Origin: an uncultured Gammaproteobacteria bacterium | GTDB taxonomy: Bacteria; Patescibacteriota; Microgenomatia; UBA12405 | Length of the DNA stretch: 64,000 bases | Reading direction: 5' to 3' | NCBI GenBank assembly: GCA_964628885.1 | Contig: CAZVMP010000002.1 | Location: 10,330-74,329 of the forward strand | In this document: piece after piece, positions 1 to 64,000 of the stretch | Layout: the number at the start of each line of letters is the position of its first letter | How positions within the stretch are numbered: position 1 is the stretch's first letter | Translations under genes and position numbers: made by a program | The notes under the pieces: model-generated | Told to the model about the DNA's origin: nothing | The model's database searches: none | Seen by the model: only the letters and a program-made list of their open reading frames with translations

Positions 1-744
1 ATAATTTTCACCAATAACCTTAGTTGGCCCAGCCATTAAGATTATATAATTATTTTTTCCTAATCTATTATCTAGTAATTTTGTTGATTTAATTAATAAT
101 TCAATTCCTTTTTGTTTGGCAACTCGACCACAAAAACCAATTAGATACTTTTTTCCTTCAGTTGCTTTTTCTATTTTTTTTATTAAATCATTATTAATTT
201 TACTTTCAAACTTTATTGGCGGGGAAATTTCTTCAACTTTTTTTAAAAAAAGTTTTAGGTAATAAGAATTCTTAGCATAGTCTCGAGTATAGCTAACTAT
301 TTTATCAGCCAAGCTCCCAGCAACTAGTTGACAAGCAAAGACTCCACCATCAATAATTTTATTTTTAATTCCTTTCCAAAAACTTAGGTCAGTATGGTGG
401 CTTAAAATTAATCTTTTTCCCATAATTTTTGCCACCAAGGCTATCCAAACAGATTCTGGTTGTGGTAAATGACAATTTACTATTTGACTATTCTTAATTT
501 CATTTATAGATGAGGTAATTAGTTTTGGATAAATTGGGCCCTTACCAATCTTAAACCAAACTCTTAATCTTTTGATTTTTACTCCGTTAATAACCTCTTC
601 TTTCTTTGTAGTAGTATCATGCCAGCTAGTTAGTATTGTCACCTTATGGCCAAGTTTCACCATTTCCTCAGCTAGTATTTTAATATAAACCGTAATTCCC
701 GAAACATTTGGCAAATAATAAGTAGTTGTTATTAAAATTTTCAC
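1..744 (-). CDS. Glycosyltransferase, GT4-like N-terminal domain (partial; C-terminus lies beyond the window start). GTG start at 744.
   Basis: The reverse-strand translation VKILITTTYYLPNVSGITVYIKILAEEMVKLGHKVTILTSWHD...EEVINGVKIKRLRV matches the GT4 N-terminal Rossmann pattern MKILhv..y.P..GG......La..L...GH.V.v.T. The ORF runs off the window edge. Confidence 0.55.
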   Translation of the reverse strand, partial: MKILITTTYYLPNVSGITVYIKILAEEMVKLGHKVTILTSWHDTTTKKEEVINGVKIKRLRVWFKIGKGPIYPKLITSSINEIKNSQIVNCHLPQPESVWIALVAKIMGKRLILSHHTDLSFWKGIKNKIIDGGVFACQLVAGSLADKIVSYTRDYAKNSYYLKLFLKKVEEISPPIKFESKINNDLIKKIEKATEGKKYLIGFCGRVAKQKGIELLIKSTKLLDNRLGKNNYIILMAGPTKVIGENY

Positions 745-786
745 TAGTTGATTATATCAACCATATTTACAGTTATAATAATAACA

Positions 787-1359
787 ATGAATCTCATTAA
801 ATCAGCTTTATTTTGGCAACCAAAAACTGATTATCTTCCTTGGTTTGAATCAAGTCCTACTCGGAAAAAAGTTCTTATTGTTCTTAATTATATTATTTGG
901 TTATTCTTTTTTTATATTTCTTTTTTATTAATTAAATTGGATTCAAATATTTTTGGGCAAATATTGACTGTCACCATTATTGCTGAAATTATAGAGAGAT
1001 TCTTAAAAAGTAAAATTAATTGGTGTCGTCCTTTATTCAAACGAAAAAATTCAACCCCATTTGGTTTAGTTGATTCTTGGTATAAAACGGGATCTTTTCC
1101 TTCTGGTCACACTATTAAGGCTGTCTATTTTTTATTATTTATTATTCAATATCAGATTTTTTCTCCGGTTATTTTTCTTTTAATTGTCCTTCCTTTATTA
1201 ACCTTCAGGGTTATTATTGGTTTCCATTATCCCGTCGATATTATTGGTGGCGTCTTTGTTGGTATTTTAATTTGGCTTTTAGGTAAAGGAATCATTTTTC
1301 CTTCTTTTTTAAATCAATTTGTTCAAACTGTTTTTAATTTTGTATTTTTTATTAAGTAG
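787..1359 (+). CDS. PAP2-superfamily lipid phosphatase (membrane)
   Basis: All three PAP2 motifs are present in order: KSKINWCRP (Kx6RP), PSGHT, and GFHYPVDIIGG (the SRx5Hx3D-like motif). The protein has multiple TM segments. The ORF track starts at TTG 748. ATG 787 is preferred here. Confidence 0.6.
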   Translation: MNLIKSALFWQPKTDYLPWFESSPTRKKVLIVLNYIIWLFFFYISFLLIKLDSNIFGQILTVTIIAEIIERFLKSKINWCRPLFKRKNSTPFGLVDSWYKTGSFPSGHTIKAVYFLLFIIQYQIFSPVIFLLIVLPLLTFRVIIGFHYPVDIIGGVFVGILIWLLGKGIIFPSFLNQFVQTVFNFVFFIK

Positions 1360-1362
1360 AAG

Positions 1363-3456
1363 ATGTTAACTGATTTTATTTCTATTTTAATTTGGTGGGC
1401 AACCATCTTTTTCCTTGGCCTTTTAACTCTGCCGTTTATCGTCACTATTTTTTCTAAATTTTGGGACAAGGGCTATATTTTTACTAAAACTTTGTCCTTA
1501 ATTACCGTTACCTATCTTTCTTTGATTACCAGTATTTTTAAAATCATTCCTTTTACTCTGTCAGGCTTATTAATCATAATCCTTATATATTTAACTGTTG
1601 TCTTTATTTTTCTAAAATCAAAAAACAATTATCAAAGATTTATTTCAGTTATTAAATCCCATTGTGGTATTTTTATTGCCGAGGAATTAATTTTCTTAGC
1701 CATCTTAATTATTTGGTCTCTAGTTCGTGGTTTTGCCCCTAATATTGAAGGTCTGGAAAAATATATGGATTGGGGATTTATTAATTCTGCTCTTAGAGGA
1801 CGTTTTTTACCCCCAATGGATATGTGGTTTGCTGGGGAAGTCATTAATTATTATTATTTTGGACATCTGATTTTTGCTTTAATTACAAAGGTTTCCCAAT
1901 TAAGTTCTGCTATCACTTATAACTTATCTATTGCTACAGTTTGTTCCCTAACTTTTGTCAGTACTTTTTCTTTAACTTCAAACCTTGTTTATATTTTGCT
2001 TAGAAAAACCAGTTTTAAAAAAGTAATTATTGCCGGCCTCATTTCCTCACTTCTTCTTACCTTTGGTGGTAATTTTCATTCAGTCTTTAAAATCGCTAAA
2101 AACAATTATCTTCAAAATCAAAATAAATTAGTTTTTACTAAAGCAGCTCTCAGTCGGGCTATTTCTAATTATTGGTATCCTGACGCTACCAGATTTATTG
2201 GCCACGATCCCGATATTCAGGACAAAACTATTCATGAATTCCCTATCTACAGTTTTGTTGTTGCTGACCTTCATGGTCATATGAATGATATCTTTATCAT
2301 TATCTTTTTTATGGCTTTTTTGTTTATTTCTTTTTTAAAGCCCCAATCTTTATTTAATTGGAAATTTATATCTTTTTCTGGATTTATCCTTTCAATTTCC
2401 TATATGACTAATGCCTGGGATTTTGCCGTCTATGGCTTACTATTAGCTATTTTTACCTTTATTTATAACTATCATAAAACTGGTTTTGACAGCCTTATTA
2501 AAACTATTAGTAATGGCTTACTTGTCATTGTTTTTTGGTATCTTTTTACTCTTCCTTTTTCCTTAAAATTTATTCCTATGATGGAGGGGGTTCGTTTAGT
2601 CGATAATCATTCTCCTTTTTATCAACTCTTTATTCTTTATGGTGGATTTTGGTTAATTAGTTTCCCTTTTTTGATTAAATTTTTAGTTAATTTTTTTAAA
2701 AAAAATAACTCTAAAATTTCTCCCTCTGATATTTTTGTCTTATCTCTAATTCTGACCGCCACTATCTTAATAATTATTCCCGAAATTATCTATATTAAGG
2801 ATATTTATATCTACGAGCATCGTCGAGCCAATACTATGTTCAAACTAGTTTATCAGGCCTTTATTATCTATTCACTTGTTTCTGGATATATTTTTATTCG
2901 TCTTCCTCAAATTGTTAAATCAAAAACCATTACTATTTTTTACAAAATTATTTTTTCTTTTGTTTTTATTACCCACCTGATCTACCCATATTTTGCTATT
3001 AAATCATATTATAATAATTTCGAAACTTATCGAGGTTTGGATGGTTTGAAATATCTCCAAGAGCTTTACCCAGATAATTACCAAGCAATTTTATGGATAA
3101 ATAAAAATATTTCTGGTCAACCTGTAATGCTGGAAGCGGTTGGGGATAGTTACACTACCTTTAATCATGTTTCTTCTGCTACTGGTTTGCCAACAGTTCA
3201 GGGTTGGGTAGTTCACGAATGGCTTTGGCGAGGTGGTTATGATGCTCCTGCTGCCAGGCAATTAGATGTTAACACTATTTATTCTTCGTCGGATATTGAT
3301 GATATTAAAAATTTGATATCAAAATATCAAATTAAATACATTTTTATTGGTGATAAAGAATATGAAGAATATTCCGAACTTAGTCTTGAAAAGTTTACAG
3401 ATCTTGATGCCAAGATTGTTTTTCAATCTGGTAAAACCATAATTTACCAACTATAG
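1363..3456 (+). CDS. Large polytopic membrane protein, DUF2298 / Chlor_Arch_YYY-type (putative GT-C-like glycosyl/lipid-linked transferase)
   Basis: A 697-aa protein with more than 12 predicted TM helices followed by a soluble C-terminal domain. It carries the signature YYYFGH motif (EVINYYYFGHLIFA) of the YYY family. Confidence 0.5.
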   Translation: MLTDFISILIWWATIFFLGLLTLPFIVTIFSKFWDKGYIFTKTLSLITVTYLSLITSIFKIIPFTLSGLLIIILIYLTVVFIFLKSKNNYQRFISVIKSHCGIFIAEELIFLAILIIWSLVRGFAPNIEGLEKYMDWGFINSALRGRFLPPMDMWFAGEVINYYYFGHLIFALITKVSQLSSAITYNLSIATVCSLTFVSTFSLTSNLVYILLRKTSFKKVIIAGLISSLLLTFGGNFHSVFKIAKNNYLQNQNKLVFTKAALSRAISNYWYPDATRFIGHDPDIQDKTIHEFPIYSFVVADLHGHMNDIFIIIFFMAFLFISFLKPQSLFNWKFISFSGFILSISYMTNAWDFAVYGLLLAIFTFIYNYHKTGFDSLIKTISNGLLVIVFWYLFTLPFSLKFIPMMEGVRLVDNHSPFYQLFILYGGFWLISFPFLIKFLVNFFKKNNSKISPSDIFVLSLILTATILIIIPEIIYIKDIYIYEHRRANTMFKLVYQAFIIYSLVSGYIFIRLPQIVKSKTITIFYKIIFSFVFITHLIYPYFAIKSYYNNFETYRGLDGLKYLQELYPDNYQAILWINKNISGQPVMLEAVGDSYTTFNHVSSATGLPTVQGWVVHEWLWRGGYDAPAARQLDVNTIYSSSDIDDIKNLISKYQIKYIFIGDKEYEEYSELSLEKFTDLDAKIVFQSGKTIIYQL

Positions 3457-3465
3457 TAAATCTAC

Positions 3466-5352
3466 ATGTCCGATATCTTATCAGGTCTTAATCCTCAGCA
3501 ACAGCAAGCCGTTACTTATATTGGCTCCCCTCTATTGTTATTGGCTGGGGCTGGTTCTGGTAAAACTCGAGTTTTGACTCATCGAGCCGCCTATTTTGTT
3601 GATCAAAAGATTGCCTCTCCTGATCAAATTGTTCTATTAACTTTTACTAATAAAGCCGCTGGAGAAATGAAAAATCGTCTCCAAAAACTTATTTCCACAA
3701 CCCATAAATCACCAAACTTATTTGCCGGGACTTTTCATTCCTTTTGTTGTCAGATTTTGCGTCGTGATGGTCTTCGGATAGGGATTAATCCTCAGTTTAT
3801 TATCTACGATACCTCAGATCAGGAAAATGTTATTAAATCATCACTCCTTGATCTTAATCTTAACCCTAAAGAATTTAAGTCTTCTAGTCTTCTTTATTTC
3901 ATTGAGTCTGCCAAGAATTCTTTTCAAACCCCCTCTGATGCCGCTTCTCAAGCCCATGGATTTTGGCAGGAATACGCCAGCAAAGTTTATCGTCTCTATC
4001 AAAAAAAAATGGAGGAATATCAAGCTCTAGATTTTGATGATCTTTTATTCAAAACTGTTAGTCTGTTTACAGAACACCCTAAAGTTTTAGAAAAATATCA
4101 AGACATATACCGCTTTATTCTAGTTGATGAATATCAGGATACTAATCAAATTCAGTATCTATTAACCAAGCTTTTAGCCCAAAAATATCACCATCTAACC
4201 GTTGTTGGTGATGCCTCCCAAGCCATTTATGGTTGGCGCGGAGCTAATTTTAAAAATCTTATGAACTTAACTGTCGACTTTAAGGATACTAAGACTATTA
4301 ATTTAGAGCAAAATTATCGTTCCACTCAAATAATTCTTAATGCCGCTAATTCTGTTATTTCTAAAAACATTTCTCATCCGATTTTAAAACTTTTTACCCA
4401 AAAACAGTCGCAGGATAAGATTAAGTTATATGAGGCTCCTTCTGAAATTGCTGAAGCCGAATTCATTGCCCAAAAAATAAAATTTATTCAGACTAATCAG
4501 CAGATTCCTTTAAGAAATATTGCCGTTCTTTATCGTATGAACGCCCAATCCCGAGTGATTGAGGAGGCCTTTTTAAAATATAGTCTTCCTTATGTTCTTA
4601 TTGGTGGCACCAGATTCTATGAAAGAGCTGAAATCAAAGATCTGTTGGCTATGATTCGTTTTGCTACCAATCGTCATGATCAAATTTCTCTTGATAGGTT
4701 AACCAAGGTTTTTGGTAAACGCCGTTTCTCTGTTTTTATGACTCATCTTAATAATCTTGATATTACTTCTCTAACTTCACTTCAAATTATAGAGTCTCTT
4801 ATTACTGGCTCCGGTTATCTTGACCGTTATGATTCTAAAGATGAGGATGATCAAAGAAAGATAGAAAATATTAAAGAATTAAAATCTGTTGCTACTACCT
4901 TTCCTAAAATCAGTCAATTTTTAGAAAATGTTGCCTTAGTTCAGCAGGAATATTCTCTTCAGGAAAAAAATAAAAAGAAAGAAAATCGTGATGGGGTTAG
5001 ACTAATGACTCTTCATGGGGCTAAGGGTTTAGAATTTGAAGTTGTTTTTATAGTTGGCTTTGAAGAGGGGATTCTACCCCACTCTCGTTGTTTAATTGAT
5101 GAATCTGAAGTTGAAGAAGAGCGTCGCCTTTGTTATGTTGGGATTACCCGAGCCAAAGATTATTTATATCTTTCTTATGCCAGTCAGCGCCTTTATTTTG
5201 GTAAAAGTAGTCTTAATGAACCTAGTCGTTTTTTAGCCGACATTCCAAATGATTTGGTAGAATTAGACGAACCTCAGGAAATCATTAGGGATTATCGTCA
5301 TCGTCACAAATCCTCTGATGATGACCTTATTTATGACCCCGATATTTATTAA
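3466..5352 (+). CDS. UvrD/PcrA/Rep-family ATP-dependent DNA helicase (short form)
   Basis: Walker A GAGSGKTRVLTHR, a TFTNKAAGEM motif, DEYQDTN (motif II), and a C-terminal VTLHGAKGLEF...VGITRAK helicase motif VI region. Confidence 0.85.
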   Translation: MSDILSGLNPQQQQAVTYIGSPLLLLAGAGSGKTRVLTHRAAYFVDQKIASPDQIVLLTFTNKAAGEMKNRLQKLISTTHKSPNLFAGTFHSFCCQILRRDGLRIGINPQFIIYDTSDQENVIKSSLLDLNLNPKEFKSSSLLYFIESAKNSFQTPSDAASQAHGFWQEYASKVYRLYQKKMEEYQALDFDDLLFKTVSLFTEHPKVLEKYQDIYRFILVDEYQDTNQIQYLLTKLLAQKYHHLTVVGDASQAIYGWRGANFKNLMNLTVDFKDTKTINLEQNYRSTQIILNAANSVISKNISHPILKLFTQKQSQDKIKLYEAPSEIAEAEFIAQKIKFIQTNQQIPLRNIAVLYRMNAQSRVIEEAFLKYSLPYVLIGGTRFYERAEIKDLLAMIRFATNRHDQISLDRLTKVFGKRRFSVFMTHLNNLDITSLTSLQIIESLITGSGYLDRYDSKDEDDQRKIENIKELKSVATTFPKISQFLENVALVQQEYSLQEKNKKKENRDGVRLMTLHGAKGLEFEVVFIVGFEEGILPHSRCLIDESEVEEERRLCYVGITRAKDYLYLSYASQRLYFGKSSLNEPSRFLADIPNDLVELDEPQEIIRDYRHRHKSSDDDLIYDPDIY

Positions 5353-5353
5353 T

Positions 5354-6361
5354 ATGACCACCAGACTTTTAACCAATAAGGATAAAACAAAATATAATTC
5401 TGTTATTAAGCACCCCGTCCAAACTTGGGAATGGGGGGAATTCCAACAGAGTCAAGGACACCAGGTTTTTAGATTTGGTGTTTTTGATAATAATAAGCTT
5501 ATCTCTGCTTTCACCATTAGTTTCCATAAAATTCCCAAAACTAATCTTTCTGTCGGAACCATTTTACGCGGTCCAAAAATTGACGAAGACATTCTTCAGG
5601 TTATTAAAAAAGTTGCCTTAAAACAAAATGCCATTTTTGTTAAATTAGAGCCAGATGTTGCCAAGACCCAAGCTTCTATGCAGTTTCCCATGTTAGTCCC
5701 TTCTCCTAAAGTTGCTTTTTATCCTCACACTTTTATTATTGATACTAATAAAACCGAAGACCAGCTTATTGCTAAACTTCATCCCAAGACTAGGTATAAT
5801 ATCAAAGTTGCCAATCGTCATGGAGTTGAAGTTAAAAGATTAACTACCGATAAGGGTTTTGAAATTTATCTTAAATTATTACTTAGTACCACTAAACGTC
5901 AAGGGTTTTATCTTCATACCGCTAAATATCACCGGGATTTATGGAAAATACTTAAAAATACCGATATTCCTCATATTATCTTAGCTTCATATCAAGGCCA
6001 AGTATTATCGGCATTTATGCTTTTTAAATTTAAAGATCAGTTATTTTATCCTTATGGAGCCTCTTTAGATATTAATCGTCAAGTTATGGCTCCAACCCTT
6101 CTTATGTGGGAGGCTATTAAATTAGCAAAAAAACTTAATTGTCATACTTTTGATATGTGGGGTTGTCTTGGTCCTGATGCCAAAGAAGGCCAAAATGGCT
6201 TTGGTTTTCATCGATTTAAACAAGGTTTTGGAGGTGAACTTTTTGAATATCTTGGAACCTATGACCTTGTTATTAATCCTTTTTTGTATTATTTATATAA
6301 TTTAGTCGATAAATTACGCTGGCGCTTACTTAGAATTAAGGCCAGGATTACCAAAAGGTAA
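5354..6361 (+). CDS. FemAB-family aminoacyl-tRNA-dependent peptidoglycan interpeptide-bridge transferase
   Basis: KTRYNIKVANRHGVEV, FYLHTAKYHRDLW and FMLFKFKDQLFYPYGAS resemble FemX/FemA-family motifs. The ORF track starts at 5318, overlapping the helicase. ATG 5354 lies 2 nt after the helicase stop. Confidence 0.6.
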   Translation: MTTRLLTNKDKTKYNSVIKHPVQTWEWGEFQQSQGHQVFRFGVFDNNKLISAFTISFHKIPKTNLSVGTILRGPKIDEDILQVIKKVALKQNAIFVKLEPDVAKTQASMQFPMLVPSPKVAFYPHTFIIDTNKTEDQLIAKLHPKTRYNIKVANRHGVEVKRLTTDKGFEIYLKLLLSTTKRQGFYLHTAKYHRDLWKILKNTDIPHIILASYQGQVLSAFMLFKFKDQLFYPYGASLDINRQVMAPTLLMWEAIKLAKKLNCHTFDMWGCLGPDAKEGQNGFGFHRFKQGFGGELFEYLGTYDLVINPFLYYLYNLVDKLRWRLLRIKARITKR

Positions 6362-6395
6362 AATTTCCCAATTCTTGTATTTTTTTACAAAAAAA

Positions 6396-6437
6396 AGGAT
6401 GGGTTGTTTACGAGTGTAACTCGAACTTTCCCATCCT
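6396..6437. terminator. Bidirectional stem-loop terminator between convergent femAB-like and LemA genes
   Basis: AGGATGGG (6396-6403) pairs with CCCATCCT (6430-6437), with an inner CGAGTgtaaACTCG hairpin. The structure is flanked by T/A runs. Confidence 0.5.
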
Positions 6438-6449
6438 AAGATAATATAA

Positions 6450-7133
6450 CTAGTTTAATTTTGGTAGTGTTACCACTTCATCAACATTTGGAGATCCGTA
6501 AGTCAACGATTCCGGTAAATCCCTAACACCAAGTGCTTTGGCTACTCGAGCCACCACATCGCCGGAGGCTTTTGTTCTTTCCGTGTTGTAATCTTCTACC
6601 GCCTTATACCAATCGCTTAAGCTGGCCATTATTTCGTTATATGCTTCATTAACATAACGATTGGTCTCTTTTAAGGATTCAACATCTAGCGACTGTATTG
6701 GCGCTTCAGTTAAAGTCACTGCATAGTTATTAACAGTGATTGCCATGTCCGCTGGGGTAGCTTTAGATTCAACCAACTTACTCAAGTCAATCTTACTAGG
6801 ATCAAGGATATTTCCTTTTTCATCAGTATATTGTGCATTTTGATTTGACAACTTAACTCCAAAATCTGCCAACGATTCTCGGTATACTTTCGTTTTTTCT
6901 ACGTCTGCTTGTAAGTACTTATTGTAGATGTCCAAGTAATTTTGGATTTTGTTAAACCCAAGCATAATTGTCGTTCGACTTTTTGCCGCCGCTTTTTGTG
7001 CTTGTTGGTATACAGAAATCAGTCGATCGTATTGACTTACCACCGAACCGCACCCGCTAAAGGTTAACACTATTACCAACAACAAGATTAATCCCAACAA
7101 CCTTTTTTTCATTAAAAATTCCTCTCTTTCCAA
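6450..7133 (-). CDS. LemA-family lipoprotein
   Basis: Signal peptide plus lipobox (LTFSGC). The C-terminal YNTERTKASGDVVARVAKALGVRDLP matches the LemA C-terminal consensus. It overlaps the upstream TPM gene by 22 nt. Confidence 0.55.
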   Translation of the reverse strand: MEREEFLMKKRLLGLILLLVIVLTFSGCGSVVSQYDRLISVYQQAQKAAAKSRTTIMLGFNKIQNYLDIYNKYLQADVEKTKVYRESLADFGVKLSNQNAQYTDEKGNILDPSKIDLSKLVESKATPADMAITVNNYAVTLTEAPIQSLDVESLKETNRYVNEAYNEIMASLSDWYKAVEDYNTERTKASGDVVARVAKALGVRDLPESLTYGSPNVDEVVTLPKLN

Positions 7134-7648
7134 ATTCTTCTTAAGATTTCATCAGTATTCCTTACAATTGAGTCAATTGCTCCATCAAAATCGTTTTCAT
7201 TAGCATAATTTGCCGCCTCTTCTAACATTGGTCCATAGTCTCCTGGAGTTAACCAAGTTAAGTGTGTTGAAATTTCAATTGTAACTCGGTTGTTTTCAGG
7301 TTTAACATCAGGTCTAATCAACCAAACAATCGCTCTTTGATTTTCAGTATCTCCAAGCTTAACTTTTCGACCCCAATTCATTGCCCAAATTTTTTCATCA
7401 TCAAGTGGGCCGTTGTTTATAATGCCTTTTTGAATAATTATTGCAACTTCTGCAATTTTATCTTCTTTTAATTTTTGAAGAACCCTGTCAGCATTCAAAA
7501 CAACTTTCTGACTTAAGAGACCGTTTTGGTCAACAACCCAATATTTACCAATAGCAGGGAATTCTGGCTGTGTTTTTTTTGTTGTCGTACACGAACTGGT
7601 TGCTATCATTATTATCAAAAAAAGGGTTAAAAGTATTTTTTTATTCAT
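7112..7648 (-). CDS. TPM-domain (TLP18.3/Psb32/MOLO-1-type) lipoprotein
   Basis: Signal peptide plus lipobox (ATSSC). The GKYWVVDQNGLLSQ...AEVAIIIQKGI...WGRKVKLGDTENQRAIVWLIRPD...RVTIEISTHLTWLTPGDYG pattern matches the TPM phosphatase-domain consensus. The LemA/TPM pairing is a known module. Confidence 0.55.
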   Translation of the reverse strand: MNKKILLTLFLIIMIATSSCTTTKKTQPEFPAIGKYWVVDQNGLLSQKVVLNADRVLQKLKEDKIAEVAIIIQKGIINNGPLDDEKIWAMNWGRKVKLGDTENQRAIVWLIRPDVKPENNRVTIEISTHLTWLTPGDYGPMLEEAANYANENDFDGAIDSIVRNTDEILRRIWKERNF

Positions 7649-8639
7649 TCTTTTTTACACTTCCTTCATTAGGTTTAGCAACTAATTTAACAATTCGGTA
7701 ACCTTTTTCTGAACAACCAGCTCTTCCTCCACCAGCACAAGCACAAGCGCAAGCACAACTAGAGACACAACTTGATCCTCGGCCAGAAAAGCTTCCGCTT
7801 CCTCCTCCCGATTTTAAACTACCTCCAGATGAACCACCAATGAACCGACCTCCGCCATATCCACCGCCTCCACTACTTCCGCCACCTGAGCCTCCTCCAC
7901 CAGAAAAGTTGTAAATTAACATAATAACTAGGAGAAATAATATCGAGATGATCATAATTGCTACGATTATAATTATTAAGATATCGGCAAGACTTTTCTC
8001 TTCTTTTTGGAGCATTTCTTCATCATCTATTGAGAAATAGTCACCACCCATCGTAATTGTAATCGCCTTGGCTTTTTGGTTTTCTTTTAGATTTTCTGTT
8101 AAGAAAATCAATTGTCCTGGAGTCTTTTGTTCCAGTTCTGGTTCAACTTTTATAAGTACTATCTCTCCAGGGTTTACCCTTACCCATAATTTTTCGATCT
8201 GGGCAAAATCAAACCAACCAGGAACAAACTTAAATCCATATCCCTCATCCGTTTTATATATCATCCTCTTTTGAAGAATTGAGAAATTAAAACGGAAACG
8301 GTCTCCTTTTAAAGGAAGGTTGATAAAGTTTAATTGAACCTGTGATGTCGATGAAGTAATTGCTTTCGTGTCGCTAATTAATTCTTTTGGTTCATAACTA
8401 ACAATCTCAAAGTTTCTATTTGGAACCCCAACTTGCAAATAAGCCTTCCCGCGTGGAAAGTCAGTTACTGCTTCATAATCAAACTCATAGTTAATTAACA
8501 ATGAGCCATCTTTTTGAGGTTCGATCGAGACGGTATAGCTATGTATCACGTCAGGAGGTGTTGCCGACTGCCCTCCAAGTACCGGTAAGATTAATAATCC
8601 TATTAATAAGACTATTAAAACTAGTAAATTCTTTTTCAT
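7641..8639 (-). CDS. DUF2207-like single-pass membrane protein with a Gly-rich and (Cys-Ala)n cytoplasmic C-terminal tail
   Basis: Signal peptide, then an N-terminal extracytoplasmic domain (YTVSIEPQKDGSLLINYEFDYEAV, DUF2207-like), then a TM helix (ILIIIIVAIMIISILFLLVIMLIY). The tail reads SGGGGSGGGSSGGGGYGGGRF...GRGSSCVSSCACACACAGGGRAGC. The start lies 6 nt after the rSAM stop. Confidence 0.5.
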   Translation of the reverse strand: MKKNLLVLIVLLIGLLILPVLGGQSATPPDVIHSYTVSIEPQKDGSLLINYEFDYEAVTDFPRGKAYLQVGVPNRNFEIVSYEPKELISDTKAITSSTSQVQLNFINLPLKGDRFRFNFSILQKRMIYKTDEGYGFKFVPGWFDFAQIEKLWVRVNPGEIVLIKVEPELEQKTPGQLIFLTENLKENQKAKAITITMGGDYFSIDDEEMLQKEEKSLADILIIIIVAIMIISILFLLVIMLIYNFSGGGGSGGGSSGGGGYGGGRFIGGSSGGSLKSGGGSGSFSGRGSSCVSSCACACACAGGGRAGCSEKGYRIVKLVAKPNEGSVKKNE

Positions 8640-8645
8640 TTATAG

Positions 8646-10028
8646 TCATTCCTTTCTTAGCGGGCAATGGTTTTTACCAGCATTCTTTTTTGCTGACATT
8701 TTACGTTGATTGTTTTTCCATATTTTTTTCCAGTCATCATGAAGCATGTTGCCAAAAGTTTGGCCGTTAAGCCAGCTTTGACAAGGGATAACCTCTCCTT
8801 GAGGAGAGATTGCCATGTTATACAAACAAGCTCCACAGGTTGGGTATAGATTAATTCCAATCTTTTTTAAAACATCTTCATCAAGCTGACCCGGGGAAGT
8901 AAAGCCAATGTTTACTCCAAGCTCTCGACAAGTTTCGACTGCTTTTTTTAAGATTAACTCAAGCGATTCGGCCGTTAGGTTGTTTCCATTTGAAATTTCA
9001 CCAATTGCCTTACCTGCTGGAATTAATCCAGAACAAGTAAAATAACGGACCCCAAGACTTGACAACATCTTAATCATTTCAGGATAATCTTGATTTAAAT
9101 TAAGCAGAGGAGTGTTTACTGAAGTTGATAAACCCGCTGATAGTGCATTTTTAATTCCTTCAACCGTTTTGTTCCAAGCTCCAACTCGACCAACCAATCT
9201 GTCATGAATTTTTGGATTAGAGGAGTATAGGGTTATTTGGATATTATCTAAACTTGCCCTGAATAGTCTTTTGGCCAAATTCACAGTTAGTCCGTAACCG
9301 TTTGTGTTAATTCTGGTTACAAACCATTTAGAATATTCAACCAAATTAATTATATCCTTACGATATAATGGCTCTCCTCCAGTAAAGGTAAGCATTGGAA
9401 CTCCGGCTTTCTTGCACTTATCAATTATTCTTTTCCAGTTTTTTGTTGATAATTCTTTATCAACAACCATCATTTCTGAATTTTCTGCGTAGCAACAACT
9501 ACAGTTTAACTGACATCGACGTTGCCCACCTTCTATCATTGACGAGACAATCAAGTCCATTCTTTGTGGTCCGTTAGCGTACTTTTGATATTCATCATAA
9601 GCATCTCCTTGTCCAATCTCTTCAGGAATTTCTCCGTTAGCTATTCCAATTGCTACTCTAATTATTTCATTCAAGTCAGCAATGACTTCATCTTTTTCTA
9701 CCCTGTAAAAGTGTCTCACTTTTTCGGCAACAGAAAAACAAATTTCCCCAAATTCTTCTTCAGTTATTTCTCTACTATCTGAGAAATTCTCTTGTAGTTC
9801 ATTGAAGAATGTCCGCAGAACCATTGACCACGAAGGGCCAACCGGTACCGCATAGTATCCATCAATAGTCAGTAAACTTGGTGGATCTTTCCAAAAACTT
9901 GGTTTTGGAGGAGTTAAGTGTAGTCTAACGCTTCCAGGTCCTTCTGGGTCAAGAGTTACATGGATCACCCCTTCGTTAAAAGCCTTAAGCTTTCTTCTGT
10001 AATCAGTTACCGATTTTGTAAATTTCAC
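8646..10028 (-). CDS. Radical SAM enzyme with a C-terminal SPASM/twitch-like Cys cluster and an N-terminal extension of about 170 aa (putative peptide/protein-modifying maturase). GTG start.
   Basis: The CQLNCSCCY motif fits CxxxCxxC. A glycine-rich SAM motif (LTFTGGEPL) is present. The C-terminal cysteines are FTCSG...PTCGACLYN...VIPCQSW...NHCP. The N-terminal domain has no recognisable motif. Confidence 0.7.
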   Translation of the reverse strand: MKFTKSVTDYRRKLKAFNEGVIHVTLDPEGPGSVRLHLTPPKPSFWKDPPSLLTIDGYYAVPVGPSWSMVLRTFFNELQENFSDSREITEEEFGEICFSVAEKVRHFYRVEKDEVIADLNEIIRVAIGIANGEIPEEIGQGDAYDEYQKYANGPQRMDLIVSSMIEGGQRRCQLNCSCCYAENSEMMVVDKELSTKNWKRIIDKCKKAGVPMLTFTGGEPLYRKDIINLVEYSKWFVTRINTNGYGLTVNLAKRLFRASLDNIQITLYSSNPKIHDRLVGRVGAWNKTVEGIKNALSAGLSTSVNTPLLNLNQDYPEMIKMLSSLGVRYFTCSGLIPAGKAIGEISNGNNLTAESLELILKKAVETCRELGVNIGFTSPGQLDEDVLKKIGINLYPTCGACLYNMAISPQGEVIPCQSWLNGQTFGNMLHDDWKKIWKNNQRKMSAKKNAGKNHCPLRKE

Positions 10029-10057
10029 TTTTAAAACCCCTTTCTTTATTACCTCTT

Positions 10058-10110
10058 TCGATGAGGTTATAACTAGGCCCCTTACTAAGACCTACTTATA
10101 ACCTCATCGA
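10058..10110. promoter_or_regulatory. Perfect 15-bp inverted repeat (TCGATGAGGTTATAA / TTATAACCTCATCGA, 23-nt spacer) in the upstream region of the rSAM operon
   Basis: Read directly from the sequence. It sits 30-80 nt upstream of the rSAM GTG. It could be an operator or a leader hairpin. Confidence 0.4.
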
Positions 10111-10282
10111 TTAAAACTAGTTTATATTTTTAAAGTTCTATGTTTACGTATTTGCTTTAAATACGGACATATTTGTGGAAGTATAGCACACTATTAACTT
10201 ATAATATGATTTTATATAAACATTTCAATTTGTTTCTATGTATCTAGAGCTAGAAATAAAGAAAATAAGGTAAAATAGCACT

Positions 10283-10585
10283 ATGACATCAAAAAAAATT
10301 TCTCCAGAAGAAGTCAAACGTATCGCTCATTTAGCCCGACTCGAAATCAGTCCTCAAGATGAATTAACGCTTGCAGATCAATTATCAAAAACCGCCTCTT
10401 ATATTGAGATTCTATCCGAAATCGACACCACCAATGTTGCTCCAACTTTTCAAACTCATGGTCAAAAAAATATTACCCGAGACGATTTAGTTGGTGAATC
10501 CTTAACTCAAGAAGAAGCTTTATCTCAAGCCACTGACACTTATAATGGCTATTTTAAAACACAAGCAACTATTAATAAAAAATAA
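10283..10585 (+). CDS. gatC: Asp/Glu-tRNA amidotransferase subunit C
   Basis: ISPEEVKRIAHLARLEISPQDE matches the GatC N-terminal motif. The gene is immediately followed by gatA and gatB. Confidence 0.85.
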   Translation: MTSKKISPEEVKRIAHLARLEISPQDELTLADQLSKTASYIEILSEIDTTNVAPTFQTHGQKNITRDDLVGESLTQEEALSQATDTYNGYFKTQATINKK

Positions 10586-10587
10586 TT

Positions 10588-11976
10588 ATGAATTTAAATA
10601 CCTTAACCTTAATTGAGGCAATAAAAGGAATCAGAGAAAAAAAATTTTCTTCAACTGAGTTGGTTACTAGTTGTCTAACTAGAATTGAGCAGCTTGAACC
10701 AACTCTTAATGCTTTTGTTTCATTGAATAAAGATCAAGCTCTTAAAGAATCTAAATCAATTGATTTAGATAAACCGTTAGCCGGAATTCCTCTTTCCATT
10801 AAAGACAATTTTTGTATAAAAGGTTTTCGTACCACCGCTTCCAGTAAGTTGCTTGATAAATATATTGCTCAATATACTTCCACTGTTGTTCAAAAGTTGA
10901 TTGACGCTGGTGCCATTATAATTGGAAAAACCAATATGGATGCTTGGGCTCACGGTTCCTCAACTGAAACATCAGATTATGGTCCAACTAAAAATCCTTG
11001 GAATCCAAAGTATCTTCCTGGTGGTTCTTCTGGAGGGTCAGCAGCTTCAGTCGCTAGCCATGAAGTAATTGCTTCTATTGGGACCGAAACTGCTGGCTCA
11101 ATTCGTCAACCATCGGCTTGGTGTGGAGTTGTTGGTTTTAAACCAACCTATGGTCGGGTTAGTCGTTATGGAATTATTGCTATGGCTTCATCCATGGATT
11201 GCCCTGGTCCTATTACTAAAACTGTGGATGATACCGCTCTCTTACTCTCACTTATTTCCGGTCACGACCCTAAAGATGCTACCAGTTTACCTCACAAATC
11301 GTTTGTCTCACCGCCACCACTTAAAAATTTAAAAGGTCTGAAAATTGGACTTCCTACCGCCTATTTTCCTGACAAAATTAATCCCCAAATTAAAGATAGT
11401 CTTATTAAAGCCTCTCAGACTCTTAAAAAATTAGGTGCCGAAATTATTGAGATTGATGTTTTAGACCCCAAAATTTCTATTGCCACCTATACCATCTTAC
11501 AGCGCTCCGAAGTTTCTTCTAATCTTGGTCGTTATACTGGAATCCGCTATGGGGGACCCAGATCTGAGTTTGGGGATGAAGCTGTTCGTCGACTTATTTT
11601 AGGGACTCACACTTTATCTAGTGGCCACTATGATGCTTACTATCTCCAAGCCCAAAAGGTTAGAACTCTAATTATCAATGATTTTAACCGTCAGTTTTCT
11701 CAAGTTGACGCTATCATTGGACCAACTTCTCCTACCACCGCTCTTCCAGTTGGCGCCAGTCAGGGTCAAGCTATGTTTGGCGAAATGGCTGATTTGCTGG
11801 TTGAACCTTCAACCTTAGCTGGTCTTCCAGGTATTTCTCTTCCTTGTGGTTTTGTTGATGGACTCCCGGTTGGTCTTCAAATTATTACCCCACAGCTTCG
11901 CGAGGATCTAGCTATTAATATTGCCCGAGTCTTTGAAGCTAATACTGATTATCACTTACTGTCTCCTAAATTATGA
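10588..11976 (+). CDS. gatA: Asp/Glu-tRNA amidotransferase subunit A (amidase)
   Basis: Amidase signature GGSSGGSAASVA plus the catalytic Ser-cisSer-Lys context. Confidence 0.9.
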   Translation: MNLNTLTLIEAIKGIREKKFSSTELVTSCLTRIEQLEPTLNAFVSLNKDQALKESKSIDLDKPLAGIPLSIKDNFCIKGFRTTASSKLLDKYIAQYTSTVVQKLIDAGAIIIGKTNMDAWAHGSSTETSDYGPTKNPWNPKYLPGGSSGGSAASVASHEVIASIGTETAGSIRQPSAWCGVVGFKPTYGRVSRYGIIAMASSMDCPGPITKTVDDTALLLSLISGHDPKDATSLPHKSFVSPPPLKNLKGLKIGLPTAYFPDKINPQIKDSLIKASQTLKKLGAEIIEIDVLDPKISIATYTILQRSEVSSNLGRYTGIRYGGPRSEFGDEAVRRLILGTHTLSSGHYDAYYLQAQKVRTLIINDFNRQFSQVDAIIGPTSPTTALPVGASQGQAMFGEMADLLVEPSTLAGLPGISLPCGFVDGLPVGLQIITPQLREDLAINIARVFEANTDYHLLSPKL

Positions 11977-12061
11977 AAGAAATAATATTTAATTTTTTAC
12001 CTTCTCCCTTTTTAAACAAAAAAGGTTTTAAAATTATCTTAAAATGGAGGAGATCTTTTTT

Positions 12062-13510
12062 ATGACAGTCACTCCTATTATTGGTTTAGAAATTCACTTT
12101 GAACTTCAAACCAAATCAAAGATGTTCTGCAGTTGCAGTGCTAGTCATTTTCAAGTTGAACCAAATACTCACACCTGTCCCGTCTGTTTGGGTCTCCCTG
12201 GAGCCCTTCCTGTTCCCAATCAGACCGCCTGTGATTACTGCATCAAAATTGGATTGGCTCTTGGTTGTACTATTAATCAAGAAACTTTTTTTGAAAGAAA
12301 AAATTATTTTTATCCTGATTTGCCAAAAAGTTATCAGATTACTCAGCTTCAACAACCTTTCTGTATTAATGGTCAGATAGTCGTCTCCGGACACACCATT
12401 AGAATTAATCGGGCGCACATGGAAGAAGATACTGGTAAATCAATTCATCAAAATATTAATGGAGTTGATTCGACTCTTTTAGATTACAATCGTTCAGGAG
12501 TTCCTTTAGTAGAAATTGTTTCTGAGCCCGACATCTTATCTCCGGAAATGGCCAAGGACTATCTTCTCAAGATACAACAAATTATTCGATATATTGGTAT
12601 TTCTGATGCCGACATTGAAAAAGGGAGTATGCGCTGTGAACCGACGGTCAACCTTAAAATTATAAACAAGGGTCAAACTTTTTATACCCCTCTAGTAGAA
12701 ATTAAAAATGTTGCCTCATTAACCGGTGTCCAAAACGCTATTCGCTATGAAATTGACCGACAGCAACAAGATTTTATTAATACCGGTCAGGTTAAATCAG
12801 CCAACAACAAAACCACTCGTGGTTGGGATGCTGTTAAAAATCAAACTTTTCTCCAGCGGGAAAAAGAGGGGAGTGCTGATTATCGTTATTTCCCCGAGCC
12901 AGATATTCCCCCGATTATCTTAACCAACGACCAGATCCAAGCTATAAAAGCCACTCTTCCAGAGTTACCGGAACAAAAAATTGCTCGATATCAGCAGGAT
13001 TTCCATTTAAATGATTATGACGCTAATTTATTAGCCTCAGATATAAATTTTGCCACTGGCTTTGAAACTGCTATCAGTCAAAACCAAACCCCTCAGATGA
13101 CTAAATTTGTTGCCAACCTGTTTCTTGGTCCCATTAAAACCTTCCTTAACGAATCTCAAGGCTCACTTGATTGTCAGAAAATAAAGCCAGTTTTCTTTAA
13201 TAATTTATTTACTGCCGTTTCTAAATCCCAAATCTCTGCCACCGTTGCTAAACAAGTAATTGTCGACAGCTATACCACTGGCGTTGACCCGGTAGAGATT
13301 GCTAAATCTAAAGGATTAATTCAAGTTTCTGACACCGACCAACTTCAAAAATTAGCCCAAATGGTGATTGATCAAAATCCTAAAGCTGTTACTGATTATC
13401 AAAAGAATCCCGCCTCTATTGGCTTTCTTATTGGTCAGTTAATGAAGGCTTCAGTTGGTTCTGCTAACCCACAGTTAGCCAGGGAAATTTTAGAAAAAAT
13501 TCTCCAATAA
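12062..13510 (+). CDS. gatB: Asp/Glu-tRNA amidotransferase subunit B
   Basis: MTVTPIIGLEIHFELQTKSKMFCSC matches the GatB N-terminus. GGAGGAG lies 8 nt upstream of ATG 12062. The ORF-track start at 12044 is less likely. Confidence 0.9.
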   Translation: MTVTPIIGLEIHFELQTKSKMFCSCSASHFQVEPNTHTCPVCLGLPGALPVPNQTACDYCIKIGLALGCTINQETFFERKNYFYPDLPKSYQITQLQQPFCINGQIVVSGHTIRINRAHMEEDTGKSIHQNINGVDSTLLDYNRSGVPLVEIVSEPDILSPEMAKDYLLKIQQIIRYIGISDADIEKGSMRCEPTVNLKIINKGQTFYTPLVEIKNVASLTGVQNAIRYEIDRQQQDFINTGQVKSANNKTTRGWDAVKNQTFLQREKEGSADYRYFPEPDIPPIILTNDQIQAIKATLPELPEQKIARYQQDFHLNDYDANLLASDINFATGFETAISQNQTPQMTKFVANLFLGPIKTFLNESQGSLDCQKIKPVFFNNLFTAVSKSQISATVAKQVIVDSYTTGVDPVEIAKSKGLIQVSDTDQLQKLAQMVIDQNPKAVTDYQKNPASIGFLIGQLMKASVGSANPQLAREILEKILQ

Positions 13511-14107
13511 TTCGTTTAAGTTGGTGATATTTATAACTCCATTAAGTCCTTTTTTGTTATATCGATTTATCCAGACTAATCTTAAATCCGGTCTTAATTG
13601 TTTTAATCTTCCCACAACTTCTTTTCTATCATCAACCACCATTATCCCTTTAGGAAGTTTGTCAATGACTCTTTGATTTGTTTTTCTCCTTTCTATAATT
13701 ACCTGTTCGGGGTTAAATAAATCGGTAATTCCGGTTAACTCTAACTTCTTTTTTTGCCAATTTTTATTTCCTTGAGAATATACTCCTAAAACAAACCTTT
13801 TTGCCATCCTTTTTAAAACATCTTCAGATTCAGGAAATAGAATAAAATTACTTTTATCAAATAAAACTTGATTTAAACTTTCTTTTTTAACCCCATGTCG
13901 TCTCTCTATTTCTTCTAATAATTCATTAGGATCAAAATCTGTTGATGATTCTAAGCTAAGACGATAACTTTCAATTAACTGACCCATTTCTTCTTCCGCC
14001 ACTTGACATTTTTCTGCTAACTTTTCGGTATATTTTTTCCCACTAGCATTAGTGTCAAAAATTGTTTTATCTAAATCAAATAAAATTAGTCTTTCAGTCA
14101 TAACCAT
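13490..14107 (-). CDS. HAD-superfamily hydrolase
   Basis: N-terminal LILFDLDKTIFDT (the DxD HAD motif I). Size and fold are consistent with a HAD hydrolase. It overlaps the gatB 3' end convergently. Confidence 0.55.
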   Translation of the reverse strand: MVMTERLILFDLDKTIFDTNASGKKYTEKLAEKCQVAEEEMGQLIESYRLSLESSTDFDPNELLEEIERRHGVKKESLNQVLFDKSNFILFPESEDVLKRMAKRFVLGVYSQGNKNWQKKKLELTGITDLFNPEQVIIERRKTNQRVIDKLPKGIMVVDDRKEVVGRLKQLRPDLRLVWINRYNKKGLNGVINITNLNELLENFF

Positions 14108-14137
14108 ATTTTACCGTTTTTAAGTTAAAATAGACTA

Positions 14138-17100
14138 GTGGACAATATTTATCGTCAAAAATTTTTAACTGAATATAATCGTCTTAATCATGACCAAAAA
14201 TCAGCTGTTGACACTATCGAAGGTCCAGTTATTGTCATTGCTGGTGCTGGTACTGGTAAGACTCAAACTATTGCTGTTAGAATAGGAAAAATTTTAGAAG
14301 AAACTCAAATTAACCCTAGTAATATTCTCTGTCTTACTTTTACTGAAAATGCCACTATAAATATGAGAAACCGGCTAATTGGCTTAGTTGGTCCCGATGG
14401 TTATAGTGTTCGCATTTCTACTTTTCACGGCTTTTGTAATTCAGTTATTAAAGACCATCCGGAGTTCTTTTTAAAATCAGTTTTAGAATCTCAGGCTATT
14501 GATGATGTTACCCAAATTGAAATTATTAGATCTCTTATTGACCAACTCCCTCAAGATAGTTCTCTTAAAACCATCAATGCCCCTTATTTCTACCAAAAAA
14601 ATATTATTTCCTCACTTTCTTCTCTTAAAAAAGAAAATATTTCTCCTAATGATTTTCTCTCCCTAATTAACGACTCTTCTAATTTTGTTACTACCGCCAC
14701 CCCTGTTTTAGAAAAAATTAATTCTCTTCGGGCCTCCAAGAAAACTGAATCAGAAATTGTGGCTCATATTAGACTTTTGTCCACCAACCCTAATATCAAC
14801 ATTCTCTATCAGTCCCGTTTAATTTATTTTTTAAAATTGTTTGAATTAGGTCAAATTTCTCTTTCCCAACTCAAGCAAAAGACTAAAGACTTTATTCAAA
14901 AAACTGACACCAATCTTCCTAAAATTAAAGATTTATCTATAATTTATCAATCCTATCAACAAACCTTACAACAACGGGGGTTATATGACTATGAAGATAT
15001 GATCCTTTGGGTTATTGATGCTTTTACTCGCCATCCAGGACTTCTTTCTACTTATCAAGAAATGTATCAATATATTTTAGTTGATGAGTTCCAAGATACC
15101 AATTTTTCTCAAATGGGGATTATTAATCTTTTAGTTCAAAATCAAGACCAACCTAATATTTTTGTTGTTGGTGATGATGACCAGTCAATTTTTCGTTTTC
15201 AGGGAGCTAATATTGAAAATATTTTTGAATTCTATCAAAAATATCAACCTCATATCCACCGAGTTGTTCTTAGGAATAATTACCGTAGTCATCAGCTTAT
15301 TTTAGATTCTTCCAATGATGTTATTTCCCAAAATCAGGGTCGTATTGGTCAATATATTAAAGATATTGATAAATCTTTAATTTCTAACTCTAAGTTTGAT
15401 CCTGATCCTATAAATCTTTTTGTTGCCAACACCTCAACAGAGGAAAACTATTGGGTTTCTCAAAAAATTCGACAACTAATTGATTCCGGAGTTGAAGGCC
15501 AAGATATTGCTATACTTTATCGAAATAATGCCGATGTTGATGATCTTCTCCCATTTTTATCTCAAAACCAAATTCCTTATCTTCGTTCAGACTCTATCAA
15601 TATCTTAGAAACTCTAGAGATTCAACAATTACTAACTTTATTTAAATACCTCTCTCAACCACAGGATGATACTTCTTTATCACATCTACTTTCATTTAAC
15701 TTTCTCAATTTTCCTGCCTCTGATCTTTATAAACTTTTTCAAACCACTTACTCTCAAAAAAAAGATCTCTCTACTAGTATCTTAGATCAAGATTTTCTTA
15801 TTCAAAACCATTTCTCCCCAAAATTTATTAATAAACTTAATCGCTTTGTTATCAAAATTGCTAAGACTCAAAAGCAGAGTCATAATTTACCCGCCGACCA
15901 GCTTTTCAACATTATTATTCGACGTTTTGGTTTTTTAAAATTTATTCTTAAAAACAAACAAATAGATCTTCTTAAACAACTTAATACTCTTTATTCCCAT
16001 CTCAAGCAAACTCTTTCAGTTGAAAAAATCAGCCTCTTTGACTGGGTTGCTAAAATTGATCTTTTGTTTGAAAACAAATTATCATTAAACTCCTCTCCTT
16101 TAATTTCCGATATTCCTGGGTCTGTCCGTTTAATGACGGTCCACAAAGCTAAGGGGTTGGAATTTAAGCACGTTTTTATAATAAAAGTTTTGTCGGCCAA
16201 ATGGGATATTGTTTCTTCTAAATCTCAAATTAAATTACCTTTAGGAGTAGTTAAGTATGATTTAGAAAATGACAATCTTGAAGAAGATCGGCGTCTTTTT
16301 TATGTTGCTCTTACCCGAGCTATGCAACAGATTTATCTTTCTTATTCTAGATTAAACGATTCTCAAAAAGATCAGCCTCGCTCCCGTTTTATTACTGAAA
16401 TTGATCCTCAAAGAATTGAAACCATTTCCACCACTCCCAAAATAGAGTCTCAGGCCTTATCATCTTCCTTTAGTCTCAAGCCATCTCAGATTAAGTCAGA
16501 CAAACTTAAAGACTACCTTCATCAATATTTTGCAGAAAAATATCGCTTCAATGTTACCCATCTTAATTCTTATCTTAAATGTCCTTTATGTTTCTTTTTT
16601 AAGACCATTATGCGTTTACCTTATCCTAAGGCTAAATCAATGTCGTTTGGTAGCGGAGTTCATGGGGCCTTGGCCTATCTAACTCAAGTTTATAAAAAAG
16701 ATAATTATCTTATTTCTTTAGATAAATTTTTATCTGTCTTTGAAGATAATCTTAAAAAAGAAAACCTTGCTGACTCTGATTTTGAAATTCTTAAACACCA
16801 TGGCCGCCAAATTCTAACTGACTATTATCTTCACTACCAATCCAACTTTAATGGCACTTGCCTTACCGAACATGACTTCAGGTTTAAAAATGTTCGTCTT
16901 AACAATATTCCTCTGACTGGCCAAATAGATAAAATAGAATTTATTGGCGGCAATAAGGTTGAAGTTGTTGATTATAAAACTGGTAAGCCAGACTTCAAAT
17001 CTCAACAGTTAAGTTCTCAAGGAGACTACTTTCGTCAACTAGTTTTTTATAAATTACTTTGCTCCCAAACTAAATCTTTCCCCTACGAAGTTGTTTCTGG

Positions 17101-17308
17101 CACCATTGATTTTATTGAAAAAAATAAAAAAGGGGATTTTGTCCGTAAGACTTATCCTATTACTCAAGCCGATACCGATAAATTAAAAAAGCAAATTGAA
17201 ACTGTTTTTCAAAAAATTATTCACCTTGAGTTTACCCCTAATCCTGATTGTGATGACCCCGACCACCTTCATTATTTATTTGATACTTATTTTAAAAATG
17301 AAACTTAA
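14138..17308 (+). CDS. UvrD-type helicase fused to a C-terminal PD-(D/E)xK (Cas4/AddB-like) nuclease domain (AddA/RecB-like helicase-nuclease)
   Basis: Walker A AGAGTGKTQT, DEFQDTN, and VHKAKGLEF...VALTRA motif VI. The C-terminal EVVDYKTGKP, QLVFYKLL and C-x-C residues are typical of the RecB-family nuclease. Confidence 0.75.
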   Translation: MDNIYRQKFLTEYNRLNHDQKSAVDTIEGPVIVIAGAGTGKTQTIAVRIGKILEETQINPSNILCLTFTENATINMRNRLIGLVGPDGYSVRISTFHGFCNSVIKDHPEFFLKSVLESQAIDDVTQIEIIRSLIDQLPQDSSLKTINAPYFYQKNIISSLSSLKKENISPNDFLSLINDSSNFVTTATPVLEKINSLRASKKTESEIVAHIRLLSTNPNINILYQSRLIYFLKLFELGQISLSQLKQKTKDFIQKTDTNLPKIKDLSIIYQSYQQTLQQRGLYDYEDMILWVIDAFTRHPGLLSTYQEMYQYILVDEFQDTNFSQMGIINLLVQNQDQPNIFVVGDDDQSIFRFQGANIENIFEFYQKYQPHIHRVVLRNNYRSHQLILDSSNDVISQNQGRIGQYIKDIDKSLISNSKFDPDPINLFVANTSTEENYWVSQKIRQLIDSGVEGQDIAILYRNNADVDDLLPFLSQNQIPYLRSDSINILETLEIQQLLTLFKYLSQPQDDTSLSHLLSFNFLNFPASDLYKLFQTTYSQKKDLSTSILDQDFLIQNHFSPKFINKLNRFVIKIAKTQKQSHNLPADQLFNIIIRRFGFLKFILKNKQIDLLKQLNTLYSHLKQTLSVEKISLFDWVAKIDLLFENKLSLNSSPLISDIPGSVRLMTVHKAKGLEFKHVFIIKVLSAKWDIVSSKSQIKLPLGVVKYDLENDNLEEDRRLFYVALTRAMQQIYLSYSRLNDSQKDQPRSRFITEIDPQRIETISTTPKIESQALSSSFSLKPSQIKSDKLKDYLHQYFAEKYRFNVTHLNSYLKCPLCFFFKTIMRLPYPKAKSMSFGSGVHGALAYLTQVYKKDNYLISLDKFLSVFEDNLKKENLADSDFEILKHHGRQILTDYYLHYQSNFNGTCLTEHDFRFKNVRLNNIPLTGQIDKIEFIGGNKVEVVDYKTGKPDFKSQQLSSQGDYFRQLVFYKLLCSQTKSFPYEVVSGTIDFIEKNKKGDFVRKTYPITQADTDKLKKQIETVFQKIIHLEFTPNPDCDDPDHLHYLFDTYFKNET

Positions 17309-17729
17309 AATTAAACGTTTTGATAAATCTTTACCCCTCCCAGTTCATAAAACTGCTGGGGCCGTAGCCGTTGATCTTTATAGTCGTTTAAAGGTAACAA
17401 TTAGCCCTAAAGAAATTTCCTATATCCCTATGAATGTCGCCATTAAAATCCCTGACGGTTATTTTATTCTTATGGCTCCCCGGTCTTCCACTCACAAGTT
17501 GGGTTTAGTTGGTCTTAACGGAGTTGGTATTTTTGATCGGGATTATTGTGGTGATAACGATGAATATCATTTTATTGTTTATAATTTTAGCGACCATTCT
17601 GTTACCATCGACAAAGGCACTCGCCTTTGCCAACTTTTATTAATTAAGTGTCAACATTTTGATTTTGACGAAGTTGATTCCATTAGTAAAATCTCTCGCG
17701 GCGGCATTGGTTCAACTGGGGTAAAATAG
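17298..17729 (+). CDS. dut: dUTP diphosphatase
   Basis: AGAVAVDLY, the RSS...GL motif and GIFDRDYCGD match dUTPase motifs. ATG 17298 overlaps the helicase stop. Confidence 0.8.
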   Translation: MKLKIKRFDKSLPLPVHKTAGAVAVDLYSRLKVTISPKEISYIPMNVAIKIPDGYFILMAPRSSTHKLGLVGLNGVGIFDRDYCGDNDEYHFIVYNFSDHSVTIDKGTRLCQLLLIKCQHFDFDEVDSISKISRGGIGSTGVK

Positions 17730-17732
17730 TTT

Positions 17733-18818
17733 ATGACCTATGTTTATATTCTTTTAACTCTAATTTTAGCTGCTTTAATTTTCCTTATTCTTAAAAATAA
17801 AGCTAATAAACCTGAAGACATTAGTGCTGAATTTTTTAATCAATTTAATCAAAAATTCCCAGAAATTTTAAATCAGGCCAATACTAACTTAATTAATTTG
17901 GCCAATGAAAAAGTTGGTACTGATTTAAATAATAAAAAGCAAGCCATTGAAGAATTAGTCAGTCGCGCCCTTCTTGAAATTGAAAAAAATAATAAAAAAA
18001 TGGAAGAAGTTGAAATAAAACGGACCGGCTCGTTTTCAGTTTTAACTGAAAAACTTGAGGAACAAAAATCTTTAACTAATCAGCTAAAAGTTACCACTGA
18101 AGGTTTAAAGAATGTCTTAAGTAATAATCAATTACGGGGACAATTTGGTGAACAAGTTGCTGAAGATTTACTTAAAATGTCAGGGTTTGTTAGTGGAGTT
18201 AGTTATGATAAGCAGGTTTCTGGTGATTCATCCCGACCTGATTTTACTGTTTATCTACCTGATGGCATGAAAGTTAATATTGACTCTAAATTTCCTTATC
18301 AAAATTTAGTTAAAATGAGTGAGTCTGATAATAAAGAGGAAAAAGAAAGATTTAAAAAACTTTTTGAACAAGATATTAAAACAAAAATTAAAGAAGCTAG
18401 TAGCCGGGAGTATATAAACCCCGAAGATAATACTGTTGATTTTGTCATTTTATTTATCCCCAACGAAATGATTTTTAGTTTTATTTATGATCGTTTTCCT
18501 AATGTTTGGCAAGATGCTATGGGTAAAAAAGTCGTCCTCGCCGGTCCTTTTAGTTTTACCGCAATTTTGCGGATGATTCGCCAAGCTTACGATAACTTTA
18601 GATATCAAAAAAACGTTGCCAACATCATTAGTTATATTAAAAAATTTTCCGAAGAGTTTGATAGCTATAGTAAAGGATTTAAAGACTTAGGATCTCGAAT
18701 CGAAGCTCTCCAAAGACAATATACTGCCGTTGATACTACTCGCACCAAACAGTTGGTAAAAATTGTCAACAAAATTAAAACCGAGGAAACAGGAAACTTA
18801 GAAGAACTTCATGAATAA
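17733..18818 (+). CDS. rmuC: DNA recombination protein RmuC
   Basis: An N-terminal TM segment, a long coiled coil, and the conserved RmuC core QLRGQFGEQVAEDLL...VDFVILFIPNE. Confidence 0.7.
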   Translation: MTYVYILLTLILAALIFLILKNKANKPEDISAEFFNQFNQKFPEILNQANTNLINLANEKVGTDLNNKKQAIEELVSRALLEIEKNNKKMEEVEIKRTGSFSVLTEKLEEQKSLTNQLKVTTEGLKNVLSNNQLRGQFGEQVAEDLLKMSGFVSGVSYDKQVSGDSSRPDFTVYLPDGMKVNIDSKFPYQNLVKMSESDNKEEKERFKKLFEQDIKTKIKEASSREYINPEDNTVDFVILFIPNEMIFSFIYDRFPNVWQDAMGKKVVLAGPFSFTAILRMIRQAYDNFRYQKNVANIISYIKKFSEEFDSYSKGFKDLGSRIEALQRQYTAVDTTRTKQLVKIVNKIKTEETGNLEELHE

Positions 18819-19101
18819 AAAATTTATTTATTTTTCTCTTATTATTTGGTCGGGGTTTTTACTTTTTATTAATTATGTTTCTCCTCAGTTCCTTTGGGCT
18901 AAAATCATATTTTTCTTTATTATTTTTGCTGGATCATTATCTCTGACTTTCATTTTTTTTCAAAATTATTTACTTTGTTTTTTAATTAGTTTTTATTTAA
19001 CGGTAATTTTTTTACTCCAATCATTCCGCCAATTATCTCTTATTAACCTAAGTCTATCTGCTTTGATTTTTGCTTTGATTTTTTTTATTATCAAAAACTA
19101 A
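18811..19101 (+). CDS. Small hydrophobic membrane protein (3 predicted TM helices), function unknown
   Basis: ORF only. It overlaps the rmuC stop by 8 nt. It is highly hydrophobic and F/I/L-rich. Confidence 0.3.
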   Translation: MNKKFIYFSLIIWSGFLLFINYVSPQFLWAKIIFFFIIFAGSLSLTFIFFQNYLLCFLISFYLTVIFLLQSFRQLSLINLSLSALIFALIFFIIKN

Positions 19102-19115
19102 GTTATCTATCCCTC

Positions 19116-19152
19116 TTGACAACTGTTAGCAGTCATTCTATTATATTGCTAA
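19116..19152 (+). promoter_or_regulatory. Sigma70-like promoter (TTGACA-17-TATTAT) overlapped by a CIRCE-like HrcA operator (TTAGCAGTC-N9-TATTGCTAA)
   Basis: The -35 element is at 19116-19121 and the -10 at 19139-19144. The inverted repeat at 19126-19152 matches the CIRCE consensus TTAGCACTC-N9-GAGTGCTAA in the outer TTAGCA/TGCTAA arms. It ends 1 nt before the hrcA ATG. Confidence 0.7.
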
Positions 19153-19153
19153 T

Positions 19154-19891
19154 ATGACAGACTTAACCCAGCGACAGATAAAAATTCTTAAATGTGTTAC
19201 CGAAGAATTTATTGAAACCGCCTCTCCGGTTGGTTCCGAGACTTTGGAGAAAAAATATTCTCTAGGGACTTCTTCTGCCACCATTAGAAATGAAATGGCC
19301 ACCTTAACTCAAATGGGGTTTCTTAAAAAAGGTCATCTTTCTGCTGGTAGATCTCCCACTTCCATGGGTCTTAAATACTATGTTAAAAATTTAATGACTC
19401 CTAAAAATCTCTCTGTTAGTGAAGAAGTTGGTGTCAAGGAAAAAGTTTGGGATTATCGTAACGAATTTGATTCTCTTCTTAGAGAAACTACCAAAGAGCT
19501 GGCTAGTCGCACTCGGTCTATGGCTATTGCCACTACCGACCACGGTGTTATCTATAGTCACGGAGCTTCAAATTTACTTGAAGAACCCGAGTTTTATAAC
19601 ATAGATGTTACTAAAACTGTTTTATCTCTATTAGATAATTACAATTTTTGGTTTGATATTATCAACAAAGCTTCTTCTGTCAGTGACGCTGATGATGATT
19701 TCGTTCATTTACTTATTGGTGAAGATTTGGGAATTGAACATTTAGAGCCATGTGGTTTTGTTTATCAAAAATATGAAGCTGGGCCTCATCGAGGAGTCGT
19801 TGGTGTTGTTGGTCCAGCCAGATGTCACTATCCTCATATTGTTCCTATAGTTGACTATTTTGCCGAACTTATATCTAAAATTACTCGTTAA
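19154..19891 (+). CDS. hrcA: Heat-inducible transcription repressor HrcA (short form)
   Basis: LTQRQIKILKCVTEEFIETASPVGSETL...SSATIRNEMATL matches the HrcA N-terminal wHTH. A CIRCE operator lies upstream, and grpE-dnaK-dnaJ follow downstream. Confidence 0.85.
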   Translation: MTDLTQRQIKILKCVTEEFIETASPVGSETLEKKYSLGTSSATIRNEMATLTQMGFLKKGHLSAGRSPTSMGLKYYVKNLMTPKNLSVSEEVGVKEKVWDYRNEFDSLLRETTKELASRTRSMAIATTDHGVIYSHGASNLLEEPEFYNIDVTKTVLSLLDNYNFWFDIINKASSVSDADDDFVHLLIGEDLGIEHLEPCGFVYQKYEAGPHRGVVGVVGPARCHYPHIVPIVDYFAELISKITR

Positions 19892-19899
19892 TTTTTTCT

Positions 19900-20373
19900 A
19901 TGCCAAAATCAAAAAAAACTAAACCAGATTTAGCTAGATCTAAAAAAACACCTTCTAACCAGTCTCAATTAATTACTGAGTTGGAAGTAAAACTTAAACG
20001 GTCTTTGGCCGACTATGCTAATTTAGAAAAAAGAGTTGAATCTCAACGTCAATTTTTTGTCACCCTGGCCACTACTGCCATGGTTATCAAGATGATTGAA
20101 GCTTTAGATGATTTCAATCTTACTTATAAGCATCTTCAAGATGACGGTCTTAAAATTGCCATTGATAAGTTTAAAACAGCTCTTAAAAGTGAGGGAGTAG
20201 AAGAAATTGAGGCTTTAAACCAAAAATTTAACCCTGAAGTTATGGAATGTGTTGAGGCTGTTACTGGTCCAGAAAATTTAGTTGTTTTAGTTAAAAAACC
20301 TGGTTATAAATTAAATGGTCATGTTATCCGACCGGCCCAGGTTGCCGTCGGTAAAACCAATATTAAAAATTAA
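19900..20373 (+). CDS. grpE: Nucleotide exchange factor GrpE
   Basis: Positioned between hrcA and dnaK. It has an N-terminal basic region, a coiled coil and a C-terminal beta domain (GYKLNGHVIRPAQVAV). Confidence 0.7.
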   Translation: MPKSKKTKPDLARSKKTPSNQSQLITELEVKLKRSLADYANLEKRVESQRQFFVTLATTAMVIKMIEALDDFNLTYKHLQDDGLKIAIDKFKTALKSEGVEEIEALNQKFNPEVMECVEAVTGPENLVVLVKKPGYKLNGHVIRPAQVAVGKTNIKN

Positions 20374-20390
20374 TTATTTTATAAAAAATT

Positions 20391-22316
20391 ATGTCAAACA
20401 AAATTATCGGAATCGATCTTGGTACTACCAATTCTTGTGTCGCTGTTATGGAAGGCGGCACCCCTAAAATTATTGTCAGCGCTGAAGGTCGTAATACTAT
20501 CCCTTCAGTAGTTGAGCCTATTAAAAAACTAGTTGGCGATTTGGCCAAACGGCAAATGGTTTTAAACTCTGAAAACACTGTTTATAGTGTTAAGCGACTT
20601 ATGGGTCGCCGAATAGATGATCCTGAGGTAAAAAAGACTCAATCTGTCTCTCCTTATAAAATTGTTGCCGGCAAAGACAAAATGGCTGCAGTTGAAATTG
20701 GAGGTAAGGCTTACACTCCCCAAGAAATTTCAGCCATGATTATTCAAAAGGCTAAAACTGATGCCGAAAAATATTTAGGTGAAAAAGTTACTGATGCCGT
20801 TATTACCGTTCCTGCTTATTTTGACGACTCTCAGCGTCAGGCTACTAAACAGGCTGGTGAAATTGCCGGTCTTAACGTTCAGCGGATTGTTAACGAACCA
20901 ACTGCGGCAGCTTTAACCTATGGTGTCGACAAAAAGAAGTCAGGAGTTGTTGCTGTTTATGATTTAGGTGGTGGTACTTTTGATATTTCTATCCTAGATA
21001 TTGGCGATGGGGTTATTGAGGTTATGGCTACCAACGGTGATACTTTCCTTGGCGGTGATGATTTTGATCAAAAAATTATTACTTGGATTATTGACGATTT
21101 CCAAAAACAAAATGGAGTTGATTTAGGTAAAGATCCTCAAGCTCTTCAACGGGTTAGAGAGGCTGCTGAAAAAGCTAAAATTGAGTTAAGTAGTGCTATT
21201 GAAACCGAAATTAACCTTCCTTTTATTACTCAAAAAGACGGCAATCCTCTCCATCTTACCAAAAAAATGACTCGGTCTGAGTTAGAAAAAATAGTTGATG
21301 AATTGATTCAAAAAACTCTTGATCCAATCGAAAAATGTTTACAAGATGCCAACAAAAAATCAGACGGTAAAATAACCAAATCAACCATTTCTGAAGTGAT
21401 TATGGTTGGAGGGATGACTCGGATGCCTAAAGTTCAGGAAGTTGTTAAGAAATTTTTTAACAAAGATCTTGATGTCAGCGTTAATCCAGATGAAGTTGTT
21501 GCTGTTGGGGCAGCTATCCAAGGAGCCTCTCTTACTGGAGAGTCTCAGTTTAAAGACATTGTTTTACTTGATGTCACTCCATTAACTTTTGGGATTGAAA
21601 CTGCCGGTGGTGTTCGGACTCCACTAATTGATCGTAATACCACTGTTCCTATTAAGAAATCTCAGATTTTTACTACCTATTCTGATAATCAACCTCAGGT
21701 AGAAATTAATGTTCTTCAAGGTGAAAGGCCTATGGCTGCTGATAATAAGTCTCTCGGCCGCTTTATTCTTGACGGAATTGCTCCTGCTCCTCGAGGGATG
21801 CCTCAAATTGAAGTTACTTTTGATATTGACAGCAATGGTATTTTGTCAGTTTCTGCCAAAGACAAGGGGACTGGTAAGGAACAGCGAATTACTATTCAAA
21901 ACGCCACTAATTTAAAAGAAGATGAAATTGAGCAGATGAAGAAAGATGCCGAAGCTCATGCTAGAGAAGACGAAGACAAACGACTTTTAGCTGAAGCTAA
22001 AAACAAACTCGATGGCACTATCTTCTCTGGTGAGAAAACTCTTAAAGATTTTGCCGACAAAATTAAACCTGAAGATAAAGAAAAAATTGAGTCAAAACTT
22101 AAGGAATCTAAAGAGGTTCTTGCCAAAACCGATGTTCAGATTGATGAACTTAATAAAATTAGCGAAGAGTTAAGTCAGATTTTACAAACCGTCGGTGCTG
22201 CTATTTATCAGCAACAACCACCTGAAGCTGATCAAGCTCAACCTCAAGCTAACCCTGAAGCAGAACCTAAATCAGATGATAAAAAAGAAGCTGAAGAAGG
22301 TGAGGTTGTTAATTAA
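20391..22316 (+). CDS. dnaK: Molecular chaperone DnaK (Hsp70)
   Basis: [22 protein letters not shown] and the EEV tail are diagnostic. Confidence 0.95.
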
Positions 22317-22325
22317 TAAATTTGC

Positions 22326-22351
22326 TTAATTGGTACCCCGCACTGGCGGGG
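22326..22351 (+). terminator. GC-rich stem-loop after dnaK (GGTACCCCGC-actg-GCGGGGTACC)
   Basis: A perfect 10-bp stem. It is followed by AAAAC rather than a T-run, so it may act as an attenuator or RNA-stability element between dnaK and dnaJ. Confidence 0.45.
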
Positions 22352-22561
22352 TACCAAAACTATGTCTATTATTGGAAAAAAAGTCTTACCAAAATACTTT
22401 AAAAGACTTTTAACTGGTAATAAAAACCTTAAATTACAACTCAATAATTTTATTTGTAAAAAAGTGACTTACCTTACCAAATTCAAGATAGGTAAATTCT
22501 TTTTGCCAAAATCAGAAATTGAAAACAAGGTTATTCAAATAATTGCGTTAAAATAAACTTT

Positions 22562-23419
22562 ATGAAAAAAGATTTTTACGAGGTTCTAGGAGTTTCTAAA
22601 AACGCCACTAAAAGTGATATCAAAAGTGCTTATCGCAAAATGGCTTTAAAATTTCACCCTGATAAAAATAAGGCTTCCGATGCTGAAGATCGATTTAAAG
22701 AAATCAACGAAGCTTATGAAGTTTTAAGTAACGATCAAAAAAAATCCGCCTACGATCAGTTTGGTCATGCTGCCTTTGATCCTAATGCCGGTCCTTCTGG
22801 GGGTCGGACCTATACTCAACAAAACGGCCCTTTTAACTTTACCTACACTCAAACCGGTGGCAACGTTGGTGGTGCTGATTTTGACTTTGGTGGTTTTTCT
22901 AATCCTTTTGATATTTTTGAACAATTTTTTGGGGCCGGTTTTACTAATCAGCAAAGCCGCGGCAGACGCCTAGAAACTTATAAAATTAGTATTTCTTTTT
23001 TAGAAGCTGCCAAAGGAGTTGAGAAAGAATTTAATATTGATGGTAAGCACCATAAAATTAAAATTCCTGCTGGAGTCGATGATGGTCAACAAATTAGATT
23101 TAAAGATTTTATTCTTTATATCGATGTTCTCCCAGATAAAACTTTCAAACGTGAAGGTAATGATATTTTTGTCACTATCAATTTAACTTTTTCTCAAGCC
23201 GTTTTGGGAACCGAAATTGAAGTTCCTACTTTAACCGAACCGGTTAAAATTAAGGTTAAATCGGGAACTCAACCTAACACTCTTATTCGTCTTCGTGGCC
23301 GTGGCATCAAACAACTTTCTGGCTTTGGTATTGGTGACCTTTATATTCGTCTGATGGTTCAAATACCTACTAGATTATCTCTTCGACAAAAAGAATTAAT
23401 CAAAGAACTTGGTTTGTAG
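22562..23419 (+). CDS. dnaJ: DnaJ-family co-chaperone lacking the Zn-finger (type II/CbpA-like)
   Basis: J-domain DFYEVLGVSKNATKSDIKSAYRKMALKFHPDKN. A G/F-rich linker and C-terminal substrate-binding domains are present. There are no CxxCxGxG repeats. Confidence 0.8.
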   Translation: MKKDFYEVLGVSKNATKSDIKSAYRKMALKFHPDKNKASDAEDRFKEINEAYEVLSNDQKKSAYDQFGHAAFDPNAGPSGGRTYTQQNGPFNFTYTQTGGNVGGADFDFGGFSNPFDIFEQFFGAGFTNQQSRGRRLETYKISISFLEAAKGVEKEFNIDGKHHKIKIPAGVDDGQQIRFKDFILYIDVLPDKTFKREGNDIFVTINLTFSQAVLGTEIEVPTLTEPVKIKVKSGTQPNTLIRLRGRGIKQLSGFGIGDLYIRLMVQIPTRLSLRQKELIKELGL

Positions 23420-23517
23420 TCTAAATTAGATGTGATAAAATACCAAAAACTTAGGAAATATCCTTTGTTTGTCCAAAAGCGGACTAGCACCTAAAAAAAA
23501 GATTGGAGGAAGGTCAA

Positions 23518-24078
23518 ATGATGAGTCTGTCAGAAACCATTGCTTCTCACTTGAGACTGTCGGCAGAAAATGCCAAAGAAAGAGAAAAGGAGTTAAGGGA
23601 AAAAGAACGCCTAAAAGCAGCAGTAGAAAAGAAAAAAGCAGCAGCAAGAAAAAGAAAGGAGATTAAAAAAGAAAGAGAAGCACAAAAAAGGTACCTTGCT
23701 GATAAGGCAAGGTTTGAGAATCAAGGTCTTCTAGAGATCCTGAATCTTATTATTCAAGGTTTAAATAGTAACAGAGCTGATTTCTTACCTGTCAAGAAAA
23801 GAATCATCGACTATTTTGCCAAGAACCCTCACAATGAAAGGATTCACCAAGGAGTTGTTCTGTTTTCTATCACCATTACAGACTCAACTCGATTTGTCGC
23901 TACCTTAACCTGTGCCTGGGACTTTTATCGTCGAAATGTTTTCAAAATTTCTTACGAAGGAGGACGGGCTGTTCTTAATAGTGACTTGTCTCCTTCGGGT
24001 AAAAAAGAAGAGGTTAAACTTTCAGCCACTCCAAATGAGGCAGCCAAAAAAATCATTGATTTTTTAATGACTGTCTAA
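23518..24078 (+). CDS. Hypothetical protein with a K/E-rich coiled-coil N-terminus; compositionally atypical
   Basis: GGAGGAAGG is 5 nt upstream of ATG 23518. AAG/GAG codon preference and higher GC differ from the neighbouring AAA/GAA usage. The ORF-track TTG start at 23503 is less likely. Confidence 0.4.
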   Translation: MMSLSETIASHLRLSAENAKEREKELREKERLKAAVEKKKAAARKRKEIKKEREAQKRYLADKARFENQGLLEILNLIIQGLNSNRADFLPVKKRIIDYFAKNPHNERIHQGVVLFSITITDSTRFVATLTCAWDFYRRNVFKISYEGGRAVLNSDLSPSGKKEEVKLSATPNEAAKKIIDFLMTV

Positions 24079-24084
24079 AACATT

Positions 24085-24127
24085 GCGCCCATCGGGTTAC
24101 AAAAAAACAAATGGGCGCTTTTTTTTT
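24085..24127 (+). terminator. Rho-independent terminator (GCGCCCAT...ATGGGCGC followed by T9)
   Basis: An 8-bp GC-rich stem followed by a 9-T run, read directly from the sequence. Confidence 0.75.
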
Positions 24128-24184
24128 ATCGATATTCTGCTATAATAAACCCGTTAATATAAATTTTTGCGGTTTAAAAATAAT

Positions 24185-24207
24185 GGGGCTGGTACAGCCC
24201 CTTTTTT
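24185..24207 (+). terminator. Second hairpin plus T-run (GGGGCTG-gta-CAGCCCC-TTTTTT) about 25 nt upstream of nusA; terminator or leader attenuator
   Basis: Read directly from the sequence. TATAAT at 24141-24146 lies between the two hairpins. Confidence 0.55.
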
Positions 24208-24230
24208 AGTAAACCATTAAAAGGAGACTT

Positions 24231-25217
24231 ATGGATTTAAAAAAACTACCAAAAACAGAGTTTGCTGCTGCTGTGGCTCAAATTGCCGGCGAGCGTAATA
24301 TTGACGTTCAATCCATCTTAGACTCCATTGAGCTTGGACTTATTTCTGCTTATAAACGTGATCAAAAAGAACGTGGTACCGAAGTTTCTGAAGAGGATAA
24401 ATTTGAAATTGAACTCTCAGCTGACAGTGGTTCTTTTAAGGTTTTTAAACTTAACGGTGATCAAAAAATAGAAGTTACTCCTCCTGGTTTTGGTCGAATT
24501 GCTGCTCAAACTGCCAAACAGGTGATTGATCAAAAAATTCATGAAGTTGAAAAAGAAACCATTGTTACTGAATTTCAAAAGAAAATTGGGAGTTTGATCC
24601 CGGGAATTGCCCTACGCTCAGACCCTTATAAACTAGTTGTTGGTGTCGGTAAAACTGAAGGTATTTGTCCTAAAGATGAACAAATACGTAACGAGGTCAT
24701 TCAGCTAGGTAGTCGCAAGTGGTTTTTACTTAAATCTATTATTAAAGATGAAACCGGTAAAAGTGAAATTGTCCTTTCTCGTCGTGATCCTGAATTTATT
24801 AAGCAACTGTTTGTTCGTGAGGTTCCTGAAGTTGGTAATAAGTCGGTTACTATTGAAAGAATCGCCAGATCTGCTGGTGAAAGAACTAAAATTGCTGTTT
24901 ATTCTACTCAAGCAGGAGTCGACCCTGTTGGTTCTTGTATTGGTCAAAAAGGATCTCGAATTCAAGCCATCCTTAATGAACTTCCACCATCAGAGAAAGT
25001 CGACGTCGTTCCTTTTTCAAAAAATATCAATCATTTTGTAGTTCAAGCTTTATCACCAGCTCAAGATATTAAAGTTATTTCTATCAACGATGATATTGCT
25101 ACCGTTTCCGTTCCCGAAAACCAGTTAGCCCTGGCTATTGGTGGTGGTGGCGAAAATGTCCGTTTAGCCGGGCAACTAGTTGGACTAGAAATTAAAATCA
25201 CCCAAGATCAGGAATAA
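24231..25217 (+). CDS. nusA: Transcription termination/antitermination factor NusA (no C-terminal AR domains)
   Basis: The N-terminal domain is followed by the S1 and KH regions: VGNKSVTIERIARSAGERTKIAVYSTQAGVDPVGSCIGQKGSRIQAI. AAAAGGAG ribosome-binding site. Confidence 0.85.
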   Translation: MDLKKLPKTEFAAAVAQIAGERNIDVQSILDSIELGLISAYKRDQKERGTEVSEEDKFEIELSADSGSFKVFKLNGDQKIEVTPPGFGRIAAQTAKQVIDQKIHEVEKETIVTEFQKKIGSLIPGIALRSDPYKLVVGVGKTEGICPKDEQIRNEVIQLGSRKWFLLKSIIKDETGKSEIVLSRRDPEFIKQLFVREVPEVGNKSVTIERIARSAGERTKIAVYSTQAGVDPVGSCIGQKGSRIQAILNELPPSEKVDVVPFSKNINHFVVQALSPAQDIKVISINDDIATVSVPENQLALAIGGGGENVRLAGQLVGLEIKITQDQE

Positions 25218-25242
25218 TTTATAGTTTCTGATTTTTAAAAAT

Positions 25243-26658
25243 ATGACACAATCTAAATCTACTATTATTTTTCGTCCCCCGATTGTCACCGTTATGGGTC
25301 ATATTGATCATGGTAAAACTAGTCTTTTGGATAAAATTAGATCCACTGATATTACCCATCGAGAAGCCGGAGGTATCACTCAACACATTGGGGCTCATCA
25401 GGTTCAGGGGATTACTTTTATCGATACTCCTGGGCATGCCGCCTTTTGTGACATGCGTTCTCGTGGTGCTAGTATTACTGATATTATTGTTTTGGTCGTA
25501 GCTGCTACCGAAGGAATTATGCCTCAAACTAAAGAATGTATTGAGCATATTAAACGGAGCGATATCCCCTTTATTGTCGCCATGAATAAGATGGATTTAG
25601 AGAACATCTCTCCTGATAAAGTTAAAGGGCAGTTGGTTGAAATTGGTCTTACTCCAGAAGAGTATGGTGGTCAGGTAGCCGTTGTTCCTGTTTCTGCTAA
25701 AACAGGTCAGGGGATTGACCAATTACTTGACCTCATTAAACTTAATGCTGAAATTTTAGAATTAACATCTTATCCTGATAAACCCTTAAAAGCTTTTGTT
25801 ATTGAATCTAAACTTGACAAGTCTCGTGGCCCAGTGGCTTCACTTATAATTCAGGAAGGTACTTTAAGCTTAGGAGATCATGTCTATGCTGATGATGTTT
25901 TGTGTAAGGTTAAAGCTATTGTTGATGATAAGGGTCAAAATCTTAAATCTGCCGGTCCTAGTCTTCCAGTTGAAGTTTTGGGCTTTGAATTAGTTCCTTG
26001 TGTTGGTAGTCAAGTTACTCCGGAAAAACATCAGCCTACTGCCGAATCTCAATGTAAGGTTAGGTATGAGTACGATGAGGATAATCCCAAACTAAAAATT
26101 ATTCTTAAGGCCGATGTTGAAGGTACTCTTGAAGCTCTTAAAAACAGTTTTTCTGATGATGTTTATCTCCTCTCTGAGGGGGTCGGTGCTGTTACTGACA
26201 ATGATGTCTTTATGGCTGAAACTGGCGATGCTCAAATCTTTGCTTTTAGTGTCAACACTCCTAAACAAATTCTTAAGTTAGCTGAGAAGAGTCAGGTTAA
26301 AATTTTTCAGTCAAAAATTATTTATGAGATTATTGAAAATATTCAATCTCAAGTTCTTAAAATGTTAGAACCGACTATTGATGAGACTATTCTTGGAGAA
26401 GGTCTTATTAAAGCTGAATTTAAAATTGATAAGGTTAGAATTGCTGGAGTTCAATGTACTAAAGGTGAAATTACTAAAGGCGACTTAATTCATCTTAAAA
26501 GAGATGGAAAAATTATTAAAGATACTAAGGTTGAGGGAGTTCGTCGTGGCAAAGATATTGTTGATAAAATTAAATCTGGCTCTGATTGTGGAATGACTTT
26601 TAAGCCTTATATTGACTTTAAGTTAAACGATGTTATAATATCCTATAACAAGACGTAA
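25243..26658 (+). CDS. infB: Translation initiation factor IF-2 (N-terminally minimal)
   Basis: G-domain [21 protein letters not shown] and NKMD motifs, plus the C-terminal beta-barrels. Confidence 0.9.
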
Positions 26659-26761
26659 ACGGCACTAAATTAGGTTGCTGTTTAGTCTTTTTTAACTGCC
26701 AAGTTAATTAATAAGAATTTAAAAAAGCAGGGTTTCTCAATTACCAGAAACAAAATTTCTT

Positions 26762-27511
26762 ATGAAAAATTACAAAGTCCAGGATATTAAAAATTTACTT
26801 CAGACTGCCAAGTCCGCTTTGATTGTAGTCCCTCAATTAAGTATTGATAGTTTATCTGCCGGTCTAGCTCTAGCCTTGTCTCTTAAGGATAATAATATTG
26901 AAACTAAAATCTTCTGTCCTCAGAAACCGGACGATAATTATTCTAAGCTTAGTGGTCTTGAATTAGTTACTGACACTCATGATCAAAATGATTTAGTAAT
27001 TACTCTTGATTATCCTCTTGATCAGATTGAAACTGTTAATTATAACCAGGATAACGGCAAACTTAATTTAGTTGTCCAAACTAAAGATGGTTCTCCTAAA
27101 GTTTCTCAAAATCAAATTTTAATTGCTAATCAATCTGGAAGTGCTGATATCAACTTTATTTTAGGTGATGAAACTAGCCTAGGAGTTAATTCTAATATTG
27201 TTAATTCTGGTACTTGGGTTCAAATTTCCCCTAATAATAATATTAAACCTTGGGCTAAAGCCAGCTTAGTTGATCAAGATGCTCCTTATTCAGAAATGTT
27301 TACTTTCTTTTTACCGATGCTGGGATTTAATCTTAATCAAGATACTGCTAAAAACCTACTTATTGGCTTGCGTGTTGCTACTCAGTCGTTTTCTATTAAT
27401 GTTTCTCCAGAAACCTTTGAAGCTGGGGCTCTTTGTCTTCGTGCTACTCAATCATCTCCTCCTCAAGAAGTTCAAGTTAAACCTGACTCAAACTTTGTTC
27501 CCACCGCTTAA
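26762..27511 (+). CDS. Hypothetical protein, possibly a catalytically degenerate DHH/NrnA-like domain
   Basis: SALIVVPQLSIDSLSAGLALALSLK aligns with the DHH motif region of NrnA (HVNPDGDALGS..AL) but lacks the Asp/His residues. Its position after infB parallels nrnA/cnpB in some operons. Confidence 0.3.
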   Translation: MKNYKVQDIKNLLQTAKSALIVVPQLSIDSLSAGLALALSLKDNNIETKIFCPQKPDDNYSKLSGLELVTDTHDQNDLVITLDYPLDQIETVNYNQDNGKLNLVVQTKDGSPKVSQNQILIANQSGSADINFILGDETSLGVNSNIVNSGTWVQISPNNNIKPWAKASLVDQDAPYSEMFTFFLPMLGFNLNQDTAKNLLIGLRVATQSFSINVSPETFEAGALCLRATQSSPPQEVQVKPDSNFVPTA

Positions 27512-27604
27512 TAACTTCGTGTTATAATCTCTCCTAGACTAAAAACGGTTTTTGGGTTGCTATTCCTAAATATTATTATTTTACCGATTTTAGCCGCATA
27601 ACTT

Positions 27605-27874
27605 ATGGCATTAACTAAAGAAGAAAAACAAGAAATTATTACTAAACACGCTCAAGCTAAAGGTGACACTGGTTCTCCAGAAATCCAGATTGCTATTCTT
27701 ACTAAAGAAGTTGAAAAGCTTCAAGGGCATCTAGCTGAAAATAAACACGATTCTCCTGCTAAGCGTGGCATTTTAACTAAAATTGCCAAACGGCGTCGAC
27801 TTCTTCGCTATTTGTCTATCCACAATCCTGAACGATACACTGCTATCACTAAGTCTCTCGGATTGAAGAAATAA
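27605..27874 (+). CDS. rpsO: 30S ribosomal protein S15
   Basis: MALTKEEKQEII...GDTGSPEIQIAILT...RRRLLRYL matches S15. An extended -10 TGTTATAAT lies at about 27521-27529. Confidence 0.9.
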   Translation: MALTKEEKQEIITKHAQAKGDTGSPEIQIAILTKEVEKLQGHLAENKHDSPAKRGILTKIAKRRRLLRYLSIHNPERYTAITKSLGLKK

Positions 27875-27897
27875 CAGGCTATAATTAATTAATTTTT

Positions 27898-30084
27898 ATG
27901 AAAATGTATACACAAGATATTTTGGTGGGTGATAAAAAAATCAGTCTTTCTACTGGTAAACTTGCACCTCAAACCAACGCTTCAGTTGTTGCCCAATTTG
28001 GTAACACTGTTGTTTTAGCAACCGTTTTAATGGGAAAATTAGATGAAACCAAAGACTATTTTCCTTTATCTGTTGAATTTATTGACAAGCTTTACGCTGG
28101 AGGCCTTATTAAAGGTGGTAAGTGGGTTAAGCGCGATGGTGGTCCTTCTGATGCTGCTGTCCTTTTTGGCCGGATTATCGACCGCTCCCTTCGTCCTTTA
28201 TTTCCAGAAGGGTTTTTAAATGAAATTCAGATTATTACTACTGTTTTAAGTAACGATAAAAAACATGATGTCGTTATTCCAGCTTTTACTGCCGCCGCTG
28301 CCGCTATGGCTATCTCTGATATTCCTTTCCGCGGTCCAGTTTCGGCTGTTAGAATCGGTTCTATTGATGATAAGTTAGTTATAAATCCATCTTTAGATGA
28401 ACTTCAAAAATCTAAACTTGATCTTTTAGTTTGTACCGGTCCTAAAGGTATTAATATGATTGAAGCTGATGGTAATATTGTTAAAAATGACCTAATGCTT
28501 CAAGCCATCGAACTGGCTAAAACTACCAGTGATGACCTTAATCAACAGATTGCTCAGTTTGCCACTAAAGCCGGCAAGCCTAAAATTGATTTTCAACCCG
28601 CCGGTCCTTCTGCTCAACTAATTAAGGATGTTGAGTCAAATATTCAAGTTGATGTTAAAAAATTCTTTGATGACGGCGTTGATGGCGCTCATATGATTGG
28701 TCAAGAACTAATCTTAGATAAAGTTAAGCAAATTTATCAGGATAAAATTGATTCTCAAGAAGTCTCAATTAACCATCTAACTGCCGCCGTTGATAGTATT
28801 ATTAAAAATTATGTTAGAAATCAAACTCTTGCTGGGCACCGTTATGATAAACGTCAATATGATCAAATTAGACCTTTAAATATTGAACCTGGAATTTTAC
28901 CGATGACTCACGGCTCTGCTTTGTTTGAAAGAGGATTAACTCAAGCTATTACTGTTACCACCCTAGCTCCTCTGGCCGAAAAACAATATTTACAAGATTC
29001 TAATGGTGAAATTACTAAACGCTATCTCCATTATTATTCTGCTATGCCTTTTTCTACTGGTCAAACTGGTCGTGTTGGCCGTCCTGGTCGTCGCGAAATT
29101 GGTCATGGTGCTTTAGCCGAAAAGGCTCTTGTTCCAGTTATTCCTTCAGAAGCAGATTTTCCCTATACTATTGTCTTAACTTCAGAAGTTTTATCTCAAA
29201 ATGGCTCTTCATCTATGGCTTCTACTTGTGGCTCTACCATGTCATTAATGGACGCCGGAGTCCCTATCAAAGATAAGGTTGCTGGTATTTCTATTGGTCT
29301 TATTGCTAAAACCGATGATGAATACACCCTGTTAACTGATATTGCTGGAATTGAGGATCATTTTGGTGATATGGATTTTAAAATTACCGGAACTCGCGAT
29401 GGTATTACTGCCATTCAGTTAGATATTAAACGCCAAGGGTTAACTCTTCAAATGATTCGAGACACCTTTGTTGCTTCTACTGCTGCCAGACTCCAAATCT
29501 TAGACAAGATGGAGTCAGTTCTCTCTGCTCCTAGACCAGAATTGTCTCCACTAGCTCCCAAAATAAAACTAATTCAGCTCCCTGAGGATAAAATTGGTGA
29601 AGTTATTGGTAGTGGTGGTAAAACCATTAAAGCTTTAATGGATAAATATCAAGTTCAAATTGATATCGATGACTTTGGAGCTGCCTCTATTTCTTCTCAA
29701 GATCAGAAGGCAATTGAGGAAGCTGCTTATGAAATTGAATCTATGATAAAAGAAGTTCAGATTGGCGAAGAATATGCTGGTATTGTTACCCGAGTTGAAA
29801 ATTATGGCGCTTTTGTTGAATTTTTACCTGGTCGAGAAGCTCTCCTTCATGTTTCTGAGATGTCGGGCGGATTTTTATCTGACCCCTCTAGTATTATTAA
29901 AGTTGGTGACAAGCTCAATGTTAAAATTGCCGGTTTCAATGACAATCATCAAGTTAAGCTCTCTTCTCCAGAATTTAAGGCTGCTCATCCTGGTCAACCG
30001 CGTCAGACTGGTAATCGAGCTCAGTTTGCTGCCAAGCCAGAATTCCGTAAATTCAATCCAAATTTTTCTAAACGACAAAGATAA
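27898..30084 (+). CDS. pnp: Polynucleotide phosphorylase
   Basis: Two RNase PH domains (GRPGRREIGHG), a KH domain and an S1 domain (GIVTRVENYGAFVEF). Confidence 0.95.
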   Translation: MKMYTQDILVGDKKISLSTGKLAPQTNASVVAQFGNTVVLATVLMGKLDETKDYFPLSVEFIDKLYAGGLIKGGKWVKRDGGPSDAAVLFGRIIDRSLRPLFPEGFLNEIQIITTVLSNDKKHDVVIPAFTAAAAAMAISDIPFRGPVSAVRIGSIDDKLVINPSLDELQKSKLDLLVCTGPKGINMIEADGNIVKNDLMLQAIELAKTTSDDLNQQIAQFATKAGKPKIDFQPAGPSAQLIKDVESNIQVDVKKFFDDGVDGAHMIGQELILDKVKQIYQDKIDSQEVSINHLTAAVDSIIKNYVRNQTLAGHRYDKRQYDQIRPLNIEPGILPMTHGSALFERGLTQAITVTTLAPLAEKQYLQDSNGEITKRYLHYYSAMPFSTGQTGRVGRPGRREIGHGALAEKALVPVIPSEADFPYTIVLTSEVLSQNGSSSMASTCGSTMSLMDAGVPIKDKVAGISIGLIAKTDDEYTLLTDIAGIEDHFGDMDFKITGTRDGITAIQLDIKRQGLTLQMIRDTFVASTAARLQILDKMESVLSAPRPELSPLAPKIKLIQLPEDKIGEVIGSGGKTIKALMDKYQVQIDIDDFGAASISSQDQKAIEEAAYEIESMIKEVQIGEEYAGIVTRVENYGAFVEFLPGREALLHVSEMSGGFLSDPSSIIKVGDKLNVKIAGFNDNHQVKLSSPEFKAAHPGQPRQTGNRAQFAAKPEFRKFNPNFSKRQR

Positions 30085-30126
30085 TCAGCTGGTATTTTTT
30101 AGTCATATTTTAGTTATACTTTTTAT

Positions 30127-31188
30127 ATGGATTCTAGTGTCTTAACTATCGACAAAGCTATTGAAACCCTTCGAGATAAGGTTAAATCAGTCAAGTTGCC
30201 TGAAAATTTAGTTCTAAATATTGAAGAACTTTTTTCTCAATTAACTATTAATTCTCGAAATGAAGAGTCATTTTGGCAAAATTATCAATCAGCCTCAAAG
30301 TATCTTAATTATCTTATTAGTCTTCCTTGGTTTACTGAGACCAAAGATATTTTAGACACCCAATTTGCTAAAGAAAAACTTAATGAACAACATTATGGTC
30401 TAGAGACTGTTAAAGACCGCTTGTTAGAGTATATTTCTGTTCTCGCTCTCCAAAGAGACCGTAATCCTAATCAACCCATTAAAGCTCCTGTTCTGCTTTT
30501 TGTTGGCTTAGTTGGGACTGGTAAAACCACCATGGCCAAATCTATTGCTAGTGTTTTAGGCCGACAGTTAATTCGGATTCCTTTTGGCGGTTTGGGAGAT
30601 CCTCTTTATCTTCGAGGACAGTCTCGTATTCACCCTGAAGCTGAACCCGGACAGGTAATTAAAGGTTTAATTAATTTTAAAAGTATTAACCCGGTTATCC
30701 TTTTAGATGAAATTGATCGAGTTGCCGATGATGCCCTTAATACTATTATGGGAGTTTTAGTTGAATTACTTGATCCTGAACAAAACAACCATTTTATCGA
30801 CCATTATATTGATTATCCGGTTGATTTGTCTCGGGCCATTTTTTGTGCCACCTGCAACAATACTTCCCGGATTGCCACTGCCGTCATGGATCGGCTCGAG
30901 GTTATTCAAATGCCCTCTTATACTGACGAAGAAAAAATAGTTATTGGTCGTGACTATATTTTTCCTAAAGTTATCAAAGAAGCTGGACTTCGTCCTAATG
31001 AAATTAAAATTGATAACTTAGTTTGGGATCAGATTGTCCGTCCCTTAGGATTTGATGCTGGTGTCCGAACTCTTCAACGCAATATTGAAGGTTTATGCCG
31101 TAAAGTCGCTAAAATGATTTTTGAGGGCAAAACCAAGCAGGTTGTTGTTGATCAATCAAATGTTAAATATTATCTACCTCAATGGTAG
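30127..31188 (+). CDS. Lon-type AAA+ ATPase module without a peptidase domain
   Basis: LLFVGLVGTGKTTMAKSIA (Walker A), ILLDEIDRV (Walker B), and LLDPEQNNHFIDHYIDYPVDLSRAIFCATCN...MDRLEVIQMPSYTDEEKIVIGRDYIFPK are co-linear with the Lon A-domain. The ORF ends after the alpha-helical lid. No S16 protease domain (Ser-Lys dyad) is present in this ORF or the next one. Confidence 0.7.
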   Translation: MDSSVLTIDKAIETLRDKVKSVKLPENLVLNIEELFSQLTINSRNEESFWQNYQSASKYLNYLISLPWFTETKDILDTQFAKEKLNEQHYGLETVKDRLLEYISVLALQRDRNPNQPIKAPVLLFVGLVGTGKTTMAKSIASVLGRQLIRIPFGGLGDPLYLRGQSRIHPEAEPGQVIKGLINFKSINPVILLDEIDRVADDALNTIMGVLVELLDPEQNNHFIDHYIDYPVDLSRAIFCATCNNTSRIATAVMDRLEVIQMPSYTDEEKIVIGRDYIFPKVIKEAGLRPNEIKIDNLVWDQIVRPLGFDAGVRTLQRNIEGLCRKVAKMIFEGKTKQVVVDQSNVKYYLPQW

Positions 31189-31206
31189 TCCTTAAATTAA
31201 AAAATT

Positions 31207-32964
31207 ATGATTAAAAATAAAAAAAATATTAATCCGAGAACTAGTTTTACTAGTGCTCAAAACCAGGTTAGAGAATTCAAATCTAACCAAAATTCTCTCC
31301 GTATTAGTTCACTTGGAGGCTTTGGTGATGTTACTCAAAACATGTTCGTTTATGAATTTATTCCCAATGGTGATGTTTCTAAAAGTGAAATAATTATTGT
31401 TGATTGCGGGGTTGGCTTCCCTGAAGAAGATATTTTTGGGGTTGACATGCAAATCCCAGATACTCATTATCTTGAAGACAAAAAAGATCGCATTTTAGGT
31501 ATTTTTATTACCCATGGCCATGAAGATCATATTGGTGCCATTAAGTTTATTTTGCCAATTTTAGGTGAAAAAATTCCTATCTTTGCTCCCAAACTTGCCG
31601 CCGCCTTTATTGAATCTCGTCTCTCTGAAGTTAATCAACGGGCTATTATTAATGTTTATCAAGATAGTCTTCCTATCCAGAAAGGAGTTTTTTCTATTGA
31701 TCCCGTTCGAGTTACTCACTCCATTCCTGATACCTTTCATTTTGCTATTACAACTCCGATTGGTATTTTTTATCACGGATCTGATTTTAAGTTTGATGTC
31801 TTTCCTTTAGATGGTAAAGGAGCTGATCTTAGTCACATTGCTCGTATTGGTGAGAAAAAGGTTGTTGCTCTGATGTCTGATAGTCTTGGATCTGATCATG
31901 AAGGTTATTCACCCTCAGAAAGTTCTATTGCTGAAAATTTTAAATATGAAATCACTTCTGCTAAAGGAAGAGTTTTTGTTACCTCTATTTCTAGTAATAT
32001 TATTCGTTGGTCACAGGCCATTGAATATGCCAAGAGTGTTGGTCGTAAAATAGTTGTCGTTGGTTTTTCTGTTGATAAAGCCATTAGTATTGCTAAAGAA
32101 TTAAATTATTTGAGTCTTAATGATTCTGATCTTATTCCTCCCGAACGGGCTAAAAACTTCCCTGACAATAAACTTATTTTTTTAGTTGCCGGTTTTGCTG
32201 CTCAACCTGACTCTGCCCTTAGTAAAATGGTTATGGGCAAGCATCGTATAAAGATTAAATCTGGTGATAAAATTATTTTTTCCTCTCCAGATTATATTCC
32301 TGGCACAACTTCAAACATCTATACCATGATTGACAATCTTTCTAAACTTGGAGCCGAAGTTGTTTATGGTGAAAAACAAGAACTTCATGTCTCCGGTCAC
32401 GGTTATCAAAAAGAGCATGCTCTCCTCATTAGTCTAGTTAAACCTAAGTATTTGTTACCAATCGGGGGAAATTTTCGACATGTTAAGCAATATCAATCTA
32501 TTGCCAAAAAATTAGGTTATGCTGAAGAAGATGTTATCCTTCCAGACTTTGATTCTTCTGTTACTTTTTATGATAATGGTAAATTTGATACTAATTTTCA
32601 CCTTCCTATTAGAAAGATTTTGATTGATGGTTTTGGTATTGGTGATGTTGGGGCAACTGTTCTTCGTGATCGCAAGCTTTTGGCCGAAGACGGGATGTTT
32701 TCCGTTGTTCTTTTAATTAATAAAGCCAGCGGTCAATTAGAGAAAGACCCGGTAGTTCTTAGTCGAGGATTTGTCTTTGTTAAAGAAAATACTGATCTTA
32801 TTAATTATTTAAAACAGGAAACTATTAAAAAGTTTAATGAGGCCACCAGCGCTCCAGCCAACCTTGATTATATTCGAGAAGAAATTCAAGCCCATATTGA
32901 AGAAATAATTCATCAAAAAACTGGTCGCCAACCAATGGTTCTTCCACTGGTAATTGAGGTTTAG
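31207..32964 (+). CDS. rnj: Ribonuclease J (metallo-beta-lactamase/beta-CASP)
   Basis: ITHGHEDHIGA motif 2, a beta-CASP region, and a C-terminal domain. Confidence 0.85.
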   Translation: MIKNKKNINPRTSFTSAQNQVREFKSNQNSLRISSLGGFGDVTQNMFVYEFIPNGDVSKSEIIIVDCGVGFPEEDIFGVDMQIPDTHYLEDKKDRILGIFITHGHEDHIGAIKFILPILGEKIPIFAPKLAAAFIESRLSEVNQRAIINVYQDSLPIQKGVFSIDPVRVTHSIPDTFHFAITTPIGIFYHGSDFKFDVFPLDGKGADLSHIARIGEKKVVALMSDSLGSDHEGYSPSESSIAENFKYEITSAKGRVFVTSISSNIIRWSQAIEYAKSVGRKIVVVGFSVDKAISIAKELNYLSLNDSDLIPPERAKNFPDNKLIFLVAGFAAQPDSALSKMVMGKHRIKIKSGDKIIFSSPDYIPGTTSNIYTMIDNLSKLGAEVVYGEKQELHVSGHGYQKEHALLISLVKPKYLLPIGGNFRHVKQYQSIAKKLGYAEEDVILPDFDSSVTFYDNGKFDTNFHLPIRKILIDGFGIGDVGATVLRDRKLLAEDGMFSVVLLINKASGQLEKDPVVLSRGFVFVKENTDLINYLKQETIKKFNEATSAPANLDYIREEIQAHIEEIIHQKTGRQPMVLPLVIEV

Positions 32965-33018
32965 TAAATTTTAATTAAATTATTAATAAAACTAATTAGG
33001 GTTAAGTTATAATCAGTT

Positions 33019-34260
33019 ATGCGATATTCACAACTTTTTGGTAAAACTAGTAAGACTGTCCCAGCAGATGCTGATAGTGTTAATGCTAAATTATTAACTC
33101 AAGGCGGCTTTATTCAAAAAGAAATCTCCGGTGTTTATAATTATTTACCTTTAGGGCTAAGAGTTTTAACTAAAATCCAAAATATTGTTAGAGAAGAAAT
33201 CAACAAAATTGGTGGTCAAGAAATTTTAATGCCAGTCTTAACTACTGAGGATAGTTGGCGGACAACCGGCCGTGATCAAATGGATATTCTTTTTCGTCTT
33301 AAAGGTCAGGGAAATGTCAGCTTGGTTCTTAATCCAACTCATGAAGAAGTTGTTACTCCTTTAGCTCAAAAATATATTTTTTCTTATCGCGACCTACCGC
33401 TGGCGGTTTATCAGATTCAAAATAAGTTTCGTAACGAACCTCGAGCTAAATCTGGCCTACTTCGCGGACGAGAATTTAATATGAAAGACCTTTATTCTTT
33501 TCATTCCGATGAGGCTGATTTAGATAAATATTATGATATTGTTAAAGATGCTTATTTTAAAATTTATCAGAGATTGGGATTAAAAGATATTACTGTTCTT
33601 ACCTTTGCTTCTGGTGGAACTTTTAGCCAGTTTTCTCATGAATTCCAAACATTAAATGAGGGTGGGGAAGACACTATCTATCTTTGTGATCTCTGCCATA
33701 TCGCTGTTAATAAAGAAATTATTGATATTCAAAAAACTTGCCCTCAATGCCATAGTTCTGATTTAAAAACCGTTAAATCTACTGAAGTTGGCAATATTTT
33801 TAAACTAAAAACCAAATACTCTCAAGCTTTTAACTTTACTTATCTAGATAAATCTGGTCAAGAACAAATTGTTCAAATGGGGTGTTATGGTTTTGGTCCG
33901 TCGCGAACCATGGGGGCAATAGTTGAAGTCTTCCATGATAACAAAGGGATTGTTTGGCCCAAAGCCATTGCTCCTTATCAAGTTCATCTAATTACCCTAG
34001 ATTTATTTGAAGATGATATTAAACAAAAAGCCGATCGTCTTTATCAACAGTTTTTAGATAAAAATATTGAAGTTCTTTATGATGATCGTTTAGATATTAC
34101 CGCTGGTACCAAATTTGCCGATGCTGATTTAATTGGAATTCCAACCAGATTAGTTGTTAGTAAAAGAAGTCTTGAAAAAAATGGAGTTGAAATTAAGTAT
34201 CGCCATCAAGTCGAGAGTCAAGTGATTTCTTTTGATTCCTGCTTAGATACTATATACTAA
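33019..34260 (+). CDS. proS: Prolyl-tRNA synthetase (class II, short form without an editing insertion)
   Basis: The N-terminus MRYSQLFGKT...GGFIQKEISGVYNYLPLGLRVL, class II motifs 2 and 3, and a C-terminal anticodon-binding domain. Confidence 0.8.
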   Translation: MRYSQLFGKTSKTVPADADSVNAKLLTQGGFIQKEISGVYNYLPLGLRVLTKIQNIVREEINKIGGQEILMPVLTTEDSWRTTGRDQMDILFRLKGQGNVSLVLNPTHEEVVTPLAQKYIFSYRDLPLAVYQIQNKFRNEPRAKSGLLRGREFNMKDLYSFHSDEADLDKYYDIVKDAYFKIYQRLGLKDITVLTFASGGTFSQFSHEFQTLNEGGEDTIYLCDLCHIAVNKEIIDIQKTCPQCHSSDLKTVKSTEVGNIFKLKTKYSQAFNFTYLDKSGQEQIVQMGCYGFGPSRTMGAIVEVFHDNKGIVWPKAIAPYQVHLITLDLFEDDIKQKADRLYQQFLDKNIEVLYDDRLDITAGTKFADADLIGIPTRLVVSKRSLEKNGVEIKYRHQVESQVISFDSCLDTIY

Positions 34261-34263
34261 TTT

Positions 34264-36393
34264 ATGGCTAAACGTGGTCGTAAAAAAAAGAAAGTTATTC
34301 CTAGTCTAAGATTAAAGACAGAAACCATTCAAACTATCTTTTTTATTTTCTTTTTTATTCTAGCAATATTAACAGTTTTTTCGTTTCTTCAGACTGGTCC
34401 CGTCCCTACTAAAATTAATGAAATCATTGTTAAATATTTTGGTTTAGGGGCAACCTTAATTCCATTTTTGTTTTTTTTGGCCGCCTTTCTTTTTGCTAAG
34501 ATCAAAACCCCCCTAAAAGATCTTAATGTTTTTTTAGGATTTTTAATTATGTTTATTTCCCTTATCAGCCTTTTTCAACGTGGTATTTTTGGGTCTTTTC
34601 TTTTTGAACAATTATTTTCCTTATTTGGTCGAATTCCCAGTATTTTAATTTTTATTTTTTGTCTTATTGTTGGTTTTGTTATTTTATTTGACACTTCAGT
34701 TGCTCAGGTTGTTAAGTTTTTTATTACCGTTTTTAATTTAATTAAAAAATACACCGTTGGTGGTGCTAAAAAAATTGCTAAAAAGACTAAAGAAAAAAAT
34801 AAATCAAAAATATTTCAGTCAGAATTACCTCTTGAGTCTCAACCAGATCTCAAGAAAGATAAACCAGATCCTAATGTTATTGGAGTCCCTCCTGTTTTTA
34901 AACCAAATCCTGGTACTGTTACTTCTACTACTGCTCTTAGCTCTTCTGGTCAACAAATTTGGGAATATCCTTCCATTGATATTTTCGATAATACTCCCGG
35001 ACTTAAGGCTGATCGAGGAGATATTCGTAAAAATGCCCAAACTATTGAGCAGACACTTGATTCATTTGGCATCACTGCTAGAGTTTCTGAGGTCAATGAT
35101 AGTCCTTCAGTTACTCAATATGCTCTTGAGGTGGCCTTAGGTACTAAGTTGGCTAAAATCGTTAGTTTGAACAACGATCTGGCTATGGCCTTAGCTGCTC
35201 CTGGGGGAATGATTCGAGTAGAAGCTCCTATTCCTGGTCGAGCCTTAGTTGGGATTGAAGTTCCTAATCGTTCTCTGGAAGTTGTCCCTATCAGAAAAAT
35301 GCTTGAGTCTGAAGTTATGAAAAACGCTAAAAATAAGATTACTGTCCCCTTAGGTTTAGATGTTGCTGGCAATCCCAAGGTTGCCGATATTACCAAAATG
35401 CCCCACGTTCTTATTGCTGGTCAAACTGGTTCTGGTAAATCCGTTTGTATTAATTCTTGGATTAGTACTATTTTATTTAAAGCCTCCCCAGATGAAGTTA
35501 GAATGATTATGATTGATCCCAAGCGGGTGGAACTAACTCCTTACAATGATATTCCTCATCTCTTAACTCCGGTTATTGTTGAATCCGATAAAGTTCTTTC
35601 ATCTCTTAAGTGGGCTGTTGGTGAAATGGAACGCCGTTTAAAAACTTTTACCGAGGTTGGTGCTAAAAATATTGAAGCCTATAACAACCTTTCTGGTTTT
35701 CAATCTATGCCCTACATTTTAATTTTTATTGATGAATTAGCCGAAATTATATTATTTAATCCTTCTGAAATTGAGGATAATATTTGTCGTTTAGCTCAAA
35801 TGGCTCGGGCGGTTGGAATTCACTTAATTTTAGCTACTCAAAGACCTTCAGTTAACGTCATCACTGGTCTTATTAAAGCTAATATTCCAACTCGGATTTC
35901 TTTTGCTGTTTCCTCAGTTACTGATTCTAGGGTCATTCTTGATTCTCCTGGTGCTGAAAAGTTACTTGGTCGTGGTGATATGCTTTATTTACCACCAGAA
36001 TTAGCCAAGCCAGTTCGGGTCCAGGGTTGTTTCGTCTCTGAGAAAGAAACCACTGGATTAATCTCTTTTCTTAAGGGGCAAAAAACCACCGAATATAACG
36101 AAGAAATTTTAAACCAATCAGTTTCTGGTAGTCGTCTTCCTAAAAATGCTCCTTCTACTGGAGATACCCTAGAAGATAAGGATCCTATGTTTGATGATGC
36201 TGTTAAATTAGTTCAAGAATCAGGGAAAGCTTCTTCCTCCCTCATGCAGCGTCGTCTTAAACTTGGTTATGCCAGGGCGGCTCGAGTTCTTGATCAATTA
36301 GAGCAGGCCGGGATTGTTGGTCCATCCAAAGGAGCTAAAGCTAGAGATATTTTGATTCCACACAATAATCCTAGTGATGATAATCTCGAATAA
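34264..36393 (+). CDS. ftsK: DNA translocase FtsK/SpoIIIE
   Basis: N-terminal TM helices, a linker, a motor domain (HVLIAGQTGSGKSV Walker A, FIDELAEI Walker B), and a C-terminal gamma wHTH (LMQRRLKLGYARAARVLDQLEQAGIV). Confidence 0.85.
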   Translation: MAKRGRKKKKVIPSLRLKTETIQTIFFIFFFILAILTVFSFLQTGPVPTKINEIIVKYFGLGATLIPFLFFLAAFLFAKIKTPLKDLNVFLGFLIMFISLISLFQRGIFGSFLFEQLFSLFGRIPSILIFIFCLIVGFVILFDTSVAQVVKFFITVFNLIKKYTVGGAKKIAKKTKEKNKSKIFQSELPLESQPDLKKDKPDPNVIGVPPVFKPNPGTVTSTTALSSSGQQIWEYPSIDIFDNTPGLKADRGDIRKNAQTIEQTLDSFGITARVSEVNDSPSVTQYALEVALGTKLAKIVSLNNDLAMALAAPGGMIRVEAPIPGRALVGIEVPNRSLEVVPIRKMLESEVMKNAKNKITVPLGLDVAGNPKVADITKMPHVLIAGQTGSGKSVCINSWISTILFKASPDEVRMIMIDPKRVELTPYNDIPHLLTPVIVESDKVLSSLKWAVGEMERRLKTFTEVGAKNIEAYNNLSGFQSMPYILIFIDELAEIILFNPSEIEDNICRLAQMARAVGIHLILATQRPSVNVITGLIKANIPTRISFAVSSVTDSRVILDSPGAEKLLGRGDMLYLPPELAKPVRVQGCFVSEKETTGLISFLKGQKTTEYNEEILNQSVSGSRLPKNAPSTGDTLEDKDPMFDDAVKLVQESGKASSSLMQRRLKLGYARAARVLDQLEQAGIVGPSKGAKARDILIPHNNPSDDNLE

Positions 36394-36398
36394 TACTT

Positions 36399-37007
36399 AT
36401 GATTGCTTCTTCACTTCTTAAAAATACTCGTCTTGATAAAGAATGGGAATTAGAAGATATCTCTAAGAAAATAAAAATTCCTATTAAATATTTACAGGCA
36501 CTTGAAGATGAACAGGTTGGTTGTTTTCCTCAAGAGCCATACTGCTCTTTAATTATTAAAGATTATGCTGATTATTTAGGGCTAAAAGGGGAGGACGTTT
36601 TAGCCTTATTCCGTCGTGATTTTGAGCAGAAAAGAAAATCAAAAAAAGACGAACCTACCAGAGTTTCATTTACTCCAAAGTTTACTTTTACCGTCTCTAT
36701 TTTTGCTATTATTATCTTATTTTCTCTCTATTTAGTTTCTGAATACTTTAAATTTCATCAACCTCCTAAATTAAAAGTAAATTGGCCTCTTGAAGCGACT
36801 ATTTCCAGTTCTATTGTTGAAATTAATGGGGTTACTGATCCTGAAGCTACCATTAGAATCAACGATGATTTAATTATTGTTTCTCCTGACGGTTCATTCC
36901 AAAAAAAGATTAATCTTAACTCTGGTGATAACAATATTACTATTAAATCAACCTCACCTAGCGGTAAATCTATCATAGAAGAGCGGAATATCACTTCTTC
37001 ACTCTAG
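36399..37007 (+). CDS. RodZ-like HTH/TM cytoskeleton-associated protein
   Basis: An N-terminal XRE-like HTH region (ISKKIKIPIKYLQALEDEQ...IKDYADYLGL), a single TM helix, and a C-terminal beta-rich domain. Confidence 0.5.
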   Translation: MIASSLLKNTRLDKEWELEDISKKIKIPIKYLQALEDEQVGCFPQEPYCSLIIKDYADYLGLKGEDVLALFRRDFEQKRKSKKDEPTRVSFTPKFTFTVSIFAIIILFSLYLVSEYFKFHQPPKLKVNWPLEATISSSIVEINGVTDPEATIRINDDLIIVSPDGSFQKKINLNSGDNNITIKSTSPSGKSIIEERNITSSL

Positions 37008-37032
37008 TCCCAAAATAGTCTATACTGATTTT

Positions 37033-37305
37033 ATGGACATTACACAAATAATTACCGTTATTAGTTTGGTTTGTATTACTAGTATTGTTGTTGCTTCTGG
37101 TATTTGGCTAGTCTTAGTCCTTAAACAGCTTCGCAATACTCTTACTAAAACTAATCAGATTCTTGAAGATACTCGTTTGATTACTAGTTCTGTTGCTAAA
37201 CCTATTTCTTCTTTCTCTGAATTCCTTATGGGGTTTAAAAACGGCTTTGGATTTTTTCATAATTTATTTAATAAAAAAGATAAAACTAATGACTCGACCA
37301 TCTGA
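37033..37305 (+). CDS. Small membrane protein (1 TM helix), unknown
   Basis: ORF only, with an N-terminal hydrophobic helix. Confidence 0.25.
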   Translation: MDITQIITVISLVCITSIVVASGIWLVLVLKQLRNTLTKTNQILEDTRLITSSVAKPISSFSEFLMGFKNGFGFFHNLFNKKDKTNDSTI

Positions 37306-37624
37306 TTATTCTGATCAAGATTATCGTCATCATCAAAATTCCGGATTTATTTTTGGCCTTATTTGTGGTGCCATTATTAGTGCTCTTATTGCTATTATCA
37401 TCTACAAAAATAATAAAACTGAAATCTTTGAAAAATTAGAACAAAAAATTAAGCATTTTTTTGATAATATCTCTCCTTCAAAATTTACTTCTAAATCAAA
37501 ACCAAAGTCTCCTCGATCTAAACCTAAAAATATTATGACTCCTAGTCTTTCTAAAAAAGATATCACTCCGATTTTTGTTAAAACTAAAACCCCTCCAAAA
37601 ATGTTTATCAAGCCTAAAAAATAG
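37289..37624 (+). CDS. Small TM protein with a Lys/Pro/Ser-rich basic tail, unknown
   Basis: Internal ATG of the ORF at 37193. The sequence reads MTRPSDYSD...TM(FIFGLICGAIISALIAIIIY)...KSKPKSPRSKPK. It overlaps the preceding ORF by 17 nt. Confidence 0.25.
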   Translation: MTRPSDYSDQDYRHHQNSGFIFGLICGAIISALIAIIIYKNNKTEIFEKLEQKIKHFFDNISPSKFTSKSKPKSPRSKPKNIMTPSLSKKDITPIFVKTKTPPKMFIKPKK

Positions 37625-37641
37625 CTGATATAATTGGCATT

Positions 37642-39465
37642 ATGAACGCTCGTCAACTTAAAGATAAATTTATTAATTTTTTTGTTTCCAAAAATCATTT
37701 TGAGATTCCTTCTGCCAGCCTGATTCCTGAAAATGATCCTAGTACTCTTTTTATCTCTGCTGGAATGCACCCCTTAGTGCCCTATCTTTTGGGTCAGCCA
37801 CATGTCTTTGGTAAGCGTCTTACTAACGTTCAAAAATGTATTCGTACTGGCGATATTGATGATGTTGGTGATAAATTTCATCACACTTTCTTCGAAATGT
37901 TAGGCAATTGGTCTTTGGGTGATTATTTTAAATCAGAAATGATTCCTTGGAGTTTTGAATTCTTAACTCAACACCTTGGTTATAAGGTTGAACAAATCCA
38001 TGTAACTTGTTTTCAAGGAGATGATCATGCTCCTAAAGATACTACTTCCTATAATCTCTGGCTTAAGCAGGGGATTATAAAAGACCATATTCATTATTTA
38101 CCCAAAAAAGATAATTGGTGGGGACCTGCCGGTACCACCGGTCCCTGTGGTCCTGATACTGAAATGTTCATTGATCTTGATGTTACTGCTGGCCCTATAG
38201 ATTTTATTTCTGGCTGCAAGTCAGAAAGAATTGTTGAAATTGGAAATGATGTTTTTATGGAATATAATCAGACGGCAGATGGTAAATATTTACCTCTGTC
38301 TCAAAAGAATGTTGATACTGGTTATGGAGTTGAAAGAAACATCGCTGTTATTAATGGTTTTACTGACAACTATTTAACCGATATTTGGCAACCGATTGTT
38401 CAAACTGTTGAGCAAATATCAGCTAAAAAATATTCTCAGGGTGGTCAAACTACTACTGCAATTAGAATAATTTGTGATCATATCAAAGCCGCTGTTTTCA
38501 TCATTGCAGATGGGGTTGAACCATCAAACAAAGAAACCGGCTATGTTCTTCGTCGCCTGATTCGTCGAGCCATTCGTCAAGGGAAACTTTTAGGTATTGA
38601 AACTAATTTTACTTCCCAAGTTGCTATCTCAGTTATTAATAATCAAGAAAATTATGCTGGTATTTACCCAGAGCTGGATATTAATAAAGAAAAAATCCTC
38701 TCCCTTCTTGATTTTGAAGAAAATAAATTTCGTAAGACCCTTAATCGGGGATTAGCCGAACTTCAAAAAGACGAAACTAATTTTCAAAAATTACATCCTG
38801 ATACTAAGTTAGTTGATAAAAAGTATTTAGGGGATAAATCTTTTTTTTACTATGAAAGTTTTGGTTTTCCTTTTGAAATGTTTTATGAAGAGTCCAAATT
38901 GGCTAAAAGTTATCCCCGAGAAGAGGTTTATCAATATTTTGAAATCGCCCGACAAGAACATACTAGTCAATCCCGTAATCTTTCTGCTGGTAAGTTTAAA
39001 TCTGGTTTAGCTGATCATTCTGATTTAATTATTAAATATCATACTGCAGCTCATCTTATGCACGCTTCTCTTCGACGAGTTTTGGGTAATCATATTCATC
39101 AGGCCGGATCTAACATTACCACCGAAAGAATTCGCTTTGATTTTACTCACCCTGATAAAGTTACTCAGGATCAACTCCAACAAGTTGAAGAATTAGTAAA
39201 TCAGCAAATTAAACTGGCTCTCCCGGTTAATCATCAAAATATTTCCTTTGTTGAGGCTAAAAAACAAGGAGCTCTTTTTCTTCCCGGACACTCTTATCCT
39301 GATATGGTTAGTGTTTATACTGTTGGCGATCCTAATAATTACTATTCCAAGGAAATTTGTACCGGCCCTCATGTTCAAAATACTAGTCAATTAACTGAAT
39401 TTAAGATCCTTAAAGAAGAATCAGCCGGTTCTGGTAAACGTCGTCTTTACGCTACCCTAAAATAA
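37642..39465 (+). CDS. alaS: Alanyl-tRNA synthetase (catalytic and editing domains; no C-Ala domain)
   Basis: The N-terminus FFVSKNHFEIPSASLIPENDPSTLFISAGM, the editing HxxxH motif (HTAAHLMHASL), and the CTGPH motif. Confidence 0.85.
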   Translation: MNARQLKDKFINFFVSKNHFEIPSASLIPENDPSTLFISAGMHPLVPYLLGQPHVFGKRLTNVQKCIRTGDIDDVGDKFHHTFFEMLGNWSLGDYFKSEMIPWSFEFLTQHLGYKVEQIHVTCFQGDDHAPKDTTSYNLWLKQGIIKDHIHYLPKKDNWWGPAGTTGPCGPDTEMFIDLDVTAGPIDFISGCKSERIVEIGNDVFMEYNQTADGKYLPLSQKNVDTGYGVERNIAVINGFTDNYLTDIWQPIVQTVEQISAKKYSQGGQTTTAIRIICDHIKAAVFIIADGVEPSNKETGYVLRRLIRRAIRQGKLLGIETNFTSQVAISVINNQENYAGIYPELDINKEKILSLLDFEENKFRKTLNRGLAELQKDETNFQKLHPDTKLVDKKYLGDKSFFYYESFGFPFEMFYEESKLAKSYPREEVYQYFEIARQEHTSQSRNLSAGKFKSGLADHSDLIIKYHTAAHLMHASLRRVLGNHIHQAGSNITTERIRFDFTHPDKVTQDQLQQVEELVNQQIKLALPVNHQNISFVEAKKQGALFLPGHSYPDMVSVYTVGDPNNYYSKEICTGPHVQNTSQLTEFKILKEESAGSGKRRLYATLK

Positions 39466-39497
39466 CTAAAAATCCGGATTTATAGTATCCTTATAAT

Positions 39498-41690
39498 ATG
39501 GAAGGGAACAGTTTTTGGTTGATATCTATTCAAAACGACGAAGTTAGTGTTTCCCTAGTTTCCGCCTCTGATAATAAATACCGGGTTTTATCATCTGGCC
39601 CTAGTAAAAACTGGGATATTAACAATCCTTCTACTTTCACCACCGCTATCGATGAGTCTCTTTCTGTAGCTTCTTTAAATGCTAATATCACCGAAGAACA
39701 AGAACCATCAACTGCTGCTTTTGTAATTCCTCCCTTCTGGGTTAGTAATGACAGTAAAATTCTTCCCAGTAAGGTTAAATTTATTAAAGAAGCCTGTAAA
39801 AGTTTATCCTTAACTCCAACTGGGTTTTTAGCCGAAGATGATGCTATTGTTGAGGACGCCAATCAGTCGGATGGATTTCCCGCCAGCTTTATTCTAGTCC
39901 ATCTTTCGGCCAAAGATTTTTACCTTTCTCTAGTTTATCTTGGTCATATTAAAGAGAGAATTAAAAAGGACCTTAGTCAGGAATTTACCGGTCAGGATTT
40001 AGAATCAGCTTTATTAGAAATAAATTCTGAATCAGCTCTCCCTCCTCAAATCATTATCTTTGGTCAGTTTGATGCTAGGATTTTAAGTTCTCTTAAAAAT
40101 TATCCTTGGGTTGGTAAAAAAAACATTGAAACCTTTCTCCATCTCCCTGAAATTAAATCCTATGATCAAGATCAAATTATTGATATTTTTACTCGGGTTA
40201 TTTCCGGCCAAATTAACCACTCTTCCAGACTCCCTGATTCAGATGATTCTTTAGAGGAAACTCCCGTTTCTGATGATAATTTTTCTGACCCTAAAACTCT
40301 AGACGATCCCAATCTTCCACCTTCAACCAGTTCTCAAACCCCTCAAAAAGAAACTTTAATTGAAACTACTCCAGAAGAGCTTGGCTTTGGTCAAACTCCT
40401 TCTGATTTTACTTCTTCGCTTCCTATCATTACTCCTGCCGATATTCCCCCTCAGCCTCAAGATCCTTCTCCGCCAATTTTTACTCCTTCACCTTCGCCTT
40501 CAAGAAAAAGTAAAATTTCCTTTAATTTTTTTAAAAAAATTAAACTTCCTCGGCTAAAATTTAATCAGAACTTTCTCTGGTTTGGTTTAATTTTATTACC
40601 AATTTTAGCTGCTCTTCCATTCTTTTTACTTAAAAGTCAGGTAACTATTTTTGTTATCCCTTATACCTTTAATAAATCTCTTCCAGTGACTCTTAAAGTT
40701 GACGCTAATAATAGTGATATTTCTAAATCTATAATTCCTATTACTAAAGAAGTTTTTGATGTTAAAGCTAAAGTTAGTATTAAGACTACTGGTCAAAGAA
40801 CCATCGGCGATAAGTCTCAAGGAGAAATAATTATTTTTAACAAACTTGATAAACCACAAACTTTGCCAAAAGGAGCTATTATTGTTGATTCAACTGGTAA
40901 AGAATTTGAGCTAGCTACGGGGATTACTATTGCTGCCAGCAGTTCTGATTTAGAAGAGGGGGTTATTAAACTTGGCCAAACTAAGACAGTTGCCATTGCT
41001 TCCGATATCGGCTCAGAATACAATATTGTGGTTGATTCCCAATTAAAGTTCAAAGAATATTCTGAAACCGATTTTATTATCAAGACTGAAACTACTTTCA
41101 GTGGTGGCAGTCGTCAGCAGGTTGCTGCCGTTAGTGCTGAAGATATAACTAATATTCAATCCCAAATTAATCAAGAAATCGCCCAAAAAATTGAAGAAAA
41201 AATAATTCAGACAACGGGAGACGTTTCTGGTCTCATTAAAGAAACTATCCAAAGTAAAAAAGGTAATTTAGAGCTTAGTCGTGAAATTGGGGAAACTACC
41301 GAAGATCTTACTGGTAGTATTTCTGCCTCAGTGACTGTTTTTGTTCTCTCCAATGAGACCAAAGACAGTGTTATTAATCAGTTTATGTCTTCTGAAGCCG
41401 ACTTTAACAACAGTCTTTTTGATCCTAAGGACTATACTTTTTCCCTTAAAGTTAATAAAATTGAAACTAACCAGGCTGCTGGTAACTTAACTGTTTCTGG
41501 TAAGTCTTTGCCCAAAATTAATGAGTCTAATCTCAAAAAAGCCCTAACTTTCAAAACGGTCCAAAAGGGTGGGGATATCATCAAAAAAATGATTCCTCGA
41601 GCATATAATTTTAATATCAAAACTAAACTTCCGCTCCTACCATTTATTGCCAATAATATCAGCGTTGAAGTTAAGACTGAAACTCAGTGA
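39498..41690 (+). CDS. Hypothetical 730-aa bitopic membrane protein: PilM/FtsA-like N-terminal region, Pro-rich linker, TM helix, large extracytoplasmic beta-rich domain
   Basis: The N-terminus WLISIQNDEVSVSLVSASDNKYRVLSSG...AAFVIPPFWVSNDSKILPSKVKFIKEACKSLSL resembles the SHS2/actin-like PilM N-terminal pattern. The linker is P/S/T-rich, the TM helix is FLWFGLILLPILAALPFFLL, and a C-terminal domain of about 360 aa follows. The stop overlaps the sortase start. Confidence 0.4.
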   Translation: MEGNSFWLISIQNDEVSVSLVSASDNKYRVLSSGPSKNWDINNPSTFTTAIDESLSVASLNANITEEQEPSTAAFVIPPFWVSNDSKILPSKVKFIKEACKSLSLTPTGFLAEDDAIVEDANQSDGFPASFILVHLSAKDFYLSLVYLGHIKERIKKDLSQEFTGQDLESALLEINSESALPPQIIIFGQFDARILSSLKNYPWVGKKNIETFLHLPEIKSYDQDQIIDIFTRVISGQINHSSRLPDSDDSLEETPVSDDNFSDPKTLDDPNLPPSTSSQTPQKETLIETTPEELGFGQTPSDFTSSLPIITPADIPPQPQDPSPPIFTPSPSPSRKSKISFNFFKKIKLPRLKFNQNFLWFGLILLPILAALPFFLLKSQVTIFVIPYTFNKSLPVTLKVDANNSDISKSIIPITKEVFDVKAKVSIKTTGQRTIGDKSQGEIIIFNKLDKPQTLPKGAIIVDSTGKEFELATGITIAASSSDLEEGVIKLGQTKTVAIASDIGSEYNIVVDSQLKFKEYSETDFIIKTETTFSGGSRQQVAAVSAEDITNIQSQINQEIAQKIEEKIIQTTGDVSGLIKETIQSKKGNLELSREIGETTEDLTGSISASVTVFVLSNETKDSVINQFMSSEADFNNSLFDPKDYTFSLKVNKIETNQAAGNLTVSGKSLPKINESNLKKALTFKTVQKGGDIIKKMIPRAYNFNIKTKLPLLPFIANNISVEVKTETQ

Positions 41691-42403
41691 GTTATATTTA
41701 TCTCAAAAAAAAGTCAAAATCACTTTCTCCTAAAGTTAAGCGTCGCCGTATTGTTGCTGCTAGCTTTGTTTTTATTGGAATTACCTTTTTGGGTTTAGCC
41801 GTTTTTCCCATTATTGGATTTCAACTTTCTTATTCTACTCGTCTTCGACAGATTATTGATCCTTTATCAACTCAATCATACAATCAAACCTCCATTTTAG
41901 GGGAGTCAGCCACTGATTACACTCAATTATCTAACTGGTTTGTTAATTCCCCAGATCTTCCTAATCTTAATCAGGAAGTGATTGATACCGGAGTTGATAG
42001 CTATTATCTTTCCATCCCTAAACTTAAGATTAATCGGGCCATAGTTGTCCTTGGTAGTATGGATTTAGAAAAAAGTTTAATTCACTATCCACAAACTGCT
42101 CTTCCTGGTCATTTTGGCAACCCTGTTATTTTTGGTCATTCAGTTTTGCCCCAATTTTTTAACTCCAAAAACTATCTAACTATCTTTTCTACTCTTTTTA
42201 AACTAAATCAGGGAGATGAAATAATTATTGAATATGATAAATCCACCTATAAGTATATTGTTGAAGAAATGTTTGAAGTTAAACCTACCAATCTTTCAGT
42301 CTTAGATCAAAGATTTGATGATAAAACTCTAACCTTGATTACTTGTAGCCCTCCGGGAACCTATCTCCGTCGCTTAATTATTAAGGCTCATTTAGCCTTA
42401 TAA
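41687..42403 (+). CDS. Sortase-family transpeptidase
   Basis: N-terminal TM anchor. Catalytic His (VIFGHS), LTLITCSPPG (the TLxTC Cys motif), and a downstream Arg (YLRRLII). Confidence 0.7.
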   Translation: MSYIYLKKKSKSLSPKVKRRRIVAASFVFIGITFLGLAVFPIIGFQLSYSTRLRQIIDPLSTQSYNQTSILGESATDYTQLSNWFVNSPDLPNLNQEVIDTGVDSYYLSIPKLKINRAIVVLGSMDLEKSLIHYPQTALPGHFGNPVIFGHSVLPQFFNSKNYLTIFSTLFKLNQGDEIIIEYDKSTYKYIVEEMFEVKPTNLSVLDQRFDDKTLTLITCSPPGTYLRRLIIKAHLAL

Positions 42404-42405
42404 CT

Positions 42406-42777
42406 ATGAATGCCCTAGGAATTGATTATGGCACTAAAAGAATTGGTCTGGCGATTGCCATTAAGGGTATTATTCAACCCTTAACCACTCTTAAAAACTC
42501 TCCAAAGCTTATTGATCAGTTAAAGCAAGTAATTTCTGACTATCAAATTGATGAAATTTATGTTGGTATTTCTCAAGGAGTAATTGCTAATCAAACTAAT
42601 AAATTTGTCATCCGGCTCAAAAATATGCTACCATTACCCATTAGCACAGTTGAGGAAGCTGTTAGCACTATTGAGGCTAATCAAATCTTTCTTACCAACA
42701 AAAAGCATCAAAAAGATTATCAAAAAACCATTGATGCTATCGCTGCTGCCGTTATTTTAAAAAGAGTTATAAATTAA
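42406..42777 (+). CDS. ruvX: Holliday-junction resolvase-like RuvX/YqgF
   Basis: MNALGIDYGTKRIGLAIA matches the YqgF N-terminus with its catalytic Asp. RNase H-like fold. Confidence 0.8.
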   Translation: MNALGIDYGTKRIGLAIAIKGIIQPLTTLKNSPKLIDQLKQVISDYQIDEIYVGISQGVIANQTNKFVIRLKNMLPLPISTVEEAVSTIEANQIFLTNKKHQKDYQKTIDAIAAAVILKRVIN

Positions 42778-42784
42778 CAAAACT

Positions 42785-42982
42785 ATGATTAAAGATCTAA
42801 TTGCTCCAATTCAAGCTTGGCTATTATCTCAAAAGAGGTGTGTTGGCTGTGGCACTGCTTTATCAAAAGGTGTCCGTAAACAAGTTAGAGGCCAAACCAC
42901 TGTTACCTGTCATTGCGGTCGTATTTTTATTTATGATGAGACTAAAAAGACTTACCGCCGAGCTCTCTTTGATGAAATTTAA
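42785..42982 (+). CDS. Small zinc-ribbon protein
   Basis: CVGCG...(x18)...CHCG forms a four-Cys ribbon in a 65-aa protein. Confidence 0.4.
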   Translation: MIKDLIAPIQAWLLSQKRCVGCGTALSKGVRKQVRGQTTVTCHCGRIFIYDETKKTYRRALFDEI

Positions 42983-42987
42983 ATCTA

Positions 42988-43953
42988 ATGAAAAGGGCTT
43001 TTTTTGTTACTGTTAGTATTATTCTGATTTTACTTTTATCGTTAGTTCTTTATATTAATTTTCATCTCTCGCCTGTTTCTAGTGACACTACTGCCATCAT
43101 TTTTACTATTAAAAAAGGTGATGGAATTGTTAATATCACTCAGAGGCTTAAAGACAATCAGCTTATTAAAGACAAGTTTTCTTTCATTGCTTACAGTGTT
43201 ATTACTGGTCAAAATCAGAAAATTCCTTCTGGAAATTTTAAGCTTTCTCCTTCATTATCAGTTCAAGACATTTTTAAAAATTTTAGTACTGGTGGAATTA
43301 CTGATTACTGGTTAAAAATTATTGATGGTTTCCGTATTGAAGAAATTGCCAGACTTTTCCCCGATGACCTCTCTTTTAATCAGTCAGATTTTTTAGCCCA
43401 AGCCAAGGTCAAAGAAGGTTATCTTTTCCCTGACAGCTACCTTATCCCCAAATACTATAACCTTAATCAAGTCTTAGATTTTTTAGATCAAAATTTTAAT
43501 AAAAAATTTGCCCAAGCTAAATCTGGTAGTAGCAGTCTTCTTTCAGATCAAGATAATTTAATTTTAGCGTCCTTATTAGAAAGAGAAGGGAGGTCGCTAG
43601 ATTCAAAACAAATGATTGCTGGAATTCTTTTAAACCGGCTGGGGATAAACATGCCACTTCAAGTAGATGCTTCCGTGCAATATGCACGTGATAGTCAGAC
43701 TCCTAATTTAACTAAATATTGGCAGCCTGTCAGCAGCGACCATCTTCGTCAGGTAGATTCTAAATATAATACCTATCTTTATCCCAATCTCCCCCCAGGG
43801 CCAATTTGCAACCCCGGTTATGACTCGCTTTATGCTGTTTATCATCCAACCGATTCCGACTATCTCTACTATATTACTGGTAATGACGGAAAAATGTATT
43901 ATGCTAAAACCCTAAAACAGCATAACCAAAATATCTCCAACTATTTAAGATAA
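42988..43953 (+). CDS. mltG: Endolytic murein transglycosylase MltG (YceG-like)
   Basis: An N-terminal TM helix. LASLLEREG, LQVDASVQYA, YNTYLYPNLPPGPICNPG and the catalytic Glu context match YceG. Confidence 0.8.
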   Translation: MKRAFFVTVSIILILLLSLVLYINFHLSPVSSDTTAIIFTIKKGDGIVNITQRLKDNQLIKDKFSFIAYSVITGQNQKIPSGNFKLSPSLSVQDIFKNFSTGGITDYWLKIIDGFRIEEIARLFPDDLSFNQSDFLAQAKVKEGYLFPDSYLIPKYYNLNQVLDFLDQNFNKKFAQAKSGSSSLLSDQDNLILASLLEREGRSLDSKQMIAGILLNRLGINMPLQVDASVQYARDSQTPNLTKYWQPVSSDHLRQVDSKYNTYLYPNLPPGPICNPGYDSLYAVYHPTDSDYLYYITGNDGKMYYAKTLKQHNQNISNYLR

Positions 43954-45021
43954 TTTTTGATTAATCATTTTGTTGAGTCTTACCCATCTTTCTTTTTTAA
44001 CCTTTGTTGGCACTTCATCAAGATAAAGTTTTTCACTTACTGTTCCTGGTCGAGGGGAATACTTGTTTAGATAAGCTATCTCAAAATTTACCTGACGACA
44101 AATATCAACCGTTTCTTCAAAAGCCGCTTCATCTTCTCCTGGAAACCCAATAATAATATCGGTACTAAACCGAACTCCTTCAACTTTAGCTTTTATCTTT
44201 TTTACCAAATCTAAGTATTCTTCTTTAGTATAATTTCGGTTCATCTTTTGCAAAACTTCATTATTTCCAGCCTGAAAGGGGAGATGAATTAATCTATCAA
44301 TATTCTTATACCTAGCAATTACTTCAATTAAATCATCAGAGAAGTCCCACGGGTTATTACTGACAAATGAGACTAGTTCAACTTCTTTTTTAGCTACTTC
44401 TTCCAATAAATTTGGAAATAAGCTTTTAAACCTTTTTTTACCCATAAAGACATAGCCACAATCACTTAGCTCCGATCCATACGAATTTACATTTTGTCCT
44501 ATTAGTAAAATTCTTTTATTTCCTTTTTTAATTGCCCTATCTACCTCTGCTAATATCTCCTCAAAAGGTCGGGAAACCTCGCTTCCTTTTGCTTGAGGAA
44601 CAATACAATAAGAGCACATGTTGTTGCAACCATAACTAATTGGCACTAAAACCACTCCTTTAAGTTTTTTAATTGGTTCTGTCACGATTGTATATTTTTC
44701 CAACGGTTTAAATTCTACTCCCGCAAAGTTCTTTTTTACTTCCATTTTCTTTTTATTATTTTTATTCATTACCCCGACTAAACATCCAGTTATTACTATT
44801 TTCTTGTTAAATTTTTGGATATTTCTTAAAAACCCATATGCCCTGTTTTCAGCTGACTGCCGAATAACACAAGTATTAATTATTACTTCATCAGCCTCCT
44901 GCCAGTCTTTAGCTTCCTGCCAGCCATTTTCCCAATAGTGTGCCTTAATTCTTTCTGAATCAGCCGTGTTTTGGATGCAACCAAAAGTCTTAATAAAAAA
45001 CTTCATTTCCGATTTTACCAA
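43945..45021 (-). CDS. MiaB/RimO-family radical-SAM methylthiotransferase-like enzyme lacking the TRAM domain
   Basis: MTTase N-domain (KFFIKTFGCIQNTADSE...INTCVIR), radical-SAM motif SYGCNNMCSYCIVP. The ORF ends before a TRAM domain would begin. Confidence 0.65.
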   Translation of the reverse strand: MVKSEMKFFIKTFGCIQNTADSERIKAHYWENGWQEAKDWQEADEVIINTCVIRQSAENRAYGFLRNIQKFNKKIVITGCLVGVMNKNNKKKMEVKKNFAGVEFKPLEKYTIVTEPIKKLKGVVLVPISYGCNNMCSYCIVPQAKGSEVSRPFEEILAEVDRAIKKGNKRILLIGQNVNSYGSELSDCGYVFMGKKRFKSLFPNLLEEVAKKEVELVSFVSNNPWDFSDDLIEVIARYKNIDRLIHLPFQAGNNEVLQKMNRNYTKEEYLDLVKKIKAKVEGVRFSTDIIIGFPGEDEAAFEETVDICRQVNFEIAYLNKYSPRPGTVSEKLYLDEVPTKVKKERWVRLNKMINQKLS

Positions 45022-45028
45022 ATCAACC

Positions 45029-45505
45029 TTATTTTAATATTTTTTTTGCCACTACTAATAATCCTGACCCTAAAGTTGATAAAATCACTGTTGGTAACAT
45101 TACTCCTGCCGCCGGCAAGGTAGTTGTTTCCGAGTCAGTGTTAACTGTTTCCCAATTTACATTTTCAGCCCCAGTAGTTAAAGTAAAATTAATTGTTGAA
45201 CCATTGTTGGATATAATTACCGCATGATCTCCGTCCGTTAAAGTTCCTGCTGAATATGACCAATTATTATTACTATCACTTACTGTTGTTCCTTCATCTT
45301 CATCTACCTTCACCGTCACTGTACTTTCAGCCGGAGCCTCGCCGTTAAAAACCACCGTTGAACCAGAAAACCACCAATGAGAAATCTGTCGGCCACTGGT
45401 GTCTACTGGTCCTATTGATTTTAAACTAAATCCACTAGCTATCACTTTTTGTTTAAAACCCAGAAAAAAACTTATTAAAATCAAGATTACGATTAATCTT
45501 TTCAT
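45029..45505 (-). CDS. Small secreted protein with a C-terminal cell-wall-sorting-type signal (LPAAG, hydrophobic segment, KKILK)
   Basis: An N-terminal signal peptide and a Thr/Ser/Asn-rich beta domain. The C-terminus reads ...ETTTLPAAG-VMLPTVILSTLGSGLLVVA-KKILK. Confidence 0.5.
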   Translation of the reverse strand: MKRLIVILILISFFLGFKQKVIASGFSLKSIGPVDTSGRQISHWWFSGSTVVFNGEAPAESTVTVKVDEDEGTTVSDSNNNWSYSAGTLTDGDHAVIISNNGSTINFTLTTGAENVNWETVNTDSETTTLPAAGVMLPTVILSTLGSGLLVVAKKILK

Positions 45506-45553
45506 ATTATCATCTTAAAACTATTTTTTTTCATTTGCAATCTTTTTAACTAA

Positions 45554-46318
45554 ATGAGAATATTATTTATGGACGACATCAAAAGTAATAACCCAAACAA
45601 CCAAACTCAGGATGATTATCAAGAAATCCTTGATAAATATGCTGCCTCTATTAAGCCAGAACCTCAAACAGTTCCTTCAGAAACCCCACAACCGACTGTT
45701 AATCCAGAGCCGGAAATTCCACAACCGACTATTCCTGCTGATGCTCTCAAAGAAGTTACTCCATCTCCAGAACCCTCTTTAGAAACCACTCCCTTAACTC
45801 AGCCTACCGATATTATTCCTGAAGCTCCAGCCAGTCAACCAATCACTCCACCAGAACCAGAAACCAAAACTCCCGAAGAAATTAAAGCCGAAATTGACCG
45901 AATTCTTACCGATGAACCTAGTAGTGATAACCAACCAAAAACCACTCCTCTACCATCTTCATCAGGTTCGGGTAAGTTTGTTAAATTTTTATTTACTATT
46001 TCATTAGTTATTTTCTTGGCAGTTGCGGGAGGATTAGCTTATTTTATCTTTATTAACAAGCCGGTTAAAAATAACATCTCCAACGATATTATTCCTACTC
46101 AAGCTCCTAAACCCAGCTGTGTTTTAAATGGAGTTGAGTATAAGCTTGGTGATTCTTTTCCTTCAGCTGATGGCTGTAATACTTGTGTCTGTCAAGCAGA
46201 AGATGCTATTTCTTGCACCCAGAGAGATTGTAGTACTGTTAATACCACTCCTTCAATTTCTCCAGCAACTCAATCTGCTACTCCAACCCAAGAGGCCCTT
46301 CCAACCTTAAGCCAATAG
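45554..46318 (+). CDS. Membrane protein: Pro/Glu/Thr-rich N-terminal region, TM helix, extracytoplasmic 6-Cys domain with a VWC-like spacing
   Basis: PEP/PQPT repeats, TM helix FVKFLFTISLVIFLAVAGGLAYFIFI, then C-VLNGVEYKLGDSFPSADGC-NTC-VC-QAEDAISC-TQRDC. Confidence 0.4.
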   Translation: MRILFMDDIKSNNPNNQTQDDYQEILDKYAASIKPEPQTVPSETPQPTVNPEPEIPQPTIPADALKEVTPSPEPSLETTPLTQPTDIIPEAPASQPITPPEPETKTPEEIKAEIDRILTDEPSSDNQPKTTPLPSSSGSGKFVKFLFTISLVIFLAVAGGLAYFIFINKPVKNNISNDIIPTQAPKPSCVLNGVEYKLGDSFPSADGCNTCVCQAEDAISCTQRDCSTVNTTPSISPATQSATPTQEALPTLSQ

Positions 46319-46460
46319 TTTCTAAACTGTTTTGCTTATTGCTAATCATTGATACTAGGGGTAAAATACCTACATTCTAGCGAGCGGTTGGTACATAACT
46401 CGCATCTCCGTCCAAGCTTAGTGTTGTTGACGGAATCTTTTTTAGTAGTTAAATTTATTG

Positions 46461-49400
46461 ATGCCTTCCGTAAAAAGAACCTACTGGGGTCAAAAATACC
46501 CCAATATCCCTAAATTAGACTTAATTCAGATTCAAAAAGAGTCTTGGCGAGATTTTCTTGATCGTGAACTTAGGGAAACCATTCATGCTATTGCTCCTAT
46601 TATTGATTACACCGGCAATAATTGGCAACTTGATTTAGGTGAATTATCCTACGATCCTATTACCATTACTCCTGAAATTGCCAAGAAAAAAGGTCTTAAT
46701 TATACCGTTCCTATTCGTATTAAAGCTACTTTAACTAATAAGCGTACCGGTAATGTTCGTGAAGAAGATGTCTTTTTTCTAAATTTACCGACCATGACTG
46801 ACGAGGGTACTTTTATTATCAATGGTATCGAAAGGGGAGTTATTAATCAGCTGGTTCGATCTCCTGGTGTTTATTTTACTGGAGAAAGAGATGCTGCTAC
46901 TGGAAAAACTCTTTACAATGCCGAACTCCGTCCCAATAAAGGTTCCTGGTTAGAGTTTTTTGTTGGTAAAAAAGATGTTATTTTTGCTCGTATTGATCGA
47001 AAAAAGAAATTTCCTGCTACCATCTTGCTTCGAGCCGCTTGTCAGATGAACGACAAACAATTAGTTGCCGAGTTTGGTGATTTTATTTCCGCTACTATTC
47101 AGGCTGATGTTTCTAAAAGTCCTGAGGAAGCTGTTTTGGAATTTTATCGTAAGCTTCGACCAGGGGAACCTGTGGTTATGGAAAATGCTCAAAAGTTTTT
47201 CGAAGAAAGATTTTTTGATCTTAGAACTTACGAATTAGGTAACGTTGGTCGTTATAAGGTTAATAAAAAATTTGGATTTAAATTTGATGACACCGATAAA
47301 GCTAACTGGGTTTTACGAAAAGAAGACTTAATTGCCACTGTTAAATATTTAGTTGAACTCCAAAAAGGTAACGCCACCCGATTGGATGACATCGATAGTT
47401 TGGCTAATCGTCGTTTGCGCCGTTGTGGTGAAATAGTTTCTCAAATTGCTATCCGTCCAGCTATGGCTAGGTTTGAAAGAATGGTTAAAGAGAGAATGAG
47501 TTTAATTTCTACTAAAGAAAAACCGGCTCCTAGTCAAATGATTAATCCTCAGCCTTTAATCTCCACTCTTAACACTTTTTTTAGATCAAACCAATTATCT
47601 GCCATTCTCGATCAAACCAACCCTTTATCTGAGTTAGACTTACTTCGTCGGGTTACTGTTGTTGGAATTGGTGGTTTAACTCGAGATCGGGCCGCTTTCT
47701 CTATTCGTGACGTTCATTCATCTCAATATGGTCGCATTTGTACTGTTCGTTCACCTGAAGGTCCTAACATTGGATTAGTAACCTATTTGGCTCTTTATGC
47801 TCGAGTTGATAACTATGGTTTTATTTTAGCTCCATTCCGAAAATTAGTTAAAGTCAAAGATGGCTATACTATTTCAGATGATTATTTTTATCTTGACGCT
47901 GATGATGAGTTTGATAAAAAAATCACCCACCTTGGAATTAAATTTGATGACAAGGGAGTTACTACTCAAAAATGGGTTCCTATCCGTTACCAAGGAGAAT
48001 TTATTGAAGGGCCAATTAATCAGGTTGAATATATTGATTTAGTTCCTAATCAAATTGTTGGAGCTTCTGCTTCTCTAATTCCTTTTGTTGATCACGATGA
48101 TGCTACTCGGGCTCTTATGGGATCTCACATGCAGACTCAAGCAGTTCCTTTAGTTTCTCCTCAAGCCCCGATTGTTGGTACTGGTATGGAAGATGCTGTT
48201 GCCACCGCTATGAATCGTAGTGTTTTGGCTCATCGTTCTGGTAAGGTTACTTATGTTGATGGTTCTAGAATAGTTGTTACCTTAGACAAAAAGGCTGTAG
48301 TAGAGCATCACGATGAAAGTGAAATTAGCCCCGACGGTAAGACTGAAACTTATTATCTCTCAAAATTTGAGCGTACCTCGCCTTATGGAACTTGTTATAA
48401 CCAAAAATCAGTTGTTAAAACTGGAGATATTGTTAAACAAGGAGATCTTTTAATTGATGGTCCTTCTACTGATGGAGGTCAGTTATCTATCGGTAAAAAT
48501 TTACTGGTTGCTTACGCTGAACTTGACGGACTTAATTATGAAGATTCTTTTTTAATTTCTGACAGACTGGTTAAGGAAGATGTTTTAACCAATATCCAAA
48601 TCTATGAATATCAGGCTCAGGTAGTTGAAACCAAGCTTGGTTCAGAAGAATTAACCAAAGATATTCCTAATGTTTCTGAAAATGAACTTAGCAAGCTTAC
48701 CGATGATGGGATTGTTATGATTGGTGCTACCGTTGGCCCAAATGATATTTTAGTTGGTAAAGTTGAACCTCGTGGTGAAAAAGAATTGTCTGCTGAAGAA
48801 AGACTTCTTCGAGCTATTTTTGGTGAAAAAGCTCGTGAAGTTAAAGATACCTCTCTTAGAGTTGCTAACGGTGAAGGGGGAGTTGTTATTAAAGTAGATG
48901 TTTTAGACAAAGACCAAGGTGATGAACTTGATCCTGGGGTTAATAAGATTGTTAAAGTCTATATTGCTCAAATTCGTCGAATTCAGGAGGGTGATAAAAT
49001 CGCTGGAAGACATGGAAACAAAGGGGTCATTGGTCGGGTTTGGCCTTCATATGACATGCCTCGCACCGCCGATGGTACTCCAGTTGATTTAGTTATGTCC
49101 CCAATTTCTGTTATTTCCCGAATGAATTTAGGTCAAATTTTAGAAGCTAATCTAGCTCACGCCGGTCTTTATCTTAATAAAAGATATGCTGTTCCTGTTT
49201 TTGAAAAATACCCCGAAAGTCGAATTGCTGCCGAACTTGAATCTGCTGGTCTTGATAAAAGTTGTAAAGTTCAACTTTACGATGGTCGTACCGGTGAACC
49301 TTATGATCAACAAACTGTTGTCGGAGTTGGTTACATTCTTAAATTAGTTCATATGGTTGATGATAAAGTTCATTCTCGGTCTACTGGACCTTATTCCTTA

Positions 49401-49832
49401 GTTACTCAGCAACCTCTTGGTGGTAAAGCTCGTATGGGAGGTCAAAGATTAGGAGAAATGGAAGTTTGGGCTCTAGAAGCCCATCAAGCTGCTCATACTT
49501 TACAGGAAATGTTAACCATTAAATCTGATGATATTGATGGTAGAACTCATGCTTTCCAATCAATTATTAAAGGCGAACCAATTCCTGAGCCAGCTATTCC
49601 GGAATCATTTAAAGTTCTTACTAAAGAACTTTCTGGTTTAGCCCTGGACATCTCGCCGGTTGGGGTCAAGGAAATTGACCTTCTTCCTGAAGATGACACT
49701 TCTACTGCTGAGATTAAACCAGAAGATATTAGTCTGGAAATTCCAGCAGAAGAAAATTTTGAAGCCGAAACCGGTGACTTAACCGTTTCTGATTCGGCTA
49801 AGTTAGAGACTGAAATAAAGGAGGAACAATAA
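46461..49832 (+). CDS. rpoB: DNA-directed RNA polymerase subunit beta
   Basis: Full-length conserved Rpb2-type domains. ATG 46461 is preferred. The ORF track starts at TTG 46458. TTGACG-17-TAAATT lies at 46427-46455. Confidence 0.95.
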   Translation: MPSVKRTYWGQKYPNIPKLDLIQIQKESWRDFLDRELRETIHAIAPIIDYTGNNWQLDLGELSYDPITITPEIAKKKGLNYTVPIRIKATLTNKRTGNVREEDVFFLNLPTMTDEGTFIINGIERGVINQLVRSPGVYFTGERDAATGKTLYNAELRPNKGSWLEFFVGKKDVIFARIDRKKKFPATILLRAACQMNDKQLVAEFGDFISATIQADVSKSPEEAVLEFYRKLRPGEPVVMENAQKFFEERFFDLRTYELGNVGRYKVNKKFGFKFDDTDKANWVLRKEDLIATVKYLVELQKGNATRLDDIDSLANRRLRRCGEIVSQIAIRPAMARFERMVKERMSLISTKEKPAPSQMINPQPLISTLNTFFRSNQLSAILDQTNPLSELDLLRRVTVVGIGGLTRDRAAFSIRDVHSSQYGRICTVRSPEGPNIGLVTYLALYARVDNYGFILAPFRKLVKVKDGYTISDDYFYLDADDEFDKKITHLGIKFDDKGVTTQKWVPIRYQGEFIEGPINQVEYIDLVPNQIVGASASLIPFVDHDDATRALMGSHMQTQAVPLVSPQAPIVGTGMEDAVATAMNRSVLAHRSGKVTYVDGSRIVVTLDKKAVVEHHDESEISPDGKTETYYLSKFERTSPYGTCYNQKSVVKTGDIVKQGDLLIDGPSTDGGQLSIGKNLLVAYAELDGLNYEDSFLISDRLVKEDVLTNIQIYEYQAQVVETKLGSEELTKDIPNVSENELSKLTDDGIVMIGATVGPNDILVGKVEPRGEKELSAEERLLRAIFGEKAREVKDTSLRVANGEGGVVIKVDVLDKDQGDELDPGVNKIVKVYIAQIRRIQEGDKIAGRHGNKGVIGRVWPSYDMPRTADGTPVDLVMSPISVISRMNLGQILEANLAHAGLYLNKRYAVPVFEKYPESRIAAELESAGLDKSCKVQLYDGRTGEPYDQQTVVGVGYILKLVHMVDDKVHSRSTGPYSLVTQQPLGGKARMGGQRLGEMEVWALEAHQAAHTLQEMLTIKSDDIDGRTHAFQSIIKGEPIPEPAIPESFKVLTKELSGLALDISPVGVKEIDLLPEDDTSTAEIKPEDISLEIPAEENFEAETGDLTVSDSAKLETEIKEEQ

Positions 49833-52800
49833 TGTTTAAATTTAAAAATATGATCGAATTTTCCGGTCTTCAAATTAAATTAGCTTCCCCGGAAGAAATT
49901 CTTGAATGGTCCCACGGTGAAGTCACTAAACCCGAAACTATTAATTATCGAAGTTGGCGTCCTGAAAAAGACGGCTTATTTTGTGAAAAAATTTTTGGAC
50001 CTAGTCGTGATTATGAATGTTATTGTGGTAAGTACAAAAAAATTCGTTTTAAAGGGGTTGTTTGTGATCGCTGCGGGGTTGAAGTCACTGTTTCCAAAGT
50101 TAGACGTGAACGTATGGGACACATCTCCTTGGCTGCTCCAGTAACTCATCTTTGGTATCTCCGCAATACTCCTTCTCCTTTGGGAGTAATTCTTGATGTT
50201 CCTCAAAAAGATTTGGAATCAGTTGTTTATTTTACTAAATACCTAATTACCCATGTTGATGATTCTAAAAGAAAAGAAGCTTTAGATAATTTACAACAAT
50301 ATTCTCATAATCGATTAGAACAAATTGATGCTGATACTAAAAAAACTATTGAGCAAAAAACTACTGAGATGGAAAAAGAAAAATCTGATCTCAAAAAAAA
50401 GATAAAAAATAAAGATCAGCTTAATATTGCTCAAGAAGAAAGAGATGTCCGTCTCAAACAGGAAATTCAAAAAATTGAAAATAAGGCCTTAGCTGAAAAA
50501 AACCGGATTGAGGGCTTAATTAAATATCTTGAGGAAAAAATTCAAACCATTAATGTTCTTTCGACTATTTCTGATGAAGAGAATTTTTACTTATCTCAGT
50601 TTAGAGCTAATATTTTCTTTACTGCCAGGATGGGAGCTGAGAGCTTAGTTGATGTCTTGTCTCAAATTGATTTAGTTGAAACCGTCAAAGATCTTAAAAA
50701 AGAACTTGCCAAAACCAGTTCTAAAATCAAAAAGAAGAAAATCATGTATAAGATTAGAATTCTTAGTGGTATGAGCGACAATAATATTAAGGCATCATCA
50801 ATGATCTTAACAAATGTCCCGGTTATTCCACCAGATTTACGTCCCATGGTCCAATTGACTGGAGGTCGTTTTGCTACCTCAGATTTAAACGATCTTTATC
50901 GCCGGCTTATTAATCGTAATAACCGTCTTAAAAAACTACTCAAACTTGGAGCTCCAGAAATAATTCTTCGTAATGAAAAAAGAATGCTTCAAGAGTCAGT
51001 TGATATTCTAATTGATGCTCAAAAAGCCTCTAAAAACAAACGCAAAAGTCTTAAAAGAATCCCCAGATCATTATCTGATCTTTTACGTGGTAAAAAAGGT
51101 CGTTTCCGACGTAATCTTTTAGGTAAGCGGGTTGATTATTCCGGTCGTTCCGTCATCGTTGTTGGTCCCGAGTTAGCTCTTGATGAAGTTGGTTTGCCAA
51201 AAGAAATTGCTCTAGAAATGTTCCGTCCTTTTGTTCTTAGGGAACTTATGGCTACTGGTATTGCTCCAAATATCAAAAGTGCTAAAAATTTAATTGATCA
51301 TCGAATTACTGAAGTTTATGATATTTTAGAAAAAGTCACTCAAGATAAGTATGTCCTTCTTAACCGAGCTCCAACCCTTCATAAACTTTCCATTCAGGCA
51401 TTTAAGCCAGTCCTTACTGACGGTTTAGCTATTCGTCTTCATCCTTGTGTTTGTAAAGGATTTAACGCTGATTTTGATGGTGATCAAATGGGAGTTCATC
51501 TCCCCTTGTCTCAAGCCTCTCAAAAAGAAGCCAAAGAATTAATGTTGCCGTCAAAGAATTTGCTTAAGCCAGCAGATAGTAGCCCAATTTCTATCCCTAC
51601 CCAAGGGATGGCTGTCGGCTGCTACTACATTACTTCAGTCAGGTCTCAGGATTTAGCCAAAGAAACTGCCAAAGGGTTTAAAGATTTATCCATCTTTACT
51701 AATCGAGCTGAAGCCGAATTAGCTTATCAATCAAATAAGATTGAACTTCGAGAGCTTATTGCCGTTCGAATTAAAGGTGAAATTATTAAAACTACTTTTG
51801 GTCGAATTTGGTTTAACAAAATCCTCCCCAAAGAGTTTAATTTTGTTAATGAAGCTATGGCTGGCTCCAAGGCTCTCAATGACCTGGTTGTTAAATCTCT
51901 AGAAATTGCTGGTCGAGTTAAAACTGTTAAGCTTATTGACTCTCTTAAGGAGATTGGTTTTAAAGGCTTTACCTTATCTGGTATCTCTTTATCTATGAAT
52001 GATTGTGGTTATCTTCCTAAAAAAGATGACATTATTCATAACGCCAATAAACTCGTTGCTGAAATTGAAGATAACTTCAAAATTGGTCTTATTAGTAATG
52101 ATGAAAAGAAACGTCTTAGTCAAAATATTTGGTTAGAAAAGACTGAAGAAATTGCTGAAAAGACTTGGGAAACCTTAGATGTAGATTCTCCAATTAGAAT
52201 TGTTTCTTCTGCTGGAATTAAAAGAGCTTCAAAAGACCAAATTAAACAGCTTTCTGGTATGAGAGGGCTCATGGTTGATCCTACCGGAAAAATTGTTCAA
52301 TTACCCACTAAATCAAACTTTAGAGAAGGATTATCAGTTTTTGAGTATGTTACCGGAGCTCGTGGTACTCGCAAAGGTTTGGCTGATACTGCTCTTAAGA
52401 CAGCAGATGCCGGTTATCTTACTCGTCGTTTAGTTGATGCCGCCCACATCTCTATTATTAGAATTGATGATTGCGGTACTAAAAAATATATTACTGTTGA
52501 CGCCAACGAAAAAGGTCGCGAAAGATATTTTACTCGTCGTATCTTAGGCCGTGTTTTAGCCAATGATATTATTGACCCTAAGACTAAGAAGGTTTTTCTT
52601 AAAAAAGGTGATATCTTGGATAACAATGCTGTTGATCTTATTGAAAGCAAACAGATCACTTCAGTTGATGTTCGTTCACCTATTACTTGTGCTGCTGAAA
52701 CCGGTCTTTGTCGTCAATGTTATGGTTGGGATTTATCAACTAGAAAAATGGTTGATGTCGGGGTTCCTGTTGGAGTTGTTGCCGCTCAGTCTGTTGGTGA

Positions 52801-53563
52801 ACCAGGTACTCAATTAACATTAAGAACTAAACATACCGGTGGAGTTGTCGGGGTTGACGTTACTCAAGGATTGCCTCGGGTTCAAGAATTATTTGAAATT
52901 CGTATTCCTAAGATTCCTTCACCTTTAGCTGAAATTAATGGTAAGGTTAAGATCAAAGAATCTCTTGATGGTTACGAAGTTAAACTTAGCGGTAAAGATG
53001 ATAAAAAAATTAGCAAAACCATTACTTATATTTTGCCTTCAAATGCCAATTTATTAGTCGCTGATGGTGACCTGGTCGGCAAAGGGACTCAATTATCTTC
53101 TGGATCTCTTGATGTTAGAGAAATTATGGACATCAAAGGTCTTGAAGCTGCTCAAAAATATTTAATAAATAATATTCAAGGGGTTTATGAATCTCAAGGG
53201 ATTACTATCCATGATAAACACTTGGAAGTTATTGTTAAAGAAATGAGCGGTAAGATTAAAATTGAAGACCCTGGTGATACTAATTTCCTCTATGGTCAGA
53301 TTGTCTCTTTGGCAGTTTTTAATGCTACCAACGAAAAAGTCAAAGCTAAAGAGGAATACAATAAGCCAGCTACTGGACGACAAATTCTTCTAGGATTAAT
53401 TCAGTCAGCTCTCACCACCGGATCCTGGTTGTCAGCTGCTTCATTCCAACAAACTACCAGTATTTTGACGGAAGCATCTTTAATTGCTGAAGTCGATGAC
53501 TTGATAGGTTTAAAGGAAAATGTTATTATCGGACGTCTTATTCCTGTCAATAAGGATCAATAA
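49832..53563 (+). CDS. rpoC: DNA-directed RNA polymerase subunit beta'
   Basis: NADFDGDQM active site and the Zn-binding CxxC motifs. The ATG overlaps the rpoB TAA (ATAATG). Confidence 0.95.
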
Positions 53564-53567
53564 AAAT

Positions 53568-53993
53568 ATGCCAACAGCAAACCAACTTATCAAAAAAGGC
53601 CGCAAAGTGAGGATTAAAAAACTCAAAACCGGGGCTCTTCGTGATAATTTTAATACCGTTAATAATCGTTTTACTAAAACTATTAATCCGGTTAAAAAAG
53701 GGGTAGTAACTGTCGTTAAAACTATGACCCCTAAAAAACCTCATTCTGCTTTGAGAAAAATTTGTAAAGTCAAATTAAGTAATCGAAACTTGGTTACTGC
53801 TTATATTCCTGGTATTGGCCATAATTTAGCCGAACACAGTATTGTCTCTATTCGTGGAGGTCGGGTCCGAGATTTACCTGGTGTCCGTTATCATGTTATT
53901 AGAGGTAAATTTGACGCTGCTGGTGTTACTGGAAGAATGCAATCTCGCAGTAAATACGGTGCTAAAAAACCTGGGGCCGCTAAAGCTGCCTAA
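53568..53993 (+). CDS. rpsL: 30S ribosomal protein S12
   Basis: [12 protein letters not shown]...PKKPNSALRK-like region ([16 protein letters not shown]) and [13 protein letters not shown] 53568 lies 4 nt after the rpoC stop. Confidence 0.9.
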
Positions 53994-54033
53994 ATTATAA
54001 ACTTTATAACTTTTAACTTTATAAAAAACTATT

Positions 54034-54516
54034 ATGTCCAGAAAAGGAGCTAGTAAAATTAGACAAGTTGAACCAGATGCTATCTATAATAGTGTTTTGG
54101 TCTCCAAAATTATTAATGCTACCATGAAAGATGGTAAGCGGAATGCTGCTGAAAAACAAATTTATCAAGCATTAGAATTAATTAAAAAGGATTTTCCTAA
54201 AGAATCAGAGTTAGAGGTTCTGGAGAGAGCTTTCGAAAATATTAAGCCTAAGATTGAAGTCCGTCCTCGTCGAATTGGAGGTGCTGTTTATCAAATTCCT
54301 ACCCCAGTTCGAGGTCTCCGTCAAAATTCTTTAGCAATTCGTTGGTTAATTAGTTCTTCTCGAGCTAGAAGTAATAAACAATACCATTCGTTTGCTCAAA
54401 AAATTGCCGCTGAACTTAATGATGCCCTTAGTAATAGTGGGGCTGCTGTCGCCAAAAGAGTAGAAATCGAACGGATGGCTGAAGCTAATAAAGCCTTTGC
54501 TCACCTCAGGTGGTAG
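54034..54516 (+). CDS. rpsG: 30S ribosomal protein S7
   Basis: MSRKG...VLVSKIINATMKDGKRNAAEKQIY...RW matches S7. Confidence 0.9.
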   Translation: MSRKGASKIRQVEPDAIYNSVLVSKIINATMKDGKRNAAEKQIYQALELIKKDFPKESELEVLERAFENIKPKIEVRPRRIGGAVYQIPTPVRGLRQNSLAIRWLISSSRARSNKQYHSFAQKIAAELNDALSNSGAAVAKRVEIERMAEANKAFAHLRW

Positions 54517-54600
54517 TTTTACAAACTAAAAACCTATTGTTGGGGATTTTTTTCTTTAGTCTTGATTTCATAGTTAAATTTAGTCATACTTAGATAATAT

Positions 54601-55968
54601 ATGTCGTTATTTTCCAAGCCCAAGATTGTTATTTGGCCCAAAAGTCAGTCGGTTGAAATTTATCTTAGCCGTAAGGACAATAATTTTTTCAGTTTAGATA
54701 TTAATCTTTGGCAAGAAAGATCAGGAAAGGATTTGGAGGGGTTAATTTTTTTCCTAAATCAAAACAAAATTACTCAAGCTTCAGTTTTAATTCCTGATGA
54801 TGTTGTTGTTACTAAATCATTTGTTTATGATACTAAAATTGACACCATTGATAAAAAAGAGGTTATTAGTCTAGCTTCCGGTTTTGTTAATTTTAATATT
54901 AATCCAGAATCTATTGAATATTCTCTAATTCAAGATGGAGATAAAACTATCATTAACTCCGTTATTTATGATAAATCGAAAATTGATTGTCTTAAATCTA
55001 ATCTCCTTAAAACTAATTTAAACATCACTTCCTATCAACCAGTTTCAGCCGCAGTTAGCAACGTTGTTTCTAGAATTTATCTTAATGAATTTTTTCTTAT
55101 CTATCCCTTAAATGATCGTGAATATACTTTATTGCTCTCAAAAAATAATCAAGTTTATTTGACCGCTAATTTTAAAGGTCCAGGACTTGATATTCAAAAA
55201 ACCATTAATTATGCTCAACTGTATTTTTCTAATCCAGTTACCAAAATCTATTATCCGGAGAATAAAGACTTAGAAATTATTACTTCTACAGAAATGGAAA
55301 AAACTTCCTATAATGAAACTCAAATTGCTCAAAGCTTAAACCAACCTGGGAATATGCCGTTACCAGTTGTTGGTCAGAATAATGGTATAATTAACTCAAA
55401 TAAAGATATTAGTTTAACTAAACAATCAAATATGAATAATAAAAAGAATTTAATCCCTATAATTGCCGTTATTATCTTTTCTTTTGCGATTGTTTCCTTT
55501 ATTGTTTATCTTATAATCAACAAAAATCAATCTTCTGAAATAATTGATGGTAATCAACTTGACCAAGATGTCATTCCTACCACCATTATTGAAGCTATTA
55601 CTCCCGAACCCACTCCAATCGTTGAAGAAATTAGTAAGGATATAAAAATCCAGGTCCTAAATGCTACTGAAATTAACGGTCAGGCTGCTACTCTTAAGGC
55701 TAAATTAGTTTCTTTAGGATTTGAAAACGTTGCCGTCGGCAATGCTGCCACTGCTGCCACTACTAATTCTGTTCAGGTTAAATCAGCCACTACTTCAGCT
55801 TATTTTGAGTCAGTTTTAATGGAAGATTTCCCCGCCGACTATACCGACGATCTTAAATCAACCTCTACTTATGATGCTGTTTTCACTATTGGTACCGACA
55901 TTTCTGGGATGAAAACTATTACTGTTACTCCCACCACAACTACCACTCCTACCGTTGTTGAAGAATAA
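54601..55968 (+). CDS. Bitopic membrane protein: PilM-like N-terminal cytoplasmic domain, TM helix, C-terminal LytR_C (LytR/CpsA/Psr C-terminal) domain
   Basis: The N-terminus KIVIWPKSQSVEIYL...ASVLIPDDVVVTKSF...IEYSLIQDGDKTIINSVIYDKSKIDCLKSNLLKTNLNI follows the PilM/FtsA-like pattern. The TM helix is LIPIIAVIIFSFAIVSFIVYLII. The C-terminus IKIQVLNATEINGQAATLKAKLVSLGFENVAVGNAA...YDAVFTIGTD matches the LytR_C consensus. A candidate promoter (TTGATT...TAGATAAT) lies at 54561-54597. Confidence 0.45.
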   Translation: MSLFSKPKIVIWPKSQSVEIYLSRKDNNFFSLDINLWQERSGKDLEGLIFFLNQNKITQASVLIPDDVVVTKSFVYDTKIDTIDKKEVISLASGFVNFNINPESIEYSLIQDGDKTIINSVIYDKSKIDCLKSNLLKTNLNITSYQPVSAAVSNVVSRIYLNEFFLIYPLNDREYTLLLSKNNQVYLTANFKGPGLDIQKTINYAQLYFSNPVTKIYYPENKDLEIITSTEMEKTSYNETQIAQSLNQPGNMPLPVVGQNNGIINSNKDISLTKQSNMNNKKNLIPIIAVIIFSFAIVSFIVYLIINKNQSSEIIDGNQLDQDVIPTTIIEAITPEPTPIVEEISKDIKIQVLNATEINGQAATLKAKLVSLGFENVAVGNAATAATTNSVQVKSATTSAYFESVLMEDFPADYTDDLKSTSTYDAVFTIGTDISGMKTITVTPTTTTTPTVVEE

Positions 55969-55975
55969 TTAATTT

Positions 55976-57250
55976 ATGGTTGAGTCGTCACGGTATCAAC
56001 AGGATCAGCTAGCTATTTCAAACAAGGAGAAAATAGATTCTCTTCGAGAATTTACTGTTTCTCCTGATGGTCAAGAGACCATGATTAATTTTGTTGAATC
56101 TCTCAGATCAGAAGTTGGTAATCGGTCTGGTTGGGAAGCTGTTTGCCGTCAGGCTGAAGCCGAAATATCACTTTACCCGGTTACCGATGAGGTTTTAAAC
56201 AAGTTAAATCAATCTTTTTCTGTTTTTATTGATCGAATGCCTCCTGGTCACGACCGTGGTCATTTATCCCGCGATTTATTAGCCTCACTTTATCTCTACG
56301 GCTCTACTAGGAACAACATCTCTTATAAATCAGATGCAACTGCTGGTTTACTGGCCGGTATTTACCATGATATTGGCACGGCTATTATTCCTAGATATCA
56401 GGACAACAAGTACGGCGCCGGTCATGCTGAAACTGGTTCTTATCTTTTTTGGCAGATTTCAGAGGGGCTTATTGATGAAAATACCCGAAAATTAGCTTGT
56501 TATGCTATTGCCGCTCATACTCATTATTTAAATGATATTAAGACTTCTTTTCCTAAAGATTATCTCAGAAAAACTTACTGGGATGATCTCCATCAGGATG
56601 ATGACGGCAAGCTTATCGGTACCGCCATCCATCTAACTCGTTGCAGTGATAGGGCTGATAGTAATGGGGTTAATCTTATTTTTCGTCACATCAACGCTAA
56701 TATAGACACTCTTCAACAAGGTGGTCAAGAAATTCATGATGATCAGTGGATTGATATTAACCGCGACAGTTTAATTAAGGTCTTAACTCCTATTATTAGG
56801 GAAGATCAAACCAAACCATTAACCACCTTAGAGCACGTTCTCCGTTTTGCTAAGTCAAATGACGGTACCACTCCTTATTCTAAGAATGATCATTTTTTTC
56901 CCGAATTTAAAAAAATACTTAGATTAGAGCTGGCTCAATTTAGAGATTTTATGACTAGTCTTAACGACCACTCTTCATCTATTAACGGTAACAACCTCTC
57001 TTCTCAGGAGACAATAAAATCTTTTTTGTATAAATTTTCCAAATCAGATCCTCATGATTTTGATCAAGCTTGGTTAAGTTTCACCAAAATTTGGCCTCAA
57101 ATCAACAAAGACCACCAGCTTCGTTGGTATCGTGGCACGGCTTATGCCAAATCAGCTTATAATGACTTACTTGATTTTTATCAGCAGGAACTCAAATCAT
57201 CCGATTTTCCACTAACTGTTGACCGCACTATTGATTTTCTCCGCCACTAG
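55976..57250 (+). CDS. Hypothetical HD-domain-like protein
   Basis: PPGHDRGHLSRD, GIYHDIGTA, AGHAETG, AIAAHTHYLND and RCSDRADSNG show a His/Asp metal-ligand pattern consistent with an HD phosphohydrolase fold. The call is weak. Confidence 0.35.
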   Translation: MVESSRYQQDQLAISNKEKIDSLREFTVSPDGQETMINFVESLRSEVGNRSGWEAVCRQAEAEISLYPVTDEVLNKLNQSFSVFIDRMPPGHDRGHLSRDLLASLYLYGSTRNNISYKSDATAGLLAGIYHDIGTAIIPRYQDNKYGAGHAETGSYLFWQISEGLIDENTRKLACYAIAAHTHYLNDIKTSFPKDYLRKTYWDDLHQDDDGKLIGTAIHLTRCSDRADSNGVNLIFRHINANIDTLQQGGQEIHDDQWIDINRDSLIKVLTPIIREDQTKPLTTLEHVLRFAKSNDGTTPYSKNDHFFPEFKKILRLELAQFRDFMTSLNDHSSSINGNNLSSQETIKSFLYKFSKSDPHDFDQAWLSFTKIWPQINKDHQLRWYRGTAYAKSAYNDLLDFYQQELKSSDFPLTVDRTIDFLRH

Positions 57251-57286
57251 AAACTGTCTTGAAAAATCGCTTCCAAATACGATACA

Positions 57287-58306
57287 ATGGTGTCACATAT
57301 GAAAATACTAATTACTGGCGGTCTTGGTTTTATTGGTTCGAATTTCATTAAGTATTGGTTTAAACAACATCCCAATGATTCCATCATTAATTTTGATAAG
57401 GTTACTTATGCTGCCAACCCTCGTAATTTAGTTGAATTTAATAATCATCCCAATTATCGTTTTGTTAAAGGTGATATTTTAGATGAGGCTTTGGTTAATG
57501 ACCTAGTTTCTCAGGTTGATCTAATTGTTCATTTTGCTGCCGAGTCACACGTTGATCGCTCTATTGATGACCCATCATTATTTGTTCGCACTAACGTCTT
57601 GGGTACTTACAATCTTTTAATGGCTGCTCGTCAACATAATACCCGTTTTCACCATGTTTCCACTGATGAGGTTTTTGGCAGTATTGATATTGACTCTTCT
57701 AATCAATTTAATGAAACTACTCCTTACGATCCCTCCAGCCCTTATTCAGCTTCTAAGGCTTCATCAGATCATTTTGTCAGATCTTTTCATAAAACTTTTG
57801 GTTTACCGGTTACTATTAGTAACTGTTCCAATAATTATGGTCCTTATCAGCATCCTGAAAAAATGATTCCTCGGACAGTTACCAACCTTTTGTCTGGTCA
57901 AAAAGTCAAAATTTATGGTCAAGGTCTTAATTTCCGTGATTGGCTTCATGTTGAAGACCATTGTCGGGCTTTAGAATTAATTATTCTAAAAGGTAGAATT
58001 GGTCAAACTTACTGTATTGGTGGTCTTAAGAAAGGTACTTCCAATATTGATTTGGTTAAACAAATCTTAAAATTAATGAATAAGGATGAATCCGATATTG
58101 AATATGTTGCTGACCGCCCAGCTCACGACAATTATGCTGTCAATTGGGATAAGATTAGTCAAGAATTGGGTTGGCAACCTCAATATGATTTAGAGTCAGG
58201 TCTCAAACAAACCATCAACTGGTATACTCAAAACGAATCCTGGTGGCAGGAAACCAAAAAAGAAGCTGAAGAGTTTTATCTCAAATTAAATCAATCAAAA
58301 AAATAA
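57287..58306 (+). CDS. rfbB: dTDP-glucose 4,6-dehydratase
   Basis: MKILITGGLGFIGSNF Rossmann motif, the YSASKAS catalytic YxxxK, and DEVFG. Confidence 0.85.
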   Translation: MVSHMKILITGGLGFIGSNFIKYWFKQHPNDSIINFDKVTYAANPRNLVEFNNHPNYRFVKGDILDEALVNDLVSQVDLIVHFAAESHVDRSIDDPSLFVRTNVLGTYNLLMAARQHNTRFHHVSTDEVFGSIDIDSSNQFNETTPYDPSSPYSASKASSDHFVRSFHKTFGLPVTISNCSNNYGPYQHPEKMIPRTVTNLLSGQKVKIYGQGLNFRDWLHVEDHCRALELIILKGRIGQTYCIGGLKKGTSNIDLVKQILKLMNKDESDIEYVADRPAHDNYAVNWDKISQELGWQPQYDLESGLKQTINWYTQNESWWQETKKEAEEFYLKLNQSKK

Positions 58307-58854
58307 TGCCGAATTTTGTCAACACCAATATTGACGGCCTAATCATTATTGAACCCTCAGTTTTCAAAGATGATAGGGGATTTTTTTTGGAAAGCTATAA
58401 TCAAAAAGTTTTTGCTGATAACGGCATTGATGTTAATTTTGTTCAGGACAATCACTCCAGCTCAACACAAGGAGTACTTCGTGGACTTCATTTTCAAAAA
58501 CCACCCTTTTCTCAGGATAAACTTATCCGCTGTTCTCGTGGTGAGGTTTTTGATGTTGCCGTTGACCTTCGACCTAACTCTGTCACTTTTGGTCAGTGGG
58601 AAAGCCTTATTTTATCCGAAGATAACCAAAAAATGTTTTTTATTCCCCAAGGCTTTGCTCATGGGTTTTTAGTTTTATCAGACATTGCTGATTTTCAGTA
58701 TAAATGTAGTAATTTTTATCACAAGGAATCGGAGTCCGGTCTTATCTGGAATGATCCTGATTTAAATATTAATTGGCCTCAAGTTAATAACTTAATTTTG
58801 TCTGACAAAGACAAGCTCTGGCCTAGTTTGAAAGATTTTAAGGAGACTTTATGA
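58306..58854 (+). CDS. rfbC: dTDP-4-dehydrorhamnose 3,5-epimerase
   Basis: EPSVFKDDRGFF, RGLHFQ and FIPQGFAHGF cupin motifs. The ATG overlaps the rfbB stop. Confidence 0.85.
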   Translation: MPNFVNTNIDGLIIIEPSVFKDDRGFFLESYNQKVFADNGIDVNFVQDNHSSSTQGVLRGLHFQKPPFSQDKLIRCSRGEVFDVAVDLRPNSVTFGQWESLILSEDNQKMFFIPQGFAHGFLVLSDIADFQYKCSNFYHKESESGLIWNDPDLNINWPQVNNLILSDKDKLWPSLKDFKETL

Positions 58855-59741
58855 CCACTATCATTGGCACCGGTCTAACCGGTCTAGTTGGTAGTCGGAT
58901 TGTTGAGTTACTGAAAGATAATTATAATTTTGTTGATTTTTCCCTTGATTCGCAAGTTAATATTCTTGATCAAGGTAGTCTTTCTCAAGCTTTTGGAGCC
59001 AATAGTAGTGCTACTACCATTATCCATTTAGCTGCTTTCACTGATACCGCTGCTGCTTGGGAACAAAGAGGCGATAAATCTGGCCTTTGCTATCAACTTA
59101 ATGTTACTGGAACTAAAAATATCCTTGATTTAGCCCAAAAACATCGTCTTAAATTAATTTATATTTCCACCGATTTTGTTTTTAGTGGCAGTAAAACTAC
59201 TCCTTATTTTGAAACTGATATGCCTGATCCTATTGAATGGTATGGTGAAACTAAATATTTAGGTGAAAAATTAATTCAAGATTCAAGTTACCCTAACTAT
59301 GCTATTGCTAGGATTACCTACCCTTATCGGGCTAATTTTGATAAAAAACCAGACATTATTCATAAAGTCTTAACCAAACTTCAAAATGGGGAGACAGTTA
59401 AGATGTTTTCTGATCAGATTTGTACTTACACTTTTATTGATAATATTGCTTATGGAATAGACAAGCTCATTAAAAGTGACTCTCGTGGTATTTATCATTT
59501 AGTAGGATCTTCTTCTCATTCTCCTTATCATATGGCCCAACTAGTTGCCAAAACCTTTGGTTATAACGAAAAATTAGTTCAAGCTTCAAGCTTAAAAGAT
59601 TATCTTAAATCACAGCCGGCCGGTTCTCGTCCTTGGCAAGAAACCTTAATTACTTCTAATCAAAAAGCCGTTAATTTAGGGATAAGTTTTAAGACCTTAA
59701 TTGAAGGTTTAGAAGAAATTAAAGTTCAGAAATCACTTTAG
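58851..59741 (+). CDS. rfbD: dTDP-4-dehydrorhamnose reductase
   Basis: RmlD-like short Rossmann (IIGTGLTGLVGSRI), YISTDFVF, and the YGETKYLGE catalytic YxxxK. 4-nt overlap with rfbC. Confidence 0.7.
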   Translation: MTTIIGTGLTGLVGSRIVELLKDNYNFVDFSLDSQVNILDQGSLSQAFGANSSATTIIHLAAFTDTAAAWEQRGDKSGLCYQLNVTGTKNILDLAQKHRLKLIYISTDFVFSGSKTTPYFETDMPDPIEWYGETKYLGEKLIQDSSYPNYAIARITYPYRANFDKKPDIIHKVLTKLQNGETVKMFSDQICTYTFIDNIAYGIDKLIKSDSRGIYHLVGSSSHSPYHMAQLVAKTFGYNEKLVQASSLKDYLKSQPAGSRPWQETLITSNQKAVNLGISFKTLIEGLEEIKVQKSL

Positions 59742-60936
59742 CCATTTTTCTTGCTTCCTTGATGGCAAAATTTAAACCTCTGTCTTCAGGGTAGATTTGG
59801 GCAAAATTCATTTGGTAAATTTTATTAGACAGTTTGACCTTAGGAATTTTACTTTTGTAATCAGTAGTTACTATTTGCTGAGCCTCTTTAAATCTAAACA
59901 CCGACACCTTATTAACCATTTTGCTATCAAATTTAGGAAATATTTTATTAAGGTATTTAAACCAATCATCAGTTATTTTTTTATCGCTCCATTTAAAAAA
60001 TTTATGATTTCTAGGCAGATAAGCTCCTAGATAGTAAATTTCCTTATTTCCGTAATTTTTTTTATCAATTAAATTAGTCTGTTGTACCACCGCTACAAAA
60101 GGGGAATTAGTGTCATTAATGTTATGCCAGTAATAAGGGCTTAAGTTTTGTTTGCTTTCAAAAACTACCCCAATTACCCCTAAATATTCTACTTTTTTTG
60201 ATGGCCTAGTATCCACGATAATCTCATAATTCTTTTCCAATTCTGTTAACTTTTCTAAGTTGGTGTTTAGTTTAATTTCCCCTCCGTTTTCTTTGATTAA
60301 TTTAGCCAGTTTTTCTACTATTAGTTCAAAGCCTCCGTTAATATAACCTAAAACCTCTTCACCTTTTTTGTTAGTTGAGTTGCCCCTAGTATGAATTCTG
60401 GCCCACAACCAAGCCATGGAAATATCTTTGTAATAATTATGAAACTTACCTTTTAGTAATGGTTTCCAAACCACCTCATAAGCCTTTTTTCCCACCGCCT
60501 TCTTCATCCATTGATCAGCTGTAATTTTTTCATATTTTTCCCAATTTTTATCAAACTTTAGCCATAGTGCCACCATTCCCATTCTTAATTTACTTACCAA
60601 GCTTAAGGGTTTAAATTTTAATAAATCTATTGCTGTTACAAATGGATATATTTCTCCGTCCCAATATAATCCTAGTAAGCTTTTATACCAACCAATATTT
60701 TCTTTTAAACCAATTTCTTTCACTAGTTTTATAAAATCGGTATCAGTTTTAAAAAAATGGTGATATAGCTGTTCTAGTTTATTTTCTCCTATTTTAAATC
60801 CAGCCAACAAGCCTCCCAGTTGTTTCTCTTTTTCTAATATAGTTATCTTATTACCCTTTTTTGATAAAAAATATCCCAATGTCAATCCGCCAATACCACC
60901 TCCGACAATTACAATATTTTTCCCTTTTCTATTCAT
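59719..60936 (-). CDS. FAD/NAD(P)-binding oxidoreductase (amine-oxidase / PPOX / CrtI-like fold)
   Basis: The N-terminal dinucleotide-binding motif reads NIVIVGGGIGGLTLGYFLSKKGNKITILEKEKQLGG. The C-terminal FAD-contact region is GLNFAIKEARKMAK. It is convergent with rfbD, overlapping by 23 nt. Confidence 0.55.
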   Translation of the reverse strand: MNRKGKNIVIVGGGIGGLTLGYFLSKKGNKITILEKEKQLGGLLAGFKIGENKLEQLYHHFFKTDTDFIKLVKEIGLKENIGWYKSLLGLYWDGEIYPFVTAIDLLKFKPLSLVSKLRMGMVALWLKFDKNWEKYEKITADQWMKKAVGKKAYEVVWKPLLKGKFHNYYKDISMAWLWARIHTRGNSTNKKGEEVLGYINGGFELIVEKLAKLIKENGGEIKLNTNLEKLTELEKNYEIIVDTRPSKKVEYLGVIGVVFESKQNLSPYYWHNINDTNSPFVAVVQQTNLIDKKNYGNKEIYYLGAYLPRNHKFFKWSDKKITDDWFKYLNKIFPKFDSKMVNKVSVFRFKEAQQIVTTDYKSKIPKVKLSNKIYQMNFAQIYPEDRGLNFAIKEARKMAKVISEL

Positions 60937-61024
60937 TTACTCTTATGGTATCATAGAAACAGTCGCTGTTACCGTGACTTTGATGGTAGCAGTTTTTATT
61001 ATTTATCTAGATTTAAAACTATTT

Positions 61025-63136
61025 ATGGCCGAACAAATTAAATTAACCAAAAACCGTGACGTGCCTATGGAGAAAGTCCGTAATATTGGTATTATTGCTC
61101 ACATTGATGGCGGTAAAACCACTACTACCGAGCGTCTCTTATTTTATACTGGCAATATTCACAAAATTGGTTCAGTTGATGACGGTACCACTACCACTGA
61201 TTCCATGGTTCAAGAAAGAGAGAGAGGAATTACTATTCAGTCTGCTTGTGTTACTACTTTTTGGAAAGATTTTCGTCTCAACGTTATTGACACTCCTGGT
61301 CACGTTGATTTTACCGCTGAAGTCGAACGGTCACTTCGTGTTCTCGATGGGGCAATCATGATTTTTGATGGTAATGCTGGAGTTCAGGCTCAATCTGAAA
61401 CTGTTTGGCGCCAAGCTGATAAATATCACGTTCCTCGAATTGCTTTCGTTAATAAAATGGATAAAATTGGTGCTTCTTTTGAAAATACTCTTAAAAGTAT
61501 TCAAGACAAACTCCGTGCTCCTATTGTTCCTGTGGTTATTCCTATTGGTCAAGAACACGACTTTACTGGTGTTATTGATCTCATGACTCAAAAAATGATT
61601 GTTTATGACAAAGATGAACAAGGAATGGAATTTACCACTAAAGATGTTACCGATGATTATCGGGAAGCAGTTACTCTTGCCAGAGCTAAGATGGTAGAGC
61701 AAATTGCCGGTGAAGATGAGTCTCTTATGGAAAAATTTCTCAATGACCAAGAAATTTCTGTCCCAGAATTAAAAGCTGCTCTTAGAAAAGCCACTATTGA
61801 TCGCCGTCTTTTTCCAGTTTATTGTGGTGCTGCCTGGCGCAATAAAGGTATTCATCCTATTCTTGATGGGATTGTTGATTATTTACCCTCTCCTTTAGAT
61901 CTTCCTCCGATTGAGGGTTTTAATCCAGAAAATAACGAAGTTATTCTTCGTCGCCCACTTAAAACTGATCCTCTCTCAGCCTTACTTTTTAAAGTTCAAG
62001 CCGATCCTCACATAGGAACCTTATCCTATGTTAGAGTTTATTCTGGAAATCTTAAGGCTGGATCCGAAGTTTACAACACCACTAAGGGTAAAAGTGAGCG
62101 GATTGGGCGTCTTCTTTTAATGCATGCTGATAAGCGAGAAGGAATTGAGGAGGGTTTTGCTGGTGAGATTGTTGCCTGTATTGGTCTTAAAGAATCAACT
62201 ACTGGCGATACTTTATGCGACGGTAATAATGTTATTTCTTTGTCACCAATTCAGTTTTCTGAACCAGTTATCTCTCTTTCTGTTGAGCCTTTAACTACCG
62301 ATGATCAGGAAAAAATGGGTTCGGCTCTTAATCGCCTTGCCATCGAAGATCCGACCTTTAAAGTTAGTTATAATCACGAAACTGGTCAAACTATCATTGG
62401 GGGTATGGGAGAGCTTTATTTAGAAATAGTTGTTGATCGTCTTAAGCGCGAATTCGGAGTTGGGGTTAAAACCGGTTCTCCACAAGTAGCTTATCGAGAA
62501 ACTATTTCCAACAACGCAGAAGGTGAAGGTAAATATATTCATCAATCTGGTGGTCATGGTCAATATGGTCACTGTAAAATTAAAGTTGAACCAAAAAACC
62601 GTGGCGAAGGCTATGAATTTGTTAACGCTGTTAAGGGTGGAGCTATTCCTGCTAATTTTATTCCCGCTATTGAAAAGGGAGTTAAAGAAACTCTCCAAAA
62701 AGGGATTATTGCTGGTTATCCTTGCACCGATATCAAGGTTACTGTTTATGATGGCACTTATCACGAAGTTGACTCTTCTGAGATGGCTTTTAAACTAGCT
62801 GGATCCTATGCTATTAAAGATGCCTTCCAGGCTGCCAATCCTTTAGTCTTGGAACCGATTATGAAGTTTGAGGTTAACACTCCATCAGAATTTTTAGGTT
62901 CAGTTATTGGAGATTTATCTTCACGACGTGGTCAAATTAATAGTACTTCTGAATCTGGAAACTTTACTACTATTGAAGCTTCAGTTCCTTTAGAGGCAGT
63001 TCGTGGTTATGCTACTGTTATTAGAAGTTTAACCCAGGGTAGGGGATCATTTTATATGGAGCCTAGTCACTATGATCCAGTTCCTCGTGATATCCAGGAA
63101 CAGTTGACTAGCAAAATAAATCTTGGATCAAAGTAA
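61025..63136 (+). CDS. fusA: Elongation factor G
   Basis: MAEQIKLTKNRDVPMEKVRNIGIIAHIDGGKTTTTERLL with the full five-domain EF-G. The 17-codon upstream extension in the ORF track was rejected. Confidence 0.95.
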   Translation: MAEQIKLTKNRDVPMEKVRNIGIIAHIDGGKTTTTERLLFYTGNIHKIGSVDDGTTTTDSMVQERERGITIQSACVTTFWKDFRLNVIDTPGHVDFTAEVERSLRVLDGAIMIFDGNAGVQAQSETVWRQADKYHVPRIAFVNKMDKIGASFENTLKSIQDKLRAPIVPVVIPIGQEHDFTGVIDLMTQKMIVYDKDEQGMEFTTKDVTDDYREAVTLARAKMVEQIAGEDESLMEKFLNDQEISVPELKAALRKATIDRRLFPVYCGAAWRNKGIHPILDGIVDYLPSPLDLPPIEGFNPENNEVILRRPLKTDPLSALLFKVQADPHIGTLSYVRVYSGNLKAGSEVYNTTKGKSERIGRLLLMHADKREGIEEGFAGEIVACIGLKESTTGDTLCDGNNVISLSPIQFSEPVISLSVEPLTTDDQEKMGSALNRLAIEDPTFKVSYNHETGQTIIGGMGELYLEIVVDRLKREFGVGVKTGSPQVAYRETISNNAEGEGKYIHQSGGHGQYGHCKIKVEPKNRGEGYEFVNAVKGGAIPANFIPAIEKGVKETLQKGIIAGYPCTDIKVTVYDGTYHEVDSSEMAFKLAGSYAIKDAFQAANPLVLEPIMKFEVNTPSEFLGSVIGDLSSRRGQINSTSESGNFTTIEASVPLEAVRGYATVIRSLTQGRGSFYMEPSHYDPVPRDIQEQLTSKINLGSK

Positions 63137-63257
63137 AAACACAATTATTGCAAAGCTAGCAACTAGCTGATACAATTCTAAGACGTTTTATCTTAAAATA
63201 TTATTAATTAGAAATTAGTCTTAAACAAGACAATAAATAAAATAAAAAGGAGAAAAC

Positions 63258-64000
63258 ATGGCAGATACTTTTCAAAGAAATAAGCCACACGTTAACGTTG
63301 GTACTATTGGTCACGTCGATCATGGTAAAACAACCTTAACTGCCGCTATTTCCAAAATTCAAGGAAGTGCCAAAACATACGCCGATATCGCTAAGGGTGG
63401 TACTGTTCGTGATGCTTCCAAGATTGTTACTATTGCTATCTCTCATATCGAGTACGAAACCGACAAGAGACATTACGCCCACATTGATTGCCCTGGTCAC
63501 GCTGATTATGTTAAGAACATGATTACTGGTGCCGCTCAAATGGATGGTGCTATTTTAGTCGTCTCTGCACCAGATGGCCCCATGCCTCAAACCCGGGAAC
63601 ACGTCTTGTTAGCCAAACAGGTTAATGTCCCTAAATTAGTGGTCTACTTAAATAAGGTTGACTTAGTCGAAGATCCAGAATTTTTGGATTTAGTTGAGAT
63701 GGAAATTCGTGATTTACTTACTAAATACGGTTATCCTGGTGACGAAGTTCCAATTATTCGTGGTTCTGCTCTCAAGGCTCTTAATGGTGACACTGATGGA
63801 GTTGAATCTATCAAAAAATTGATGGAAGCTCTTGATACCTATATTCCTGAGCCCGTTCGTGAACTAGACAAACCATTTTTAATGGAAATTGAGGATGTCT
63901 TTTCCATTAAAGGTCGTGGTACAGTTGCTACTGGAAGAATTAACCGTGGTATTGTCAAGATTAATGACGAAGTTGAAATTGTTGGTCTTCGTGATACTCG
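63258..64000 (+). CDS. tuf: Elongation factor Tu (5' portion; continues beyond the window end)
   Basis: AGGAG lies 6 nt upstream of ATG 63258. [31 protein letters not shown]...[26 protein letters not shown]. The open frame runs to the window edge. Confidence 0.95.

Follow-up and report, generated by a model that had tools for sequence, protein, structure and literature searches.

Maturases of sactipeptides and ranthipeptides (SkfB, AlbA, CteB, the SCIFF maturases) are built from an RRE-like domain at the N-terminus, the radical-SAM core and, at the C-terminus, an Fe-S domain of the twitch or SPASM kind, and their genes adjoin that of a Cys-rich target. The same arrangement was found in the stretch of 64,000 nucleotides analyzed here, hereafter the window, where an enzyme of this architecture, with SkfB (6efn) and CteB (5wgg) as best structural matches, is encoded next to a Cys-rich target. 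Unlike in these systems, the target is the predicted cytoplasmic tail of a membrane protein of 300–430 aa with a conserved ectodomain and not a short precursor, no protease or exporter is conserved over 86 loci, and the enzyme carries only half a SPASM motif. Its NCBIfam scores are far under the cut-offs of SkfB (65 bits vs. 300), AlbA (52–64 vs. 850) and StsB (54–78 vs. 625). The ACGX system (TIGR04340) likewise associates a radical SAM/SPASM enzyme with a target of short Cys-Ala/Gly-containing repeats, whereas the enzyme described here reaches 50 bits for a cut-off of 400 and its target is not a small repeat peptide.

In QhpD/QhpC and in the anaerobic sulfatase-maturating enzymes (anSME), a SPASM-family enzyme modifies Cys-containing protein segments and the protein stays functional, which is the concept proposed here. 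anSME (4k37) is among the fold matches, and no sequence-level membership of the enzyme in the QhpD or anSME families was found. anSME is not known to carry an RRE and has two auxiliary clusters, while QhpC is a small periplasmic subunit and not a membrane-protein tail. Besides, the LemA/TPM (YgcG)/DUF2207 modules resemble the operon of the window and several loci of CPR and Chloroflexota, which likewise encode a TPM protein together with a LemA-type protein and a membrane protein that has a Gly-rich tail and a DUF2207-N-like ectodomain. To our knowledge, canonical modules of this type contain neither a radical-SAM gene nor the (CA)4GGGRxGC motif. In contrast to them, the invariant core here is the pair formed by the enzyme and the tail protein. 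The LemA-DUF2207 pairing was noted previously (PMC12631010), and TPM was proposed to be chaperone-like in membrane-complex assembly (PMC11237479).

Layout and composition of the locus

The original prediction of four coupled minus-strand genes, with a 6-nt gap and an 8-nt overlap, agrees with the ORF coordinates, the first three ORFs having the bounds given in Table 1 and the fourth being listed as 6450–7133. The stop codon TGA of the enzyme gene is followed, 6 nt later, by the ATG of the tail gene, which overlaps the TPM gene by 8 nt. The 22-nt overlap claimed between the TPM and LemA-like genes had to be corrected, the start of the latter being more likely ATG 7112 than TTG 7133; this ATG overlaps the TPM stop codon by 1 nt in a TAATG junction. 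In a consensus scan, promoter-like sites were no more numerous in the region than in shuffled sequence. Gene order at the locus is shared with a Shapirobacteria genome.

Part of the block had also been described as a GC-rich island hinting at horizontal acquisition. This is not supported by the GC content of the block (37.5% vs. 35.2% for the window, with a standard deviation of 1.6% among same-size windows, 5.8% of which are at least as GC-rich). A value of 47% is reached only in the Gly/Cys/Ala-coding DNA of the tail, and the neighboring housekeeping genes gatA and gatB have GC contents of 39.9 and 38.2%. Overall, the original prediction was partly confirmed: the genes, the enzyme, the tail and TPM stand, whereas other parts were corrected or, for the GC island, not confirmed.

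Table 1. Positions in the window of the genes, domains and motifs of the locus.
Feature	Position	Strand	Evidence
Promoter-like site TTGAAA-16-TATTAT, 5' of enzyme gene	10201..10228	-	Consensus scan, 10/12 matches; weak evidence only
Radical-SAM enzyme, 460 aa: N-terminal winged-helix/RRE-like domain, radical-SAM core, twitch-like half-SPASM C-terminal domain	8646..10028	-	Pfam, AF2, Foldseek
Enzyme N-terminal domain, residues 1-150 (one helix, four strands, three helices); candidate substrate-recognition (RRE-like) domain	9579..10028	-	
CX3CX2C radical-SAM cluster motif CQLNCSCC, residues 172-179	9492..9515	-	Orthologue alignment
Auxiliary-cluster region: C398-X2-C401; C398-X12-G411-X4-C416 (first half of SPASM motif); C455	8664..8837	-	Alignment and Pfam SPASM
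Type-I membrane protein, 332 aa: signal peptide 8562-8639, DUF2207-N-like ectodomain, TM helix 7911-7982, Gly/Ser-rich linker 7770-7910, Cys tail	7641..8639	-	
Near-invariant motif CACACAGGGRAGC, residues 297-309; proposed modification site	7713..7751	-	Alignment, codon variety, paralogues
TPM-domain protein, 178 aa, lipobox-like signal sequence; accessory partner	7112..7648	-	Pfam PF04536, 36.5 bits vs. cut-off 22.1
Divergent LemA-like protein, 220 aa from ATG 7112; accessory partner	6450..7112	-	Pairwise homology

The radical-SAM enzyme and the tail protein

As predicted, the first gene encodes a radical-SAM enzyme with SPASM/twitch-like C-terminal cysteines, the Pfam cut-offs being exceeded for Radical_SAM (79 bits), Fer4_12 and SPASM (28.5 bits vs. 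21.5, residues 398–446). Across 23 orthologues, C172, C176 and C179 are invariant, as are C398, C416, C455 and, upstream of them, C332, while C401 is nearly so. The CX2CX5CX3C block is not present in the auxiliary-cluster region, which is twitch-like, and a single auxiliary cluster is predicted. The uncharacterized N-terminal domain, initially estimated at about 170 aa, is indeed present, conserved and private to this enzyme family, with a measured length of about 150–165 aa. In the AF2 model (pLDDT 84.9, pTM 0.87), it is predicted to adopt a winged-helix fold resembling RiPP recognition elements. The top Foldseek PDB matches of the whole model are the RiPP maturases SkfB (E 5e-16), SuiB, TigE and CteB, which carry N-terminal RRE domains; they align over 417–488 columns, compared with about 306–355 for BlsE, MoaA, anSME and PqqE. 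In NCBIfam, the enzyme fits no curated subfamily and matches no characterized cofactor or tRNA family, the best score being that of NirJ2 (100–133 bits vs. a cut-off of 500), and its N-terminal domain is covered by no model. The leading similarities, all under cut-off, are NirJ2, AhbD, PqqE and MoaA, the nearest being the tetrapyrrole enzymes NirJ2 and AhbD.

The tail protein has a single TM helix (residues 220–243), followed by a Gly/Ser-rich linker and by CVSSCACACACAGGGRAGC at residues 291–309. A Cys-rich cytoplasmic tail is predicted, as originally described, but the motif is not the end of the protein, 23 residues lying beyond it. The family consensus is (CA)4-GGG-R-[AV]-G-C-[ST]-x-[KR]. 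Homologues number 1305, and nearly all of the best 120 of these 1305 bear the motif, which is the best-conserved block of the protein, with columns invariant in alignment A2. In 193 proteins chosen without reference to it, its Cys and Ala residues are 0.93–1.00 conserved, Ala (0.93–0.99) equaling Cys, and GGG-R-x-G is likewise fixed. The motif is encoded by 153 distinct DNA strings, codon choice being free, and paralogues are 97% identical in the tail core vs. 56–57% in the ectodomain. All 85 full-length motif-bearing ORFs share one ectodomain type. In one CPR subclass, the motif Arg is replaced by Gly or Ala, and the motif is followed immediately by H-x-C-P-x-C. The description of the protein as DUF2207-like holds as a likeness and not as Pfam-level membership: the window protein has no Pfam match and is matched by no NCBIfam model, while sub-threshold matches to the DUF2207 N-terminal domain occur in 5 of 24 homologues (best E 0.0023), one of which spans profile positions 2–171 of 172 with 17 bits for a cut-off of 24.4.

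The tail is predicted to be cytoplasmic, in the same compartment as the enzyme and as initially proposed, on the basis of the signal peptide, the single TM helix, the charge bias and natural fusions. Among 114 proteins, 102 have two hydrophobic segments. Median counts of Lys/Arg and Asp/Glu are 10 and 4 in the tail, compared with 1 and 3 in the 20 residues before the TM helix. Fusions arranged as ectodomain-TM-tail-KKKK-TM-TPM, with a Lys-rich segment (KKKK), force the tail to the cytoplasmic side.

Conservation of the pair and of its accessory genes

Orthologues of the enzyme gene occur in at least 552 places in species-representative genomes, and in each of the 86 loci examined the gene that directly follows it on the same strand belongs to the tail family. 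Enzyme and tail protein are the only two families conserved in these loci, the next real one reaching 19 of 86. Motif scanning of 85 loci gave 69 strict motifs, 8 GSGR or SSGR variants, 7 cut by a contig end and 1 apparently disrupted. Conversely, when DNA was scanned for the motif alone, the enzyme gene adjoined 81 of 82 evaluable genes, mostly overlapping or abutting, the sole exception being a gene that lacks its 5' end and is joined to DNA of foreign composition. The adjacency thus holds across phyla and in both search directions: the enzyme does not sit in unrelated contexts, and the Cys tail is kept in almost all homologues of the membrane protein. Several loci contain one enzyme gene and two or three tail paralogues, as expected if one enzyme has several substrates. 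Enzyme and tail protein form a conserved, so far unnamed gene pair, of which no description was found in Pfam, NCBIfam or the searchable literature. Conserved adjacency of this kind is proof of a functional link but not of an enzyme-substrate relation.

The presence of TPM and LemA beside the pair is limited to CPR, to Chloroflexota and to a few metagenome loci that are unassigned, and in other lineages TPM is fused to the tail protein (P0157, P0192). The TPM identity of the third gene was upheld by its Pfam score. The LemA label of the fourth stands by homology and not by Pfam, where the window gene has no match: its product is 26% identical over the full length (E 6e-10, pairwise) to the same-position protein of locus L090, which has a precomputed Pfam LemA match (PF04011), and 43–49% identical to the products of the fourth genes in loci L088 and L001. 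Both proteins are putative lipoproteins, called from lipobox-like sequences (..TSSC, ..FSGC). The core is the enzyme and the tail protein only, TPM and LemA being dispensable in most lineages. Most lineages (Clostridia) have the two-gene cassette only, and the system is not mainly the extension of the LemA/TPM module that had been suggested.

Possible action of the enzyme on the tail

The explanation that we favor, as moderately probable, is a two-gene cassette in which the radical-SAM enzyme covalently modifies the membrane-anchored tail. What is demonstrated is the pairing of the genes, the conservation of the motif, the predicted topology and the similarity in fold; from these we infer that the tail is the substrate of the enzyme and, with less certainty, what chemistry is involved. 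A cytoplasmic enzyme, which combines its private winged-helix (RRE-like) domain with a CX3CX2C core and a single auxiliary Fe-S cluster in a twitch-like half-SPASM domain, would act on the product of the translationally coupled second gene. This product is a type-I membrane protein whose DUF2207-N-like ectodomain is exported and whose single TM helix is followed by a flexible, Gly/Ser-rich cytoplasmic linker of ~35–100 residues leading to the near-invariant motif. The N-terminal domain would dock conserved residues flanking the motif, a tail cysteine would approach or ligate the auxiliary cluster, and the 5'-deoxyadenosyl radical would abstract hydrogen from the backbone of the motif or from a side chain. 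The enzyme would then introduce one or several covalent modifications, our best guess being sactionine- or ranthionine-type thioether crosslinks, formed intramolecularly between Cys sulfur and carbon. The product would remain on the membrane protein, no peptide being released. In CPR, including the window, and in Chloroflexota, the co-transcribed or fused TPM and LemA-like proteins are likely to work together with the ectodomain on the external side of the membrane. The single predicted auxiliary cluster, the tetrapyrrole enzymes as nearest NCBIfam similarities and a Cys run that might simply bind metal or Fe-S are counterpoints to tail modification.

Instead of being modified, the (CA)4...GC tail might ligate a metal ion or an iron-sulfur cluster, the radical-SAM protein assembling or inserting this cluster or exchanging electrons, with no covalent change of the peptide. 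This would suit the invariance of four or five cysteines within a flexible setting rich in Gly, the H-x-C-P-x-C of the CPR subclass, which looks like a zinc-knuckle-type ligand set including the last motif Cys, and the general capability of auxiliary clusters of SPASM/twitch-type enzymes to bind substrate thiolates. It is nevertheless unlikely: simple CxCxC metal sites need neither an Ala as invariant as Cys nor a fixed GGG-R-x-G, the enzyme has retained a full SAM-cleaving core and a peptide-recognition-like N-terminal domain, and its nearest structural matches are peptide-modifying maturases. These matches also speak against a tail used for docking only, which would recruit or regulate an enzyme whose true substrate is something else at the membrane, e.g., a lipid, a small molecule or a precursor of the cell envelope. 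Radical-SAM enzymes with a single auxiliary cluster (twitch) are often small-molecule enzymes, e.g., MoaA and BtrN, the tail protein is membrane-anchored and tied in some lineages to the envelope proteins TPM and LemA, and the enzyme sequence resembles NirJ2, AhbD and MoaA only in a generic way. However, no third conserved gene would supply or use such a substrate in the 86 loci, and eight alternating invariant Cys/Ala residues are not obviously required for docking, making this option quite improbable.

A core peptide that is modified, cleaved and exported as a bioactive peptide, with the membrane protein as an oversized leader, would match sactipeptide/ranthipeptide logic in its radical-SAM enzyme with an RRE-like domain and its Cys-rich peptide, and the several tail genes per enzyme resemble multi-precursor RiPP clusters. 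It is very improbable, as neither a protease nor an exporter is conserved near the cassette across the 86 loci, the conserved ectodomain is always present with the motif, and the latter sits close to the C-terminal end of a cytoplasmic tail, which in some lineages is placed internally, as a loop between two TM segments. Almost no weight is left for an ordinary cofactor-pathway enzyme, NirJ/AhbD-like or MoaA-like, placed by chance beside a LemA/TPM/DUF2207-type module. Although NirJ2, AhbD, PqqE and MoaA lead the NCBIfam similarities, the scores are 4–5 times under the family cut-offs and leave the N-terminal domain uncovered, no tetrapyrrole or molybdopterin genes are conserved nearby, and the adjacency to the tail gene spans phyla in both search directions; these comparative data effectively refute it.

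The central proposal, that the enzyme acts on the Cys-Ala tail, is thus supported, having withstood the three comparisons, of context, family and topology, that could have refuted it. If true, tail modification would provide the first testable biochemical step for the poorly understood LemA/TPM/DUF2207 envelope modules.

Operon architecture and genomic setting

ORF calling placed four minus-strand genes in the span 6450-10028, coding for a radical-SAM (rSAM) protein (the enzyme), a membrane protein with a Cys-containing tail (the tail protein), a TPM-domain protein and a LemA-like protein. Their tight coupling was observed as predicted, the TGA stop of the enzyme gene being followed by 6 nt and then by the ATG of the tail-protein gene, which in turn overlaps the TPM gene by 8 nt. 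The third and fourth genes also overlap, but probably not by the 22 nt first proposed: in a TAATG junction, the TPM stop shares a nucleotide with an ATG at 7112, and this start is more likely than the TTG at 7133.

Features of the four-gene operon (window positions, or enzyme residues for the cluster motif)
Feature	Position	Strand	Description
Enzyme gene	8646-10028	-	460 aa; Pfam Radical_SAM, Fer4_12 and SPASM above cut-off
Tail-protein gene	7641-8639	-	332 aa
TPM gene	7112-7648	-	178 aa; TPM domain above Pfam cut-off
LemA-like gene	6450-7112	-	220 aa, counted from ATG at 7112
rSAM cluster motif CQLNCSCC	residues 172-179		CX3CX2C type

The operon lies between uvrD/pcrA with FemAB and, at its other end, gatCAB (window 3466-6361 and 10283-13510). 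The order uvrD/pcrA, FemAB-family gene, four-gene operon, gatC, gatA, gatB is common to the window and to locus L001 of a Candidatus Shapirobacteria genome, in which a cupin gene and a peptidase-like gene are inserted. Because of this identical gene order, the window is attributed to a bacterium of the Candidate Phyla Radiation (CPR) type, and the synteny points to vertical descent of the operon within that lineage. Identity of the enzyme to its orthologues is much the same in Clostridia (54-55%) and in Shapirobacteria (53%), hinting at an old transfer between phyla. A recent horizontal transfer was rejected on the synteny with Shapirobacteria and on the ordinary GC content of the block, which is not the GC-rich island suspected originally. 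Indeed, the block reaches 37.5% GC vs. 35.2% for the window, where same-size windows have a standard deviation of 1.6% and 5.8% of them are as GC-rich or richer; it stays below gatA (39.9%; gatB, 38.2%), and 47% is reached only by the tail DNA coding Gly, Cys and Ala. Across the whole 64-kb window, neither tRNA genes (ARAGORN) nor Rfam families at gathering threshold were found.

The enzyme and its pairing with the tail protein

Radical SAM enzymes are marked by a CX3CX2C motif for the SAM-cleaving [4Fe-4S] cluster and by a partial TIM-barrel core. The enzyme scored 79.3 bits against the superfamily model PF04055 (cut-off 29.5), its core aligned with solved rSAM structures, and C172, C176 and C179 were invariant across 23 orthologues. 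The SPASM signature comprises seven Cys (CX9-15GX4C ... CX2CX5CX3C ... C) ligating two auxiliary clusters. The SPASM/twitch-like cluster claimed for the enzyme was partly recovered: the SPASM model PF13186 matched at 28.5 bits (cut-off 21.5) over profile positions 1-52 of 67, and among the conserved post-core cysteines (C332, C398, C401, C416 and C455) the arrangement C398-X12-G411-X4-C416 corresponds to the opening half of the signature. A CX2CX5CX3C block is lacking, so that the enzyme falls outside the full seven-Cys subfamily. Since half of the signature is kept and this block is missing, the C-terminal domain fits a twitch-like domain with one predicted auxiliary cluster.

When the window enzyme and four orthologues were compared with the curated whole-protein cut-offs of NCBIfam, none of the named equivalogs (NirJ2, AhbD, PqqE, MoaA, SkfB, AlbA, StsB, MftC, ACGX, GeoRSP, TIGR04133) reached its own. 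The best match was NirJ2, with 100-133 bits for a cut-off of 500, the others being farther under theirs; this is in line with the original prediction rather than with a characterised cofactor or tRNA-modifying family. All matches set in around residues 161-174, and the N-domain (residues 1-150) was covered by no model.

The AF2 model of the enzyme (pLDDT 84.9, pTM 0.87) had SkfB, SuiB, BlsE, TigE and CteB as top PDB matches. SkfB, SuiB, TigE and CteB aligned over 417-488 columns, vs. about 306-355 for BlsE, MoaA, anSME and PqqE. The former four bear an N-terminal RiPP recognition element (RRE), a PqqD-like winged-helix element that binds the recognition sequence of the substrate. Modelled alone (pLDDT 85.6), the N-domain adopts a helix, a four-stranded sheet and three helices. 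The suggested RRE-like fold is thus consistent with this model and with the whole-enzyme matches to RRE-bearing maturases, but the isolated domain yielded no significant Foldseek match and only chance-level matches in a sequence search for solved relatives; hence its identification as an RRE is no more than plausible. In an exhaustive profile search, the N-domain was present in only 278 clusters out of 1.84 billion, N-terminal every time.

Databases contain thousands of proteins related to the enzyme over its full length, the N-domain included, those at 41-60% identity belonging to Clostridia, CPR, Chloroflexota, Treponema, Anaeroplasma and Bacilli, and orthologues occupy at least 552 places in species-representative genomes. 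At the first three loci examined, from three phyla, the next gene encodes a signal-peptide/TM protein ending ...SCACACACAGGGR[AV]GCS.... Among 85 loci scanned, the strict motif was present at 69 and a GSGR or SSGR variant at 8, while 7 were cut at a contig end and one was apparently disrupted. At L075 (6359-7144), next to an intact enzyme gene, the tail gene stops after the TM and a Gly/Tyr-rich segment, before any Cys motif, which could reflect a frameshift, a pseudogene or an assembly error.

Clustering of the ORFs from 86 loci returned only two conserved families, the enzyme (86/86) and the tail protein (86/86, 114 ORFs). The next real family was a generic ABC ATPase (19/86), two intermediate clusters being antisense shadow ORFs within the enzyme gene, and no protease or exporter family was recurrent. 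In the reverse direction, metagenome contigs were scanned for DNA encoding the motif alone, and in 81 of the 82 cases where sufficient sequence preceded the motif-bearing ORF, an enzyme orthologue adjoined it, mostly overlapping by 1-6 nt or abutting. The sole exception, L199, is a 5'-truncated gene abutting unrelated high-GC DNA, probably on a chimeric contig. The same ectodomain was found in 85/85 full-length ORFs recovered through the motif. The neighbourhood analysis therefore bears out the predicted association in both directions and, at the level of gene content, makes the ectodomain, the tail motif and the enzyme an obligate trio.

The cassette formed by the enzyme and tail-protein genes is common in Clostridia of the human and animal gut and is also carried by Chloroflexota, spirochaetes, Mollicutes and CPR bacteria, whose minimal genomes retain few non-essential genes. 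Cultured carriers include Lachnospiraceae bacterium CE91-St56 and Brotocaccenecus cirricatena CLA-AA-H272. With one weak match among 2.9 million viral contigs, a phage association of the cassette was rejected; this N-domain match (L212, 3840-4208, 31% identity), on an IMG/VR contig of 7.8 kb, probably represents a piece of bacterial DNA or a region next to a prophage.

The tail protein, its topology and its TPM and LemA partners

In the tail protein, an N-terminal signal peptide, a single TM helix (220-243) and a Gly/Ser-rich linker precede CVSSCACACACAGGGRAGC at 291-309. The predicted Cys block is thus present but does not end the protein, 23 residues lying beyond it. In a multi-phylum alignment with an overall mean column identity of 34%, the invariant columns clustered in C-A-C-A-C-A-G-G-G-x-x-G-C. 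The consensus, (CA)4-GGG-R-[AV]-G-C-[ST]-x-[KR], was derived from 193 distinct proteins gathered independently of the motif, in which each motif Cys and Ala is conserved at 0.93-1.00. A DNA-repeat artefact behind "CACACA" was discarded, the 13-residue core being encoded by 153 distinct DNA strings and therefore not a nucleotide repeat. Besides, tandem or nearby paralogues share tail cores of 83-97% identity vs. 38-67% for their ectodomains; with two or three paralogues to one enzyme gene, the values were 97% and 56-57%, respectively. This conservation indicates that the motif is under strong selection at the protein level.

Several loci carry more than one copy: L069 carries the motif three times, L055 has three tail-family ORFs, and L082, L115 and L158 have two copies each. 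A single enzyme gene accompanies those of L069, L055 and L082; the sequences of L115 and L158 do not extend far enough for an enzyme gene to be seen. Lineages differ widely in how many Cys repeats lie upstream, and a longer Clostridial subclass (L045, L051, L063, L071, L085 and metagenome ORFs of 410-430 aa) has a CxxC segment near the TM (e.g., NCPYCGQSF) and many C-A-[SH]-S repeats upstream of the invariant core. Another subclass follows the pattern CACACACAGGG[GA]AGC[SD]RK..H.CP.C, in which Arg is replaced by Gly/Ala and a His and CPxC come directly after, resembling a zinc-knuckle ligand set (P0190, P0194, P0203-P0210, P0217, P0222, P0232, P0238, P0239; locus L086, 5001-5972). At L086, the usual enzyme family is still adjacent.

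The DUF2207-like label applies to the ectodomain in a weaker sense than proposed. The window protein has no Pfam match and stays below the gathering threshold of the N-terminal domain model PF09972, but 5/24 homologues gave sub-threshold matches (best E 0.0023), one of them (P0213) over profile positions 2-171 of 172 with 17.1 bits (cut-off 24.4). The ectodomain is probably a remote homologue of the DUF2207 N-domain, not a member. A "putative bacteriocin" (YxzE) assignment of two homologues was rejected (24.7 bits vs. 40), the match spanning the TM and a Gly/His-rich stretch, not the motif; a sequence search for solved relatives of the tail protein gave chance-level matches only.

The cytoplasmic location claimed for the tail agrees with three observations. 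Exactly two hydrophobic segments, the signal peptide and a TM at about residue 228, are present in 102/114 family members; the 20 residues before the TM are net acidic (median Lys/Arg 1 vs. Asp/Glu 3) and the tail is net basic (10 vs. 4). Independently, in the natural fusions P0157 and P0192, the ectodomain, TM and Gly-rich tail with motif are followed by a Lys-rich stretch, a second TM/lipobox segment and a TPM domain; the unfused TPM protein of the window has an export signal, and the motif of the fusions is therefore predicted to lie in a cytoplasmic loop. Such fusions connect genes 2 and 3 of the window operon in Rosetta-stone fashion and fix the tail topology. Hence, enzyme and motif would share the same compartment. 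Tail::TPM fusions were seen in P0157 and P0159 (about 557 aa), in P0192, P0208 and P0234 (about 500 aa), and at L088 (5001-6677) and L090 (5001-6515).

The TPM identity of gene 3 was confirmed (PF04536, 36.5 bits vs. 22.1, profile positions 1-123 of 125). LemA proteins (PF04011) combine an N-terminal membrane anchor with a helical domain. The LemA label of gene 4 finds no Pfam match at E <= 0.1, but the protein aligns along its whole length, at 26% identity (pairwise E 6e-10), with the same-position protein of L090, which has a precomputed Pfam LemA match, and phmmer connects the two groups; remote homology to LemA is plausible. TPM and LemA occur in the window, at CPR loci L001, L086, L088 and L090, at Chloroflexota loci L005 and L013 and on a few unassigned metagenome contigs, arranged as enzyme / tail / TPM / LemA, as enzyme / tail::TPM fusion / LemA or, in a third arrangement, with an additional 400-aa membrane protein. 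This predicted membrane protein (L086, 6123-7325, one CPR-like lineage) is encoded between the genes for the tail protein and TPM, has no Pfam match, and has relatives only at L086 and L087 among the fetched loci. The proposed enzymatic step for the LemA/TPM module is consistent with co-occurrence in some lineages, but the many Clostridia loci consist of the two-gene cassette alone. Judged by this distribution, TPM and LemA are accessories to the enzyme/tail core.

A putative class of rSAM-matured membrane proteins

The best-supported reading is that the enzyme and the tail protein form an enzyme-substrate pair. The enzyme would dock on the tail and modify the motif by radical chemistry, with the product retained as part of the membrane protein. 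Two-way pairing, motif conservation and topology all back the original view that the enzyme modifies its neighbour; for the chemistry, which we infer, thioether crosslinks are favoured by comparison with SkfB, CteB and similar enzymes. A cofactor enzyme lying there by coincidence is a rival reading; assignments to heme d1 or heme b (NirJ2, AhbD), PQQ or MoaA were rejected on scores far under cut-off and the lack of pathway context.

The tail could also be read as a metal or Fe-S site, which the H-x-CPxC following the motif in a CPR subclass keeps alive; because Ala is as fixed as Cys, unlike in a plain CxCxC metal site, this simple form is disfavoured, and the conservation fits a sequence needing to sit in an active site. 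A docking-only role of the tail is a further rival. Release of the tail as a RiPP would call for the marks of secreted RiPP clusters, namely a short precursor peptide and a conserved leader protease and/or exporter. The cassette lacks these marks: its target is a membrane protein of 300-430 aa, and the 86 loci share no conserved protease or exporter family. Returning to the enzyme-substrate pair, we tentatively propose, at slightly less than an even chance, a widespread and undescribed class of rSAM-matured membrane proteins, whose invariant (CA)4GGGRxGC cytoplasmic tail would become a crosslinked or cofactor-like structure kept on the protein, such as a cage of thioethers or a metal or redox site derived from the protein, functionally coupling the DUF2207-like extracytoplasmic domain (and TPM/LemA where present) to the cytoplasm.

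Neither Pfam (2025) nor NCBIfam (June 2026) has a model for the enzyme family, the tail-protein family or the N-domain, and the proteins are annotated at source as "radical SAM protein", "hypothetical protein" or "YgcG". No description of the system was found in the searchable full-text literature, although one may exist outside these texts. Maturases of the rSAM type with Cys-rich targets are a known kind of system; what is new is the target class and the TPM/LemA link. Radical-SAM/SPASM-type maturases are known mainly to act on short secreted peptides and on a few soluble proteins. This substrate range would be broadened by a family dedicated to a membrane-protein tail in the cytoplasm, whose motif is more strictly conserved than the remainder of the protein, and genome mining for short precursor peptides alone would probably overlook such a system. 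The functions of TPM and LemA are obscure, and their linkage or fusion to the cassette in some lineages offers a concrete experimental handle on them. If true, our reading would provide a new substrate class for RiPP-like maturases and the first enzymatic step for a LemA/TPM/DUF2207-type envelope module.

Follow-up and report, generated by a model that had tools for sequence, protein, structure and literature searches.

A gene cassette on the minus strand of the window (the whole 64,000-nt stretch of DNA analysed) encodes a radical SAM enzyme, a membrane protein with a Cys-rich tail, a TPM-domain protein and a divergent LemA-like protein (Table 1). The TPM gene overlaps the Cys-tail gene by 8 nt. 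The LemA-like protein has no match in Pfam and was assigned through its similarity (24% identity, E 3e-10) to a LemA (PF04011) protein encoded at the same position of a homologous locus (L006), with further homologues at two other loci (L044 and L083). Scans of the window against Rfam and for tRNAs gave no matches, and the number of promoter and terminator sites found in the region was not above shuffle expectation.

Table 1. Coordinates of the cassette and of the features of the Cys-tail protein, in positions of the window
Feature	Coordinates	Strand	Basis or remark
Promoter-like site TTGAAA-16-TATTAT, upstream of the radical SAM gene	10201..10228	-	scan; weak
Radical SAM enzyme, 460 aa, 6 nt upstream of the Cys-tail gene, same strand	8646..10028	-	Pfam, AF2, Foldseek
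Cys-tail membrane protein gene, 332 aa	7641..8639	-	no Pfam or NCBIfam family
Signal peptide (predicted), residues 1-24, MKKNLLVLIVLLIGLLILPVLGGQ	8568..8639	-	sequence
All-beta domain, predicted extracytoplasmic, about residues 25-205, ribophorin-I / DUF2207-N-like fold	8025..8567	-	AF2 pLDDT >90
Single transmembrane helix (predicted), residues 217-246, LADILIIIIVAIMIISILFLLVIMLIYNF, hydrophobic	7902..7991	-	AF2 helix H217-246
Gly/Ser-rich linker, predicted disordered, about residues 245-290, from membrane helix to motif	7770..7907	-	sequence and AF2
Full Cys/Ala/Gly motif, C291-VSS-CACACACA-GGGRAGC-SEK312	7704..7769	-	position frequencies and alignment
(Cys-Ala)4 tract, residues 295-302 of the 332-aa protein	7734..7757	-	24 nt; 'hexanucleotide repeat' of the first-pass annotation
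TPM-domain lipoprotein-like gene	7112..7648	-	Pfam TPM_phosphatase (PF04536), 36.5 bits (cut-off 22.1)
Divergent LemA-like lipoprotein of 227 aa, at the end of the cassette	6450..7133	-	homology to the LemA protein of L006

The Cys-tail protein is laid out as a signal peptide, a beta ectodomain, a transmembrane helix, a Gly/Ser linker, the Cys-Ala motif and a short basic follower. In the aligned homologues, an A-x-A-like end stands ahead of a conserved PPD motif. Because the signal peptide is N-terminal, we infer an extracytoplasmic beta domain and a cytoplasmic tail; the latter is predicted to be disordered, with AF2 pLDDT values below 50 for residues 249–303. When the beta domain was compared with the PDB, Foldseek retrieved ribophorin I of the OST (6s7t_E, E 6e-8) and also the N-terminal domains of M1 aminopeptidases. 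In a Pfam search, the window protein did not match DUF2207 (PF09972) even at E≤10, and its homologues reach 16.5–17.1 bits against that model, below the cut-off of 24.4. Since the fold resembles that of ribophorin I, a distant relationship to DUF2207 is plausible.

Homologues of the membrane protein are numerous (1305 at E≤1e-3), and the family comprises 1088 representatives at the 50%-identity level, i.e. about 1,000 clusters, with members in Patescibacteria, Clostridia, Chloroflexota, Krumholzibacteria, Aminicenantes, Anaeroplasma and archaea; the motif-bearing target proteins are about 300–560 aa long. With its predicted extracytoplasmic domain, transmembrane helix and Gly-rich tail, the protein is reminiscent of the DUF2207/YgcG/TPM-LemA envelope modules. 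Some homologues carry the JGI annotation 'YgcG', weak DUF2207_N matches occur among them, and TPM and LemA-like genes lie downstream in the window. In Patescibacteria, Chloroflexota, Krumholzibacteria and Aminicenantes, the cassette has TPM as an accessory member: its gene lies downstream of the Cys-tail gene in L002-L007, L036, L037, L044, L073 and L083, and in P0037, P0039 and L092 TPM and the Cys-tail protein are fused. The differences from these modules are that the window protein lacks any Pfam match and that the Clostridia loci have neither TPM nor LemA. Furthermore, we know of no DUF2207/YgcG/TPM-LemA family of which the Cys-Ala motif and a linked radical SAM enzyme are features.

The Cys-Ala repeat in DNA and protein

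The first-pass annotation described four near-perfect hexamers coding for a Cys-Ala repeat on the minus strand, and this holds: the plus strand at 7734–7757 reads AGCACAAGCACAAGCGCAAGCACA, and the minus-strand codons TGT GCT TGC GCT TGT GCT TGT GCT encode CACACACA, C295–A302 of the ORF, in four units whose one mismatch is the single TGC among TGT codons. The Gly-rich low-complexity stretch that it placed before the repeat is also there, as a Gly/Ser-rich upstream sequence (GGGGSGGGSSGGGGYGGG...), and the tail comes after the transmembrane helix. Two of its details need correction, as the repeat is not at the extreme C-terminus but is followed by 30 residues (GGGRAGCSEKGYRIVKLVAKPNEGSVKKNE), and by 17–221 residues in all homologues, while the eight Cys reported within 22 residues turn out to be six (positions 291, 295, 297, 299, 301 and 309) within 19. 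Tandem Repeats Finder delimits the tract at 7730–7758 (period 6, 4.8 copies, 86% matches) with a score of 44, which falls below its usual default threshold of 50. A search for TGYGCN x4 gave one occurrence in the window and none in 100 shuffles.

The same annotation took the tract for a slippage-prone, in-frame hexanucleotide microsatellite that would expand and contract in the style of a contingency locus, producing a (Cys-Ala)n tail of variable length. Like simple-sequence contingency loci, the gene does contain an in-frame tandem repeat with a 6-nt period, present in four units, and the run spans 3 to 6 units across distant lineages. In contrast to those loci, the tract is short and imperfect, strain-level variation in copy number is lacking, and selection bears on the peptide rather than on the DNA repeat. 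Indeed, the (CA)4 peptide is constant across phyla, whereas the choice between TGT and TGC and among GCT, GCC and GCG varies between loci, and in several hundred homologues the run is mostly 4 or 5 units long. Nine clusters of homologues at ≥90% identity contain 61 members with a tail, of which 59 retain the run of their representative and the other two deviate mainly through substitutions; the window's own protein is a one-member cluster at this level. The tract is also identical in three further assemblies of the window's organism (four in total), two of which have 2 SNPs elsewhere in the gene. Indels fall instead in the neighbouring Gly/Ser linker, the length of which varies among homologues, even within 90% clusters. 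Given the codon variation, the constancy within clusters and the recurrence of the same tract in independent assemblies, we rejected the slippage explanation, which we now hold to be extremely improbable. The DNA hexamer repeat is a mere footprint of a repeated dipeptide written in the preferred AT-rich codons TGT and GCT, a cautionary case of a seeming in-frame microsatellite that is a selected peptide repeat.

The dipeptide run belongs to a motif of about 18 residues with the consensus C-A-C-A-C-A-C-A-G-G-G-R-[A/V]-G-C-[S/T]-x-K, which is the most conserved part of the membrane protein. The position frequencies in 181 non-identical tails are CACACACAGGG-[R.83/G.12]-[A.80/V.19]-G-C-[S/T]-x-[K/R]. 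In an alignment of 30 sequences (A1), the columns C297 through G305, G308 and C309 are invariant and residues 295–296 nearly so (≥90%); invariance is as strict at the Ala as at the Cys positions, and the GGG-R-A/V-G segment is fixed as well. The motif is present in 127 of 136 further representatives at 50% identity, with close variants in six of the other nine. Altogether, the tails have six to ten Cys in about 40 residues, and a sub-group of homologues carries an extra H-x-C-P-x-C pair after the motif. The location of the repeat inside a Gly/Ser-rich disordered region might suggest an incidental low-complexity tail with no specific function, yet we regard this as practically untenable, since the tail is very strongly conserved and contains the most conserved segment of a family covering both bacteria and archaea. 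The two signs that the first-pass annotation had associated with an incidental tail thus part company, as copy number does not vary among relatives and the Cys-rich tail is conserved in homologues. The R-[A/V]-G-C segment was also considered as a glycyl-radical motif (RVxG[FWY]) and dropped because the order of residues differs; glycyl-radical activases constitute a different radical SAM subfamily.

The linked radical SAM enzyme

A radical SAM gene adjoins the Cys-tail gene in all 87 loci that have neighbouring DNA, in bacteria and archaea alike (6/6, 78/78 testable and, in reciprocal look-ups, 3/3), and radical SAM is the only other gene family common to 80 loci. No conserved protease, exporter or transporter gene was found near the motif gene in these 80 loci.

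The enzyme encoded in the window matches Radical_SAM (4.9e-22), Fer4_12 and SPASM above the Pfam cut-offs and comprises an RRE-like N-terminal domain (about residues 1–150), a CX3CX2C core and a truncated SPASM/Twitch-type C-terminal domain. Invariant Cys residues are C172, C176 and C179 (the CX3CX2C motif), C332, C398, C416 and C455, and C401 is retained at 94%. Just the CX9GX4C half of the SPASM Cys motif is present; the CX2CX5CX3C half is missing, and the analogy to enzymes with two auxiliary clusters is therefore imperfect. The enzyme stays below every NCBIfam cut-off (the families including NirJ2, AhbD, PqqE, SkfB, AlbA and WgkB), its best score being 128.5 bits against a cut-off of 500 for NirJ2, compared with 65.5 against 300 for SkfB and 84.3 against 381 for PqqE.

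In the confident AF2 model of the enzyme (pLDDT 86.6), the N-terminal domain consists of four short beta strands followed by three helices. As the PqqD/RRE Pfam HMM was undetected in 31 members of the enzyme family, we call this domain RRE-like by its topology and fold-search coverage only. The best PDB folds returned by Foldseek are SkfB (3.8e-17) followed by SuiB and CteB, with 425–490 columns aligned; all three are RRE-rSAM-SPASM/Twitch peptide cross-linkers. SkfB is also the top PDB sequence match, and identity to sactipeptide and ranthipeptide maturases amounts to 14–18%. The enzyme sequence contains neither a signal peptide nor a transmembrane segment, which would place it in the same compartment as the tail. 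PADLOC gave only generic viperin-type matches to the radical SAM core and hence no evidence for a defence system.

The tail as a candidate substrate

We consider it probable that the disordered cytoplasmic tail is the substrate of the radical SAM enzyme within an obligate two-gene module, and that the modification probably consists of Cys-derived thioether cross-links. Motif conservation, gene linkage, domain architecture and fold relationships are established by the analysis, and the predicted disorder of the tail is as expected for a peptide-like substrate. The suggestion of the first-pass annotation that the tail is an enzymatic crosslinking target finds support in its context, namely a radical SAM/SPASM-type gene, its product akin in fold to peptide cross-linking maturases, at every testable locus. 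The thioether chemistry as such would be an extrapolation from relatives with less than 20% identity.

In the mechanism that we envisage, the cytoplasmic enzyme would bind the tail via flanking conserved segments, with the Cys-Ala/Gly stretch threaded between the SAM cluster and the auxiliary cluster of the enzyme. A 5'-deoxyadenosyl radical would abstract a hydrogen atom, and the motif would be modified post-translationally, most plausibly through one or more Cys-sulfur-to-carbon thioether cross-links, like those of the nearest structural relatives. In thioether-forming radical SAM maturases, the substrate Cys directly ligates an auxiliary cluster (PMC10177961). The modified protein would remain membrane-anchored and, in the lineage of the window, may work together with the downstream TPM and LemA-like envelope proteins. 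A more far-reaching version, which we advance tentatively and at slightly less than an even chance, is that of a widespread, undescribed modification system of bacteria and archaea, in which the enzyme would install several cross-links in the tail, e.g. lanthionine-like Cys-S-to-Ala-carbon thioethers along the (Cys-Ala)n ladder, or would generate a protein-derived cofactor or metal site, yielding a permanently anchored 'RiPP-like' product associated with LemA/TPM modules.

Alternatively, the Cys-x-Cys-x-Cys-x-Cys...Cys array might constitute a metal or iron-sulfur site that senses metals or redox state or donates clusters or electrons, and the tail might dock the enzyme at the membrane while its true substrate (a lipid, a cell-envelope precursor or another protein) lies elsewhere. 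Metal binding by the tail is possible in view of its abundant Cys and the additional pair of the sub-group, and a partner that provides docking or bears a cofactor would account for the strict gene linkage just as well as a substrate. Moreover, the associated TPM and LemA are envelope proteins, and the weak PDB sequence matches of the enzyme include a radical SAM enzyme that modifies lipids (GDGT/MAS, 7tol), but that match covers only 100 residues of the common core, whereas the best full-length folds are those of peptide maturases with a substrate-recognition N-terminal domain. In particular, the invariance of the intervening Ala, for which simple metal ligation has no need, argues against a purely metal-ligand role of the metallothionein-like Cys-x-Cys type, and the fixed GGG-R-A/V-G segment points the same way. 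On balance, we judge this explanation unlikely.

The tail might also be a substrate for chemistry other than thioether formation, such as anSME-like conversion of Cys to formylglycine, epimerization of Ala or Cys, C-methylation or C-C cross-linking. The enzyme belongs to no curated functional family, which leaves room for several chemistries; SuiB, which forms a C-C cross-link, ranks second among the folds, and anSME (4k37) is a good fold match as well (3e-9, TM 0.51–0.63). However, the anSME recognition motif C/S-x-P/A-x-R is missing from the tail, where by direct reading the residue at Cys+2 is Cys or Gly and the motif Arg stands five positions past the last repeat Cys, and thioethers are established as the usual product of characterized RRE-bearing SPASM/Twitch enzymes acting on Cys-rich cores (PMC10177961). 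A different chemistry on the tail therefore appears decidedly improbable to us.

Relation to known systems

The preferred reading, in which the enzyme modifies the tail, finds its closest parallel in the sactipeptide and ranthipeptide systems (SkfB/SkfA, CteB/CteA, AlbA/SboA, PapB/PapA and Tte1186/SCIFF). Their enzymes, too, have a radical SAM barrel and a Cys-rich domain for auxiliary clusters, preceded by a recognition domain to which the RRE-like N-terminal domain of the window's enzyme would correspond; their enzyme genes adjoin the gene of a Cys-rich target, and SkfB and CteB are among the best sequence and fold matches. In contrast to them, the target considered here is not a short leader-core peptide but the predicted cytoplasmic tail of a membrane protein that has a signal peptide and is about 330 aa long, its core (CA)4GGGRxGC resembles no described core, the module lacks a conserved protease or exporter nearby, and the enzyme is distant in sequence, with only half of the SPASM Cys motif. 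Large or folded proteins are modified at Cys by other SPASM/Twitch-class radical SAM enzymes, namely QhpD, which introduces thioether cross-links into QhpC, and anSME/AtsB, which convert Cys or Ser of sulfatases to formylglycine. Our case differs in having no sulfatase or amine-dehydrogenase context and in a target segment that is a disordered membrane-protein tail devoid of C/S-x-P/A-x-R.

To our knowledge, almost all radical SAM-SPASM/Twitch maturases described so far either make small peptides that are secreted or activate one of a few soluble enzymes. A point against the preferred reading is that the substrates known for enzymes of this class are short peptides with a leader, whereas the candidate here is a membrane protein of 300 aa. 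The strict coupling of such an enzyme to a membrane protein with a predicted cytoplasmic tail is found in a family of about 1,000 sequence clusters, and no description of the Cys-Ala tail/enzyme system was found in Pfam, NCBIfam or the searchable literature. Besides archaea, the carriers of the pair include Chloroflexota, Patescibacteria with their reduced genomes and, among the Clostridia, Lachnospiraceae and Oscillospiraceae, which abound in gut and rumen; Clostridium stratigraminis WILCCON 0185 (L012) and isolates of Lachnospiraceae and Gemmiger are culturable carriers. Should the proposed modification of the tail take place, radical SAM biology would gain a new protein modification and a new class of substrate, and the DUF2207/TPM/LemA envelope proteins with Gly-rich tails, which are poorly understood, would become accessible to functional study for the first time. 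The motif itself is short and invariant.

A protein search with the tail only returned just six short ORFs, the motif-bearing ones being 58–81 aa long. One of them (P0435) looks like a genuine stand-alone gene with no radical SAM gene nearby, and two others (P0434 and P0437) are located at contig ends.

The Cys-Ala tract and its conservation

The first-pass annotation had described four near-perfect hexamers, preceded by a Gly-rich stretch and encoding a Cys-Ala repeat at the extreme C-terminus of a membrane protein, and had read them as a slippage-prone microsatellite. The tract is real: its minus-strand codons (TGT GCT TGC GCT TGT GCT TGT GCT) encode residues C295-A302 (CACACACA) of the ORF, and a Gly/Ser-rich stretch indeed lies upstream. 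However, 30 further residues (GGGRAGCSEKGYRIVKLVAKPNEGSVKKNE) follow the run, and the motif region contains six cysteines (residues 291, 295, 297, 299, 301 and 309) rather than the eight previously counted. The four units are present but imperfect; Tandem Repeats Finder gives a period-6 array at 7730-7758 (4.8 copies, 86% matches) a score of 44, short of the 50 that it normally requires for reporting. A degenerate search for four consecutive TGYGCN units found one occurrence in the window and none in 100 shuffles.

A homologue search retrieved 1305 proteins (E<=1e-3), and a profile run against 1.84 billion 50%-identity representatives yielded 1088 matches at E<=1e-3 (356 of them at E<=1e-30), with the same tail motif in almost all sequences examined among the matches listed. 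The (CA)n tail is strongly conserved in homologues. In a 30-sequence alignment with a mean column identity of only 31%, the invariant columns include C297 A298 C299 A300 C301 A302 G303 G304 G305 G308 C309, and the consensus of 181 non-identical tails is C-A-C-A-C-A-C-A-G-G-G-[R 83%/G 12%]-[A 80%/V 19%]-G-C-[S/T]-x-[K/R]. Among 116 homologues, the units directly before GGG number four in 94, five in 16, three in five and one in one, and the run is always followed by at least 17 residues; 136 further representatives include 63 with five units, 57 with four and seven with three. Different codons (TGT/TGC; GCT/GCC/GCG) encode one and the same peptide across loci, so the hexanucleotide periodicity follows from selection for a repeated dipeptide; the window's own TGT and GCT are the commonest Cys and Ala codons of six neighbouring ORFs. 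Judged by these comparisons, what is conserved in the tract is a peptide motif rather than a repeat of the DNA.

Slippage would have made the tail variable in length. In nine clusters of at least 90% identity, the run equals that of the representative in 59 of 61 tail-bearing members, the other two differing by Ala-to-Val changes and, further upstream, by one small indel. Length differences among near-identical proteins (clusters 3 and 10) fall not in this run but in the Gly/Ser linker, whose length varies widely among homologues. The window protein, recorded on several contigs, is alone in its cluster, and its tract is identical in all three other assemblies examined, two of which carry two synonymous SNPs relative to the window gene. 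The microsatellite reading is therefore unsupported, and we reject it as highly improbable. Incidental low complexity, which the same annotation associated with an invariable and unconserved tail, is more improbable still: copy number does not vary among related genomes, but the Cys-rich tail is strongly conserved.

In one sub-group (P0070, P0074, P0083-P0090; L036, L073 and others), GGGG-AGC replaces GGGR-AGC, and an extra conserved H-x-C-P-x-C pair, which could be a zinc-knuckle-like element, lies ~7 residues past the motif. Six short ORFs of 58-81 aa (P0433-P0438) carry the CACACACAGGGRAGCS motif without the ectodomain; a small soluble peptide may be another form of the motif. Two of them (P0434, P0437) sit at contig ends; P0435 (L094, 4001-4222) has no TM segment and a strong AAGGAGG ribosome-binding site, and its 5-kb locus lacks a radical SAM gene.

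Features of the Cys-tail locus and related loci (L, retrieved locus; P, homologous or motif-bearing protein; positions are those of the window unless a locus is named)
Feature	Position or identifier	Strand	Remark
Cys-tail protein gene, 332 aa	7641..8639	(-)	ORF carrying the tract
(Cys-Ala)4-coding tract	7734-7757	(-)	plus strand = AGCACAAGCACAAGCGCAAGCACA
Gly/Ser-rich linker	7770-7907	(-)	site of length differences
Radical SAM gene, ~460 aa	8646..10028	(-)	6 nt upstream of Cys-tail gene, same strand
L032 motifs	nt 4424 and 5747		
TPM fusions	P0037, P0039, P0072, P0088, P0114; L092 5353-7023		

The linked radical SAM enzyme

A homologous radical SAM gene adjoins the Cys-tail gene in six of six diverse loci reached through protein identity, in three of three reciprocal look-ups begun from the enzyme, and in 78 of the 80 loci that the pattern CACACAGG picked out of contigs representing one genome per species; the remaining two, each starting at the end of a contig, are uninformative. 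The 80 loci, some of which may stem from the same organisms, were ascertained by the motif itself, whereas the homology-based sets and reciprocal look-ups were not. Bacterial carriers include Oscillospiraceae, Lachnospiraceae, Clostridium, Anaeroplasma, Anaerolineae, Chloroflexia, Dehalococcoidales, Krumholzibacteria and Aminicenantes, and the module also occurs in Thermoplasmatota and Thermococci. When all ORFs of the 80 loci were clustered all against all, only two families proved common to them, the tail protein (80 loci) and the enzyme (78 loci); the next real family reached only 12 loci, and therefore no conserved protease, exporter or other partner emerged. In 64 loci (L011-L090), 155 'ORFs' that cluster together appear to be a shadow-ORF artefact of strong radical SAM coding conservation rather than a gene, the one example inspected being antisense to the radical SAM CDS.

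The enzyme matches the Pfam domains Radical_SAM, Fer4_12 and SPASM; no NCBIfam family reaches its cut-off (top, NirJ2, 128.5 bits versus 500), and family members (44-60% identity) bear generic names only. Its invariant cysteines are C172/C176/C179 (CX3CX2C), C332, C398, C416 and C455; C401 is conserved at 94%. The enzyme has the CX9GX4C half of SPASM, the only part that the Pfam 'SPASM' match covers (C-terminal ~65 residues), while the CX2CX5CX3C element of a full SPASM domain is missing in all 31 aligned enzymes; in spite of the Pfam name, this motif content marks the C-terminal domain as Twitch-like, probably with one auxiliary cluster. With the AF2 model (pLDDT 86.6, pTM 0.88), Foldseek retrieved SkfB first (3.8e-17), followed by SuiB and CteB (425-490 columns aligned), as well as anSME; SkfB is also the top PDB sequence match. 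The conserved domain preceding the barrel, modelled as four short strands then three helices, may be RRE-like on its topology and fold-search coverage; the PqqD HMM has no match in any of 31 family members.

Architecture and possible role of the tail

The Cys-tail protein has no model in Pfam or NCBIfam. Its AF2 model contains an all-beta domain (residues about 30-200, pLDDT >90), a helix at residues 217-246 and a tail with pLDDT <50 from residue 249 on. The fold of the beta domain is like that of oligosaccharyltransferase ribophorin I (6s7t_E, E 6e-8) and that of the M1 aminopeptidase N-terminal domain; homologues, but not the window protein, show sub-threshold matches to the DUF2207 N-terminal domain. 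Because an N-terminal signal peptide is combined with a single TM helix, the tail is predicted to be cytoplasmic. Natural fusions of ~500-560 aa, in which the tail leads into another hydrophobic segment and then a TPM domain, would make the motif a cytoplasmic loop and support this orientation.

The invariant motif, the disorder and cytoplasmic location of the tail, the strict pairing of the two genes and an architecture like that of maturases point to the tail as the most likely substrate of the radical SAM enzyme, a reading we regard as probable. The enzyme would act on the disordered cytoplasmic tail and, by analogy, could introduce sulfur-to-carbon thioethers into its Cys-rich motif: characterised enzymes of such architecture form these links on Cys-rich cores, the substrate Cys being bound to an auxiliary cluster (PMC10177961). 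A metal- or Fe-S-binding docking element is an unlikely alternative, as the invariant Ala and Gly positions suit acceptor or enzyme-read residues better than they suit spacers in a metal site. That the tail is modified by some other radical chemistry is somewhat less likely again.

As a putative enzyme and Cys-rich target, the pair resembles sacti/ranthipeptide maturase-precursor pairs and would work like them, yet it lacks features that define each system compared here. Unlike sacti/ranthipeptide systems, it has no leader-peptide precursor, protease or exporter; the proposed action on a protein recalls QhpD and anSME, but the Cys-tail protein lacks the anSME motif, and the enzyme stays below every curated-family cut-off. 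The scaffold is like that of DUF2207/YgcG/TPM-LemA envelope proteins whose tails are rich in Gly. Full-text literature queries, including motif strings, found no description of the system.

Wider gene neighbourhood

The fusions tie the Cys-tail module to TPM; downstream TPM and LemA-like genes are confined to loci of Patescibacteria-like, Chloroflexia, Krumholzibacteria and Aminicenantes origin. In the window, the longest TPM ORF overlaps the Cys-tail ORF by 8 nt (7641-7648), while other assemblies call TPM later (165 aa, 31-nt gap), so its start is uncertain. In L032 (a Butyrivibrio MAG), one radical SAM gene is followed by two Cys-tail paralogues in tandem, each of ~420 aa. No tRNA genes or Rfam families at gathering score were found in the 64 kb. 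The window seems to come from a Patescibacteria (Microgenomates-type) genome with 35% GC, as its gene order at 3466-13510 (UvrD-like helicase, FemAB, LemA-like, TPM, Cys-tail, radical SAM, then divergent gatC-gatA(-gatB)) is shared with L004, from the Candidatus Shapirobacteria MAG GCA_028710865.1.

Follow-up and report, generated by a model that had tools for sequence, protein, structure and literature searches.

The str operon in this genome is split, with six non-translation genes between rpsG and fusA, which lie 6.5 kb apart. We consider it likely that this is an ancient break of a deep CPR clade, inherited vertically, with two fixed genes at its edges and with the parts of the region organised as separate transcription units. 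The clade, as sampled, consists of Candidatus Shapirobacteria and near relatives, within Microgenomates, and the split str operon would be a gene-order signature of the clade as a whole. Throughout, the window is the whole 64-kb stretch of DNA that was analysed.

Gene order from rpoB to tuf

Open reading frames and family profiles agree on the order below. A preliminary description of this DNA had reported the split, with rpsL-rpsG on one side and fusA-tuf on the other, and had named rfbB-rfbC-rfbD, an HD-like protein, a convergent FAD oxidoreductase (FADox), fusA and tuf; all of these identities hold.

46458-49832, plus strand: rpoB, with Pfam RNA_pol_Rpb2 domains
49832-53563, plus strand: rpoC, 72-93% identical to relatives
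53568-53993, plus strand: rpsL (S12), PF00164 at 107 bits
54034-54516, plus strand: rpsG (S7), PF00177 at 165 bits; last translation gene before the break
54601-55968, plus strand: LytR_C protein, 455 aa, PF13399 at 33.6 bits (cut-off 22.2)
55976-57250, plus strand: HD-like protein, 424 aa, PF01966 at 18.6 bits, under the cut-off of 22
57287-58306, plus strand: rfbB, TIGR01181 at 466 bits (cut-off 365)
58306-58854, plus strand: rfbC, TIGR01221 at 259 bits (cut-off 156)
58851-59741, plus strand: rfbD-like gene, PF04321 at 158 bits and TIGR01214 at 148 bits, the latter under the cut-off of 224
59719-60936, minus strand: FADox, NF005560/PRK07233 at 419 bits (cut-off 252)
61025-63136, plus strand: fusA (EF-G), 703 aa from the ATG at 61025, with the Pfam EF-G domain set
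63258-64000, plus strand: tuf (EF-Tu), truncated by the window end, 83-98% identical to relatives

The rpoB-rpoC pair lies directly 5' of rpsL, and its upstream neighbours recur in all relatives. The gap of 4 nt between the rpoC stop and rpsL, read from the sequence, and the absence of rplKAJL genes upstream of rpoB both match the earlier account; the gene for an unknown Cys-rich protein lies there, together with a small ORF and, on the minus strand, a MiaB-like radical-SAM gene. Beyond the break, fusA is 74-95% identical to its relatives in alignments that start at residue 1; a longer GTG ORF from 60974 is an ORF-finder artefact and overlaps the hairpin described below. The tuf gene starts at 63258, not 63259, behind a clear AAGGAG Shine-Dalgarno sequence, and in relatives the S10 operon follows directly 3' (tuf-rpsJ-rplC-rplD in loci L085, L094 and L096).

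Since the source is metagenome-type sequence, an assembly chimera at one or both junctions was a legitimate concern, but we give it practically no credence. Logan contig ERR4682910_14583 (9276 bp), from an independent assembly of run ERR4682910, is 100% identical to positions 53516-62791 and covers both junctions, which excludes the possible misassembly that the preliminary description had flagged there; dozens of independent assemblies (JGI, ENA, NCBI) share the identical gene order. The arrangement is rare. Every one of 74 sampled loci from diverse bacteria whose sequence runs on for 1.5 kb or more beyond rpsG has the EF-G start no farther than 600 bp from that gene, and a survey of 305 genomes found fusA outside str in only two single-EFG genomes (PMC3150367).

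Conservation of the break and its two flanking genes

Relatives were sampled in two ways. Anchoring on S7, a choice that does not favour loci with the insert, yielded 11 relatives (65-89% S7 identity), all with a LytR_C homologue directly after rpsG and, where the sequence extends far enough, with fusA 3.9-8.1 kb or more than 10 kb downstream. The second sample comprised 80 LytR_C-anchored metagenome loci, with rpsG directly upstream in 61 of 62, the single exception being accounted for. Every one of the 28 loci that span rpsG to fusA (spacing 2.8-11 kb) has the LytR_C gene and a minus-strand FADox as its flanking pair. All relatives keep the break and both flanking genes, even those with S7 identity as low as 59% and LytR_C identity as low as 41%, and on a neighbour-joining tree of S12, S7 and EF-G, rooted with 10 very distant outgroups, the pair is present in the deepest branches. 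The split thus occurs throughout the sampled lineage and so dates back to the ancestor of a deep CPR clade, although 'Shapirobacteria-specific' could be too narrow a term, since the sample included no sister lineage with contiguous rpsG-fusA.

This synteny speaks against the preliminary description's view of the genes as inserted. Recent entry, at strain or species level, of an island of envelope and sugar genes, gained by horizontal transfer, into a previously unbroken str operon would be in keeping with the lower G+C over the LytR_C and FADox genes (0.29-0.33 versus 0.36-0.40 in the flanks, only a mild drop) and with the varying content of the slot between them. It is nevertheless very improbable, given that every relative sampled has the break, flanked by this pair of genes, that the break carries no integrase, tRNA gene, significant flanking repeats or Rfam matches as signs of a mobile element, and that the LytR_C protein family is confined to this clade, so that no outside donor is visible.

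The invariant core consists of two genes, those for the LytR_C protein and FADox, and not of the rfb block, so that the emphasis previously placed on sugar genes is not upheld. The slot between the two holds rfbB/C/D, rfbA (in some deep branches), an HD-like gene, NUDIX or nothing. In the crown clade to which the window belongs it contains rfbB-rfbC-rfbD, joined here by the HD-like gene; elsewhere it contains rfbA with rfbB, rfbB alone, NUDIX with small unknown genes, or is empty. All crown-clade relatives have rfb genes, but 5 of the 28 spanning loci have none, so these genes are dispensable. The HD-like gene is an accessory occupant, found in only 4 of the 28 and on either strand; its product has H92-D93, H96, H131-D132, H150, H181 and D225 invariant in nine homologues, and a search for a PDB relative found none.

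On the tree, rfb content varies patchily among deep branches, and the crown clade has BCD without A throughout; as the tree was built quickly by neighbour joining and its outgroups are very distant, it leaves the order of gains and losses uncertain. The window has three of the four dTDP-L-rhamnose genes (57287-59741). As had been described, rfbA (NTP_transferase) is missing: none was found in the 64-kb window by Pfam scans of all large ORFs or by tblastn with relatives' RmlA-like proteins. Within the clade, five deep-branching relatives, and only these, carry an RmlA-like gene inside the cluster.

The LytR_C protein appears to be a clade-specific bitopic membrane protein. It has an actin-like GspL/PilM-like domain (residues approx. 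5-260), a transmembrane helix (285-308), a Pro/Thr linker and a LytR_C domain (346-432), and the predicted topology places the actin-like domain in the cytoplasm and the LytR_C domain outside it, with the linker disordered. The N-terminal domain of the AlphaFold2 model (pLDDT approx. 88) matched PilM, EpsL/GspL and FtsA in Foldseek, including PilM 5eq6 (E 2.6e-12) and the EpsL/GspL cytoplasmic domains 1yf5 and 4pht, with target-normalised TM-scores of 0.56-0.60. The label 'PilM-like' given to the protein earlier is thus apt at the level of fold but not of sequence family, as Pfam gave no PilM or GspL match; DxG phosphate-binding motifs cannot be seen in its sequence. The Cei model NF035953 matches weakly (E 4.7e-6, 26.5 bits), over the transmembrane helix and LytR_C domain only. 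The family is very narrow, a set of 1.84 billion proteins containing just 36 of its clusters (50% identity), and its distant members retain the same architecture. FADox is a PRK07233-type FAD-dependent oxidoreductase of the amine-oxidase/phytoene-desaturase superfamily (NF005560), its nearest PDB entry being 3nrn, an uncharacterised protein; the gene converges on rfbD, the two overlapping by 23 bp at their 3' ends, and is divergently oriented relative to fusA. The module may serve an envelope glycopolymer, as its LytR_C domain and rfb genes hint.

Candidate transcription signals at the two junctions

Conserved sequence signals at both junctions suggest separate transcription units. In the window they are the following.

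54562-54590, plus strand: candidate LytR_C promoter, with TTGATT at 54562-54567, a 17-nt spacer and CATACT at 54585-54590
60945-60955, both strands: palindromic extended -10 ATGGTATCATA, the only match in the window
60965-60998, plus strand: terminator-like hairpin (60965-60993) and T-run, from the terminator scan

Generic sigma-70 and terminator scans showed no enrichment over shuffles in this AT-rich region. With 10 nt between the end of CATACT and the LytR_C ATG, the predicted leader is approximately 4 nt long. An extended -10 (TGnTAnnnT) ends 5-7 nt before this ATG in 40 of 67 unique relatives, versus 1 of 61 rpsL-rpsG gaps taken as a control, and most of the remaining relatives have CATACT 8-11 nt upstream; of the promoter proposed previously at about 54561-54597, it is thus the -10 half that is conserved across the clade. 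A -10 only 5-7 nt from the start codon would imply a leaderless mRNA; in the window, a Shine-Dalgarno sequence is missing from most genes, and a -10 adjoins the ATG of many. Terminators stand after rpsG in L085, L091 and the group of L117, L123, L126, L127, L130, L131 and L137. The rpsG-LytR_C gap is 9-29 nt in 30 of 70 loci, where read-through from rpsG is likely because there is no room for a terminator.

Read on the plus strand, ATGGTATCATA gives TG-G-TATCAT and is a candidate fusA promoter; its minus-strand reading, TG-A-TACCAT, stops 8 nt short of the FADox ATG. Of 35 loci examined, 33 have the motif TGnTA[TC][CAG]AT 5' of fusA, and the palindrome stays beside fusA where another gene separates FADox from it (L092, L140, L173 and L177). 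The hairpin begins approximately 4 nt downstream of where fusA transcription is predicted to start and has a free energy of -15 kcal/mol (z = -3.1). Hairpin and T-run recur in 25 of 33 unique fusA leaders (shuffle mean 1.1, maximum 4) and are absent from the other 8; the stem sequences are unrelated between clades, and 4 of 5 consensus pairs show compensatory changes. The hairpin is therefore a candidate leader attenuator or 5' stabiliser of the fusA transcript.

A possible, though not a probable, alternative is that hairpin and T-run form a plain terminator of plus-strand read-through, with fusA transcribed from a downstream TATTAT and the palindrome serving FADox only. A conserved TTTTTATTAT after the hairpin does contain this -10-like TATTAT, and read-through into the fusA leader is plausible because the rfbD and FADox 3' ends overlap without a terminator between them. 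However, the other conserved promoters here have a TG extension and this TATTAT has none, and in the four loci where a plus-strand gene, not FADox, lies beside fusA the palindrome is still found directly upstream of the hairpin; a minus-strand promoter would have no adjacent gene there, which counts against a palindrome for FADox only. The read-through stopped by such a terminator would be antisense to FADox or come from an upstream gene.

In E. coli, EF-G expression is coupled to S7. Here, a single rpsL-tuf transcript and translational coupling of rpsG to fusA are impossible, because an opposite-strand gene sits between them. We propose instead four units, judging their promoter activity, leaderless translation and hairpin role by conserved motifs and spacing. 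The first would be rpoB-rpoC-rpsL-rpsG, ending at a clean intrinsic terminator in some relatives and probably read through in others. A dedicated promoter, its -10 situated 5-10 nt before the LytR_C ATG, would yield a leaderless or near-leaderless LytR_C-(HD)-rfbBCD mRNA as the second, and FADox on the opposite strand would be the third. The fourth, fusA-tuf-S10 operon, would start from the palindromic extended -10, with a transcript opening on the hairpin and U-tract, which probably attenuate or stabilise it.

The location of the two fixed genes could itself be under selection, LytR_C being co-expressed with rpoBC-rpsLG and FADox sharing the fusA control region. The break would then be no frozen accident but an operon fusion of adaptive value, tying envelope construction to how much the transcription and translation machinery produces. 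Both genes are invariant at their exact positions while everything between them turns over, the short rpsG-LytR_C gaps favour read-through, and the palindromic -10 is common to FADox and fusA. We nonetheless regard this as unlikely, since in several relatives a strong terminator separates rpsG from the LytR_C promoter, a conserved candidate promoter of its own precedes the LytR_C gene, and extra genes are tolerated at both the rpsG/LytR_C junction (L103, L104, L159, L165, L173 and L178) and the FADox/fusA junction (the four loci noted above).

Comparison with known systems

Ribosomal-protein operons can carry promoter-proximal attenuators, an example being the terminator that L4 controls in the S10 leader of E. 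coli. The predicted fusA-leader element, without a match among Rfam families, is similar in placing a hairpin and U-tract in the 5' leader of a long translation unit that reaches S10 in relatives, but is far shorter (approx. 35 nt) and lies at the extreme 5' end of the predicted transcript.

The LytR_C protein shares its predicted actin-like N-terminal fold with GspL/EpsL of type II secretion and with PilM or PilM-PilN of the type IV pilus, although no secretion or pilus genes were found in the window. Its overall plan is GspL-like (cytoplasmic actin-like domain, one transmembrane helix, outer domain), with LytR_C as the outer domain in place of the ferredoxin-like domain of GspL/PilN. A transmembrane helix followed by LytR_C is also seen in envelope proteins such as mycobacterial Cei (NF035953) and at the C-terminus of some LCP proteins; the protein described here is, however, far under the 150-bit Cei cut-off, adds a 260-residue cytoplasmic actin-fold domain and lacks the LCP catalytic domain. 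Compared with rmlABCD (rfbABCD) dTDP-L-rhamnose clusters, rfbB and rfbC are above their equivalog cut-offs and an rfbD-like gene is adjacent, overlapping rfbC, but rfbD is under its equivalog cut-off and rfbA is missing from cluster and window alike.

The four str genes have the order and orientation of the canonical rpsL-rpsG-fusA-tufA operon of E. coli and B. subtilis, with rpoBC immediately upstream, as in many Gram-positive bacteria, and the S10 operon after tuf in relatives; the difference lies in the separation of rpsG from fusA, which includes an opposite-strand gene here and in relatives. The portion of Brandis et al. 2019 considered here (PMC6735719) describes multigene insertions between the operons of the rpoBC-str-S10-spc-alpha supercluster. 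As in those cases, unrelated genes have broken into an ancient supercluster in certain lineages, and the interrupted form has been passed on; unlike the insertions highlighted in that portion, the break reported here falls inside the str operon, is found clade-wide and has an invariant, clade-specific gene at either end.

The rpsG-fusA break and its distribution

The adjacency of rpsG and fusA is among the most conserved gene orders in bacteria. In the window, rpsL, rpsG, fusA and tuf are all present in the order and on the strand expected of a str operon, and rpsG lies 6.5 kb from fusA, with six genes in between, of which one is on the other strand. ORF and family searches confirmed the gene layout put forward in the preliminary description:

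Genes of the rpoB-tuf region (window positions)
46458-49832, plus strand, rpoB
49832-53563, plus strand, rpoC; rpsL begins 4 nt later
53568-53993, plus strand, rpsL
54034-54516, plus strand, rpsG; six non-translation genes follow
54601-55968, plus strand, LytR_C-domain protein, 455 aa (PF13399)
55976-57250, plus strand, weak HD-domain protein, 424 aa (PF01966, below cut-off)
57287-58306, plus strand, rfbB (TIGR01181)
58306-58854, plus strand, rfbC (TIGR01221)
58851-59741, plus strand, rfbD-like gene (PF04321)
59719-60936, minus strand, PRK07233-type FAD oxidoreductase, FADox (NF005560)
from ATG 61025, plus strand, fusA
from 63258, plus strand, tuf; EF-Tu is 83-98% identical to that of relatives

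A GTG start for fusA at 60974, present in a mechanical ORF list, was rejected as an artefact of an ORF that runs through a hairpin in the fusA leader; alignment to relatives places the true start at ATG 61025. Rfam and ARAGORN identified no RNA genes in the window. The rplKAJL block is absent upstream of rpoB, as had been claimed, with nothing similar found there. Its expected place (43945-46318, and the same positions in the related loci L085-L095) is occupied by three neighbours kept across the clade: a MiaB-like radical-SAM gene and a small Big_13/Ca-tandemer-like ORF, both on the minus strand, and a plus-strand gene for a Cys-rich VWC/Pacifastin-like protein. Elsewhere in the window, a 730-aa ORF without a Pfam match lies directly upstream of a sortase gene with a 4-nt overlap (39498-42403), and the two may encode a surface protein and its sortase.

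The preliminary description had raised the possibility of chimeric joins at the two ends of the break. An independent assembly reproduces both junctions: the 9276-bp Logan contig ERR4682910 matches window positions 53516-62791, which include both, at 100% identity. To set the arrangement against other bacteria, we assembled a control set of 80 diverse loci, all non-CPR, from an S7 search of genome contigs in which the universal motifs IGGAVYQI and MAEANKAF dominated the matches. EF-G starts within 600 bp of rpsG in all 74 control loci with at least 1.5 kb of sequence downstream of rpsG. Among 305 genomes in a published survey, only two with a single EFG have fusA located outside str (PMC3150367). 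The searchable literature yielded no description of an rpsG-fusA split in CPR or Shapirobacteria.

The closest S7 proteins are labelled 'Candidatus Shapirobacteria', a CPR/Microgenomates lineage. We examined the genomic context of 11 graded relatives sampled by S7, from 89% down to 65% identity; a second search, made with the S7 protein of a peripheral relative (P0115), brought in a peripheral clade and retrieved only further split-bearing lineages. A LytR_C homologue lies directly after rpsG in 11/11, and wherever there is enough sequence fusA follows after 3.9-8.1 kb or at a distance above 10 kb. The upstream neighbours of rpoB are also common to all 11. Scanning metagenomes with aligned LytR_C proteins added 80 loci at 41-82% identity. 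Among those with enough upstream sequence, rpoC-rpsL-rpsG directly precedes the LytR_C gene in 61 of 62; the sole exception, L142, is a member of a sub-lineage in which rpsG and the LytR_C gene are parted by a gene for a small membrane protein. In all 28 loci that span rpsG to fusA, the LytR_C gene bounds the break towards rpsG and a minus-strand FADox bounds it towards fusA, and rpsG and fusA are 2.8-11 kb apart. In a rough neighbour-joining tree of S12, S7 and EF-G with 10 outgroups, this pair is already found in the deepest branches.

The break had first been read as an insertion, possibly lineage-specific, a reading to be given up if the arrangement proved ubiquitous in the lineage. It is ubiquitous among the relatives sampled (11/11 by S7 and 28/28 spanning loci), and hence ancestral. 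Nor does the stretch qualify as a genomic island or mobile element: the locus contains no tRNA gene, only chance-level repeats and no integrase-type Pfam domains, and there is no patchiness, the break being present in all relatives sampled. G+C content shows only a mild dip over the break.

Several relatives carry extra genes at other junctions. The small predicted membrane protein encoded after rpsG and ahead of the LytR_C gene (197-276 aa long; N-terminus MENINN...) occurs in one sub-lineage (L103 9210-9953, L104 9353-9946, L159 2213-2986 and L142 236-1066), so insertions are tolerated at that junction too. The fusA-tuf junction, a gap of 121 nt in the window, is a second site of extra genes (L088 9450-10091; L095 17776-18549), with gaps of 1.2-3.4 kb in relatives, L115, L123, L161 and L169 among the loci with such gaps; the str block is therefore further fragmented in some lineages. 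In L095, rpoC is called as two ORFs of 298 and 942 aa (5709-9426), with separate tblastn alignments to query residues 1-281 and 304-1243, which could reflect a frameshift, an assembly error or a genuine split.

Genes bounding and filling the break

The LytR_C protein family is conserved and extremely narrow. Identity among the best 120 matches is 57-83%, and an exhaustive HMMER pass with the N-terminal 280 residues through 1.84 billion representatives returned 36 clusters, nearly all of whose members are 436-525 aa long. Members down to 28% identity retain the C-terminal LytR_C domain, which in the window protein scores 33.6 bits with PF13399 (gathering score 22.2). An AlphaFold2 model (mean pLDDT 76.5, N-domain approx. 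88) predicts the following architecture:

Predicted architecture of the LytR_C protein (AlphaFold2 model)
residues approx. 5-260, cytoplasmic alpha/beta domain
residues 285-308, TM helix
between the TM helix and the LytR_C domain, disordered Pro/Thr linker
residues 346-432, LytR_C domain

Foldseek comparison of the modelled N-domain with the PDB yielded PilM (5eq6, E 2.6e-12), EpsL/GspL and FtsA with probability 1.0, and the TM-scores against the EpsL/GspL cytoplasmic domains 1yf5 and 4pht, normalised to the target, are 0.56-0.60. The cytoplasmic domain as modelled is an actin-like (ASKHA) fold. The earlier label 'PilM-like' is therefore apt at the level of the fold and fails as a sequence-family assignment, since the Pfam PilM and GspL models gave no match to residues 1-280 even at E up to 10. 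No canonical DxG phosphate loops are visible in the protein, and neither the window nor the genes listed for related loci include any pilus or secretion ATPase or platform gene. The LytR_C domain is present without an LCP catalytic domain, and NCBIfam gave only weak Cei-like and RodZ-like matches, confined to the TM helix and the LytR_C domain. In overall architecture the protein comes closest to GspL.

At the other boundary, FADox passes NF005560 (PRK07233; 419 bits, cut-off 252), a family annotated as 'hypothetical protein', and among solved structures it comes nearest to PF1083 (3nrn), an uncharacterised protein.

Between these two genes lies a variable slot, whose content differs among the 28 spanning loci:

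Slot content in the 28 spanning loci
20 loci, rfbBCD; four of these also carry the HD-like gene
1 locus, rfbB and rfbD only
2 loci, rfbB only
5 loci, no rfb gene

A NUDIX gene and several small unknown ORFs recur between the LytR_C gene and rfbB. On the tree, rfb content is patchy in the deep branches, and uniformly rfbBCD without rfbA in the crown clade, to which the window belongs. RmlB (466.5 bits with TIGR01181, cut-off 365.1) and RmlC (259.3 bits with TIGR01221, cut-off 155.75) both exceed the equivalog cut-offs. The rfbD-like product falls below the cut-off of TIGR01214 (148.5 bits, cut-off 224), scores 158 bits with PF04321 (RmlD_sub_bind, cut-off 27) and has a visible YxxxK motif and N-terminal Gly-rich motif. 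The reported lack of rfbA in the cluster extends to the whole 64 kb window: no large ORF matches PF00483, and tblastn with five RmlA-like proteins from relatives found no glucose-1-phosphate thymidylyltransferase (RmlA). Those five come from deep-branching loci, where an RmlA-like NTP_transferase gene (PF00483, 217 bits; N-terminus MKGIILAGGRATRL...SKQLLPVYDKPMIYYP) lies beside rfbB within the slot:

RmlA-like genes of deep-branching loci
L141 4100-4816
L144 11750-12469
L146 6408-7121
L167 10789-11517
L168 11347-12054

The proteins are of a short form (235-242 aa) with GGRATRL in place of GGSGTRL, and tblastn found no homologue in crown-clade loci. The crown clade, the window included, has probably lost the RmlA-like gene from the cluster.

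The HD-like protein scores 18.6 bits with PF01966 (cut-off 22), and H92-D93, H96, H131-D132, H150, H181 and D225 are invariant in nine homologues. Neither its sequence nor a nine-sequence profile found a PDB relative. PADLOC and NCBIfam gave weak Cas3-HD matches only, none convincing as a defence system, and the accessory slot genes likewise had no defence-system matches.

Putative transcription signals at the two junctions

At the rpsG/LytR_C junction, 40 of 67 unique sequences have an extended -10 element (TGnTAnnnT) whose end lies 5-7 nt ahead of the LytR_C ATG; in the rpsL-rpsG gap, used as a control, the count is 1 of 61. In most of the other LytR_C upstream sequences, that of the window among them, CATACT stands 8-11 nt upstream of the ATG. 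Of the promoter proposed earlier at about 54561-54597, it is this -10 part that is kept in relatives:

Candidate LytR_C promoter in the window
54562-54567, plus strand, TTGATT
17-nt spacer
54585-54590, plus strand, CATACT

Across the window, a Shine-Dalgarno-like motif precedes only about 11 of 49 genes, and a TAnAAT-type -10 element lies 5-10 nt upstream of many start codons (e.g. 33019, 37642, 17733, 10283 and, on the minus strand, 13490). The -10 spacing, the lack of a Shine-Dalgarno motif and the many other genes whose -10 abuts the ATG indicate leaderless or near-leaderless mRNAs, and suggest that these are common in this genome. In several relatives a clean intrinsic terminator separates rpsG from the LytR_C promoter; in others the gap is merely 9-28 nt, so that read-through from rpsG is likely. 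A generic promoter and terminator scan gave no enrichment over shuffles, and these predicted signals are credible solely through their comparative conservation.

Upstream of fusA, the palindrome ATGGTATCATA at 60945-60955, the single such site in the window, reads on the plus strand as an extended -10 for fusA and on the minus strand as one whose end lies 8 nt upstream of the FADox ATG. The element is kept upstream of fusA, and stays with fusA even where another gene parts it from FADox. About 10 nt downstream is a hairpin with a T-run (60965-60998; -15 kcal/mol, z = -3.1), which recurs in 25 of the 33 unique leaders; shuffles gave 1.1 on average. Its stems are unrelated in sequence between clades, with compensatory changes at four of five consensus pairs, and it has the make-up of an intrinsic terminator, a G+C-rich hairpin and U-tract, at a conserved position. 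No Rfam family matched it. The same leader was also seen in L085, L087, L088, L091, L092 and L101-L177. We regard the hairpin as a candidate promoter-proximal attenuator or 5'-terminal stabiliser of a predicted fusA-tuf-S10 unit. Alternatively, its terminator-like form may serve only to stop upstream read-through, the real fusA promoter being the TATTAT just after it; on that reading ATGGTATCATA would serve FADox only.

Implications and comparison with known systems

The boldest reading starts from the candidate attenuator. S7-coupled control of fusA would have been lost, and the fusA-tuf-S10 unit would have come under a previously undescribed promoter-proximal hairpin/U-tract attenuator, acted on possibly by a ribosomal protein, EF-G or nucleotide levels. 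The LytR_C scaffold and FADox would owe their retention to a coupling of their expression to that of the transcription and translation machinery, and envelope growth would be linked to ribosome output in ultra-small cells. That the break created such a new regulatory design for core translation genes, with the invariant flanking genes wired to it, we consider improbable.

Given how conserved rpsG-fusA adjacency is in bacteria, a break inherited clade-wide is useful in three ways. It provides a clean genomic signature (synapomorphy) of a deep CPR lineage, an aid in classifying and binning fragmentary MAGs; it indicates that S7/EF-G co-transcription and coupling are dispensable in this clade; and it singles out for experimental attention a conserved leader element and the two invariant genes, both still uncharacterised. 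To our knowledge, almost nothing is known about gene regulation in these organisms, and the approximately 70 aligned examples suggest widespread use of leaderless, extended -10 promoters in this CPR lineage. The break overturns no principle, and the functions discussed are those we infer.

Compared with known systems, the locus is not a contiguous str unit, as rpsG is not directly followed by fusA. A single rpsL-to-tuf transcript from a promoter upstream of rpsL is probably absent, judging from the convergent FADox, the conserved promoters and the leader hairpin, all of which argue against one polycistronic message; the locus acts like a dismembered str operon. In the rpoBC-str-S10-spc-alpha supercluster, the insertions described in a published account sit between operons (PMC6735719), whereas here the break lies inside an operon, is clade-wide and has an invariant gene at either end, at least one of the two being clade-specific. 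It is a gene-order rearrangement of a conserved operon.
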